Below, in pieces: positions 1-64,000 of a DNA stretch of 64,000 nucleotides. Positions within the stretch are counted from its first letter, which is position 1, and every line of letters starts with the position of its first letter. This DNA comes from Leucoraja ocellata (lineage: Eukaryota): contig JAWMAR010000463.1 in assembly GCA_036785375.1 (NCBI GenBank), positions 868,001 through 932,000 on the forward strand. The letters run 5' to 3'. The translations under genes were made by a program, and so were the position numbers. A model generated the notes under the pieces. The model did no database searches. It saw nothing but the letters and a program-made list of their open reading frames with translations, and had not been told where the DNA came from.

Positions 1-1764
1 GATTTTGATAAAGGTCATTTTTATACATTTTGGTTTCACCATGTAGAAATGACAGCAGTGTTTATACCTTGGTGCCTGCCCCCCCCCCCCCCCCCCCCGC
101 CATTTCAGAGCACCATAATGTTGCTCTGGGGACACAGCAATGCTGTGTTAATGAAAGTAGTCATGTTTAGTATTGTGTTGCATATCCTTTGCATGAAATG
201 ACTGCTTTAAGTCTGTGATTCATGGACATCTCCAGTTGCCGGATGTCTCCTCTGGTGATGCTCTGCCAGGCCTGTATTGAATCCATCTTTAGCTTATGAT
301 TGTTTTGGGGGCTAGTCCTATTCAGTTTCCTCTTCAGCATATAAAAGGCATGCTCCATTGTTTCAGATCGGGTGATTGACTTGGCCAGTCAAGAATTGAC
401 AATTTTTTAGTTATGGAAAAGCTCCTTTGTTCCTTTAGCAGTTTGTTTGGGATCATTGTCTTGCAAGAGAATGAACCACTGGCCAATGAGTTTTGGGCCA
501 TTTGTTTGAACTTTAGCAGATAGGATGTTTCTATAAACTTCAGAATTCATAGAAAATAGGTGCAGGCGGAGGCCATTCGGCCCTTCAAGCCTGCACTGCC
601 CTTATTTGTGATCATGGCTGATCGTCCCCAATCAATAACCATACCTGCCTCCCCCCCCCCCCCCCCCCCCATAACTCATATGCTTCTACCATCAGCAATT
701 GTATCATCAATGAATATAAGTGAGCCAGTACCTTCACCAGCCATACATGCCCAAGCCATAACTCTCCCACCACTGTTTCACAGATGAGGTAGTATGCTTT
801 GGATCTTGGGCAGTTCCTTCTCTCCTCCATACTTTGCTCTTGCCATCACTCTGATATAAGTTAATCTTCGTCTCATCTGTCCACAAGACCTTTTTTCCAG
901 AACTGTGGTTCCTCTTTTAAGTACTTCTTGGCAAACTGTAACCTGTCTCTTATTTTTGTGGCTGGCCAGTGGTTTGTATCTTGCAGTGTAGCCTCTGTAT
1001 TTCTGTTTGTGAAGTCTTCTACAAACGGCGGTCATTGACAAATCCACACTGGCTCCTGAAGAGTGTTTCTGATCTGTCGGACAGGTGTTTGGGGGGGTTT
1101 TCTTTATCATAGAGATAATTCTTCTGTCATCAGCTTTGGAGGTCTTCCTTGGCCTGCCCAGTAAGCTCACCAGTGCTTTATTTCTTCTTAATGATGTTCC
1201 AAATAGTTTGATTTTGGTAAGCCTAAGGTTTGGCTGATGTCTTTAACAGTTTTATTCTTGTTTCTGTCTCATAATAACTTAGTTGACGTTCATTGGCCCA
1301 ACTTTGTCCTCATCTTGATAAGCAGCAATAAAAGTTTCCAAAGATGACAAAGACTAGTGGCTGAGAGCTCTCTTATACCTGCATTAAGGAGGCAATTAAA
1401 CATACCTGGGCAATTATGAACACCTGTGAAGCCATATGTCCCAAACATTATGGTGCCTTGAAATGGGGGGGGGGGGGGGGGGAGACGGGGGACTAGGTAT
1501 AAACACAGCTGTAATTTCTACATGGTGAAACCAAAATGTATAAAAATGGCCAATTCTTGACTGGCCAAGTCAATCACCTGATCTGAACCCAATTGAGCAT
1601 GCCTTTTATATATTGAGAAAACTGTATAAAAATGGCCTTTATTAAAATCTGATAATGTGCACTTTAACCAATGTCATTTTTTCTATTACAAATCTCAAAT
1701 TGTGGAGTACATAGGCAAATAAATAAATGATGGGTCTTTGTCCCAAACATTATGGAGGACACTG
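1..1764 (-). mobile_element. Decayed Tc1/mariner DNA transposon with long IR/DR-type TIRs
   Basis: Minus-strand remnants GRPRKTS...DRRII, WTDETKIN and WPSQSPDL. Right TIR ends ...cccaaacattatggaggacactg|TA at 1764 and is inverse to bases 1-130. The left end extends beyond the window. Confidence 0.88.
548..650 (-). mobile_element. CR1/HER1-type LINE 3' tail inserted in the Tc1 element (similar tails at about 15300-15385, 17270-17370, 38140-38288, 56595-56632)
   Basis: Recurrent ggccgaatggcct..cctgcacctattttctatg tail. Confidence 0.6.
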
Positions 1765-2904
1765 TAGTTGGAGGAATGCAAACTGATTGTGGTTGGAGGG
1801 TGAAGTTATTTACAGTTCTCCATGAATTGAGTGGAGCCTGGCAAATTGGTTTTGAATTGAAACTTGCTGTAGATCTATAATTTGCTGCAAATTGAAATTT
1901 TATTAAAAAATTACAAACTTGCATCTAAAGTTTTTTTACGGGATATTTTATTTTCTGAGACAAATGTAAGCCACCATTTTGTATGCTGTTTTTGCTTCCT
2001 TTTTGTAGTACAGTGAAGAACTGGCCCATTTAGACCATTGTGCTTTAAAATAATTATCCAGTGTCTTTATCTGCTTCACTTTCACGTCCAACTAATTCTT
2101 GTTTTTTTTTTCCACTCCACCTGCACAAGCCCCTTCTCTAAATTGTTTTTTATGTACAGATCTTCATTTGATAGTTTCAACTGCTCTTCTGGTTGTACAA
2201 TGCACATCCGCATTCATGATGTATCCCCTCCTTTGGGGGGGGGGGGGGGATTAATTAAAATGCATTATTTTAAAGTAATTTCTCTAAAGGGACTAGTTGT
2301 TTCCAAATTATTTGGCAATCCTTCAGATTATTGAAACTGTCCAAATTTACCTGAATCTATCTGAAGGAGGATCTCAACCCAAAAAGTCACCTATCTTCTC
2401 CAGGGATGCAGCCTGATCTGCTGAAGTACTCCAGCACTTTGTCTTTTTTGGTAAATCAGCAGCTGCAGTTCCTTGTTTCCTCAGGTTTATCCTTCTGGAT
2501 TTAAAGAAGTTTCACACTTGTTTCTTCTCCTGATTACAATAAAGCTCTGCATTCTCTTAGTGTTGAAAACCTTGTTATGGTGCTCAGGATTGCATGCAAA
2601 AGGGTGCTTACATGCATTTGTCTAAATGTGTATGCCTTGATTTGTCAATTTGTCCTACAAGTTCCAAATGGTCTTTAAAAAACACTTGATTTTTTATCAT
2701 TTTATTACTAAAGGTTATTGTTGGTTGGTAATGCATTAACTTTTTATTTTTACCGTTGTTTTGAAGTTGAGTTGGTATTTTCATGTTACATTTTGGTATG
2801 CCAATCTTGACAATGACGACTTGGCTCTGAAGTTAGGCTCTGGTCAGGAAAAAAGGCATGGTCCAGAATAGGCAGCTGGGATCAAGTGTATACCTGGAGT
2901 AGTT

Positions 2905-4120
2905 TGGGTGCTGGAGGAGCAGGACCATAAGGAAATCAGGAGGGCTTAAAGGAGGGGTGTGAGATGGCTTTGGCAGATAAAATTGAGAATCTAAAGGCAT
3001 TTCTTAAGTATATTGAGGGTAAGTAGTTAGAGAATAGGTGACATCTATGTGGGGAACTATGGAGAAGTGTAAAGTCCTCAATTAATATTTCTCTGGTTTT
3101 TACTCTAGAAAATGACATTAAGACAGGGGGTTTGGGACAGTGTGTATTGCAGTTGATTGGGTGCTGGATGTACTAAGGCATGTGAATGTAGATGAATCTG
3201 GACTTGATCAGATATATCTGAGGATGCTGTAGGAAGCTGAAGAAGAAAAAATTGCAGAGACCCTGGCTGAGATATGAACTGTCATTGGACACTGGTGTGG
3301 TGCTGCAAGACTGGAGGGTGACTAATGGTGTGCCTCTAAGAAGGGCTGCGAGGAAAAAGCCTGGAAACTATCGATCAGTTAGCCTAACATCTGTGGTGGG
3401 ATGCTTGGGAGGGGAATCCAAGCAAGTATGAGGTGTTGCACTTTGGAAGGTTGAATATGAGGAGGGGGGGGGGGGGGGGGGAGAAAGAGACCTTAATGGC
3501 AAGACCCATGACCGAATTGATGTAAGAGTGTTTTTGGGATCCAAGTCCATAGCTCTCTGAGTGGCAAGATAAGTGCTAAATGATGTATATGGTATTGCTT
3601 AGTCATAGGTTGGGGCATTAAATATAAAAGACAGGAAGTCATGTTGCAGCTTTAAGACCTTGGTTGGACCGTATTTGAAATTGTGCGTGTATTTCTGGTC
3701 GTCCTGTTACAGGAAGGATGTGTAGATTTTGGAGAGGGTACAGGGGTTTACAACAATTCTGTCTAAATTGGAGATATTGGCTGTACGGCGAGGTTGGACA
3801 AGCTTGGACTGTTTTCTCTGGAACATTGGAGGTTAAGGTGGACCCGATGGTACGTAAAAATGAGGCATAGAAAGGGGAGCCCTTCGAACCTTTTTTCCAA
3901 GGATAGGTTTTCAAAAGCTAGAAAGCATAGTTTTAAAGTGAAAGGGGCAACTTGTTTTGCACTCTGGGTGCTTGCAAGTGCTGGTGGCTTTTAGATAGAA
4001 ATGTTGATGTCCAGTGAAGATGTACATGGATCATTTGCAAGTGGGGAAGATTGGTTTAGTTTGGCATTCTCAGTGTAGATATTGTTGGTTGAAAGTCCTG
4101 TTCCTGTGCTGTTCTAGTTC
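2905..4120 (+). mobile_element. Degenerate CR1-clade LINE ORF2 fragment
   Basis: CR1-like RT segments (gactggagggtg.ctaatg, ggaaactat.gatcagttagcctaacatctgtggtggg) with frameshifts. Confidence 0.7.
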
Positions 4121-5459
4121 TGCATTTCTAATTAAATAGTCTACCACTTTCATGGTTAAACAAGTTTCCATTTGCAGAAGATCCAAATTTCTATCACACT
4201 TGGGATTGTAAATATTGATCAAAATTTCCCCTTCCAATCTAAATGTTCCCAACCACTAAAAATGCTCTATTCTTGTATTTTCGGATGTTTAATTAAATCA
4301 TCTCTAAATAATGGGGATATAACACTATTTTCTGTAATTATTGTAATTTAACCCAGTAGTTAATTGTTTTGCCACAAGCCCAATACACGAAAGCTGCGTG
4401 CAGTTCAGCACTTCAGATTTCTAGATCTAGTCTAATAAGCTGTTTGATCTGCAGCCTAACATCTGTCGCCCTATAATTCTGTCCTTGGCTGTAATGTAAA
4501 AATTATTTGAACCTTTTTCTGTACCTGTTTGACATTTTGTGCATTAGCTGCAAAATCTTAGAAGCTCCATTGCCTCGGGCTTTTTATCATTTGGAAAGTG
4601 GTGAGCTATGCTTTGCAGTTCACTGATTTACTGAGTCCATTTCAGCTGCTGCTATACTGCTTAAGTTGCCACTAGTTTTTAATCTTGTCAGAATCTTGTG
4701 TATAAATATTGACAATAGTTGTGTGATAATGCACCCTGAAGGTGCTGAAACCTATCCTTTCAATTTGAGAGCCTGTCTTTTTTTTAAATGATTATTTGTT
4801 GATTTCCAAGCCACTTTTCATTCTGTTCAGTGACCTTATGCCCCCCACCCCACCCCAAATGGGTGGATCAATTGCCTTCCGCTGATAATATCAATCCCAA
4901 GGCATCCACCATTTTAACCCCTTTAGTACATTCAGTGTATTTTGAAATTACTTTTGGAGTACTGCCTCTGAAGAAATATGAACTTAATTTTCCATAATCC
5001 AATTAATTAGGAATTGTTTTCATCAAAAAGGAAGTTGCTGGGCTGTCCAACCTCAACAAAGTCCATCTTGCCCATCACGCAGATTCACAGAACACATTTT
5101 TGAAAATTCAAATGCAAATCTAACTTCAGTTACGTTCAAGATAAAATTTGAAATGACACAAATGTTAAATATGAGAACTATAAATAAAGCCTCTTATTTT
5201 GATTTGGCTACACTAAAAATGCTGATGCTTCCCCACCCACCAATACTGTGACGGTTCACTGCACTTGAAGCCAATTCGGTGTAGCCACCTTCACTGCCAA
5301 ATGGTTCCAAGGTTTAACTGTTAAACTTTACCAGCAAATTGAGCACTACAGAGTTGAAGATTAAATCCTACAAGTGCATAATTGCTAACTTCTGTCCTCC
5401 AAACCCCTTGTGTCTGATGCCTTGTCTCTTTTGTCGGTGCTTCCCATGTCAATTTTCAC

Positions 5460-5945
5460 ATTGTGAAGACCGCCAGCAGGATTACTGGTGCTCCACTCTC
5501 TTTCCTGCTGGACATATACAGGAAGAGATGTATCAGCAGAGCCATCTCCATCATCAAAGACCCCTACCACCCATCGCATCACATATTCTCCATCTTGCCA
5601 TCTGGGAAGAGGTACAGGAGCATTAGCTGCAAAACCAGCAGGATGCTCCTCAGCTTCTTCCCGCAGGCTATAAGACTGATAAACGGACTTTGCCCCCTGC
5701 CAAAGTATCGCGCACCAACCATCAACCTGGACACACTGCAGCAGAGCCACTGTCGTGCCGCTGCCGATCGGGACGCCTGTTGATGTTTAGTAGAGAGTAG
5801 TGTTTAATTTGTTCATGATATATGTATTTTTATTTCTATTTATTTTTTTACTGCACACTGAATGGACACTGGTTGAGCAACGTTTTTTTGTTTCCTCTGG
5901 GTATGTGAGTACTCGGGGAAAATGACAATAAAGATTTCATTTCAT
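5460..5945 (+). mobile_element. 5'-truncated Rex1/Babar-type LINE 3' end
   Basis: ORF 5463-5783 IIKDPYHPSHHIFSILPSGKRYRS...SFFPQAIRLIN is typical of these LINE C-termini; caataaa plus short-repeat tail. Confidence 0.8.
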
Positions 5946-6652
5946 CCATGCAAGAGAAAACTGGACTCTTGGGAGACTAGCATTATAGAAGACTGCGTAT
6001 TAATAGACTGTAACTAACATTAGGCTGAAGATGTGTCAAAGATGAAACTGAAGTAGTTGCAATCACGTCTTGACATAAATACTTGATGGATTGTTTTGCT
6101 TTTCCTATTTGAGGTCTTGATCATAGAAATCAAATTTTTCTGTGCTCAAATAGCAATAACATCATTTGACGTGTTATTACCGAGACTTATGAGTGATGCA
6201 AATACATGGGGGCATCCAAATCTGTTTCCTCCACAACTCTGACCAATGTCATAGGCGTGCCACTTGGTTTGAATCCTGGAACTCTCAACCAAACTGCACA
6301 TGTATGTCCTTTACCAGAAGATGCGTTTCCAAAAGGTTGCTCTCTATTAGTATCGACAGTGAGAATGGGCCGAGACGCCCAGATCTTGGGTTGCTTTATT
6401 GCAGTTATCAAATACACGCTGGCATTGTCATACATTGGTTTCTTTTTGGGAAGACGAGGCTAACACTATGGTTTTAATCTTCGCAAAACAGTGTATACTT
6501 CTTTCTAATATACCTATCCTAGTTGAACAATGAAATGTGCTGTCTTGCTAACACTTCCGTATGACCAAATTGAAGAGATGCAACACATGTTAGTTGGTTT
6601 GCCAATATGTTTAAAACAGACAGAAAATTGACTTTTGCTCCTTTTTGTCCAG

Positions 6653-6726
6653 GAAAAGCTGCTAGAAATCAAAGAGTACCCATATGCAAAGCAGAGACCC
6701 GCATGTCTTCTGGAAAAGTATGACAG
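6653..6726 (+). CDS. EIF4ENIF1: 4E-T exon EKLLEIKEYPYAKQRPACLLEKYD(S); 3' half of the YxxxxLL eIF4E-binding motif
   Basis: ccag acceptor and gtaagg donor; resembles human EELLDIKELPHSKQRPSCLSEKYD. Confidence 0.92.
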
Positions 6727-8971
6727 GTAAGGTTGCTCAAAGTTTCTTGACTAAAATGAGTTGCGGTTGAACTTTAATTGAGAAATGCAGGTGTGAGTTA
6801 TATTTTGACCTTTTCAACAATTTCTACAGATGCATGGTAAAAACTTCATAATGGGCATAGATAGGGAAGGTAGATTGGCGTTTTTATGGTGGAATGCCAA
6901 ATACTAGAGCAAATAAATTTAAGCTGAGAGAAAGAAAATTTAACGGAGATTTGCAAGGCAAATTTTTTTTTTTTTTTTGCACCAACTGGTAGGTACCTGG
7001 AACATGCTGATGATGAATGGCAGCAGGTTCACCTTGGGAGTCATTTAAACAGGCACATGTTCTGTACTCCATTTAGACATTGGCGTACCAAACCAAGGGC
7101 AAATTTCTAAACCTTGACATGAATTTACCTATTCCCAAAACTACCATTAGTTATGAATACTCTCTTTTCAACTATATTCATTTGGGTACATTAAATTGTA
7201 GAATCAAGCTAGAACTTTGAATATTTTTTTAATTGGCTTCACGGTCAATCAAGTTGCTGTCAAAATAGAAGATAATAGCAAGCCAGCTAATGAAGCAAAT
7301 TGTGAAAAAATGAAGGTTATGATGCGAGTTAAGCAAGTGGGTGTGACAGAAGTATTAGTGGTGGAAATGTGACATAATACATTTTTTCCAATTAAAATGG
7401 ATAATCGAAGTAAGTTTTCACAACTTGGATGCAGAAAGATCCATGTCCTTGTACAAAAGGTTAACATGTTGGTACAATAAACAAAACTAACAATGTCAGG
7501 ATTTTGTGAGGGGAAATTGGATAGACAGTACATAGTTATGTTTTGCTTCTGGGCTTTGCCAAGGATAGTACAGTATTGGCCTCGAGTAAGAATGTTAATA
7601 TTTTGGAAGTAATTCTACGAAGGTTTTCTACAGTGGTACCTTGCAAGCCTAGTCTGCAATTCTTCGTTCTGCCGAGTCCAGAGTAAGTGAACCCAATTGA
7701 AATATATGGCCCTGAAGGCTATTAACGGGGTGAATGTGAAAAGGGTTTTTTATCTTCCAGAATTATCTGCAACTTGTCATTGTTCAAAGCAACGAATACT
7801 CATTTGAGACTAGTTTGTTTCAATGGTCAACAGTTGATGTACCAGCAGAATTGAAACAAAAGTCAATGTCACTTTTTAAAATTTGCTTAGCATGCTGTAT
7901 ATCCAGTCTATTTTCAGTCGTGTTCCAATGAACTGTATAATTGCTCACCTGGTATTTCCCTAGTGAAGGCATCTGGGACCCTGAAAAGTGGCATGCATCC
8001 TTGTATCCCACTTCTGGCAGAAGTTCACCATTGGATGGAACTAAGAAAGACAATGCTTCAGACCTGGAGAGAGCAGTTCTGAAGCGCAGAATTGCAGGTG
8101 AGTGGTAGAAAGCAATCTGTTAATTTCGAATCTATTTGCAATTTTATGCTTATTTCACTTGGGTCAACTTGATAACATCTTGACTATATGATCAGGTTGG
8201 CTGAGTAATGAATCTTGCATGTTGACCCTTGTTTTATACACAAGAACGCAAAGCAAAAAAAAATATTTGGCCCAGTCAGTTGTGTGCTTTGGCGATTATT
8301 GTCCTGTAATGCACTCTGGTTCCGAGCACCCAACTCGGACAGTAATGCGCTTGTAGCTAATTGTACCAATTCTAATCGTGACGGTGTTGAACCTAGCTTG
8401 CGTGGTTCTTGGTATGAGTACTTCAGAATCTCTGAAGAACTAATGAATTGTTTTTTTTCTTAAAGAAAGGCATAAAGGCAGCCTTTTTCTCAACCTTTTC
8501 TTAAAGACAGCCAGATGTGGGAATAATTGAAGGGTTCAAATATTCCAGTCACTGAAGTCTGAGGTGTTGCTTCCAGCAGTTGTTGACTGCCTTTGTTTCT
8601 TATCAGTGGACTGGGCTTTGGGTGTTCTTAATGGATTTTGTGGTGCTGAAGAACCTGTACATGTCATGGCTATAGGCAAATTACTGGCCTTTTGTACTGT
8701 CCATTATTTGTTCTTTTTTTTGTTTACTGGCACTTTGCCTTTGCTAGTATAAAGCTGTTCCACTTCTCCTTAAGGTGAAAGGATCTTCCATTTTAGGAAT
8801 GCCTATGTTTACAGTTAATAGGCTCCTCTGCATCTTGGTCATTCTTATCACTGTTCTTTTCTGGAAAAAAAACAAGGGTTCTGGGTGCCTTTTATGGCAG
8901 ACCTCCTGGCAACCCGTAAGTTCAGGATGCTGGTACGAGTACTTCAGAAGCTGTGAAGGACTAATGAGCTG

Positions 8972-9005
<34 letters not shown>

Positions 9006-12000
9006 CATCGGATCGAAGTGGAAATGGAAAAATTGAAGTAGATGCTGATTTGTGAGGAGCTGCCTGAGAAGCGCTAGCTTAATGGGGTCCTTCAAAGCTT
9101 TTGCATCTTTTGGCAACCAAGTTGTCACCTGTCGCATCGGGAAAGAAAATTATATTGCATAGGATCATGGTATTTGTGAACATCAGCAAAGGAGATGACC
9201 CCAATCAAGTACAGAGGGGCGTATCTGCTGCAGGAACCACCATTACCAAGGTTAACCTTGGTTGTTACCATAGAGCTGCTTCCTCAATCCATTGTAAACA
9301 TAACATGGAGCCACAATGGACATAATATGACTAGTGCATGGAATAAGGAACACCCGCCTGTATACATGGCCTGTGACTTCTTCAAGCCTTTGAATCCATG
9401 GAGTGGGCTGCATGTACTTGTGGTAGGAGTGTCCTGCCTCCCAAACAGGCCATCATCTGTGGGAATTTGGGGTCCCTCATTATCCACATCAGAACGTACA
9501 AAACTGCAGTGGAAGTAAGCCGTGCACTGATAGATTTTCTTGGAGCAAAAGCTGCATCTAAGAAAATTGCTAGTGCAAATTACATTGAGTCTGTCTCCTT
9601 GTGCAGTCAAGCAGCATGCTTGCAATGCAACAGCTGTTTCCAGAAGTGTGACAGTGATCTCATCTTAGCATGCTGTGTCATTTGAGCTGGAAATAAGCTT
9701 TGCTGGGTGTAAAAGACAGGACTGTTAAAATTGAAGTAATTGACAAATGTTTTTCAGAACTAAAGCTGCATAAGTATGAAGCAAAACTTATTTTCCCAGT
9801 TACAATGCCCTCCATAATGTTTGGGACAAAGACCCATCATTTATTTATTTGCCTCTGTACTCCACAATTTGAGATTTGTAATAGAAAAAAAATCACATGT
9901 GGTTAAAGTGCACATTGTTAGATTTTAATAAACATTATGGAGGGCACTGTATCACTGCATGGTCTAGTGATGCAGACTGTAAATTCTGGCTCCGCATCCA
10001 TTCCTGAGGCAGCTACTTGGAAAATAACTGTGATATGGGGGAAGAAATTGATTATCTATCATTAGTATTCAATGGGCAATTGCTTCCAAAATTCTGTTCT
10101 GTTGGATCCAATTTTAATAAAGGCCATTTTTATAAATTTTGGTTTTACCATGTAGAAATTACAGTGGTATTTATACATAGTCCCCCCCCCCCCCCCCCCC
10201 CCATTTTCAGGACAACAATGTCATGTAATTGTAAGTAGTCGTGTTTAGTTCAGCTAGGATATGCATTTAAAACAGCAATTTCGTCAGTAACATTGGCAAA
10301 TATCTGGTATGGTTGTCAAAGTTGGCCAGTAGCACCCATGCTTAAGTTAAGTAGTTGGGTTGGGACATACCAAAACATTCCCAGGTATCTGTCATAGCTG
10401 CGTTTAGACTTATTGTTGTTAGTCTGCGGTACAGGAGATCCACGAGTTAAAGAAGACCTACCTTTCTAAAATCTGACCATGCAAATTCTCCCGGACTTTG
10501 CCTTTTCAGTATGGTACATAAATTGTTGCAGTAGGAAAGATAACCCGTAGAAAAATCCGACACTTTCTCCTAACATCATAAACACTGAGCCACTTCTCAT
10601 CAGTGGACTTTTATTAAACTGCCAATTAGTTTTCTTGCTGATTGGCAGATTGATGTTCCCCATCACTCCAGCTAGACTGCAGTCAGACAAACTGAACTTC
10701 TCCAGTCTACTTGCAAATCACTCCTGAAGGCTTAAGACTATTTTGGAAGAAATTGTGCATTTTCAACATGCAGCAAAAAGTTAATGAATAGATTTCAGAA
10801 ACATAACCCTGGGACCCCTTGCATTCCTTTTATCTGCTTGCCAAACACATTGTAAATATAACCATATGGAAACTACAGAATCAAAGCAATGTCATTCTCC
10901 AAGATGGATTACCATACACTTGTGTAATTTGCACCTGCATTTTATTTTATTTTTTACCCTCTTCCCTCTGATATTGTGGAGCAGGATGTTTATCCAGCAT
11001 TACAATGTTAACAAATTTCTCCAAATTGGGGCTTTGCTTACTGTTGCGATTTTTGACATGGAGCAAGTATGTTTCATACTTTTTATGAAGGAAGCATTAT
11101 GCATTTTTGTGGAATTGGTACATAGGATGCTGGCAGCTTTAAATGTCAGATGTTGCAAGAGGTCATTTTAAATGCCCAGCAGTAAACTTAAACCTAAATT
11201 GTAATTTGGTGTTTTGCAACTGAATTTTGAGCAATACAGAATGGTCCATCATAACTTTATAGTGATTCTGAATCAAAATATCAAATCTCTTCCCCACCCC
11301 ACATTGAAATGCCCTGAGTATTGATTTAACAATTTAACATATCCTAAATTTCGAGGAAATTGGGAACTTGAGTTTGTCTGTCATTACTATGCATGAGAGT
11401 TGAGGAATTGCATGTCGGTGAGATGCCTTGCAAAGAGTGAAGGATGTGCTCTGTCGAATGGAAGCACAGTTCACTTCTGTTTTAAGGTGTATGAGTTATG
11501 CCCATTAACTTAGCCTTTGGTTTGGTTTATTTGGTTAAATTAGATGAGTGAGAAACAACTTTATACAGAAATGCCTGTTAGTTTTTAAATTAATGATGCA
11601 GAGTGTTTTTCAGTGCTGCCTTTCTGAGGTAAAGTTTTAAGTTTTTGTTTAAATATCTGTCTATCCAACATCAGGGATTGTATATTTAAACTGCATTGTC
11701 ATCAATCAGGCTTTATTGGCCACTGTTTGCCTAGAAATGGTTTAAACAGATTTCAAGGCTGCAAAGTGTTTTGTCTTGTACTCGGGGCAACCAGCAAACT
11801 AGAAATCTTTAATCCTTGCATTTGTGATCACATTTATGCAACCAAAGATAAATTCCACTTATCTTCCTTTGACTTGTACTGAGTATTTATCCAATCCTTG
11901 AGGGGCAACCTGGCTCTGCCTCAACTCATGACAATGTTCTTTTGTAAGGAAAAGCAGAGGGTTGCTGAAATTGTTCAACTGCTGTTCACTTGGCTAATAA

Positions 12001-15000
12001 AAGGGCTGAGGCTAACATTTTGTACAAATGAGTATTAAATTGCCCCTTTGTAAGTGGCAATATCAATTTCTGAAGTACTAAAATAAAGGTCTGTGATGTG
12101 AAACATTTATTGATTTGTTCCAATGCTGGAGTCTTCACAGTATTTTCTTGATTCTTGTTTCTATGGTGGTATTTTGTATATTGTATTAATTGCAGGAATC
12201 TAAACAGCACTGACAAAACACAGATTCTATTGCTTAATGCAATAGGAGGACTTTATGAAGATGTTGCAGGTATTTTCCTAGTAAATTTGAGTGTCGAAGT
12301 TGTCTAGGTCTAAGTGTGTAAGTTCAGGGGGTCAAAATTGTTCTGTAGTCCAATTTGTGGTAGTCAAACCTGTATTGCATAAATATGCCCTCCAGACAAA
12401 CTCGCCTATGCTGACCACTGTCTAACTATGTAATTCTACTTTGGGCCTAATATGTCTCTTTCCTATCCAAATGCCTGTTTAAATGCCTTTTTATATATGT
12501 TGTAATCATACCTACTTCCACTTCTGGCAGCCTATTCCAGATAACCACCACCCTCTTGAAAAAGATGCCCCAAGATTTTTTTAAATTCATCTTAAACTTG
12601 AATTTAGTGAATCTCTCCATTGCCTGAATTAAATTCCATCTTCCACTGCTCGACCCAACATGCCAACTGATCTATGTTACTTGGTATTCCTGAGCCTCAA
12701 TCTTTGCTATCTGCACCGATTTTAATTTTGTCTACGAACCTAGGAATCTGATCACATATATTCTCATGCAAGTCATTTTTATACCAATCCCCCAGTAACT
12801 ACATGTTCCATACTTCCAATCAGAAGAGCCACCCAATACCTCCTATCACCAAGCTGATTTTGGATCCATTTAGGCAACGTGTCTGATCCTATATCCTTAA
12901 CCTCTGGGTCAAACCACCATGCAGGATTGTGGCGAGACTTTTAAGTGTACTCCTGCAACTCCAAGACTCAAAGGATTAATTTGATCCCAGCTGCATTCAC
13001 CTCACGTGAGCTTTCTCACTAACCAGACTTTCAATATGCCTCGTCATCAAGGGTTTCCTGCCAGCCTTACACTTCACTACAATGGGAACATGTTGACCCT
13101 GAACTCACCTTCTCTCACTTGTGGGAAGAGTGCAGAGGTTCTCCGATCCAGACAACATCCTAGTGGACTTCAGTTGAGTGGAGAAATTGGATAAGCTGGG
13201 GTTGTTTTTCCTGAAGCCAATGAGACTGAAGGGTGAAGGTACACAAAAATGCTGGAGAAACTCAGCGGGTGCTGCAGCATCTATGGAGCGAAGGAAATGG
13301 GCAATGTTTCGGGCCGAAACGTTGCCCATTTCCTTCGCTCCATAGATGCTACTGCACCCGCTGAGTTTCTCCAGCATTTTTGTGTACCTTAGATTTTCCA
13401 GCATCTGCAGTTCCTTCTTAGAGACTGAAGGGTGACCTGAGAGAAGTGTAAGACTGAGAAATATAGGGTAAATGGTCAAATCATTTTTCCGATATAATGG
13501 ACATCAAATTCAAGGGCATAGGTTTAAAATGATCAGGAGCTTTAAAAGGATTTTGGTGCTATGTTTTTTTCAATGATAGAACATGCTGCCAGAAGTGGAA
13601 TTGGATATAATTGGTATGTTTCAGAGGCATTCAGACAGGCATTTGAATAGAAGGATGCCCTTGCGTAGTCAAGTAAGATTAGTATAGATGAACAAAACAA
13701 GTTGATATGGAGGTCTGGCTGCGTGACTGAGTGCTTGAGTTTATTGTAACTAGAAAGATTACTGTAGAGTCTAAATGACAAAACATTTAAGTAAGTCTGC
13801 ATAATATCAGCTTGCTTACATGCCACCATGAAGCAAACATAAGTCTGAGGAGGAGGGTGTTTTACAGTCCTTCCTGGTTGGTCAAGAGCTTCAGTGAGGT
13901 TAATTGTGGTTGTTGCTAAGCCCTCGAAGCTCGAGGAATGACTATTATACTTGGTTAAGACCTGCAGTGTTGTGCATTTGTACACCTACCATAAGATGTA
14001 GTTAAGTTAGTTGTACTGATTTTTGAGCTGATGGCTTGAGTAGTCAAGCAGACTTATATTTGATAATTTATTGAATGTACTCATTGAAACTTCGAAAATT
14101 TCTAGCGGAGGAGGGAGAGAATCGGAAAGAATATCATTAAATGACTGAATAGCGTCAAAGCTGACTTGCAATTGGAAGCAGGATATATAAATACAATTGC
14201 ACTTAAATGGTGTGATTTTCCATGTTTGGTACTTGTTATCTGCAGTCTTTTGCTGTTATGATAGAGATAGGGTCCTGATTTTGTTGACATTGAATGAAGG
14301 TCAAGCATTAAGAGGCCTTCAATATTATTGAGGAGATCCATATCTAGTATTGGACATGGAATGTGGCTTAGCCACAGGTGATCTAACATAAAGCTGGAAT
14401 TTGGTATTGAATGTATGGGATGAAACCTGCACCTTAATAGCTATTTAATCAAATGTCTTCTTATTCTAGATCCACGAGAGAGAATAAAGGAAGAAGATAT
14501 TTATGTTGTACTCAGTCCTCAGCGCCGAAGCTTTGGTGGTGGCTGTCATGTAACCAATCCATCCAATAGTCGACGATCTGGAAGCCCATTGGAAAATAAA
14601 GAGAATGAAACTGTTCGTGGGTTGGGGTGCCAACGTAGAATTGGCAGCGGGCGAATAATTACATCACGGACCTTTGATCGGGATGGCAGAGAAAAAGACT
14701 TGCGTGACAGAGATCCCAGAGAAGGCAGGGAACGCGACTACAAGGAAAAACGTTTTAGGGTAAGATTTACTCCAGATTCCCCGCACAGTTTGAGGATTCC
14801 CCGCACAGTTTGAGTTTTTTAATGTCTTTCTAAGTGAGACCATCAGTCCCAAAATCCAATTGGCTACACTCAGAACATTGCAGTAGTAGTTTGGTGAGGA
14901 CATGTGGGCACTGGATGAGGGTGTGGAATGTTTTTGGTTGGGCGGATAGAAGGGAAAAATTGCTATTTGACCCCTCTGAAAGTTAACTTAATCAGTGGTT

Positions 15001-18000
15001 GCTGTGCTGAGGAGTTAAACGGCAACATTCTTTAACCTGATGATATTGCACTTAACGGCATCTTTGACTCTGGCAACTTACCACAGTGTTAAATTTAATA
15101 ACATTGCATTATTTTTTGTAGCAGCCATATGACTACATTTACAACTACTGATCTGAACAATTAAGATGTCAGTTTGTCATCATTCTAGGGTATTTGATGT
15201 GCATACTCGAAAGCAGTACATGTTTTGCTTTAAAGATTGCAATTCATTCAAACTTGTTTCTGGAAGTTCTAACACCCAAAGAACAGGATACTGAGTTGGA
15301 TGATCCGCCATGATCATATTGAATGGCGGTGCAGGCTCGAAGGGCCGAATAGCCTACTCCTGCACCTATTTTCTATGTTTCTATGAACATCCTGTTGTAA
15401 TGATAAATACACATTGGGGAGTGAAGCTTTAAATTTTGCATATTTAAGTTTTTCATTTAAGTTTTTCTTCTACCTTTGATCATATACCAAGCACATAACT
15501 TGGGGATGTTGGGGGAACCGTCTGGTTCTTAAACGTGTTGTCTCCCTTTTCTGCAGAGGGAGTATGGTGATGGCAAACGTATTTTTGGTGAGAGAAGGAG
15601 ATATGATTCTTACACTGAAGAGGAGCCAGAATGGTTCTCTGCTGGCCCTACTAGTCAGTCAGAAACTATAGAGCTGACGGGCTTTGATGACAAAGTACTA
15701 TTAGAGGATCCAAGACGGCCAAAGAGATGGAGGAAGCGATCGGAAACCCTTAAAGAAGGTAAGTGATGTTTTCATTGAGAGTTGTGCAGAATTAAATCAC
15801 AGATAATGATAAAGGTATGTTAGTTCCAAGTACTGTAGCAGCATGTAAAATACACTTGGTCGGGTGCATGGATAGGAAAGATTTGAAGGGGTATAAGCTA
15901 ATGGGACTAGCTCGAATGGGACATGATCGGCATGGACAAGTTGGGCCGAAGGACCTGTTTTCTTGTGGTGTTGCTGTATTGCAAAGTCTAGCTGCAGAGA
16001 GGGTTGTTGACTCCGTCCATGAGTTTGATGGACTTGTGTGGAAGGTGACTACAATCAATAAATAGGAGTCTTGTATAGGTGTGTTTATTATCCAAATGTT
16101 CCAGGGCTAAGTGAAGGGATTGATAGATGACATCCATGTGCCTGCTACTGTACCATGCGATTAGTGGTTTTAGGTTCTCTGCAATCTGGTTTTGAGCAAT
16201 ATTAACCTCTTGAAGCACTTATGATCATGAATACCAGAGTCACTGGGTGGTAGTCATTAAGGCACACGACTTTTGTTTTTAATCCCAGTGCCAAAGAAAA
16301 ATAAAGGTTGTATGCCTTAATGATCACCACCCAGTGACTCTGGTATTCACTGTCATGAATGCTTTAAGAGGTTGGTCATATTGCTCACAGACAGTTTGCT
16401 GAGAACCTAGAACCACTAATTGCCTGGCACTCCAGCAGGTAGCAGCAAGTGTGCAGAGGACTGTCTGCCAAAGTCAATCCAAGTGATTGGGGCAGGATGG
16501 GTTGTTTCCAGCAAAACTGTCTCACTACTTTGTTGCCCATTTAAGCATACAAACCTTGCCCCAATCATCGGGTCTGTGGCATTATTCTGGGACACTAGCT
16601 CGGTCAAGAATTCCCTTGGCATCCCTGAAGGCTTTGTGAAGGTCGTACCCAGATTTTTTTCTGCAGGTTTGGATAGTCCTGCTTGATCCCCCGCAAACCT
16701 GAACATCACCCAGGAATGGACCTTGCTGTTCATCCTTGGTTTCCCTTGTTAAACACTATGATTGACTTTGGCACACAGTCCTCTGCACACATACTGATGA
16801 AATCTGACGGCAGTGGCGTCTTCATTTAGGTTAGCCGGAGTCCTTGAATATGGACCAGTAAACTAACTCAAGCAGGATCTCGTCTGTATCCTCAGACCAA
16901 CAATTAACAATTTCTGTTCAGAATCCTCTCCCTTCATATAAACTTCTTTTTGTTGAAGCTGTTCAAAGCATTTTCCAATGTGCCTCTTGAAAGAGCAACC
17001 AAATATCTACTTAAAAGATAGAAATGATTTGAAACACAACGGGGAAATTAAATGATGAAGGAAAAATCTAGTTTATCCAAGAGCAGTCGTCATAGAACGA
17101 GCGGCTTCAAACTGTGTCCATATTCTAGCAACAGATCTGTCCAAGAAAGCAGATTATTTATACCTGTTGAAGGATCAAGAATGGGTTGTGGCTTTTTAAA
17201 AGTGGATACGGTATTGTAAAATTGTCTGATTCTTGATTAGTAAGTGTCAGTCTGGGGAGAAAGCAAGAGAATGGGATTGAGAGGGAAAGGTAAATCAACC
17301 ATGATTGAATGGCGGAATAGACTTGATGAATTGAATGGCCTAATTCTGCTCCTATAACTTATGAATTTATGAACTAGTAACACTAACTTCAATTAAATTA
17401 AGTTGTGCTGATTCTGAACACTGCAGCTAACCACTGTGGCAGTAAAGCGGGTGGCCTAAGACTTCTGAAAAGTGTTCATTGTTTTCTAGGTGTAGAATGC
17501 AATGGTGCTGTTCAAGCGTCAGAGGTATCTACTGTTGCTACATCAGAAGCTGACCAAGAAGTTCCCCAGGAAGCAGTCCTGCCAGAAACCTCTCTGGGAG
17601 ATTTTGACTTCAATGAGTTCTTCAACATGGAAAAAAGTGTACCCGGACTAGCATCGGTTAGTTGGCACTATTGGTGTTGGGATAAAGTGTAATGATCCAC
17701 CAACAGCTAATAGCTGTAGTTGGATTATTATGTTTTCAAAGGGAAGGTAATGATTCACTTGTTTGCTGGTGGTGCACTTCATAAAATCTTCCACTAATCT
17801 TAATCCTCCAGGCATTCATAGCAATTTAAAAACACAAACCGCAAATGCTGGAAACCTGAAACAGCAAATGTTGGCAGTGCATTCAGCAGGTCAAGCAACA
17901 TCTGTGGAAAGAAACAACTCGCATTTCTTGGTCTGATAGACCCAAACCTTTCTCTTTCCAGAGATGCCACCTGAGTCTTTGCAATGTTTTGGTTTCAGCC

Positions 18001-21000
18001 ATTCATGAGTTGATTCCCTAATGTTTTTTAAAACATTGTACCCTCTATTTTTTGGTGTATTTGTCTGCAATACTGCAGCCCATGCAAATTGTGCATGCAG
18101 CACTAAATTGGGCTTTCTGTTGATCTAAGTAACAAGGTATTTAAAGGAAATTGTACTTTGTTGTTAGGATTTTGTTTAGACGTGGTATGTTGGTCAGAAG
18201 GATACTTGCCTATGGTTCCTACTTTGCTATTAATTATATTGTTGACCCCATGACCTAAAGATATACAAACATTTGACCTTGTCTCATAATGCCTGTGATT
18301 AACAAAGGTTCTGCATTTAAAATTTAACGATTGCTGTTTACAAAATTCTCCCTTTTGCTAACAACATAACTATTTTAAATCATACTTGTGGGGAAAAATA
18401 CACTGAACAGATCTTGTTTTGAAATTGCTGCTGTGCTGCCTCTCCCTATTTGGATGAGGTCTTTACTTGGAATCTCAGCTCCTTGCACTTAAAAGACTGC
18501 ACTGCATAAATGCTGCCTGGGCACAAACAGCTGGCTGCACTTTCAGAACTTCTCTAACAGCTTGTGACGCACTGCCTTCTACACAGCCTCTTAAAATTGT
18601 ATGGTTGGAGCCTTTAATATTTGTGTGGAAGCCCTGAATTTTCTTCTTGTAATATTTAAAACAAAGCACTATCAATTAAAATCATTTAAAAATAATTGTT
18701 TTTCTGGGAGTTGCAATTAACTTTAATGGAGACTGTGCTTGTGCTGTATTTTAGCCAGCACTGGCTTGGGAAAGTCGGTGCTCCCTCACTGACTCCAAGA
18801 GTCGTCCATTAGGGTAGTCAGTAGCACGGGTGAGAGGAAGATGTTGTTGCTGATTTACGCTATTAGCACTGGAAAAGGAAGTTCCACATTTATAGACGTA
18901 ATCCCTGCATTTAGTTGACCAGCAATGTGTTGGCTTTATTTTCTGTACCTGTATCTAGTAATCTTATTGTATGTAATAACCTGCTCCAAGAATTTTGACT
19001 TTCCCAGCTTTAACTTCTAATCACTTTAAAAAGTGGTGTCCTGTCCTTAACATTTCTAGTTCCACTTTTGGTTTAAATGTGAATCCATTTCCATATTTTT
19101 TCCTGAATCTGGTGCTGCTTGTTATCCATTGTCCTTGTCATGGCTTTCTATTCCATCTAAATCATTTACAGGTTGACAGCACAACATTCTCAATCTGAGT
19201 ACCTGTTCCTTCAGTTCTGATTTCTAAGCTTTCAGATTGCTTTTATTTGTAACAATATTTCTGTTAATTGTTCATGCCCAGACAAAACTCTAGCTTGTGG
19301 TAACAAGTCCAATTGATAGATACTAATGTCAAATATCTACTGACCTGTCCAAAGATGTCAGGTAGTTAATATAACATAGTTTGAGGTGGTGGTTCATTTC
19401 TACCCATGCTACAATTTGTAATGAGTGTTAGAATAGTTTATTGCAAAGTGAAAAGAATTGTCTGCATTAATACACCCACCTATAAATGCCAAATTGCTGC
19501 TTTATTAAGTTTAGGCTGCATTGAGCATGATGAACGATTGCAGGTCTGCATTTGCACCTCCCCCTTTTTTTTTTTTGCAGTATTGGGAAGAGCAGTTGCT
19601 GTACCAAGCTGTGGTGGATCTGTATACAATGCTTATTTTGAATCCATAGACATTAGTAAGAGTCAATTCAATTGAATGTAGTGTGAATGTGACTACACTA
19701 AGAGCGTGTAAATTGAGGTTGGAATATAACTTTATTTTGATGAAAAAAATTACGATTATACAATTTTACAAATACTTGGGTTGGGCAGCATCTGTAGGGT
19801 TGACTTTCATATCAATAAACTTTTTTAATTTGGGTTGGAGATCGGCTGGTTTCATAAAACTGCCTTAAATTCTATCTAGTTGTTGGTGCCAGTATTGGAT
19901 AGTGTGGTTGCTGAAATATTTAGTTTGACATTGGTAGCCAGCCATCCATGTATTGGTTATGAAAATGTTGAGACGAGAGATGAAGTACATTCATTAAGTT
20001 AGGAAAATTGGGTCCATCATCCAACCATCATTAGTTGAGTTTGTACAGCAATCAGCAGCTTTTAACATGTATTGAGAGTCCCTGATTTGGGTTTTGAGCA
20101 ATCCATTTTGCTTTGTTGAGCTTGACTACAACATTTGAACTCTGATGTAATTATGGTCCAAGTTTCTGAAAGATTAATCTACTAATGTATCTAACCTCTG
20201 CAAATTTTACATATGCAGGTTGGAGAAGTTTCTCAACGAAGCTTCAAGTTACTTTTTGTTACTGTTCAAATGTGAACACCAGATGTTTGCATCAATAAAG
20301 TTTGCAATTTTTTGGGGGATGGGTAAATCTGGTTTTAGCTTTTGTGGCATGTCAAAACTAAGTGTTCACAAACCTTCAAGTTTGAATAAATGGACCAAGA
20401 TAGTTGCTTTGTTTGGGATGGTTAAATCTGTACAGCTGTTGTATAAGTGCTACCAATACATCCATGCTAATGTTATAGGACAAGCAGGAACCCTCCAATA
20501 ATCTCTTGGAAACGATAACGCTGAATATTTAGTACTTGACTGATTTGTTGAAATATCATTCACAAATACAAGAATAAAAATTAGGAATGCCAATATCAAC
20601 TATGTACTTGTTATGCCCATCACTAATGTGTAGTTATGATTATTTGGGGACGGGTGATTTTATTTTTTGCCCTATTATGGAAAGCAACCAAGCAGCGAGG
20701 TGGAGATGCAGTCAGCAGCCTCACTTACCGTTGGGGAAATTCAAAATTTAGCGCCAAAGGGCTGTGTAATGACGTAAGTTCAAAATTCTTCTATGTCACT
20801 TCCTCACTACATTTGGCCTGTTTGTGGCATTAATTTAGATTTTTCTTTTAACTAGATGATTGAAGAAGTGCTTGGTGAAGGATCTGTGTCATCCAGCCGG
20901 TTCAGTCAATGGTTCTCGAGTAACTTGAGTAGACCAGGTAGTCGTTCAAGTAGCCTGCGATCTACTCCACATGAAGAACTCGAGAGACTTGCTGGCAAGT

Positions 21001-24000
21001 GTCTTTTTTTGTGGATGTGTTTTAGTTTGCTCTCCATATTAAACGATGCAAATATGATTGTTTTCTTCCAATAACACACTGTTCAACAATGAATTCCTTT
21101 GGAGGATAGAGCTGAGATTTATTTTTAAATCTTGGATAATATAGAACTGTAAAACATCAATTTAAATTTAATCAATGATATTGGAATAAGCAGCACACGT
21201 TTCAGCATAGAATTTGGGGTAATGCATGAAGTAGAGTGAAATTCGAGTAATGCTTTTGAGTAGCCTAAAACTGAGTAACAAAGCCAAAGCAAATAGGCCC
21301 ATTACTTGAAATATAATTAAAGTATTGAGGATATTGCTAAGATTCGAGGGGCTGAGCTATGGAGGAGGGGAATGGGTGACGTTTCGGATCGAGACCTTTC
21401 TTCATCTGAAGAAGGATCTCGACCCAAAAGTCACCCATTCCTCTCCAGAGATGCTGCCAGTCCCGCTGAGTTACTCCATCTTTTTGTGTCTATGTACTTG
21501 TGAATTCTGTGGCATAAATCCAGTAACCCAGTTCTAATGAGCCAACAGTCAAAAATACTAATAACTAGTATTGCAAATGCTTTGGTTTAGCCTGTGAAAA
21601 GGCATCTCATAAATTAATGTTAACATTTTTTAAAAGAGAACAAATTGGAAATCCAAAACCAACAAATTGCAGGAAAGGCTCAGTAGGTCCAGCAGGATCC
21701 ACAGAGAGAGTCAATGCTGTGTCTGCAACCTTGTGTCAGAAGAGACTTTCCGCCTTGCTGGTTTAAACTGAAGATGGACACAAAAAGCTGGAATAACTCA
21801 GTACGACAGGCAGCATCTCTGGAGAGAAGGAATGGGTGACGTTTCAGACCAAAACGACTCAAAACGTCACCCATTCCTGCTCTCCAGAGATGCTGCCCAT
21901 CCTGCTGAGTTACTCCTGCTTTTTATGTCTATCTTCGGTTTAAACTAGCATCTGTAGTTCCTTCCTACATATAACTACATAGTGGGAGAATGTCTTGGCA
22001 CAACAGCAAATTGCATAACAAAAGTGGTATAGAATAGCATGGCTTCCTTGTGGTAAGCTGCATCTATCTGTAGATGTCTGGATCGTAGTTCTTGATCCTG
22101 ACTGCACAAATATTGGTGTTTAGAAATGGTGCTTATGGGTAACTTGCTCCTACACACGCCAACACTTGACTGTCTCAACCTGACAATGCAGTACCTCCAA
22201 ATAGTATTGAGCAAACTAACTTGTATTTTAAGCTGTTAATGTTGAAGTTCTGAATATGTTTACTAAACCTAACATGTTTTTGGGCTCAGGTTTGGAGCAG
22301 AGGATCCCAACTCCTGTTACGCAGCTTGGAAACTATTTTGCTCCCATTCAATCACGAGACGATAATAAGGAGATTAATAAAAAGGTTGATATTTTAGAAA
22401 TACTGCGGAAAGCAAATGTGGACGTGAAACCACTGCTGTCCAGTCTCACCGCCAACAAGGAGAAACTAAAGGAGAGTTGTATGTATCTTATTTCTACATA
22501 TTCACTGAACTGAATTATGTTATTTAATGCTGTCTTGAAGTTTTTTGTTTTTTTCAGTAACTGCTCTTCATGCAGTTTGGTAGTTTATAAATTTGGCAGG
22601 TTAATTAGCCACTCTAAACTACCCTAGTATGTAGGCAAATTGGAGAATATGAGTTGATGGAAATGTGGGTAGGATACAAATTTTGTGTTTGAAGGTCGGT
22701 ACAAGCCACAAGGCTAAAGGGTCTGTTTTCATACTATCTGACTGACTCTGGTTTGTAAGTAGCTATTAGCCATGTTATCATCTCTTTGATTGCATGAGCG
22801 TCTTGTACATGGATACATATAGTTAATTTAGTGCTTGTCAGTCGGCAGTATCAGTAATAATGAAGCTACTGTCAAAGGGATTTAATAACACTTAAAGGTG
22901 TTTGTTCCGGTTTTACCTGCACCCACAACTGTTTCAAGTAGCTATCTACATTTCACCAACCAAAATGTTTCATTTATCATAAAGCTTATTGATATATCCA
23001 CATTTTAGTCATATAAACAAGCATATCACAAAAATTCAGTGCATGTTTGAAGTTCTTTGAGTTAGAACATCAAAAAGTGCATCAATTGCCCAGTTTGTAA
23101 CTGGATTGTCTAAATTGCTACAATTATTAATGGGTTGTTTCCAGATACAGTATAAACATATTTTGTTCTCTGCTTTGCAGCTCAGACTGGAGTGGTTTTG
23201 TCTGTCGAAGAGGTGGAAGCAGAACTGAAAGGTCTCAAAATGGAATCCGAGAGAAAACTTGCCACCCCTTTCATGGTGGAACATCTGGAACAGACTTTAA
23301 CTGCATCATCTGGTCCTAAACACATACAAAAAAAAGACACTGATATGACTGCTTTCAATAAACTAGTTAACAGTATGAAGGCAAGTGGAACCTTGCCTTC
23401 ACAGTCAAAACCCACTGTAAGTAGAAATTTGACTGCTGATTCAAGTCATAGACTTGAGCACTGTCTTCATAATGGTTTGTGTATTTTCTAGTTAGTGCTT
23501 AGTGATGGGCATAATGACTAATAACTTATTGTAAATTGATGTAAAAGTTTAATGTCCAAAAATGTGCAAGCCCTGACTTTGGGCTAGGTCATCTCTTTTA
23601 AATTAAGTTCCTGTCTGTCTCATAACCTGGCATTCTCACAGGTCTTGTTTGGTATTTGATCTGATGCTTGCTTTGTGTTGGAAAAATTGAGCAACATTAT
23701 GTAATGTATTAATCAAACGCATTCTTATCTATCCTTTTAACTAGAGCATAAGTAACCCAACAGGAAATGCAATCTTTTCATTTGGAAACTTTTGAAAACA
23801 AATTACACAGAAGCAGTTTTCCTATGGCCCACCTGATGTATTCATTCAAGATGTGAATTTCTTCGGAAAGCTTACTATTAATTTGCTCTTGCTAGTTGTT
23901 CCCTGCACGGTTGGGGACAATTGTAGCTTTATTTTATACGTAATTTGGATAAGTGACCTTAATGTTTTTGCTCTGTACCCAAAGATGTGTGGGTGCTAGT

Positions 24001-27000
24001 TTAATTGGCTGTGGTTACTTGACCCTATAATGTAAATGAGGTGGATGGGAATGATTTAAAAAAATAAAATAGAATGGATTGAAAGTTGGCATGGACGGCA
24101 TGGTCTGAAGACTTTCATGCTGTATGACTAATAGTCGCTGCCATGCTGTAAATATGTCCTCTAGAAAGACATTTCATAAGTGTTCAATGAATTTGCTTAA
24201 GACTTTGTAAACCTTTAACATTGCGTTCCTTTAAACCAAACACATTCGAGTTCTCTCCTAATTGCTTCAGATCCTGCCTGTAGGTGCCCCTCTTTAGTAT
24301 CTGTCTTCCACATATCGGACAATAGGACTGCATAAATTCCAATACAATCAGTGCACATTGAGAATTAATTGTTCCAAAGTGGAACTTGTCTCACTTGCTA
24401 ATGCATATCATGACTAGTGCAACTGATGTCTTGATCATAGAGGGCAATTTTTTAAATTTCATTGAATCCAACACTTGCAAGAATTGCATTTGAAATCATA
24501 GGAGTATTTGCCAACCGAATTGGACAATGTTGAATATTCCTTTGACTTTTTTTGCTCAGTGCATACTTAGAGCCTCTTCTATTGGGTTGTATCAATTGTG
24601 ATTTTACTTGATGCATTTTTTGTATTCATTTTCCATGAGACCTTTTAACATTAATCTGGTTTCTTGGTGAGGTGGAAGGGCAGCATATTGAGTTCTGACT
24701 GTCCTTGCTTTGCTTCATAGGTAGACCCAAAATGCTGAAGTAAGACTGGCTGCATCTCTGGAGAGAAGGAATGTGTGATGTTTCTGGTCCAGCATTTTGT
24801 GTCTACCTTCAATTTAAACCAACATCAGTAGTTCTTTCCTACACCGTTTCCTAGGTTATGGCAGCTAATGGCAATCTGACCAGAATATACTTTGAACCAT
24901 GGTATTCAAAGTACTTAATATTGAGCTGGGGTGGGCTGAGAGGAGAATGATTCATTGATGATAAAATAGTTGTATATCCAAAAGCAGGATGATGTCTGAC
25001 TGGTATCATCAGTGGTAACGGTGTGTGGAAGGGCAAGTCAATTTGTTCTTCACACTTGTAATGCATGGCACCACTGAGCAATTTGCTGATTTTTTTTTTT
25101 TTTTTTTTTTTTGCAGTACTTCAATGGGTTTTTAAATCAATTTGACTACCAAGTTCGGTCATGTTTTAACTTTGCCCAGAATGCTAAACCTTTGCCTTAA
25201 ATTTGGGAAGTTACATGCATGTATGTTTGGCCTGGGTTATAACAATTCTCAACTTTCACTGTGGCTACAACATTTTTGGGATCTGACTTCTAAAGTTGGT
25301 TCTTCACTTTTGGAAGCTTCAATGTTTGTTTTCTGTGGCCTTGGCTTAATTTTAAGCATTTTGTGATGTAACTGCTTGGTTCAAATTGTGCATTTTTGTA
25401 CAGGAAATCCTACCACCCCCTGTAATGGGGCCTCCATCCCCAGATATTCTAGGTGACCTGCTTGGCAGCCAGAATCATCATATATCAGTCATAAATCAGC
25501 AAGGCCATTCATCCCCCATACCAACGTTCCAGCAGCCTTCTCCATCCGAGTTCTTCAGAGTCAAGTCTCCAATTGGTGAGCATAAAATCTGTCTCTGGTA
25601 AGATCGGTTGAATCTCGCTTGTGCTTCAGCATAACTAAAATGACAATCTGATAGACAAGGTCCTTTTAGTAGTACTCTGAATCTTGGTAGGCTTTATTTA
25701 ACTTTTATATATCCATTCGAGCATACAAATTCCCCAAATCTACTATTATTGCTTATGACTTCCCATTTGCTGCATTTAAATTAATTAACAAGACTTGCCT
25801 GCTGTTCTAATCAGCACATCTACAATTAAATTAAATAAAAAGTTTTATTTTTAAAGGTACCCGCTGATAGGTGAGGAGTAGTCACTTCAGTGATTTTTTT
25901 TTTAAAGCACTTGTAATTGTTATGATGTGGTGGCAAACCAAGCCTGGAAATAGCATAATTGGTCAATCATTTAGCACAAATATGAAGTGGAGTGAAGTTT
26001 GCCAAAAAAGCAATGTGCTCTGACAGAAGAAAGCTGTAGGCATCTATGCCTATTGCTCATTGGAAAGTGGTTTGGCTGCCTGAAGGCATTTTATAGATAC
26101 GGATAAAACATTTTTATCTATAAGTTATTTTCAGTTGTTGTGGTAAAGATTTTTTGCACTACAGCTTCCCTCTGTCAGCCAGGTAAACTTGTCCCATTAT
26201 TCTCTCTGTAGGTTATGCCCAAAATTCTACCCACATTCAAGATCACTACCAAGGACTGCCATTGTCCAAAAATGTGTCTCCTATTACACGGGTAGGTTGA
26301 AATCTTGTGTCAAAAATAAAATTACTTCTTGTTTTCAATTGTTCAATATATTGCTGGAATATGGTAGATGTTTGTGAAGTATTTTCTCGTTTGTAATTTG
26401 ATTCTGGAACAAAATGAAGTTGGTCATTTTTTTGTATTAATTGTGACTTCTGGATGAAAAGTTTTAGACTAATTCCAAGTACTAGTTGAACCACTTAAGG
26501 ACAAAAGTTGTGACAAAGATTAGACATTGGGCAACAAGTTACTAACAAGCTAACTGAGAAACGAGTCCTGTTGCTTCACTTTGCATTTTGACCAGAGATG
26601 CTGCCTGTCCCGCTGAGTTACTCCAGCATTTTATGTCCATCTGGTGTCGATTGAGGATTGGTTAACGGGTACAGAGTAGTAAGCGCGAAAGATTAATTTT
26701 CAGCTTGAGAACTCTTGCTGGGATGAGCAACAGTCAACACATCAGGCACTCAAAATCCATATCATTGTCAAAGGTTAGACACTTGCAGTCTCTTTTCTGT
26801 AGTTGTGTAGTTGAGTCTCAGCTTGTGGAACTGTTGCCTCTGTTCCAGTGATCTGGGTTCAATCCAATCTGCTGTGATCTTTGCATGTTCTCTTGTGACT
26901 GTATTTTGTTTTCTTGGATGCTCAAGTTTCTGCCCACATTGTAATGTTTTTGCATATTGACAAGTTAATTGGCCCTTTTCCAATTTGCTCTCTGTGTTTA

Positions 27001-30000
27001 CTTCAGTCATAGAATCTGGAGGAAGTGGATGGGAGGTGGGGAGAATAAAATGGGATTAGTATAGGTAGTGCTTGATTGGTGTGGATTTGATGCGATGAAG
27101 GGCTGCAGGACTGTAAAGTCGCATGGATTGCTCCCCTCCGTTCATTTTATTGGATAACAAGGTAATACATTTAAACCTTCGACAGAAAGCAGTGCAGGTT
27201 GTGAAGGATATACAGACTTTAAGTGGAAATAATTTGATAAATGGGTAAAGTCACAACGGGTACAAATTGTTGTGAGTCAACAGCTACTACTGATTCTGTC
27301 CCTAATAATAGGCTAATAGTCCACCTCAACTGGATATGCGACACGGAACCATGGAACGTCTTCCCTTTGCCCAAGACCTACACATGCCTGGCGGAGATGT
27401 TTATCAACCTGGATATGGGAAAATACATCATGAACACAACAGGGGTGGCTATAGTGTCAGGTATGGATGTTAGAATGCAGCTGTGCTGAAGAAATAGAGA
27501 AAATTCAATAAATTGCACAATTGCAACTTTATTGTGATTTGCCAACTCAGAATTTGTACAATTTAAATATGAAGACCTTTTAATATGTGGATTTTAAAGC
27601 TGCGGTATTTACAATAAATGTAGAAACGAGGACCTGCTGATGTTGGTTTACAAAAGACGGTACTGGAGTAACAGCAGATCTGGGATGCTGCTTGCCTGCT
27701 GAGTTACTCCAGCCCTGTTTTTATTTACAGTAAATGTACAGTTAACTTGAAGATTTTGCTAAATGGGTTTTTTTGTATGTTGTTTACAACTCGGGGAAAT
27801 CTATAGAAATTTCTGAAGGTAACAAAATTGAAGGAAATTTTTGCAGAGCTTTGGAAGGAGCAGTGCGATGTAATTGGTAACTTTGAACACGATGCACGTT
27901 TCAATCCTATGTTCTATAATTCAGTGATCTACTTGATCTACTTTATGTATTCCTGACCTATTCCAAGTTCTCTAATAATCTCTCTGTTTTAGGCAGCAGC
28001 GAATTAGGTCACCTGGACCAGCCAGTCAGCACCGGTTGAATGCAGCATCACCGTCACAGGCCTCCTCGTTTACAAATATGGTAAGCGTTTTATCATTGTC
28101 TCTTCAAAGTGTAATTCAGGAATGGATGGAAGTGCATCGATGGATGAACTAGATCAGAAAAATGAGAACTGTTTATTGTAGAGATACAGGGTGGAAATAA
28201 GCCCTTCGGCGCACCATGTCCATGCCAACTGGCTACAAACCTGCACATCTTTGGAATGTGGGAGGAAATTGGAGCACTCATAGGAAACCCATGTGGTCAG
28301 AGAGAGAGCGTGCAAACTCCATACAAACAGCATCCGTAGTCGGGATTGAACCCAGGACTCTGGTGCTGTGGGCAGCAACTCTACCACTGTGCCGGGGGGG
28401 GGGGGGGGGGGGAGTGTGGAAAGTCCACTGAATTATTTTCTAAGATGGCAGACAGACAAAAACTGTATTGCTTTTGTCAAATTCGAGTTAAAATCCCATG
28501 CAGAACATTAGTGCACAAAAGTCGGATGTCTGACCGTGGCAATATTTTTGCCAAATGAGCGCAGCGGACTTTTCCACTGCTTCCTGCATTCGCTGTCAAA
28601 TGAAGGACGTCAAATGAAGTACATCAAATGCAACATCTACCCTGACTATCCCAACGTTTAAGAAACAGTTAGGCAGGTACATGGATAGGACGGGTTTGGA
28701 GGGATATGGACCAAACTCAGGCAAGTGGGACTAGTGTAGCTGGGACATGTTGGCCAGTGTGGACAAGTTGGGCTGAAGGGCCTGTTTCCACACTGTATCT
28801 CTCTGACTCTATGACTAAGCCAAAGAATTTGGACCAAACCAGAGAAACTTGGATTGAGAGTCTGACATGGTTATAACCGAGACTACGTTAATGTTTGGTG
28901 ATGGAGGCCAGGAAAGAGTGTCAGTTTATGGCATGTACAAGATGAACAGTAACAAATGTATGGCAATATCCATGGAAGGAAATGGACAAATGACATTTTG
29001 GGTCACAGCCCTTCAACTCTGAAAGAGTACAAACTCAAAGTGCTCTCTGTCCACAGATGTTGCCTGGCCTGGTGATTTCCTGCAGCCAAATATTTCCAGG
29101 TAGTAATTCTCCATGTTTTTCCTCTTTCCACACATGAAGCTTTCTCCATCGTTCACTCCTACCTCAGTCATTCGGAAGATGTTTGAAAGCAAGGATAAGT
29201 CTAAAGATGGGAAAGAAAGCCATCCAGTGAAAGACTTTGTGGAGGATGGACATGGCCTCATTGAAGGTATAGTTGGCATGATTATTTGCCATTATCAATT
29301 CATTTTATAATAATCTTTGTCCTAACCACAATTTCCAGAAAGCAAACTGAAGAAGTGGAAACTCCAGTTAGTGTACTTTCTGATGCACGTTATTAGGTTG
29401 CTTGCAAGTGTCTTCTAGAGCGTAATCTTTACGCTGCCAAAGTCACTACATACTAACATTGCTTCACTTGTGTTGCATTGCATTTGGGAAAACATTTCAT
29501 ATCTAAGCAAAACTATAATTGAGGATTTTGAAAGAATTTCATGGAGATGTAAATTCCGGTTGGTGAAATGGGAGATGGACAGCAGATGAAGGTGTGACTG
29601 TCTCATTATTTTTGTGTAATTCTCAGGTTGTCCCCCTGCCTCCAACGCTGCAGCAAAAATATCCATGTTTGTCCAACCTCTTGTAGATAGTACACTCCAT
29701 TCAAGGCAACGTCCTGGTGAACCTCTGCACCCTCTCCCAAGTCCTCCACATTTTTCCTGTATGCAGCAACTGGAACGGTACACAATGTTGCAAATGTGAC
29801 CTAACTAAAGTTTTATGCAGCATGACTTTCTGATTTTTGTACTCTATTCCATGACCACCAGCACACATGCCATATGCCCCTTTACTACCCTATACTCTTT
29901 TGTTGAGGCTTTCAGAGTGCTCTGGACTTCCACTCAAAGATCCATGCACAGTGCCCTCCATAATATTTGGGACAAAGACTCGTAATTTATTTATTTGCGC

Positions 30001-33000
30001 CTCCATAATTTAAGATTTGCAATAGAAAAAAAATCACATGTGGTTAAAGTGCACATTGTCAGATTTTAATAAAGGTCATTTTTATACATTTTCACATGAT
30101 ATTGCTGTGTCCCAAACATTATGGTGCCCTGAAATGGTACCATGTATAAATACTGCTGTGATTTCTACATGGTGAAACCAAAATGTATAAAAATAGCTTT
30201 TATTAAAATCTGGCAATGTGCACTTTAACCACATGTGATTTAAAAAATAAATTAAAAAAAATTCTATTACAAATCACAAATTGTGGAGTACAGAGACAAA
30301 TAAATAAATGATGGTTCTTTGTCCCAAACATTATGGAGGGCACTGTAGATAGATGAATAAACTATTTCTATTGGCACAAGGCACATGAACCAAAATTGAC
30401 ATTGAACGTTTCTGTATACCCATACTCAAGATGTGGAACACAGTGCCAAGTATGTTGTGGAAATTGATTCAATACTGATGGTCAAACGGATTGGTGTCCA
30501 GAGTAAAGAATTTGCTGGGTGCCTTATGGACTGAGTAGGCAGCTTCCATGCTGTAACTGTTCTGTGACTTGGTCATGTATAATGTAGAAACCCAAAGAAA
30601 TATCTGCAATGTTAAATTGTAAACTTCATCTTTGCATTTGCAGGCCATTTGTCACCAGGTTCTCAACAGGAAAACTCAAACAGAGGGACATCTCCTATTG
30701 GAGGGACAAGGTCAACATATCATAGATCTGCATGTACAACTCCTCAGTTAAACCAGATGCGATTCACTAAAGACCAAGACTATAGACCCAGGTCCACAGG
30801 AAGGAAAACTCCCTCGGGGGCCTCTCCTGTTCCCGGGTCTTCCTTTCCTCGACCTATTTGTCCTCTATCCCTTGTGTCACATGTACCCCTTGTGCGTCAG
30901 TCGCCCCCTCACTTGCCTCCAGGGGTAGTTCAGAGGATGCTGGCACAAGGCATTACACCTCAGCAGCTACAACCAGCATTGCTTCATGCAGGTGAGTGCA
31001 GAGCACTTTAATATTTTAACCCGGGAACATGGCTATAGTTTTAAGTTTAAGAGGGAGTACTTTGTCTTTTCCTTTCATCCTTACCAAAGATGGAGATTTT
31101 TTTTAAATGATCTTGAATTGGTTTCTGATGGAAGCAGGTTGGCTCTGTACCTGCTATGTGTTGAAGTAAATACTTTCTATGAATCTAAAAGGAAGTCATC
31201 CGATTGACCCAAATGTAAACCAGAAGGTGAACCCTTCCTAACTCCATCAAAAGACAGTGCTGGAGTAACTCAGCAGGTCGAGCAGAATCTCTGTTTAGTT
31301 TATCATCTGTAGTGAAGTACAGTAATAAGTTTTTGTTTGCATGCTATCCTTTTTTCTGCCCATCAACTCGACCCTGATTTTCCTGCAGCAGAGGCAATTT
31401 CCAGTTAACAATTTACCAGCACATATTTTGAAATGTGGGAGGAAACCATTGTGCCCAAGAAAATCCATGTAGTCGGAAGCTGCATTTTAATTTACTCTCG
31501 TAGCTAGGGCGCTCTAAGTGCAAGCATGTTTATGCTTTGCTACAATTAAAATCTAACCAGCATCTTGCCACTGGCACTTTCTATCAGGTTCTTTAGAAGT
31601 ACATGGTTTGGTGAATAGCTGTAGGATGCAGCTGGAATGGACTTTGTACTAACTTCATTTAAGATTATGAAAAAACTTTGCACACAACTTTGCTTTCTAC
31701 CTCTTTTAGAAAAGTTAATGACTTGGCCAAATTTACTGTGTCAGTACAGTTGTGTAGTTTTGTCTGCAGTTTGACATTGCATGTCACAGGATAAGATGTC
31801 TAACTACTTAACTGTCAGAATTTGAGTAAGGATGCATTTCAAAAAGATTGCTCTTGTGTACCTTTCACAACCTCTGAACATGTTGTGCAGTTACCAAATA
31901 ATTGTATTATGCTGGGGCTTCCAACAGCACTGCTTTCCCGCAATACGGTATGGAACTGCCAATCAAGATTTTGCTCTCACTTCAGAAGCAAAGCCATTGA
32001 TTTCTGACTTGGGAGAATGCTGTCACAGCATCAAAGCTGGCCGCATGACTTATCTGACCACAAGCTAGGAGGTGTCCCTCAAAGGTGGGGGGAAAAGTCA
32101 CACTAGCATACAGAAATAAGAAGCTGAGCATGACTGCAGAGCATGTTGATCCTTGGTGCATGAGTTGCTACTGTTTTCTGTTCTTAAAATTTGTGCTGTA
32201 ATTCTCAGAACTGGCCCTCTCAGAATATTCAGGGTTCCTTGCTATTTGGGGATTGGTTTGAGTACTTTGGAGTGTGGAAGATCAGATTTTTAAAACTTTT
32301 TTTAAAAATTGCATTTTAATTTGTCCATTAATCCAAAACTGTACTTTTTAAGCTGGTGAATGATCAGTCAACATATAAAGGACTAACCTTCAGAATGCTG
32401 CTTATTATTTCCGCTTTTGTAAAACATTATGAAAAGACCCTTGTATATCGTGCTCTATACAAGGACTGCAAACGGCTCAGAAATATACAGTCTATAAACT
32501 ATTTGTCTCTGTGGCAGGTATGTTTCAGTCAGGCATGGATCTGTCACATTTGCAGACCCTCCCTCCAACTCTCCTTGGGCAGACTTTCTATCCTCTTCCA
32601 GCAAGTGGACTCCCTTTGTTGAACCCTCGAGCTGCAATCTCTGCAGTACAGATTCAGGCATCTGGAACACCTCTACAACACCTGGCCATGATAAGACAAG
32701 GTAATGTTCAATTTGCATTTGACAAATCTTTCAAATGTTAAAATCAATCTTATTGTCAGCAAATTTGGCTTTTCCCCCCCGATGCTGATGGAAGCTTATG
32801 ACTTGACAGGAAGGCTAATATTGGTTCAGTTTTATTGTGGTATATGACAACTTGCCTGTCCACTGAGGAAGGTGGGGAAAGTAGTAATTACTATTGGCTA
32901 CTAATCCAGAATCCTGTACATTTGACCCAGACGAGTTTGAATTTGACTAAAGTGGCAGGTTATTTAAATTCAAGTAATTCATACCATTTTGAGCTGAAGC

Positions 33001-35968
33001 TCTGGTGCTGGTGAAGCTATTCTGCAACAACTGATCTGGTGCATCAGAAATTGAGGAGAGACCGGAGAGAAGTATGTAAACTTGAAGTATTTGTTGGTAG
33101 ACTGTTAATCTTTTTTTCTCGGGATGGAAATGTCAGACTAGAGAGCATAGCTTTAAGCTGAGAGGACCACTGTTTGAAAAATGTGCAGGCAAGTTTGTTA
33201 CACTGAGTGGTGGGTACTGAAACGAGCTGTTTGGAGGCAGATATGATTGTGGTATTTGAGGCTTTTAGATGGGTATGGAGGGATGTGGATCATGTGCAGA
33301 CTGAAGATTTGTTTTTAACTAGGCATATGTTCAACACAGACATTGTGGGCAGAAGGTTTTGTTCTTGTGCTACACTGATCTATGGTGCACTAATCTTAAC
33401 AATATTTACCGTGCGTAGCAAGTTGGGCCTTTGATCCAAAAAAGTGTTCAGTGGTTCAATGGTTCTTTATGGTTCAATGGATTCTTTAACTGCCTCAATT
33501 CAGAGGTAATTGAGTGAAGATGAAATAAATGCTGATAGTCACGATACAGGAACAATTTAAAAACGTACATCCATTTCTTACGGACTGCAATGCATGTTAA
33601 AGATCGGTTGTGCTCGGCTCCAGTTGTCAAATCCACATTCAGCATCAAACATAGTCATAAAGTGTGGAAATGGGCCCAACTTTCCCATGCTGACTAACGT
33701 GCTCCATCTACACTAGTCACCCATGCCTGCATTTGGCCCATATCCTTCTAGCCCCATCCTATCCATGTACTTGGACTACCTGCTTCAACTACCTGCTTTG
33801 GCAGCTTGTTCCATATGCCCACTGCCCTTTTAAAAAAAAAAATTGTTAATGACCTCTCTGGGTGAGGGGCGAAAGATTTAATAGGAACCTATCTATTCCC
33901 CTCGATCTTGCACATCTCTATAAAATCACCCCTTTTCCTCCTCGGCTCCAAGAAGTAGTCCTAGCCTACCTATAGCTCCCGCCCTCTAGTCCTGGCAACA
34001 TCCTCAATCTTCTCTGCACCCTTTCCGCATTAACAACATTTTGATCTTTATCAAATTGCTGTTTAGAGTCAGTAAAAACATTTTAACAGCTGTTGACTAT
34101 TCCACAATTTGTAATTCTGGAAATTTGGAGGCAAGAGTACTAAACTGGAGTAGTGAATGGCATTATGCGCCATGGAAGGTGACCGCAGAGCATTAGTTAG
34201 AATGTAGAATAAGACGCTGCTCAAAAATGTTATGGTTTTGAAGATGTGAACCAAAGTGTGAGGGTTTTGACCAATGGGATTGGGGACAGCTGTTTGCAGT
34301 TTTGGCTGCAGTAGACTGTAGCTTCAGAACCAGTTATGTAAGCAGCTGTTCTGTAATCATCATCAAATCCCTCCTCGAACAGTGACAACTTCCACATCAA
34401 CTCCACAAAAAATAGTCCTAGGAGTGATCTACAGACGCTGCCACTGATTAGCTGGAGTATCAGCTACTTTTGTTTTTGGATTGCCTTTGAGGAACTAGGA
34501 ACTCCATTATAACTCATCACAAACCGGGATTTAATGCTATTTTGATTCTGTTGTCGGCCACAGATTAGATTAGATTATTACTTTATTAATCCCCTTATTC
34601 AGGGGAAATTCAGATGTCCTTGCAGCACACTAATAAAAATACAACATAGCATTCAAGAAGTTTAACATTAAAACATAAAACATCCCACCACAGAGGTTCC
34701 CACTGTGGGGGAAGGCACAAAGTCCAGTCACAGAGAGTAGCTTGCTGCATGCTATTTTGTGCAGTTAAATGGAGGATGTTGAGTACCTGGTCAATGGCTT
34801 GAGATTGAGAAGATGGTACACCAGTGTTGAGATTGTCCATGTCTCAAGCATACGGGAAGGTGGGACCGGAAGAAATAAGCTTTGTGTTGGTTTTGAGTCT
34901 TGATCTTTAAACATGCCATGGTTGTAAACTGAGCTGGCAATTGAATTATTGGAATCCACCCAATCAAGGGAAATTTGCACAGCTGAATCCTGTCCATATG
35001 AAAAGGATACATGATAGAGCAGCACTTTATGTTGAGGTCTCGATTATCAACCTCCAACAGCCATTTTGCTTTATGCAAAGCAGTACTTCTAGAGCTTTTT
35101 CCCCTTAATTTCTCTTGACCTAAGTGTTGCCAATGCTCTGTCACACACAAGCTGCCTTGCTCTCGGGGAGAGCACTCCCACTTCCGAATTCAGTTTAGAT
35201 CCAGTTTGAGACAAAGGCTGAAATTGGGAATAGCAGCCCTTGTTTCTCTTCCTTTCCTCTCACCCGACTTGACAAAATTGAAAAGCAAATGGGAACTGGG
35301 CCGGGAGCTCCATGAGCAAAGTCTGCGGCCCAATTATTGTCAGTGACTGCTTTAACATTCTATCATAATTGGATAATTTGCTTATTGTGCTGTTCAATTC
35401 CATTTGCAACTTAGTTATGCAGTGGAGCCCAGACAAATCCCCACAGTGCCAACCAATGTCTCCACAATTCTAACTACCCCTATCCATGACATCAGTGACA
35501 TTACCATTTTATGTCCTTGATAACAGTATCCTAGATGGGTTTGCAGGAGAGACTCCTTGGTTCCTTATGTCAACAAAGGGATCAGTTGTGTAATGTGTGC
35601 CTCTAACAATTGGGTCTTCTATGATGGGTCATTGTTCCTGACATCCACAACTATTCCACCAGCTGCAAGATACTGGCATGAATACTCTACACTTACCTGG
35701 ATGAGTATCTATGGCTCTTGGGTTTGATGCATTTTACTTCAAATATTTTTCCTTTATCTCAGTGCTGCAGTCACCAAGTACAAGTGGCCAAGGACCTGGA
35801 GCCCACCTACATCTGAACCAGCAGAATTCCACACTGCAGCCCCTCCATCAGAGAAGTGGATCTCCTGTCAATCTCTCCAAGTGGTTCGGCAGTGATGTCC
35901 TTCAACAGCCATTGCCCTCTATGCCCAGCAAGGTGATCAGTGTGGATGAACTTGAACTCCATCAGTAG
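6653..35968 (+). CDS. EIF4ENIF1: eIF4E nuclear import factor 1 / 4E-T, multi-exon gene, 5'-partial (16 coding exons in window)
   Basis: Exons 6653-6726, 7964-8097, 14470-14759, 15557-15758, 17490-17656, 20856-20994, 22290-22478, 23181-23416, 25404-25575, 26212-26291, 27312-27460, 27993-28080, 29140-29266, 30644-30991, 32518-32700, 35763-35968 join in frame (2784 nt). Peptides match 4E-T motifs: WDPEKWHASLYP, LSPQRRSFGGGC, EEEPEWFSAGPTSQSETIELTGF, KWFGSDVLQQPLPSMP. Confidence 0.96.
7964..8097 (+). CDS. EIF4ENIF1: 4E-T exon EGIWDPEKWHASLYPTSGRSSP...RRIA
   Basis: ctag acceptor and gtgagt donor; conserved WDPEKWH motif. Confidence 0.95.
9803..9949. mobile_element. 147-bp Tc1-derived mini-element, TA-flanked, same family as the 1-1764 element
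   Basis: TA|caatgccctccataatgtttgggac ... aaacattatggagggcactg|TA. Confidence 0.8.
13237..13420. mobile_element. Penelope-like element 3'-end insertion forming a near-perfect ~155-bp hairpin, 15-bp TSD
   Basis: TSD GAGACTGAAGGGTGA at 13222-13236 and 13421-13435; right arm nearly identical to the PLE end at 45843-45945. Confidence 0.8.
14470..14759 (+). CDS. EIF4ENIF1: 4E-T exon DPRERIKEE...LSPQRRSFGGGCHV...RRIGSGRII...KEKRFR
   Basis: ctag acceptor and gtaaga donor; phase 1 to 0. Confidence 0.95.
15557..15758 (+). CDS. EIF4ENIF1: 4E-T exon with Cup-homology domain (DDX6-binding) EEEPEWFSAGPTSQSETIELTGFDD
   Basis: gcag acceptor and gtaagt donor; CHD motif essentially as in human. Confidence 0.96.
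15985..16910 (-). mobile_element. Rearranged Rex1-type LINE RT fragment
   Basis: LHLALEHLDNKHTYTRLLFID and CAEDCLPKSI-type segments; internal inversions. Confidence 0.7.
17490..17656 (+). CDS. EIF4ENIF1: 4E-T exon VECNG...GDFDFNEFFNMEKSVPGLAS
   Basis: ctag acceptor and gttagt donor; DFDFNEFFN motif. Confidence 0.93.
20856..20994 (+). CDS. EIF4ENIF1: 4E-T exon MIEEVLGEGSVSSSRFSQWFS...TPHEELERLA (GC donor)
   Basis: ctag acceptor; donor gcaagt is required for phase. Confidence 0.93.
21760..21968. mobile_element. Penelope-derived fold-back short element (family also at about 2361, 21370, 24722, 26593, 27620, 28985, 37447, 37975, 40752, 41240, 47262, 57228, 59785-60120)
   Basis: Shared consensus ctgaagaagggtctcgacccgaaacgtcacccattccttctctccagagatgctgcc...ctgagttactccagc..ttttgtgtct, on both strands. 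Confidence 0.75.
22290..22478 (+). CDS. EIF4ENIF1: 4E-T exon LEQRIP...GNYFAPI...VDILEIL...NKEKLKES
   Basis: tcag acceptor and gtatgt donor. Confidence 0.93.
23181..23416 (+). CDS. EIF4ENIF1: 4E-T exon GVVLSVEEVEAELKGLK...DMTAFNKLVNSMKASGTLPSQSKPT
   Basis: gcag acceptor and gtaagt donor; VLSVEEVEA and DMTAFNKLV motifs. Confidence 0.94.
25404..25575 (+). CDS. EIF4ENIF1: 4E-T exon EILPPPVMGPPSP...RVKSPI(G)
   Basis: acag acceptor and gtgagc donor; phase fits; similar to human ELLGQP...RIPSPIG. Confidence 0.85.
26212..26291 (+). CDS. EIF4ENIF1: 4E-T exon YAQNSTHIQDHYQGLPLSKNVSPITR
   Basis: gtag acceptor and gtaggt donor; phase 1 to 0; similar to human DPFQG...MSPITAQ. Confidence 0.8.
27312..27460 (+). 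CDS. EIF4ENIF1: 4E-T exon ANSPPQLDM...VYQPGYGK...GGYSV(R)
   Basis: atag acceptor and gtatgg donor; bridges phase 0 to 2; YQPGYGK corresponds to human YQPGFGK. Confidence 0.82.
27993..28080 (+). CDS. EIF4ENIF1: 4E-T exon QQRIRSPGPASQHRLNAASPSQASSFTNM
   Basis: ttag acceptor and gtaagc donor. Confidence 0.88.
28185..28393 (-). mobile_element. tRNA-derived SINE (HE1/V-SINE-like); related copies at about 26815-27080(+), 42305-42420(+), 47505-47590(-)
   Basis: Minus strand ggcacagtggtagag (A box) ... gggttcaatccc (B box), then tttgcacgctctc...tttcctcccacattccaaaga core. Confidence 0.7.
29140..29266 (+). CDS. EIF4ENIF1: 4E-T exon LSPSFTPTSVIRKMFESK...
   Basis: aag acceptor and gtatag donor; conserved FTPTSVIRKM. 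Confidence 0.92.
29949..30345. mobile_element. Tc1-family MITE (internally deleted derivative of the 1-1764 family)
   Basis: TIRs cagtgccctccataatatttgggac...gtcccaaacattatggagggcactg|TA. Confidence 0.88.
30644..30991 (+). CDS. EIF4ENIF1: 4E-T exon ...KDQDYRPRSTGRKTP...VQRMLAQG...
   Basis: gcag acceptor and gtgagt donor. Confidence 0.93.
32518..32700 (+). CDS. EIF4ENIF1: 4E-T exon MFQSGMDLSHLQ...FYPLPA...LLNPR...HLAMIRQ
   Basis: gcag acceptor and gtaatg donor. Confidence 0.92.
35763..35968 (+). CDS. EIF4ENIF1: 4E-T last coding exon ...KWFGSDVLQQPLPSMPSKVISVDELELHQ*
   Basis: tcag acceptor; TAG stop at 35966-35968; conserved C-terminal motif. Confidence 0.96.
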
Positions 35969-37062
35969 AAGTGTGACAATATAAAATATTTGCAAAGATG
36001 GTACAGTTTAAATAATGAGCTGCTGGAATCAAAGTACATGGGGATGGCCCTGAGGGTGGATTTGTTTGTTACCCAGTGTTTCCTGATCCCTTGACTGGGG
36101 GAAAAAGCTACTTGGCAGTACAACAAAATCCTAACAGTCAGATAGGTGGAGAAAGTTAATCTGTGGCAAATGCTCGTCTTGAACATTGGATACTTTTAAG
36201 AATCCAGTGAGAGCAGCAAAAAGTGGGTTTTGAGGGGTTTTACAAATGTAGGCCACCTGGAGAATTGTATAGATCTTGTGTACAGAAACTTGTGTAAAAT
36301 AACACTGCTCACATCTGTACATATATGCAGTGGCTAACTGTACATAAAACTGCGGGAACGATGAATGCAACGACTTGTACACCAGTTTTGCTGACATTTT
36401 GTAGTTTTTTTTGTGGAATTTGGCAGCATGAATATTTTTATTTCATATGCACTACATGGTTCCTGAGCAGGCCTGTGAATAGTGACCAGTAGGTAGTAAT
36501 TAAGCAGGCAACTCTGTACTGGGAATGTCGTGTATATACTAGATTTGATTTAATGCTGGGAGCAAGAAATAGCAGAAAACACAAAACTTTTTGTTTGGAA
36601 AAACTAGGTCAAATTGGATCCAGTTTATTGCTATTAAGCTGGGAACCAAGTCTTCAATGTGAAGTCATCCCTACTCGTTGACCCTGAAGACCACAAGGAC
36701 TGCTTGGATTGGATGGGGATAGGGGAGACGGGCTTGAATTTGGTAACTTTCTTTTTGCAAAAGGTTGGTTGAGTGCTTTGGAGTTGTAAATTTGCTTACC
36801 AGTTTGACGTGAAGGCCCCCATTACCCGTACAGATGAGATGTTGCCTCCAGTGTTCAGGAAGTAGTGTTTTTTGTGCCTTTTATTTTGGTTCTGTGGCTA
36901 AAATGCTATCTTTACTCCTTCACCTCCCAAACACAATTTAATGTACTGTCCCTTCACCACACTGTAAAGCTCTGCTTTGCATTGTTCAGTAATGTGATCC
37001 ATGTCTGCTGGAATTTGTTGTTTTAGGGAAGGGAAAAGCACAAAGGTGATTTTCAAAATGAT

Positions 37063-37068
37063 AATAAA
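37063..37068 (+). terminator. Likely EIF4ENIF1 polyadenylation signal (3'UTR about 1.1 kb)
   Basis: First AATAAA I found after the stop codon, followed by GT/T-rich sequence. Confidence 0.55.
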
Positions 37069-39398
37069 ATATCAATTCAATGTTTAAGTGTCTTCCAATT
37101 AATCTAAGTTGATGTTTTTCCCAAATTGCAATACACCTTTTAATTTAGAATTTTGTCAGTGCTTTGGAAAAATCGGTCCCAAGCCAAGGCAAAATATCGA
37201 CGTGCCAACTACAAAAGTGGATGCAAATACCTCCATGTTTAAACAAGTGGCTGTGTAAATGTGCTGCACATATGGGATCTGATATCGGGACATCAATCGT
37301 GAAGAATGACAAACTTTCATCAAGATAGTATCTTCAGCATCCTGCACTTTTAACTAGTAATTACTAATGTCAATAGGGAGTCAACTATGCAGAGCAGTGT
37401 TACAATGAAGCAGCTGTGGTTCAAACTGCCCAAAACCTGAGTGACAGTAGACACACAAAAACTGGAGTAACTCAGCAGGGCAGGCAGCATCTCTGGAGAG
37501 AAGGAATGGGTGATGTTTCTGGTCGAGACCCTTCTTCAGACTTGTGAGAATGTTTTTCTTAATAGTGCCACAAGTGGTCACATTAAACTGAGGGCAGGAA
37601 GTTGGGGCATTAATATTTTTTTAATGGTACAGTAACCCAGTACTGCACTAGTATAGTTTAAGCTCTACATTCAGAGCTTAACTGTATTCTGATTTAGGTA
37701 TTACTATTTAAAGATCTACAGCTTAAAGGGATGTGTTTCCCTTGAGACTCGAAGCTTTGTTGAACTGATCTCAGCGGTACTTAACAATACAATAACTTGT
37801 CAGACCTGTTACCAATAATATTACACTAGATATATTACAGATTAGTTTCCTGCTTTTTCTTTGCAGTCCTTCTTAAATACAGGCACAACGTTAACCATCC
37901 TCCAGTTGCCCAACACCTTGCCCATGTCTAACGATGATTCATTTTTCTCAGCCAGGATTCCTGTAATTTCCATGGAAAGGAACTGCAGATGCTGGTTTAA
38001 ACCAAAGATAGATAGAAAACGCTGGAGCAACTCCAGCAAAATGCTGGAGACCCTTCAGATTAGAGTTAGGGGAAACATTTCTCTTTCCTCTGACTCTAGT
38101 GTGAAAAAGGGTCTCGTCCCAAAACAATAGATAGATAGAGTTAGAGTGCTAGGGGCTAGTGGAATCAAGGGATATGGGGAGAAGGCAGGCACGGTTTATT
38201 GATTGGGGACGATCAGCCATGATTGCAATGAATGGCGGTGCTGACTCGAAGGGCTGAATGGCCTCCTCCTGCACCTATTTTCTATGTCTTTATCACCCAT
38301 TCCTTCTCTCCAGAGATGTTTTCCTGCTGAGTTATTCCAGCATTTTGTGCCTATTTCCTGCAATTTCTTCTCTCTTCTCAGTGTTCTTGATTTCCATTAA
38401 CATCCATGTTCCTTAGTCTTCATGCCTTTCTCCCATTAAATCAGGAGAAATATTTGTTGAGAACCTTTCCCATCTTCTGTGGCATTACAAGATTACTACT
38501 TTGGTTTCTGAGGGGCCCTATTCTCACTCTAGTCAATATTTTCCTTTTCCCTTAATAGGCTAATAAAATCTCTTTAGATTCTTCTTAATCTTATCTGCCA
38601 ATGGTATCCCCTGCTTTTTTGTCCTCCTGATTTCCTGAAATATTCTTCTCAATCCCCTATCCTTCCCCGTGGATACACAATCCCAGGTGTCTATCTAAAC
38701 CATGCTTTTTTTCCTGACCAGGAGCTCAATTTCTCTCATCCATAGTTCCTTACCTGACTTCAGTTTAGTTTATTTTCACATGTACTGAGGTACAGTGAAA
38801 AGCAACCTACTCCAATCAACTTTTGCAAGTTCCTATCTAATACCACCAAAGTTAGCCTTGTCCCAATATAGAATTTTAAGTTGTGTAGCAGCCCTGTCCT
38901 TATCCATAACTATTTTATAGTGAATTGTTCTCCAAAGCCATCAATTCCCTGATCTTTAGAAATAGTCCACTTTGTGTTGGCCTCCACAACCCTTCGCACG
39001 AAGTTGTTATCTTTAAATATTTTAATGACCACCCCCTAATTTTATTACTATATACCCTAATTTGATAGTATCCCTCTAACGGAGACATCAAACCTAAGGA
39101 TCGTGTGCTTCAGTAATCTTCCCCAGACTATCCTAACCATGCTCTCGTACCATGCAATTTCCATTCTTTAGATTCATGATCATGTTGGAATCCACTACAC
39201 CATTCTGCCTTAATGAAGAATTCTATCATGCTTGCTCCCCCTAGTGGAACCAGATGTATTAATGTTTTTTTATTACCCAGTGTCAGATGGCCTACTTTCT
39301 AGATGGCTTGTCAATGTATTGATCCAGAAAATCATCCTGAGTCTACTTCAGCAAATCCCCCTCTCAGTCTTACTATTAATTTGGCTAGCCCAATCAGT

Positions 39399-40248
39399 TA
39401 GGTATGTTACAAAACGTACCTGAATCGTGGCTGAGCATCTGCCCCTCCCCTTGTGTGTGATTTTGGAGCTGTTTGGAGGGGGCGGGTTTAAAACCCGATT
39501 TTTACTAGGCTGTTCCAATCGCAGATGTTCAGCCTAGTAAATCATTAACGGAGAATCGCTGCAAGACCCGGTCCCAAAAGCTATTATTAGTTTTATAGGC
39601 CTCGAAGAGTAGATATAATAAATTTAAAAGCTCTCGTTCATTCCGCAAGCTCTGGCAGCCCCAGGGTTTTATAAAGCAAACAATTAAAGGTATGTACCTT
39701 ATTTTTACATTAAATGGGGCATGTATATAACCCTATAATTATAATTTTCTATAGCGAGTAGCTCATTTTGGGCTTTTTATATCCCCCAGTATTTTTCTCG
39801 GCATTTGAGGGCACTAATCCAGCGCGCTGTCAACATTCTAAACCTGCGCGTTCCACATGAACCCACTAGAAAACCGATTTATTTACAGCAATTGAACGCT
39901 AAATTCCTTCCATTTGGCCTATAAATTAATGTAAATTAGATATAAAAATCATGTTATATTGTGAATTATTTGTGAATAATCTTTGGACACTTAGGCTATT
40001 TAAAAATGTTAATCTTTCCTTAAGAAATGTGCTTTTGACTATCTAAGATCACAGCTTTTTTGTAATGCCCATTGAAAATCAATAGGGAACAAGATGCTAA
40101 TTTCCGAGTATGAAAATGGTCATAACTTTTTTAATACTTGAGATATGAAAGTGAATTTGGTGTCAAATTAAACTTATTGTTATGCTTTATCTGATGGGAT
40201 AAATTGCAGACTTGATTTTTTAAATCTCAAAATTTTGTAACATTGCTA
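39399..40248. mobile_element. 850-bp non-autonomous TIR DNA transposon with 7-bp TSD AATCAGT
   Basis: Termini TAGGTATGTTACAAAA / TTTTGTAACATTGCTA; AATCAGT at 39392-39398 and 40249-40255; no transposase ORF. Confidence 0.72.
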
Positions 40249-43200
40249 AATCAGTGCGTGGATTAGTCATCCATAATTAATTATGACCCTTACTGTCTAT
40301 ATTCTAATTGCCCAATTATGGCATTCTGAACATTACCACTACTGTTTGTTTCTGTACAACTCGTACAACTGTTAATTGCCTTGATATCTGAACTGACACA
40401 AATATCTACTAATTCCATAAACCACATCATTACACTTGGTGTTTCAGACTCCTGACTACATTTTGATTTTGAAGGAAATTGGGTATGCTGCAAGTGATCC
40501 AAATATTTAATCTAAAATTTTAACTAGAACATATTATAAATCTGTTTCTATTGCTTTCACCAGTCTCAGTATACTGGTCATGATCTGCAAGTTGAGTTGG
40601 GTAGAGCTAGGGTATTTAGTGAGAAGCTCACAATGGAGGCTTCTATGTATACTATTCCCAAACTAACAATTTTAAGTGTCCCTCAGACATTTAACTGAAT
40701 TGTCAAGGCCATGTCCAATATCAAAAATGACTAGCAAGATTCTTGAGCTAACAAAGTGCTGGGGGAACTCAGCACATCAGGCAATAGACAGACAATATTT
40801 CAGATCAAAAGGGTCTCGACCCGAAATGTCACCCATTCCTTCTCCCCAGAGCTGACAAATGCCTGTCCCGCTGAGATACTCCAGCGTTTTGTGTCTATCT
40901 TCAGTTTAAACCAGCATCTGCAGTTCCTTCTTACACATTTCAGATTAGGAACCGTATTCAGGCTTCAGTGAAACTCTGCTGAATTTCAATACGGTCACAT
41001 CTTAAACTTAGAAAAGCTTGTGTTACACTATTTCTTCGATATTTTGCAATTTAAGGCAGAAATCGGCACTTTCAATCCTGCCTCGTCCAAGGCTTGCTTC
41101 ATGTTTTCAGCAATTCCTCTTCCACTGGGGTCTCAGATAACTTAAGTGCCTTTACTCATCAAATGTCCATTTAATCCTTTCTAAATCTTTTTGCAGTTGG
41201 ACTTAACACATCCAACTTTTAACCAATAGTCTGTATGAAGGATGTTGGTTTAAACCTTAGATAGACACAAAAAGCTGGAGTAACTCCGGGGTTGAGCAAC
41301 ATCTCTGGAGAAAATGTATAGGTGACATTTTGGGTCGAGACTCTTCTAAAGACTTCACCTATTCCTTTTCTCCAGAGATGCTGCCTGATCCATTGAGTTG
41401 CTTTTTAATCAATGGGATTTTTTTTCTTTCAAAATTATTTTCATGGGTATGCTTTCTTTGAGCATTCCAAATCAATGCATCAAATGAAAGAAGAAATTTG
41501 AGCCAATATTCTTTCATGGGTTCTGAAACAATACCTTCATGGGTTGAAATTATGTTACAAGTTTGAAGTATGTTTTTAGGCAAGGCAAGGATGGTGATAA
41601 TCACATGAGCCATTGGCAAACCACATAGAAGTGATCAAAAATCTACAGCAAAGGAAAAATCTAAATAGTTATCTCACTTCTGCTATTCCACTGCAGGTCG
41701 CATTCATTTATTTTGTGAAAGGCACTATAAAAATCCACACATCCTTTCTGTGTGTATTCTATATCAAATTGTTTCTCTACTCAACCCAAAAAATAAGTTT
41801 AATTGGTTTTGCTAATAGAATGTTTATCAATTACAATTAGTTCTGCTGCTCTGCTCTAACAATCTTATTTTCAGTTTCAAAATGTCCCCACCCCCCCCCC
41901 CCTGACCTTCCGGCAAACCCCATTCATAATTGCACCCAACCAAATTACATTGTAACCACATTTATTTCTGTAGTTGGATGCAATGTCATCTGGAGCCTAA
42001 CCTGCGATTAAAGTCAAGCACAATTGTGCTGTATTCAAGCTCTGTGCCTCCAAATCCCTTTAATAAAAATTATCTTAATTGCAGTGAACTTCCTTAGATG
42101 ATATCTTTGCCACAGGGTCAGTACTAGAAACACCCAAATGGCCACACAACTCAACAGCAGTAGGGACATGAATGCACCAGAGAGCAGGTGAAACTGTTTC
42201 ACCATAAAGTGCTGCTGGACTATTTCTAGATAAACTGGTTTGTTGATGTCAATGCTACTGAAATTGTTATCACTTGTTTTGACTACACTTAAAAGGTGTT
42301 CTGGGCAGTATTGCTGTCTTACAGCACCAGAGGCCTGGGTTAAGATTCTGACTTTGTGTGCTGTTGGTACGGAGTCTGTATGTTGCTCCAATTTCCTCCC
42401 ACACTCCAAAGATCACATTCTAAACAATTAAATGTCTCATACAATTCTAAACTCAGTTGCACACAAATTTAATTACGTCAAATTAATGGATCTGATTGTC
42501 TCTCTTTAGTTATTTATTTCCTGGAACGCTAGAGAGAATTACTTTTTGCATGGTTTTCAATAGCCTGATAGCTAGCTCTGAGATGAGTACAAGGACTAGA
42601 ATATTTTTTTGTGAAAAATACACTCCATACCATCTTGGTACAGTTTGAAATGTGTGTCTGTATGAAAATCTGCACCAAAACAGTGCTGCTTGACACACTT
42701 TCTCTTCTTCCCCCCCCCCCCCCCCCCCCCCCCCCTTACACGTGGCAGATTAACAGGGTTGGTTTCTTTAGAGCACTCGCATGAATACCAGCGACAGCAG
42801 TTAATCCATGTGCATATTGGGGAAGATGACTAATTAAATGATAAATTGTACAGAAAAGTCAGGGTTATTGACACTTTTGTGCAGCAATTTTGACACTCCT
42901 AATCATACGAGGAAAAATATGTTCAAGATGCCACTTTGCTCTTCAATAAACCCCTGTACATTGGGAGAGCAACCCGAATCTTAATTTCAATTAGTAGTGT
43001 ATTTGACCATCTCTTTGCAAGATGTTATAGAAGCAATATTATTGCTACTTATTGTAATACTGTCAAAACGCTAGGTACAGTTAATATTCCATTCTAGTAC
43101 TCAGTTGCAATGTTCCAATAGTCTTTTAATGGATGAATTGTACAATTGCATTGGAAAAAGTCTTTTGTTTCCACGTGTAACCATTTTGGATGAAACACTG

Positions 43201-43324
43201 GCTGCAGTTTGGGCAAAGGGAGGTGCACAGTCCCAATCCTGACACGCAGAGTGTGACAGAAATCAATATCATCAGGGAAACAGGATAAAGGAACTTTGAT
43301 GAAGAATGAAAATCATGGCCTATT

Positions 43325-43424
43325 TTACTTCTTGACTATCTGAATTACATCCTCGTCTTCCATCACATGGTCCTTGCCAACTTTCTGTGGATTGTATTTC
43401 ACAGAGGCACCCCACACCAAAGCA
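43325..43424 (-). CDS. DRG1: DRG1 exon 9 [32 protein letters not shown]
   Basis: AG acceptor; TAA stop at 43327-43325. Confidence 0.95.
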
Positions 43425-46400
43425 CTGCAACAGGAAAAAAAAACTAATTACCAAAAGCACTTCCTGACACATTCGGCATGTTGCATCTCGCATTTTATAT
43501 CAAACACCTTGACTATGATCACAATTGAAGAAGGATTACTTACTATTTGAATTCCTTAATTAGGTTTTTATGAATTTTCATGCAGAAATCCTCAACTGCA
43601 GTTTTCCTATGTGGTAGCACAACAGGGGAAGTGTAATCAGGTAACTGCCCCTTGGGTTTTGTGTAACTGCAACAATAACATTTCAAACCATTTATCATCA
43701 TCGCATACCAACAGTAAAAACAAACTATGTGAATCAGTCATCACTCAAAATGTTACCTACATGCGAACGAGTTGCAAGTAGTCCCACAACCTTTCCAGGA
43801 GATCATCAAAGTTCCAACGGTGATGTGCAGAAATTGGTACGCAGTGTGGTATTTTATAAATTACATCCAGTTCCTCCAAAGAGATCTGATCTATTTTGTT
43901 CAGAACATAAATGCATGGCATGTACACCCTGAAGTGGAGAAAACAGGACTTTGAGTCTGCGCATTAGTCCAGCCAAGGCTTGCCAACGCTCATATTATGC
44001 AGGCATGGAATTACTTAAGCTAAAATATCATACAAGTATATTTTTTAAAAATTATAAAATGACTATTACAATTCTGGATGTTCAGTTAATGGCTTACAAT
44101 CTTTTATAATATATATATACTGCACAAAGTAATACAAGGATGAACAAAAAATAAAGTGAGAATGGATTATAAATTGGAAAATCTTACATGACTAAAATTA
44201 TGGAAGATTTAAGTATTAGAGGGAGCAGTGAATGAAAATATGAAAAATAATTATATCCAGATTTTCAATCAATGAGACAAATGAATAAGTTCAGAGAATG
44301 CACAGCCGGGAAACACATGGCAGAATGGATTGAGAATAAAAGTAAAGTGTAAGAGTAAAATGCATTTATTTGTAAAGATGATGTGTTCCACAGCTCTTCA
44401 CATTTACATTAACGATCTGGAATCAAGAATAAATTGTCAAAATTTACAGATTATACAAATTAGGGGCTTGGAAATAAGAATGCCAACAAATTACTAGTGG
44501 ATTGAATTGCTCCAACAAACCAAAGACGTACTTATTGGTAAATTAATTGGCCAATGTGCGTTATCCCTACTGCAGGTGAGTGCACTGTGCACCCTAAATT
44601 CAGTTCAAAATATTATAGGATGGATATGCAGGCATTAGTGAGGGCCCAGGAAAGGTTTACAAAAATCATCCCTGGGATAGACTAGAGAGGTTATAGCTGT
44701 TTTTTTTCAAAAAGGCTTAGCGTAAATTTGTTAGAAGGACACAACATGATGAGAGATCTGGGCAATGTGGATAGTGAGACAATTACCCTTTAATCTTTCA
44801 GCAATCAGGTAAACGACCCACTGACAAAAATCAGTGTGTCTCTATGGGAGATGAACATTTTAAGATGGGTTAACAATGCATTCTGAAACTCGAATATTAA
44901 TAAGCATTATGAGATCAAAGACTCCATCCCCTACTCCAAATTCCTCCGCCTACGCCGCATCTGCTCCCAGGAAGAGACGTTCCACACCAGGGCATCGGAA
45001 ATGTCCTCGTTCTTCAGGGAATGGGGATTCCCCTCCACCACCATAGATGAGGCTCGCACCAGGGTCTCATCCATATCCCGCAACACTGCTCTCTCTCCCC
45101 ATCCCCGCACTCGCAACAAGGGCCAGCCGGCAAATACAACAAATAATCCTCCGCCATTTCCGCCACCTCCAACGTGACCCCACCACTCGCCACATCTTCC
45201 CATCTCCCCCTATGTCTGCCTTCCGCAAAGACCGCTCCCTCCGCAACTCAATTGTCAATTCTTCCCTTCCCTCCTGTACCACCCCCCTCCCCGGGCACTT
45301 TCCGTTGCAACCGCAAGAAATGCAACACCTGTCCCTTCACCTCCCCCCTCGACTCCATTCAATGACCCAAGCAGTCGTTCCAGGTGCGACAAAGGTTCAC
45401 CTGTATCTCCTCCAACCTCATCTACTGCATCCGCTGCTCTAGATGTCAGCTGATTTACATCGGGGAGACTAAGCGGAGGTTGGGCGATCGTTTCGACGAA
45501 CACCTCCGCTCAGTCCGCAATAACCTACCTGAACTCCCGGTGGCTCAGCATTTCAACTCCCCCTCCCATTCCCAATCCGACCTCTCTGTCCTGGGTCTCC
45601 TCCATTGCCAGAGTGAGCAACACCGGAAATTGGAGGAACAGCACCTCATATTCCGCCTGGGTTGCTTGTGTCCGGATGGCATGAACGTTGAATTCTCCCA
45701 GTTTTGCTAGCCCTTGCTGTCTCCTCCCCTTCCTTAACCCTCGAGCTGTCTCCTCCCATCCCCCTGCCCTCGGGCTCCTCCTCCTCCCTTTTTCCTTCCT
45801 TCTCCCCACCCCCCATCAGTCTGAAGAAGGGTTTTGGCCCAAAACGTTGCCTATTTCCTTCGCTCCATAGATGCTGCTGCACCCGCTGAGTTTCTCCAGC
45901 ATTTTTGTGTACCTTCGATCTTCCAGCATCTGCAGTTCCTTCTTGAACACTGAGATCAATGCTTTATTGGGTTAGAAGCCCAAATACGTCAGAAAATAGG
46001 AGCAGGCCATCTGGCCTCTCAAGGTTGTTTCGCATTCAATATAATCTGTCCCAGGCCTCAACTCCGATGCCAGTTCTCCATTGTCCTCAATTCACCAGTG
46101 TCTAAAAATGCATCTATCTCCTATTTAAATAACTCTGGTGATACCCCAACATTGGGGTAGAGATTTCCACAAATTCACCCCTCTCCACAAGAAGAAATTC
46201 CTTGCAGTAATTTTTACACGATGGCCCCTGTTCTCATTCAACAATGTCTCGTCATTCAAGATCCTCCTTTTAGAGGCATCATCTCAACATCTACCCGGTC
46301 AGTCTCCCTCCGGGTCTCATATGTTTCAATATGATAGTCACTCATTCTTCTAAACTCCAAAGAATACTCATCTAACACTTATAATCATTCATGATAGAAC

Positions 46401-49400
46401 AGCCCTCTCATCCTAGGAATTAGCCCAGTGAATCTTTTTGGGCAGCCTCCAATTCTATTACATTATTTCTTAAGTAAGGAGACCAAACTGCATAGTTCTG
46501 ATGAAATATCTTCTATGTGTTGTTAACTTGGTTTCTCCTTTAACAGATGCTGCCTGGACCTGCTGAATGTTTACAGCAGTTTATGCTTTTATTTCAGCCT
46601 CTGCAGGTTTTTGATTTCCACATACACAGTAGTCAAGGTGTGGCTTCTCTATGGCAACAAAGGTCACATTGCCATTACTTCACACACAAGAGCACCCAGA
46701 TCCCTCGTTTACAGTCTCTCACCATTTAAATGATAATCCGTCTTTTGAATCAAGGGCAACACCTGATGCAGATGCTACTGCAGAATGCTTACCGATTACC
46801 TTCAACCACATCTATCAGGTCATCCGCTGTTGAATCGCCTCGTAATGTGATGTCAGCATTGTGGATTTTATATTCAGCGAGGATACTTTTCACAGTTTCC
46901 ATGTCCAGTTCAGACTGTCCACACTGTAGAGCAAATCAGAGTAAAATGGATATACAAAGGTAACAGCGCACATCATTCTCTGAGATAATGCAGTTTTGCT
47001 CGGTGATAAAAGCTGGACATCGGAAGACGAAACATCGATCAGTTAATTCTTCACCTAATTTCCATGACCAGTAGATAGTTGCAGATTTGTGCTACTTCAG
47101 CCCTCTTGGATGTTCTTTTAATGTTAACATTTTAACCTATTTTTTGTAGGTCAGTCAGGGCATTTGTCTGGGAAGCTGGAGTTAATTCTGTACAGGAACA
47201 GGTGAAAAATCAAGGCTTGGCATAAAATTAATCTGTTGGTTCTACAAACATATTGTGGAGACACAAGGAATTGCAATTGCTGGTTTTAAAAAGACAAAGT
47301 GCTAGAGAAACGTAGCAGGTTAGGCAGCATCTCTGGAGAACATGGACAGGTGAAATTTCAGATTTCAGGCTGACTGTAGTAGGCAAGAAAAGGCAAGAAG
47401 AAAGGCAGGCCAAATATCAAATATTCAAAATAAAAGCCTCCAGAATTGCAGTAAATGCAGGCCAGTCAGTTTAATCGCAAAGGGTGATGAAAGTTTTATA
47501 ATACAGATCGCACCGGTAGTCAGAATCGAACCCGAGTCTCTGGTGCTGTAAGGTAGTAGCTTTACAGCTACGCCACCGTGCCGCCCTATGGATCATGGAT
47601 GGGTCATTAATATCATTGATCATTGAGTTCCTGCTTATCTTATGGGTACAGCAAATATATGCTTAGAAATGTAAAAGGTTCATTTTACCTGCAATCTTTG
47701 CTCATTTGAATCATACACAAATGGCTTGAAAAAAACCCCAAATAAATTTACCAAGCATCCATATACGAATATTATAAATGAAATTATAAAAACACAAAAT
47801 TAATGGATAATACAACACTGTAACCCAACTGTATAAAATAACCAAGAATATAACCAATACTAAACAGCTGTTTAAATCAATCCAATGAGATGAAATTACA
47901 TCTTCATCCCTAGACCACCCAACATTGATCACAGGTTCATGCAATTCTGATCCAATGTCAACCTTTTAAATAATTTCTTGTCACCTACCGTAGATGTCAG
48001 ATTAATGCCTCCCTTATCCTTCTTCCTGAACCCGATGTTGGGAGGCTGCTTGTTAAGCCGGATTCCAAAGCCTTCTACTTCATTCTCAATTATCTTCTTG
48101 TGTACCAGAGGCTTCAGCACATCGAGTACGATCAGGATTAGGTTACAGGTCCGAGCGACTGAGATAGAGGAAGGAAACAAACACACTGAGTTTACAAACG
48201 GATCCTTTGAAAAAGAGACAAAGTTTATATTTACCATTCCCAGAGAAAACTTCATTGTTGATAACACTGTAATAGGCCAGATCTCAAACAATGATGAGAT
48301 GGAGTAAAGGAAGGAGACTGAATGCTGACTGACATGGTATCAAGATATCAACCTCTCCAGCAAGATGAAGGGACTAGTTAACGACTTCAGAAAATGACAT
48401 GGTCAGTGCCCCAGTCAGCATCAATGGTGCTCAAGTGGAGATGTTAAAGAGCTTTAAGGGCCAACCATGTGGAACCTACAGCCAAGAAAGAACATCACAC
48501 TTCTACTTCTACTTCAACCCCCCACCCCATTCAGTAACTGTATTCTGCAATCTGGTATGTTCCTCTTGGCACTACCTGGTGTGATTGTATATGGTTTGAT
48601 TGTTCCCATATAGTACGATTTGACAAGCTAGCAAGAAACTGTATCCTGGTACACGTGGCCATAATGAACCAATACCAAGGCAAGAATTACAGGTTACTAG
48701 ATTCCTTGTCCTGCACACACAATTTGCTGGGATATATAATGAAGTGTTCAGAACAGTTCTTTACTGAAAAATGAAATTAATCTTTTGTCATATATTAAAA
48801 CACGCAACCTACCAGCAATAACCTGTCGCCCACGGCCTTTGCCATCTTTGGCTCCCTCAATGATACCTGGAAGATCAAGCAGCTGGACAGGAATACAAAT
48901 ATGGTTAAATGGTGAGTGTCCAAGATAAATTAAAATATTGTGCAAAATCAAATGAAAACCCCTCAAATTCTATCCCAACGTGGTCTTCCACCGTCACTAT
49001 AATACATAGTCCGTCTGTCCACTGTCACTGTAATACATATTCCATCTACAGCACCTATCTATCATTTCCAGGTGACAAGGAAATCATTCCTTCGTTAGTT
49101 CAGCTCTAATTTCAAGAACATGCTTGTGTTCTGTACAAACTTTAAAATAATTTTACACAATGTATTTAATCAGCATGTTTGTGGGCCAGTATTGCTGTCT
49201 CTATCACACAGTTAAAGCGCAAATTTACTGAAGGTGACAAGTGTCATCATAGCCAAGTATTTTCTGTTGACTGAAATAAACTAAGGCTCCTTAAATGCAC
49301 CAGCAGACGAGAAAATGGGCTGACATTTGCAATACCAAGCTCACAATGACTATGTTAATATGTTTGGAAGGATAACCATTTTTTTTTAACTTAACCATGC

Positions 49401-52400
49401 ACAATTTAACTCTATCTACAGTTACCCATCTGAGTTTCCACATCATACCTGTATCTTGGCTCCTTTATAGCGAATCACCCCTGGTACCGTGGTCAAAGTA
49501 GTAAACTCATAGGCCGCAACTTCAGAATACACTCCTGCCAGATTACTTAGTAATGTAGATTTTCCAACAGAAGGGAAACCCACAAACCCAATCCGGGCAT
49601 CCCCAGTCTTGGCAACATCAAACCCTAGCACCAACAAGAGATATAGAGGAAAAACAATCATCAATAAATTCACACTGGCATAATATTTAGTGAATATTAT
49701 AAAAGCACTTTTTTTTTAAATTTGGCATATGCAATTTGGCTAATCACCTGTCCTTGACATTCAATTACATTATTGCAAAGTACCATGCTATCAACACCTC
49801 ATGGTCACCAATAACCAGAAAATTAACAGACTAGCCATGCATTTACTGTGGCTACTAGAGGGTTAGATGCTGGGTAACCTGCAGCAAGTGACTCGCCTTC
49901 TGACGCCAAAGCCATGAATTATCCACAAGAAACAGGTCAGAAGCATAATGAAATACACCTGCATCAGTGCAGCATTCACAACAGTCAAGAACCATAACAC
50001 CATCCAGGACAAAGCAACTAAACTGATTGACACCTTATCCTGCCTAAAAAAATAATTCCACAATCATAGTGCAAGTGACTGCAAGGTGTACCAGCTTCAA
50101 TGTGCTCTTTAGTTACTTGGCTAAGCTGCTCTGACTGCATCTCCAAACTCTCAACCGCTACCACTAAAAAAGGAGAATGTTTTCATAGGAACAGTTGCAC
50201 CTGTAGAATCCCTTCTAAGGCACATTGCCTCCTGACTCGGAAATATATTGCCGTTCCTTCTTCATCACTGGCTCTAAATCTTGGAACCTAAATCAACTGC
50301 ACCAAGTGTATCTTCACCCGAAGGACTGTTGTGATTCGAGGTGGACGCTCACCACCACCTTCTCAATAGCAATTAGGCAATAAATGCAGGCTTTATCAAC
50401 AGTATCCAGATGCTTAAAAAATGAATAATCACATAGAAATATTAATGTTTACAAACACACCATCCTGGATCCAACGGAACACCTTTCTGTGGTACCTTCG
50501 CCACTGACATTATCAATGTTATTCCAATTACACTATAATGTTTCCTATTTCCAGCACTAATTCCATAATCACCTCATGCCTTTGCTTAAAAACTTATATT
50601 TACCGATGTATTATACTTATATATTCCAGCTGCCAGTATGCAGCTACTCCCAGGGTACGTTCTGGGCTTGAAGATCTGTTGCAAGTTCCGGGGAGCCACG
50701 TGCATGATGGGAGTGTCCTGGGGGAGCAGGCCCGATCCACCCGCCGAACAACCGCGCCGCCGATGACCCGAACGTGCCCCGGTAGGCCCAACGCGCCCCA
50801 CAGGACTTCCAGGGGACTGCAGAGAAGCCGGACGGCGAGGCCTGTCTGGGCCGAAGGAGCCTCAGCGGTGATGGGAGCCTCGGCGGCAGCGGGAGCCTCG
50901 CGATCAGTGGTCGATGAGCACGAGGGGGGGGAGGGAAGACAATGGGGACCCGGCGTGAGGGGGACCGCTGTGAGAGAACAGACCCAGTGTGGGGCGGGGG
51001 ACTCTAGTTTTAGAACCCTCTGCCCAGGGGATAAGTCTCTGTGTGTTTGTTTGTTTGTTCCGGTTAAGGCGCTGTGCACACGGCAGCCAGCCAGCCAACA
51101 GTCTTTTTTCTCACTTTTAATTTAATTTTAATTTCACGTTTTCATATACCTTGTGTGTTGTGACTGTTGGCAGACCAATTTCCCTCCAGGGATGAATAAA
51201 GTTTTATTGTATCGTATCATAAGTTCAGCACATGTTTGTTAATGGGCCTTTCACACGCCAGCATTGAAACAGCAACCCCATTCACTTTAATAGAGATTCC
51301 TAACCTCAAACACTTTCTCAATTATATTTTATTTGAATGTTTTAATTAATTTCAAAAATTTTAATGTGCTTCAACAACTATGTTTTAAAAAATTCCAAGT
51401 AAACCATTTGAAGCAATGTTAATATATCCATGGCATTTGAAAAGTGATACGAAACTCATTACATTGTGCCACATGTGAAGGGTCTGATCATTCAGCAAAG
51501 TCATGGCCAGCTTGATCCAATCAATTTATTTTCTTCATAAGGTGAACATAAGAGACTGCAGATATTGGAATCAAGAGCAAAAATATAAACTGCTGGGTGA
51601 AGCAGTATTGGTGGTGGCAAAGAGATGATCGATGTTTCAGGGGGTGTCTTGTGAAATATCAACTATCACATGCTGCTTAATGTGCCGTGTTCTTCCTGTT
51701 TTTTATATTTTAGTTAGTCTCCTTTATCACTGCCCTTGCAGAGGCGAACTGGCTCACTCAACTCCAACAAATGGATTACAAGATCCCCGCCTTGCCTTTG
51801 ACTACCTGCAGGGTCCCATTCCACCTCATACGATCATTAACGTCTAGTCCACTATTTGTCATAGATCCAGCAAACACTATACCGCTATCATCGCTGTATT
51901 TACTATTTTTAAAAATACTTCCCAACACCATTCTCTCTAATTAGAGTATCCTGCTCATCCTGCAAAGCATGGAGATTAGTACTTTGAACAATACATAACA
52001 GCTTTGAAAGCATTCATCTTCACACATCTGGGCAAAATCAATATTGTGGCTATCCCAAATTTCAACAAATAAGACAGCAAATAACATTCGTCATTTTAGA
52101 CATTCTAATACAAATCCAGTACCTTCACCAGGTCCTCCTCCACCTCCTCCTTTGGGAGTGATAAGTTCTCGGCGTAGTTTGGCCAGACGGGCTTTCAACA
52201 GACCCAAGTGGTGAGCCGTTGCTTTGTTTTTCTGTGTCCTGGCCATCTGATCAAAAAACCAAGGAAGAGGTTTATAGAACCATTGCATGGTATTGTGTGT
52301 TTATAGTTACCAATATATCCCGACACAGATCAATAATGATGGCTGTACAGTCATTACTACTGACACTGAAAATACTTGGATAACTACAAGTCAATGCCAT

Positions 52401-54737
52401 CCAACAGAAAGATCACCATCATATCCTAAGTTCCCAACCTGGGGTAAATTTACCCCCAGGGGGTAAATTTCACCTACCCAGGGGGTATATTTGTTGAGTC
52501 TGGATTTGTTAAAAAAAACAGTAATTTAAAATTTACCCTTGGTCGGTTGCTTTATTATGGCAGAAGTGTAAACGCAAATTACTGAACAAAACGGGGTGGG
52601 GGTAAATTTACTTTCGAACGGTTGCCTGGGGTAAACGGGACGAAGAAGGTTGGAAACCCCTGTCCTAAGGGGAACTGAATTGTTTATTGGAGTTGTCAAG
52701 CACCACTGAGCAAAGGATGATTTGAAGGTTTAAAATCTCCAAATTGTAAAGACTATACAATTGAGTTAACACAGTCATGCCAGACAAATACAAAAAACCC
52801 TCTGAAAAAGTTGCTCCTCAGGTTCCGATTAAGTCTTTCCCCTCTCACCTTAAACCTGAGCCCTCTAGTTCTCGATTCCCTTCCCTAGGTAAAAGACTCA
52901 TGTATAATTAATCAAAGTGGATGAACAGTAATTTCTGCCATATCAACAACTTCACAAATAGATCAAGATGCACCATTTACTTGACACTTCTGAGTGAAGG
53001 TCGTTGCAAATATTTTTGCGTCGATCTTTGCACTTACCAGCTGGGCATTATCTTTGAGGATGGAGATCTCCTCCTCTGTTGGCTGCGTAATTGTCTCAAT
53101 TGATCGCAAATTAATTTGACAATTCAAGAGCATCTATTCCTTCAGTTAATGGGATTGGTTTTCTGGCTATAGTATGATTCCATTGCTTAATCAAAAAGTA
53201 GTTCTGCATTGCAGTTTCACATTTATCGTATTGTATCTAAAACCCTTTTCTACGCTTCCTTCTGAATATGTCCCGTCAAATTATATGTTGTGGTTGAATC
53301 CAATTGTGCTACATTTGATGGGGAAAAAGCCTCATCTATTGATCTGCTGGTTTTTTATTGTTTGCATTGTTCAGTAGAGTACCAGTGAAGATTTGTGTTC
53401 AATGAAGACAATAAAATTATTGACACACTCCTAATAAAACATCATCAACAGGTATTACTGCAACTGGTGGACTGGCTAGGAGATGGACTACCTCCCTCAT
53501 ATTTCTTTTCTTCCCCTATGCCTTAGGCCTAATCAGACAGTTATGCCCCTCAAGTATCAGAAGCTACTTCAGTGGTGAATTATGGGATCCCACTACCATA
53601 CCCACCTACACCAATAACATTGAGTAGATTCAACTCAATTGTGATTCTTCCATTTGGCATTCAACAGCATAGAAATTACACTTCAACTGAGGAAGTGTAG
53701 AAAACTTGCTCGCTATTGGAACCCAATGAGTTATCTCCCCAGAATGCATGCCATCAACTTCTACATCTGTTCTCTTAGCAAAACATGGCATACCCAGGAA
53801 CTACAGTGGAAGAATCTTGGTGAAAGGAAGGGGTTTGAGTGTATGATTCTATCCAACTCTCATTTGATTAGATAACAGGACAGTTATGTCAATTTTGAGG
53901 CAAAGCTCCAGATACTAGTGAGTCAAATGGATTCATCCAGCTTCAATGTATGCAGGACTCGGATCAAGGCAATGGGGTTCTAAGTTTTGAGATTTTTATA
54001 GTTTGATCACAGTCGCTTGTTCGACCATTTCAGGGAACATGAAGCATATTGCTACAACTCTGAAGTCATCAAGGATGGATCTTCTACGTCATCAGCAGTG
54101 ACAGAAAAATTCCATTCATAAAGCGAAATCAACTTTACACCTCCAAACACCGTCTATAAGATTACACGAAATGTACAACATTTATTGCTCATTATTCTAT
54201 GTTCGCTCTTCTGGGGAGATGCTAACTGTATTTCGTTGTCTCTGTACTGTACACTGCACAATGACAATAAAGTTTTAATCTGAATCTGAAACATAGCACA
54301 AGAGCAACAAGTGCCATGGGATCGAGAATAACTGATCGTCATCACTTGGAAAAAGGCCACTGTGCCACACGTCACTGGTTTAAAACACAGTGAAAGTCGA
54401 TGAGTTACGAAACAAAATCTCTGAACAGGAGACACATGTCAACACCGATAACGCGTGTTCATCAAAGTAGCCGCGGTTGAAGTGACCGGGAAGCCCGGGC
54501 CCTCGGTACACCCACGTGAGAATCAGGGTCCATGGGAGGGGAGGGAGAACTAGGCGTCAGCGAGGAGCAGCGCGGACCCGCAACTGGGCCAAGGCTCCGG
54601 TGGGTAGATTGATCACTGCTGATCTTTTTGTCGGTACGGAGAGGGGAGAGGAGAATGGGGCAACCTTGACCTGCCCGGCTTGCTCTGCTTCTCGTTACCT
54701 CGGCCTCGATCTCCGATATTTTCAGTAGGATGCTCAT
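43325..54737 (-). CDS. DRG1: Developmentally regulated GTP-binding protein 1 (OBG-family GTPase with TGS domain), complete, 9 exons, 366 aa
   Basis: Exons 54737-54699, 52246-52123, 49624-49449, 48882-48813, 48158-47989, 46923-46793, 43928-43761, 43666-43544, 43424-43325 give 1101 nt. All introns are GT-AG. G1 GFPSVGKS, G2 YEFTT, G3 DLPG, G4 NKID. N-terminal [22 protein letters not shown] and C-terminal [10 protein letters not shown] are DRG1-type. Confidence 0.97.
43544..43666 (-). CDS. DRG1: DRG1 exon 8 [17 protein letters not shown]...IKEFK (TGS domain)
   Basis: AG/GT bounded, 123 nt. Confidence 0.95.
43761..43928 (-). CDS. DRG1: DRG1 exon 7 [14 protein letters not shown]...WDYLQLVR
   Basis: AG/GT bounded, 168 nt, G4 NKID. 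Confidence 0.95.
44919..45950 (+). mobile_element. 5'-truncated Penelope-like retroelement (GIY-YIG endonuclease) in DRG1 intron 6, 9-bp TSD
   Basis: ORF 45384-45710 [28 protein letters not shown]...PVAQHFN...[11 protein letters not shown]...GMNVEF; upstream C-x2-C linker; TSD TGAGATCAA at 44910-44918 and 45951-45959. Confidence 0.9.
45821..45848 (+). ncRNA. Minimal type-I hammerhead-ribozyme-like motif in the PLE 3' terminal region (core G12 mutated)
   Basis: CTGAAGA-A-GGG ttttgg CCC-aAAAC-GTT. Copies with intact GAAAC lie on the minus strand at 37512-37539 and 57285-57312. Confidence 0.55.
46793..46923 (-). CDS. DRG1: DRG1 exon 6 [24 protein letters not shown]...VVEGN
   Basis: AG/GT bounded, 131 nt. 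Confidence 0.95.
47989..48158 (-). CDS. DRG1: DRG1 exon 5 [16 protein letters not shown]...GGINLTST
   Basis: AG/GT bounded, 170 nt. Confidence 0.96.
48813..48882 (-). CDS. DRG1: DRG1 exon 4 [23 protein letters not shown]
   Basis: AG/GT bounded, 70 nt. Confidence 0.96.
49449..49624 (-). CDS. DRG1: DRG1 exon 3 (G1/G2 motifs)
   Basis: [23 protein letters not shown]...YKGAKIQ, 176 nt. Confidence 0.96.
50650..51220 (+). mobile_element. GC-rich unclassified repeat ending in a LINE-like 3' tail, in DRG1 intron 2
   Basis: CpG-rich block in an AT-rich intron; ends accaatttccctccagggatgaataaagtt...tatcgtatc. Confidence 0.45.
52123..52246 (-). CDS. DRG1: DRG1 exon 2 [41 protein letters not shown]
   Basis: AG/GT bounded, 124 nt. 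Confidence 0.96.
52431..52662. mobile_element. Small hAT-like MITE
   Basis: Ends ttcccaacct / aggttggaaacccctg; flanking TCCTAAG duplication; internal ggggtaaattt repeats. Confidence 0.6.
54699..54737 (-). CDS. DRG1: DRG1 exon 1 [13 protein letters not shown]
   Basis: Kozak gccacgATGa; donor gtaacg; lies in a CpG island. Confidence 0.92.
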
Positions 54738-55014
54738 CGTGGCGATGTGCTGCCCGCGGGCCCGGCCACCGCCGCTGCCCTACGCTCGGCCCGATGCCTC
54801 CCTCAGCGAGGGGCTTGCCGCTTGCCGCTTGCCACCCGCCGGCTATCGCCGCCGTACACTGGGCCCGGTTTCTCCGTTAGCGTGGGCCCACTACCCGCCA
54901 GCCAGCCACCACCGCAAAGCTCGCGAGATCAGTCGTTCAACCAGAGTCGTCGGCGCGGGGAGGCGGGAGTTAGTCTGCGCATGCGCCTTCCCGCCGTTGT
55001 TGCTCAGCGACGCC

Positions 55015-55085
55015 CGACCAAAGCCTCTTAAAGGGAGGGGCGACCAAAGCCTCTTAAAGGGATGGGCGTCCAAAGCCTCTTGAAG
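55015..55085. repeat. 26-bp tandem repeat (about 2.7 copies) in the DRG1 promoter
   Basis: cgaccaaagcctcttaaaggga(g/t)ggg units start at 55015, 55041, 55067. Confidence 0.85.
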
Positions 55086-55779
55086 TGACTCACTCAACGT
55101 CGGCCAAGCGGGGTAGAGCTCCCTCATGCATTAAGTGTAGTTTTTAAACTTAGTATCTACAGACAAGAGACTAAGCAAAATTTTGGGGGCTCGTTAGTAT
55201 GTCGCTTCAAAGGTCATTGTGGAAAATAAAAGCTCACGGTGAAGGAGATAACGTATTGGCGAGGATAGGTGAGAGTTGGCTGACAGGAATGAGAGAGCCG
55301 GTTTACACAGGTCCTTTTTTCTTGTTGACAAGATTTTCTGTCCAGGCTGGAGGGTATCTTTGCTTCCATTCTGGTTTGTATGTTCTGAGGTGACCAATGA
55401 AGTCTCACTGTTTCACAGATGGGGCAGAAGGTATTGTTACCGGTTAATTATTGTCATGTGTATCGAGATACAGTGAAAAGCTTTATGTACTATCTAGTCA
55501 AATCATACTACCTAAGAGTACAATCAACCCATAGGCAAGTACAATAGGTAGGGAAAAGATAACAAATATCAGCATGCAGAATGTACATCCGTCTAAAAAA
55601 TTAGTTGAATCACGGGCTGATTTTGCTGTTTTTTTCATATGATGAATTTCTATGTCCACTATTTGTTCTTGTATTGTGCGGAAACCCTATAAATCTCTCT
55701 GAAAAAAGTTTCTGGTCATTTTTCAATATCCATGTATTAATTTCTAGTGATTTCTGTGAAGTATGCCTTCAGGTGTATA

Positions 55780-56480
55780 TGAAAAAACAATTTCCAACTG
55801 CTGTGCTGAAGAAGAAATGATCACAGTGGTCCTTAAAATATAAAGATTGGGGAGTGGAGAAAGGTGTTATTCTGAGACAAAAGCATTTAATTCAGGGCCA
55901 TGTTAGTCGACATGTTCGGAGAGTCAGTGAGAAAATGCCAAATTAACCAAATCATCAAAAACCTGAAAAGATAATCTTCCGGGGTTGTTTCATCTTCTAC
56001 AGTGTTGGTCCACTGCACCCATTTGATTAAATGATGAAACCCCTACAATATATCGAAGTATTGCAGAGAAGAGTGGTGCTAGAGACAGCAAAGACTTTTC
56101 CAGATGACTATGGGATATTCCAGCAAGACCTGACACATCAATGGTGTTTTTCTAGTTTTTCTAGCAGAAGGGGATAGAAAAACTGGGTCACCATCATTGA
56201 CGTGTATGGTCTTGCTGGAATATCCTATATACATCTGGAAAAGTCTTTGCTATCTCTAGCACTACTCTTCTCTTGGACTGGTCCAGTAACTCATCTGACC
56301 TGAATTTGATTCAGAATCTGTGATCAATTATCAAAGAGAGACTGAAAGGAAAGAACGGTACTACAAGCTCATCAAGACCATAATTTAGCTGTTGTGTTGA
56401 AATGAAAAAATCCTTGGAAACTCATCAGTTCCATGCCAAATCATGTCAAAGACTTGACAAAGAACTGTAATTGACATATA
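55780..56480 (+). mobile_element. Highly decayed Tc1-like transposase fragment with internal inversion
   Basis: Remnants resembling FQQD (ttccagcaagac) and W..NSSDLNLIQNL (NSPDLNPIENL-like). Confidence 0.55.
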
Positions 56481-57369
56481 ATGTACTAAAGACATAATGG
56501 TGTAATGATAATAAATAAAAGGTAGCTCTGCAACATGTATACTGACTTGTTATATTGTCAAGCATATACTCGGTGATTCAATTAATGTGCATAATAGACA
56601 ATAGGTGCAGGAGTAGGCCATTCGGCCCTTTGAGGATGTAGTGTTGCAGCATTATCGCAATACAGCTGCAGAGAAAGCATAGATAAAACAAAAGTGCAAC
56701 AAGGTAGATACTAGATCAGGACTACACCCTTAGCTTATGAGAGTAGAACAGTAACAGGAGCAGACCCTTCAGCACAAAATGTCTGTACCATGGCTGAAGA
56801 TGTGGGCTGTTTGTGAGGTGGTGAACTTTTTCTTTCCTCAATATAGGGTATGTGCATACTCCCCATGCATGGAGTCAAAGTCCTCAAGACGTAAGGATTG
56901 CTGCATCATAGAGATGGGTGCTTCTGCCTGTGAGTTTTACAATTTGTATAAATAACTTGGATGAAGCACCAAAGTATGGTTGCTAAATTTGCTGATATTG
57001 AAAAGATAGGTAGAAAGTAAGTTATGTAATGGTCATGAAGATTTGGCAAATGGATTATAAAGTGAAATTGATTTTTTTTTGGCAGGAAATGTATATTATC
57101 TAAATATTGAACATATATAGAACTGTGATTTTTTGAGTGAAAAAGGCACACATGCAGGTAATTATGAAATCTAACACAATGTTATTCTTTATTGTGAGGG
57201 AAGTTAAATACAAAAGTTATGAGGAGCTACAAAAAGCTGGAGTAACTCAACGTCAGACAGCATCTCTGGAGAAAAGAAATATGTGATGTTTCGGCTTGAG
57301 ACCCTTCTTCAGACTTTCTGTCCTAGGCCTCCTCCATTGTCAGTCATCGACTCTTTGGCTCACCAAGTC

Positions 57370-58646
57370 TGGTTCCATTGATTATCCTTAAGATGTTTCT
57401 ACAACTTGATTGGAGTCCACCAGTGGTAAATTAAATAGATTGTACATGATTTGGAAAGGCACACTCCTGTCTATATAAGGTCCCGCAGTTGACAGTGCAT
57501 GTCAGAGCAAAAATCAAGCCATGAAGACAAAGGAATTGTCTGCAATTTCTGCAGCAGTGCAGGTCCCAAAGAGCACAATGGTCTCCCTCATTCTAAAATG
57601 GAAGACCTTTGAAACCACCAGGATTCTTCATAGAGCTGACCGCCCAGCCAAACTGAGCAATCGGGGGAGAAGGGCCTTGGTCAGGGAGATGACAGCTGCA
57701 GAGTTCCTCTATGGAGATGGGAGAACCTTCCAGAAGGACAACTATATCTGCAGCACTCCACCAATCAGGCCTTTATGGTAGAGTGGCCAGACAGAAGTCA
57801 CTCCTCAGTAAAAGGCACATGACAGCCCACGTGAAGTTTGCCAAAAAGCACCTAAACAAGAATATCTGGTCTGATGAAACCAAGAGTGAACTCTTTGATT
57901 GAATGCCAAGTGTCATGTCTGGAGGAAACCAGGCACCATTCATCACCTGGCCAATACCATACCTACGGTGAAGCATGGTGGTGGCAGCATCATGCTGTGG
58001 GGATGTTTTTTCAGCAGCAGGAACTGGGAGACTAGTCAAGATCGAGGGAATGATGAAAGGAGCAAAGTACAGAGAGATTATTGATGAAAACCTGCTCCAG
58101 AGCGTTCAGGACCTCAGACTGGAGCAGAGGCTCACCTTCCAACGGGACAACGACCCTAAGCACACAGCCAACACGACGCAGGAGTGGCTTCACGACAAGT
58201 CTATGAATGTCCTTGAGTGGCCCAGCCAGAGCCCTGACTTGAACCCGATCAAATATCTCTGGAGGGACCTGAAAATAGCTGTGCATCGACACTCCCCATC
58301 TAACCTGACAGAGTTTGAGGATCAGCAGAGGAGAATGGGAGAAATTACCCAAATACTGGGGTGCCAAGTTTGTAGCGTCATACCCAAGAAGACTTGAAGC
58401 TGTAATCTCTGCCAAAGCCGCCTCAGCAAAGTACAAGGTCTGAATACTTATGTAAATGTATATTTCATTCATTTATTTTTAACTACCTTGCAAAAATTTC
58501 TAAACACCTGTTTTTGCTTTTGTATTATGGGGTATTGTGTGTAGATTGATGACAAAAAATAAAAAAAAGAATCAATTTTAGAATAAGCTGTAACGTAACA
58601 AAATGTGGAAAAGGTGAAGGAGTCTGAATATTTTCTGAATGCAATG
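57370..58646 (+). mobile_element. Tc1-family transposon, frameshifted DD34E transposase, right TIR retained
   Basis: [39 protein letters not shown]; terminus ...gtctgaatattttctgaatgcaatg|TA. Confidence 0.9.
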
Positions 58647-59624
58647 TATATGTAGAAGGACACCAGTCTATGGATGTAAATAGGAACATACGCAATATAA
58701 TTGCAGAATTAACAAAAAAAAACTTCATTTGGACATTGTTAATCAGAGATATTTTAAACTACAAACATTGTACTTGCTTAATAGCGTAATAGCTTAATAC
58801 GTAAACTTTTCTTTATAAAAATAAAATTCTGCATTTTCTGAACATTCTGTGAAAGCGAACTTTTGCAAAGTGTAACATAAAATTATTGACTTTATTTTCC
58901 CTCTGACAAAAGCAAGCGTACATGAGTAGGTCCAAAAAATAATTTCCCTGAAACACATGAGTTTTAAAAACAATTTGTAGATATTGTAGCATTTTACTGT
59001 AAGATGTTTTCTAAACTAAAATATAAGTCACAGAGAACAAATCACTTTTCAGGGTGTCAGAAATGCTTAGCTGTTTGTGATAGGGGATAACTTTGGTCCG
59101 CACTATTTGCAGTGTGACTTATTGAATTGTTCATTTGTTTGTGCATCCTCTGTATAAACATATACTTTTTGGTCAAATAGTTGTCCGATTTTTAAAATTC
59201 GGAAAAGGAAAAATAGAGCAGGAGAAAAACGAGTGTGCTGTCATTTTTGAAACATTATCGAGATTTTCCTGGAAAGTCATGACGAGTTTTTGTTTTGGCG
59301 AGGAGGTGGCTGTCAAGAAATAAATGTTTTCATATGTTTGAAGAAAACATAAACTTAAGTTCATGACTTTCCAGACTTTATATTGAGTGAAAAAGATGCC
59401 ACTGAGATATATTTTACATGTATATATGTATGATTAACATCCAAGAATAATCAGACCTTCTCCTTTGTTCTTCGACCGCATTCTATTTTATACTTATCGT
59501 GCTCTATGGAAACATGCCCCCCTCCCAGCCTTTTGTCAGTACGAAGCTCCCCTTTCCTTTCCTGAAAACTTCTTTCAATGAAAAGAATGCAGTCATGCTA
59601 CCATGCTGAGAATGTGATCCCCTC

Positions 59625-60270
59625 CCACCGCCCCCGAATAAGTGCCCCCGGCTACCACTGCTCCTGAATAAGTGTCCCCCCGCTCCTACAGTTTCTGAAT
59701 AAGTGTCCCCGGCTCCCACTGTTCCTGAATGTGTCCCTCGCTTGCATTGCTCCTGAACCAATGTTTCCTGGACCATTAGCAACAAGGAACTACAGATGCT
59801 GGTTCACAAAAAAATTACACAAATCTCTGGTCTTTGTTCCAACCATCTGCCTATCAATCGCCGCCTCTGCCCCCCCCCCCCCCCCCCCTCCCCCCGTCTG
59901 CCTACCTTTGTCTGTTAAGTTTTGGGTCCTGACCCAAAACATCACCTATTAATATTCTCCGGGGATGCTGCCCGACCCACTGAGTTACTCCAGCACTTTG
60001 TGTCCTCTCCTAAACCAGTGTTTCAAGAAGGGTCTCTCGATCCAAAACATCACCCATTCCTTTTCTCCAGAGATACTGCCTATCCCACTGAGTTACTACA
60101 GCTTTTTGTGTCTATCTTCCACTCCCACTGACCTGCACCATAGTCCCCTACTACCACTGCTTCTGAACCAGTGTCACCCGCTCCCACTGCTCCTGAACCC
60201 ATGAGCCTGCTCCCACTGCTGTTGAATCGCTGTCTCTTGCTCCCACTGCTCTTGGACAAGTGAGCCCCAA
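59625..60270. repeat. Degenerate ~30-bp minisatellite (tcctgaataagtgtccccggctcccactgc) interrupted by PLE-derived insertions
   Basis: Units visible at 59630-59760 and 60120-60265. Confidence 0.65.
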
Positions 60271-61729
60271 ATTTCATATTCCTGATCCAAAAACTTTCCC
60301 TTCGTCAAGCACATGACCAAACTTCTGTAGCTATCTGCAAACTCTTTTATCAAATCACTGGTTCCAGTGTCCCGTGAATCTAACACCCTCACGTTTGCAC
60401 CATCTCTCCTGCCATGCATTCACATCTACTGTCCTCTTCTTTCCACACCCACTGGTGTGTGGCACCGAGGGTTATTCTGAGATTAATACTACTGAGATCC
60501 AACAGCACTTCCCAGACCCTCCTTCAAGAAAGTCATGGGCTATAGATAAACAAAACACAGGATCTCCTTCAGATCACACAGAATCCTATATTGGAAATAT
60601 ATCTGTTTCATCATTGCTGTTCCTTCCCAAATCATGCAACTCCCTTTCCCACTCGTACTTTGGGCTACCTGCTCCAGTAGAACAGTAGCAGGTTCAACAA
60701 GGTGAGCCGCACCTTCTCAATGGTAATTAAGGATGGACAATAAATCTAGCCTTGTCTGCACACCCATATCCCAAAAAATGATCACCAATAAAATGGTAGC
60801 TCACACCTAAAGGGCAATAAGGCTGCATATCCACATCATAAAAAATAATAAATAAATAACTATTTCTTAAAACTGAGCTACAATATTTAAACTCTTTCGC
60901 TACCTATGTTGCAGTCACATATAAGGATCAAAGTCTCTGACAAATAATCGTATCCCTCCAGAATGTAAAATGGTAATTTCCTTGACCCTGGCACTCTGGA
61001 AGAAACATAATACCCTGGAATCACACCTGCTTGCTCCCCTGACTATTGGATTTCCTGTATCTAATGCTGCCTTGAGCATTATCTTCCCTCCCCATACAGC
61101 TGAGCCAACCAAGGCACTATTGTCTCAACTTTGACTTTATCCCCATGAAGACAATCTTCAACATCTGTATTCAGAACCAAATAATGGTTAGTGGCCAAGA
61201 TTCCCTCAGAGATCTACTGAACTGCCTGCCTCCTATGATCATCACCCATTACCCGCACTCTCTCTAAAACATGTATTCAGGCACATGAGTGGACGTGAGC
61301 AACATTTAGTTGTTATGCGTTCCAAAACCCAGATTTTGTACTCCTCCAGTTGCTGACATTCCTACATCTGTAGGCTTCCAGTTCATCGTGCACATGCTAG
61401 GCCAGGGTATCCTACTCTCAGTCAATGTCCTCAAGAGCTAGTGTTCCTGACTGACATCCAATGTCTTCCCTGTGCCTCCTTCAACTTAGTGCCCCTTTGA
61501 ATCAGATCTTCTCCACTTTCAAACTGTCCTCCATCCTGAGATCCAACAGCACTTCCCAGACCCTCCTTCAAGACCATCCTGAGTATCGCACACGTGGTGC
61601 CCTCAGACCTCAACTTGTTCCCCGAACCAGCATCCCCTTTCCTTAGTCACATCCTCACTGTGTCTCCTGCACAGCCACCATCATTAGCCACAATGCACCA
61701 TTCTCAGCTGACATCGCCCAATAACCCAA

Positions 61730-62510
61730 ATTCTGAGCAGGTTTACTCTGCCTAAGCCAGTGTATCTTGTCCTGAATGAATCCCCCTTACTGAGCCAATG
61801 TCTCCCACCATGAGCCAGTGTTCTCACTCTGGACCTATTACCAGTACTCAGCAAGTGTTCTCTCCCAGTACTCAGCTAGTATCATTTACCCCGTGCCAGC
61901 ATGTCCATGTTATGTTTACTGGCCTTAGTCAATGTTCCCTACCTTGAACCAGTCCTGAAACAATGTCTCCCATCATCAGTAAGTGGTCCCCAGGCAGTGT
62001 ACCCATCATCAGCTGGTGCCTCCCACCCCAAGCCAATTCCCTGCCCTGAGCCAGTGTATCCTGTCCTATCTGTATCTGCCATTCTGAGCAATTCCCCGAG
62101 CATCAGCCAGTATCCTCTCTCCTGAGCCAATGTTCTCCAATCTGAGGCTACAACCTATCATGAGCAAGTGTTCTCTATCCTCTGCTAGCATGCTCCATCC
62201 TCGCACCGGCATCCTCCCGCTGCCTTTCCTGAGCCAGTACCACCCTATTCTGAGGCTGTATCCTCCGTCGTCACCTCCTTGCCGTCTCTGCCAGTGCCCC
62301 CCTCACCTCCACCTTCAGCTAGTGTTCCACCCCCTAAACCTATTTTCCACACTGCCTCCCCCCAACCTGAGCAAAGGACGTTTCCCACCATCAGCCAGCG
62401 TCTCCCAACCTAATGCGGAGACCTCTCTCTCTCCGAGCCAACGTCTCCGACCCCGAGCCAGTGCCCCCACCACCCCCGCCCCAGTGTCTCCCACCCTAAG
62501 CCAGTGCCTC
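61730..62510. repeat. Degenerate C-rich tandem repeat with (t)gagccagtgt core upstream of PATZ1
   Basis: Many recurrences of gagccagtg/agccaatg/gagcaagtg at irregular 20-60 bp spacing. Confidence 0.55.
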
Positions 62511-63150
62511 CCCAGGCCCCCGGGAGGGGTCGCAGTTGACAGGAAGCGCCGCGCTGCCATGTTGCCGAGCCTCCCGCGGCGCCAGGGCCCGGCGGCTGTG
62601 AGGGGAACAAAAGCAGCGCGGAGCGCACCCCGGCCTTCGCTACGCGGCCTTCCCTCGCTCGGCTCGGCGGCAGGCGGAGCTTTGCACCGCGCGCTCCTTT
62701 TCAAATCCACCTGGTTTTAAACCGTGTTGTTCAGAGGCGGAGTTTGAGGGGGGGCCGGTTTTTCCCCCCGGTCGCGGCTCCCAGTCGGCGGCGATGGAAA
62801 GGGCTGCCGAGCCGTCCTGGAACAGCTACACCTACCAGGTGAGCCAGCACAGCGCCGACATGTTGAAGAAACTCAACGGGCAGAGGAAGAACGGCGGCCG
62901 CTTCTGCGATGTGGTGCTGCGGGTGGGCGATGAGAGCTTCCCGGCTCACAAGGCCGTGCTGGCCGCCTGTAGCGACTACTTCGAGTCGGTGTTCGGCGCG
63001 ATGGTGGACGAGGCCCAAGGCCGCGAGCTGGAGATGCACACCATCAGCGCCAAGGTCTTCAGGGACATCCTGGACTTCGCCTACACCTCCCGCATCGTGG
63101 TGAGACTGGAGAGCTTCCCCGAGCTCATGACGGCCGCCAAGTTTCTGCTC
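62380..63150. promoter_or_regulatory. CpG-island promoter / 5' region of PATZ1 (ETS-like CAGGAAG 62540-62546; YY1-like GCTGCCATGTTG 62553-62564)
   Basis: CpG-rich stretch just before and within PATZ1 exon 1. Confidence 0.65.
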
Positions 63151-63998
63151 ATGAGGTCGGTCATCGAGATTTGCCAGGAGGTAATCAAACAGTCCAACGT
63201 CCAGATCATGGTGCCACCAGCCAGGGGAGACATGATGGTATTCCGCCCTGCCAATGTGGACTTCAGCTTTGCCCTGGACTTGGCTGCCGCTGCTTGTGCC
63301 AATGGCAACTTTATTGGGGAAAATGGACACCTGCAGGGCGCTGGTGATGTCAAGGTAGGTAGCCCAGGTGCCCCAGCTCCTGCCCTTCCGCCCCTGCAGG
63401 GTTCTTTACCTATGATGGATGGCTTGATGACTTCGCCTGCAGCACCGACCCTGGTGGCTGGTCAATTCCAGGCTCCAGTGAACTCAATGGGCCCTGACCA
63501 TGGCAAGCTGATCAAGAGGGGGCGAGGACGGCCTCGGAAGGCTCCTCTGTTTGACCTACCACTGCTCACGGCACCTTTAGCCATGAGGGATGAGGGTTTT
63601 TACCCCTGCAGCTTCTGTGGGAAAGTGTTCAAGAATTCTAACCGCCTCCTTCTCCATGAGGCGCAGCACACGGGGCTGAACGTGGAACTGGGGTCGGGGG
63701 AGAATCAGCTTCCAGGACTCGGGGACAATCTGCTGGCCTCTTCGAGCAGCCTTGACAGTCCCCGTAAGAGAGGCAGAATGAGGAAAAATGTGGCCTGTGA
63801 GCTCTGCGGTAAAGCTTTTAGGGATGTTTACCACTTGAATCGCCATAAGCTCTCGCATTCAGGGGAAAAACCATTTGAATGTCCCATCTGTCACCAGCGT
63901 TTCAAACGGAAGGACCGGATGACCTATCATATTCGGTCTCACGACGGAGCAGTGGGAAAACCGTACATTTGCATCAGCTGCGGAAAGGGCTTTTCAAG
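62794..63998 (+). CDS. PATZ1: POZ/BTB and AT-hook-containing zinc finger protein 1, first coding exon (3'-partial gene)
   Basis: Open frame of 401 codons from gcgATGg. BTB region YTYQVSQHS...QRKNGGRFCDVVLRVGDESFPAHKAVLAACS...RELEMHTIS; AT-hook KRGRGRPRK; C2H2 fingers CELCGKAFRDVYHLNRHKLSHSGEKP and RFKRKDRMTYHIRSHDGAVGKPYIC. GT donor at 63999-64000. Absent from the ORF track, presumably because the frame has no stop in the window. Confidence 0.96.
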   Translation, partial: MERAAEPSWNSYTYQVSQHSADMLKKLNGQRKNGGRFCDVVLRVGDESFPAHKAVLAACSDYFESVFGAMVDEAQGRELEMHTISAKVFRDILDFAYTSRIVVRLESFPELMTAAKFLLMRSVIEICQEVIKQSNVQIMVPPARGDMMVFRPANVDFSFALDLAAAACANGNFIGENGHLQGAGDVKVGSPGAPAPALPPLQGSLPMMDGLMTSPAAPTLVAGQFQAPVNSMGPDHGKLIKRGRGRPRKAPLFDLPLLTAPLAMRDEGFYPCSFCGKVFKNSNRLLLHEAQHTGLNVELGSGENQLPGLGDNLLASSSSLDSPRKRGRMRKNVACELCGKAFRDVYHLNRHKLSHSGEKPFECPICHQRFKRKDRMTYHIRSHDGAVGKPYICISCGKGFS

Positions 63999-64000
63999 GT

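Follow-up and report, generated by a model that had tools for sequence, protein, structure and literature searches.

The hairpin at 13222-13435 of the window (the whole 64,000-nucleotide stretch of DNA analysed here) is probably a single dead-end insertion of a Penelope-like element (PLE), in which a tailed and a tailless arm were made by two RT reactions from both strands of a staggered cut and then became joined through microhomology at a palindrome that the element itself carries. The fold point is likely set by DNA base-pairing at this palindrome, which lies within a ribozyme motif, rather than by ribozyme cutting. The architecture, an inverted truncated pLTR with a tail, a TSD and a junction palindrome, is already published, and the window locus is an ordinary dead insertion, one among thousands of PLE stub insertions. 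The value of the analysis lies in statistics that separate integration models and in a GNA loop without explanation.

The hairpin is the near-perfect inverted repeat of a PLE terminus, with its own 15-bp TSD, that an earlier note on this DNA had described (Table 1). Its arms (13236-13312 and 13314-13390) are 77 nt each and 96% complementary about an axis at 13313, and both are 94% identical to the terminus of the PLE at 44919-45950. The axis does lie at GTTTCG-GGC-CGAAAC, as that note had placed it, but it is not the axis of stem II; the palindrome straddles the loop, the 3' strand of stem II and GAAAC. Read towards the tail arm, the loop of the hairpin is in the reversed orientation. Both arms stop at element position 10 (on the element scale, 0 is the C of CUGAAGA, C3 of CUGANGA, at window 45821). 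The hairpin is without CUGAAGA and therefore cannot itself be a ribozyme. With the cleavage site placed by the min-HHR numbering in the available text of PMC4209133, the predicted cleavage position maps to 13323/13324, ten bases within the right arm. An Rfam scan of the window at E<=1 returned no hammerhead, and the only sub-threshold matches were miRNA-like ones owing to the hairpin shape. Exon frames on both sides support an intronic position in EIF4E-T (+ strand), as judged from sequence. A predicted RNA fold of -162 kcal/mol (z -19 against 200 shuffles) agrees with the suggestion that the hairpin could form dsRNA in this intron. No empty site was seen in relatives; flank contigs of four organisms enter both hairpin ends, so that the insertion appears to be shared.

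Table 1. Coordinates of the hairpin, its parent element, related fold-backs and flanking exons
Feature	Window position	Strand	Element position	Remarks
Left TSD	13222..13236	+		15 bp, GAGACTGAAGGGTGA
Left arm, tailless pLTR stump	13237..13312	-	~18-96	points outward
Junction palindrome	13306..13320	strandless		GTTTCG-GGC-CGAAAC; axis 17 = window 13313
Right arm, pLTR stump	13314..13390	+
PLE tail	13391..13420	+		30 bp, on one arm only
Right TSD	13421..13435	+		15 bp, GAGACTGAAGGGTGA
EIF4E-T upstream exon frame	~7964-8097	+		WDPEKW motif
EIF4E-T exon downstream of hairpin	14470..14760	+		end approximate; PF10477 E 4.9e-13
Older-family fold-back	21350..21490	strandless		both arms reach ~-1/+1
Older-family fold-back	21756..21970	strandless		joined at ~15-19 with short insertion
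Older-family asymmetric fold-back	41240..41410	strandless		-3 joined to ~+26
PLE of the hairpin's family	44919..45950	+		5'-truncated, frame-broken; C-terminal ORF part, pLTR, tail
GIY-YIG endonuclease frame	45366..45707	+		PF01541 E 4e-5
Minimal hammerhead motif	45819..45851	+		CUGAAGA 45821-45827, stem II, predicted cut 45848/45849
Stem II			8-19	axis 13.5
Palindrome GTTTCG-NNN-CGAAAC			10-24	15 nt, axis 17
Helix III palindrome AACGTT			22-27	axis 24.5
Predicted hammerhead cut			27/28

The Penelope origin and the minimal-hammerhead motif claimed in the earlier note were both borne out. The PLE at 44919-45950 is flanked by its own 9-bp TSD (44910-44918 and 45951-45959) and carries a CX4CxxC linker motif (CNRKKCNTC) just upstream of its GIY-YIG frame. 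A longer relative (L101) has a single 486-aa frame in which RT (RVT_1, E 5e-5, below the curated cut-off) is followed by a C-terminal GIY-YIG domain (E 0.003). Such an ORF, together with partial pLTR tandems and an inverted 5'-truncated copy, an optional 30-40-bp tail at one end and a variable TSD, is what defines EN+ PLEs, and all of these were found. In the available text of PMC8557442, a CX2-5CxxC linker before EN defines Neptune/Nematis, to which the linker would assign the present element, unlike Poseidon. Minimal type I hammerheads are described in metazoan PLE pLTRs in the available text of PMC4209133. As in those, the family pLTR would form a hammerhead with CUGANGA, an extra base before stem II, a G-C first pair of stem II, GAAA, a palindromic C-G/AACGUU helix III, UH and possibly a short helix I. 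This putative helix I consists of 2 bp and, beyond a 2x2 gap, 2 bp more, against the 4-5 bp of the descriptor; that of the D. virilis PLE is given there as 2 bp. The genome holds 28,237 exact matches to the intact core with a GCC loop. Unlike the hammerheads of that account, the hairpin lacks CUGAAGA and the long window copy lacks G12, its GAAA having decayed to AAAA.

The family was sampled as the first 100 listed places of an arm 39-mer with their surrounding DNA; the 39-mer has 68,877 exact matches in the 3.44-Gb genome used for copy counts. Among the places listed are 89 de-duplicated elements, 70 single and 19 paired, and two of the 19 are unrelated neighbours, leaving 17 true pairs. At the 3' side, family copies end at one of two fixed points, near 94 or near 129 (90-98 or 124-135). 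At the other end, 31 of the 70 listed singles begin between -7 and +3 (mode -2), 26 are longer and 13 begin between +6 and +41; two copies continuing into the ORF also start at -2 and 0. The template RNA would thus begin at the front edge of the hammerhead, as far as sequence can tell. Since most copies stop at this edge, probably the RNA 5' end, junctions come to lie near the hammerhead.

Several further features of the element were seen. Around the front edge (window 45780-45820) there is an initiator look-alike (TCAGT) and also a polypyrimidine tract with CAG, a splice-acceptor look-alike. We take TCAGT to resemble the initiator consensus. A donor look-alike, AAG/GTATG, lies ~40 nt past the tail in longer copies. 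Drosophila Penelope is described as having an internal initiator promoter and a 5' intron in the available text of PMC2377424. In an RNA fold of L045, the tail pairs with the arm (AGAUGCUG/CAGCAUCU, element positions 48-55 / 105-112), bracketing the first 3' end, with z -0.5. In L093:5680-5850, L233, L237, L238, L244, L250 and L259, a pLTR and 70-150 nt of ORF start are fused to a second pLTR. These short partial tandems join mostly at -5..-2 and once at +28; they reflect either template jumps or internal deletions, and the resulting units are of retrozyme size. An older-family non-autonomous unit of ~330 bp (L129:1640-1990) has its ORF start joined to the ORF end and pLTR.

Close inverted pairs, counted over anchor gaps of 10-100, total 16,024 (1,576 at 10-40, 9,858 at 41-70 and 4,590 at 71-100); wider inverted pairs exist too. 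Many loci of G000:C1 0.2-2.9 Mb and of many other contigs occur twice with 1-3% divergence, being segmental duplicates or uncollapsed haplotypes, so raw counts are inflated, and the junction listings contain some duplicated loci. Hotspot sizes are extrapolated from by-eye reading of the first 50 listed places per gap class on contigs C1-C5. Breakpoints are not spread uniformly along the terminus but cluster over the motif, as the earlier note had expected. Their frequency tracks palindrome length (7, 4, 3, 1 and 1 pairs a side, with an axis scan for 17 and 24.5). Axis 17, with 7 pairs a side, accounts for 21 joins among the 50 matches listed of 9,858 (~4,100 by extrapolation, of 16,024 close pairs). 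Next come axis -1 (TCAG-T-CTGA, 4 pairs a side; 12 among the 50 listed of 4,590, ~1,100) and the AACGTT of helix III (3 pairs a side; ~9 among the 50 listed of 1,576, ~280). A single pair a side is offered by TA at 31 (3-4 joins among the matches listed) and by the GC at the cleavage site (2 among the 50 listed of 1,576, ~60). The palindrome GTTTCG-NNN-CGAAAC is already present in the non-inverted element. In the older family, stem II reads GGGTCTCGACCC and the best palindrome is that of stem II at axis 13.5; by eye, among 50 listed of 3,445, ~5 join at 13.5 and none clearly at 17, while in ~29 one of the arms extends as far as the front edge. The hotspot shifts with the palindrome between families, and the older family, without this palindrome, has no axis-17 hotspot. 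The three other fold-backs of the window, said to invert at or next to the same motif, are real but belong to this older family and join elsewhere, as read by eye from alignments (Table 1). Asymmetric junctions show 1-6 nt microhomologies or templated inserts, and 5 of 18 asymmetric pairs underlie a putative pause at 16-18.

The clustering over the motif, together with its fit to the min-HHR descriptor and two of 13 short singles whose end lies at +28, where they begin, is what could be said for the proposal that ribozyme function, by cleavage or through the dimer interface, sets the switch point. We consider this quite improbable. The predicted cleavage site lies 10.5 nt downstream of the axis-17 hotspot; both arms keep 11-18 nt upstream of the site, the dominant junction requires uncut RNA, and symmetric junctions at the site are ~60 against ~4,100 at the palindrome. 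No peak of arm ends was seen at the cut among the 100 matches listed of 2,517 for positions 24-33: read by eye, the counts from 24 to 33 are 11, 7, 7, 3, 12, 10, 6, 17, 13 and 14, and several of the 12 arms ending at +28 are duplicates or internal deletions. Dimer-interface switching fares no better, with helix III AACGTT junctions at <2% of close pairs. In addition, the hotspot moves with the palindrome between families, and the 10-24 pairing competes with the active fold. RNA dimerisation may nevertheless bring two templates together, or stem II may act as a pause site.

The two arms of a pair differ in their ends. In 164 de-duplicated close pairs, about half of whose loci were picked by a tail-containing query, one tail is present in 161, none in 3 and two in 0; in the anchor-only sample, all 17 true pairs have exactly one. 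In 99 of 109 pairs, vs 15 of 108 controls, the unit as a whole lies between TSD copies; TSDs are ~8-21 bp long with unrelated sequences between insertions. L001-L030 were left out of the orientation, discordance and age counts because they had been picked for likeness to the window hairpin, and the orientation/discordance and CpG/age counts use 76 of 84 hairpins, the other 8 having a second arm that is short or complex. Read towards the tail, the loop is native in 39 and reversed in 34 of these 76 full hairpins; a by-eye reading of 100 places listed of 3,039 exact cases gave 52:45:3 for loop orientation. The reversed loop is found in 19 of 31 hairpins with at most one arm difference. A reversed loop together with a tail, as in the window hairpin, could not be made by one self-copying cDNA. 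The G/C site 88 is discordant between arms in 8 of 74 hairpins, where 36.8 would be expected for independent draws and other G/C sites show 0.25%; this excess over background indicates that two templates are sometimes used. Variants mirrored across arms number 112 vs 28.5 by shuffling, and subfamily variants are mostly common to both arms; a single source locus or a single tandem RNA would account for this, but so would self-copying. CpG decay is one-armed in 14 cases and mirrored in 1, so later arm homogenisation is rare. Of the asymmetric pairs, 22 have the longer 5' reach on the tailless arm and 15 on the tailed arm.

These counts bear on self-priming, which the available text of PMC3846280 proposes as the cause of junction palindromes in rotifer EN+ PLEs: a strand would snap back at the palindrome and copy itself, and later flips would randomise the loop. 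The high concordance of the arms and the ability of the cDNA to form a 6-bp hairpin are in its favour, as are the few hairpins whose second arm is short (~6 of 84), 5 of which carry the native-type loop that snap-back would give. As a general account it is unlikely, since about half of the copies, the least diverged included, combine a reversed loop with a tail, the arms are discordant at subfamily sites, and the mostly one-armed CpG decay shows later arm conversion to be rare. Compared with self-priming as set out there, our orientation and discordance data favour two cDNAs.

The loops of the hairpins carry a signature of their own. Among the places listed, 45 of 100 loops have a junction-specific C>A that gives a GNA triloop on one strand, vs ~1% in non-inverted copies. 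GNA triloops are unusually stable. By eye, the 100 listed comprise 34 GGA/TCC and 11 GCA/TGC (by script, 32 and 8 of 99), each change replacing C by A at the third base of the loop on one strand; the TGA/TCA double change occurs in 0 of the 100, with 9 expected if the two were independent. TCC as a native subfamily was rejected, as non-inverted copies hold TCC 278 times vs GCC 28,237 times, on mixed haplotypes. Assembly error is unlikely to lie behind the odd loops, given that 13 of 14 diverged duplicate pairs have the same loop; one pair changed its loop after duplication (GCC vs GCA). The loop substitution is new and so far without explanation. It is absent from the available accounts in PMC3846280 and PMC8557442, and no paper on GNA loops at retroelement junctions was found in the literature available to the search.

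The near-absence of these loop types from non-inverted copies, and a very uniform 184-bp anatomy across thousands of copies, might suggest the MITE-like non-autonomous family of the earlier note, here taken to mean whole units copied from few masters, some with TCC/GGA or GCA loops. This reading is very unlikely. TCC/GGA lies on at least 8 arm haplotypes that also carry GCC/GGC, and several of those haplotype variants are found in non-inverted copies as well. Where hairpins share an arm-asymmetric variant, it lies on the same arm in 73 cases vs 85 on the opposite arm, and 1 pair shares two. Every common loop occurs in both orientations, asymmetric junctions form a continuum, and a transposase-type TIR/TSD signature is lacking. 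Across 76-84 hairpins, master descent, as shared asymmetric variants and a fixed internal orientation, was not found; a small subset of hairpins may be unit-copied. The family resembles MITEs in its hairpin shape and non-LTR retrozymes (available text of PMC8969392 and 10.64898/2026.07.22.740005) in being short, non-coding, high-copy and derived from the ribozyme region of a PLE. It differs from these in that it shows no sign of a unit-copied master, is not tandem, has no intact ribozyme and has unequal arms. In retrozymes the units stand in tandem and every one has a complete type I hammerhead; here a single inverted unit without the core is found.

The loops also speak to when the inversion arose. 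A later origin, in which template switching at replication or repair of a cruciform altered the inserted copy, would be compatible with the duplicate pair that differs (GCC vs GCA) and with the fewer one-arm differences of GNA hairpins (0.9% vs 1.3-1.6%, p=0.035). It is highly improbable for the inversion and odd loops as a whole: the TSD encloses the entire unit, in 8 of 9 duplicate pairs that have a GNA loop both members carry it despite 1-3% flank divergence, and the double change expected of independent events is missing. We therefore think there is a good chance that the GNA loop arises at or near insertion, and post-insertion loop mutation contributes as well. The age comparison for GNA loops gave 18/31 vs 17/45 (tail clock p=0.54), and inspection of asymmetric junctions gave no clear support for a non-templated A at other junctions. 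Two loci, L016 and L022 (G000:C171), have a common tailless-side flank and differ in tail-side flank and loop orientation, which suggests rearrangement through the hairpin.

One tail per pair, both loop orientations, discordant arms and the in-vitro result on the anole PLE make dual priming the simplest reading. Both target strands would prime cDNA, usually on RNA from one source. The two 3' ends (~94 and ~129) would correspond to a pair of RT start sites like those of the anole PLE in vitro; the -2 edge would be the RNA 5' end. Two identical cDNA strands may then anneal with 7 bp on each side of a single G.G mismatch, which could be resolved either way. GNA loops might arise if, as the strands are joined, an A is set opposite the first loop G; resolution of a GGA/CGG heteroduplex with one such A would yield exactly GGA, GCA, GGC or GCC. 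The hammerhead, which would make up the template's first 30 nt, would matter for its location and might also be a pause structure, but would not be a cutter. Against dual priming stand the few hairpins with a short second arm and the finding that the arms almost always use different ends, a pairing rule that lacks explanation. More tentatively, and with rather less confidence than in the two-reaction origin, we put forward an unrecognised PLE step: one complex may prime both strands, one per RT start, and the cDNAs may be sealed via a mismatched heteroduplex, with an A opposite the first loop G leading to the GNA triloop in nearly half of the junctions and the hammerhead serving as a structured front edge, not a cutter. 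In L1 twin priming, both target strands prime, and the inverted halves are joined by microhomology within one TSD; L1 inverts different parts of one RNA, whereas here the same segment is used twice.

Dual priming has a biochemical counterpart. For Poseidon of Anolis carolinensis, the available text of PMC11167929 reports that the PLE protein cuts and extends both strands in vitro, that synthesis starts at two sites bounding the tail, that the start site does not differ between strands and that ribozyme mutants insert normally. Likewise, the two 3' ends here bound the tail ~90-130 nt downstream of the hammerhead, in an element of the Neptune/Nematis linker type. The joining of two cDNAs is not addressed in that text, and no paper on dual-cDNA joining in PLEs was found in the literature available to the search. 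EN+ PLE insertions are described with an inverted 5'-truncated pLTR, a 30-40-bp tail and a TSD, and Pen2a_Av with a 15-bp overlap at the inverted junction, in the available text of PMC3846280 and PMC8557442. The window hairpin family shares the head-to-head inverted pLTR, the one-sided tail, the TSD and the junction palindrome or overlap; unlike the EN+ PLEs of those accounts, both of its arms are <130 bp and its copies number in the thousands.

How PLE integration is finished, how inverted ends arise and what role the minimal hammerhead plays are the questions that these statistics address. With ~16,000 close inverted pairs from a single genome, dual priming can be told apart from the published self-priming model, and the close-pair data argue against in-vivo cleavage shaping these insertions. 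One tail per pair, a palindrome-set junction, mixed arms and the GNA loop are predictions testable in the existing in-vitro PLE assay.

The remainder of the window holds further features. The inverted-repeat elements at 56065-56273, 16204-16373 and 30031-30241 are unrelated to the PLE end and probably derived from DNA transposons. A Tc1/Sleeping Beauty-type remnant lies at 57479-58394 (+), a GTPase exon (MMR_HSR1) at 49446-49715 (-) and a BTB-zinc-finger gene at 62602-63999 (+). The gene order of the window resembles EIF4ENIF1-DRG1-PATZ1.
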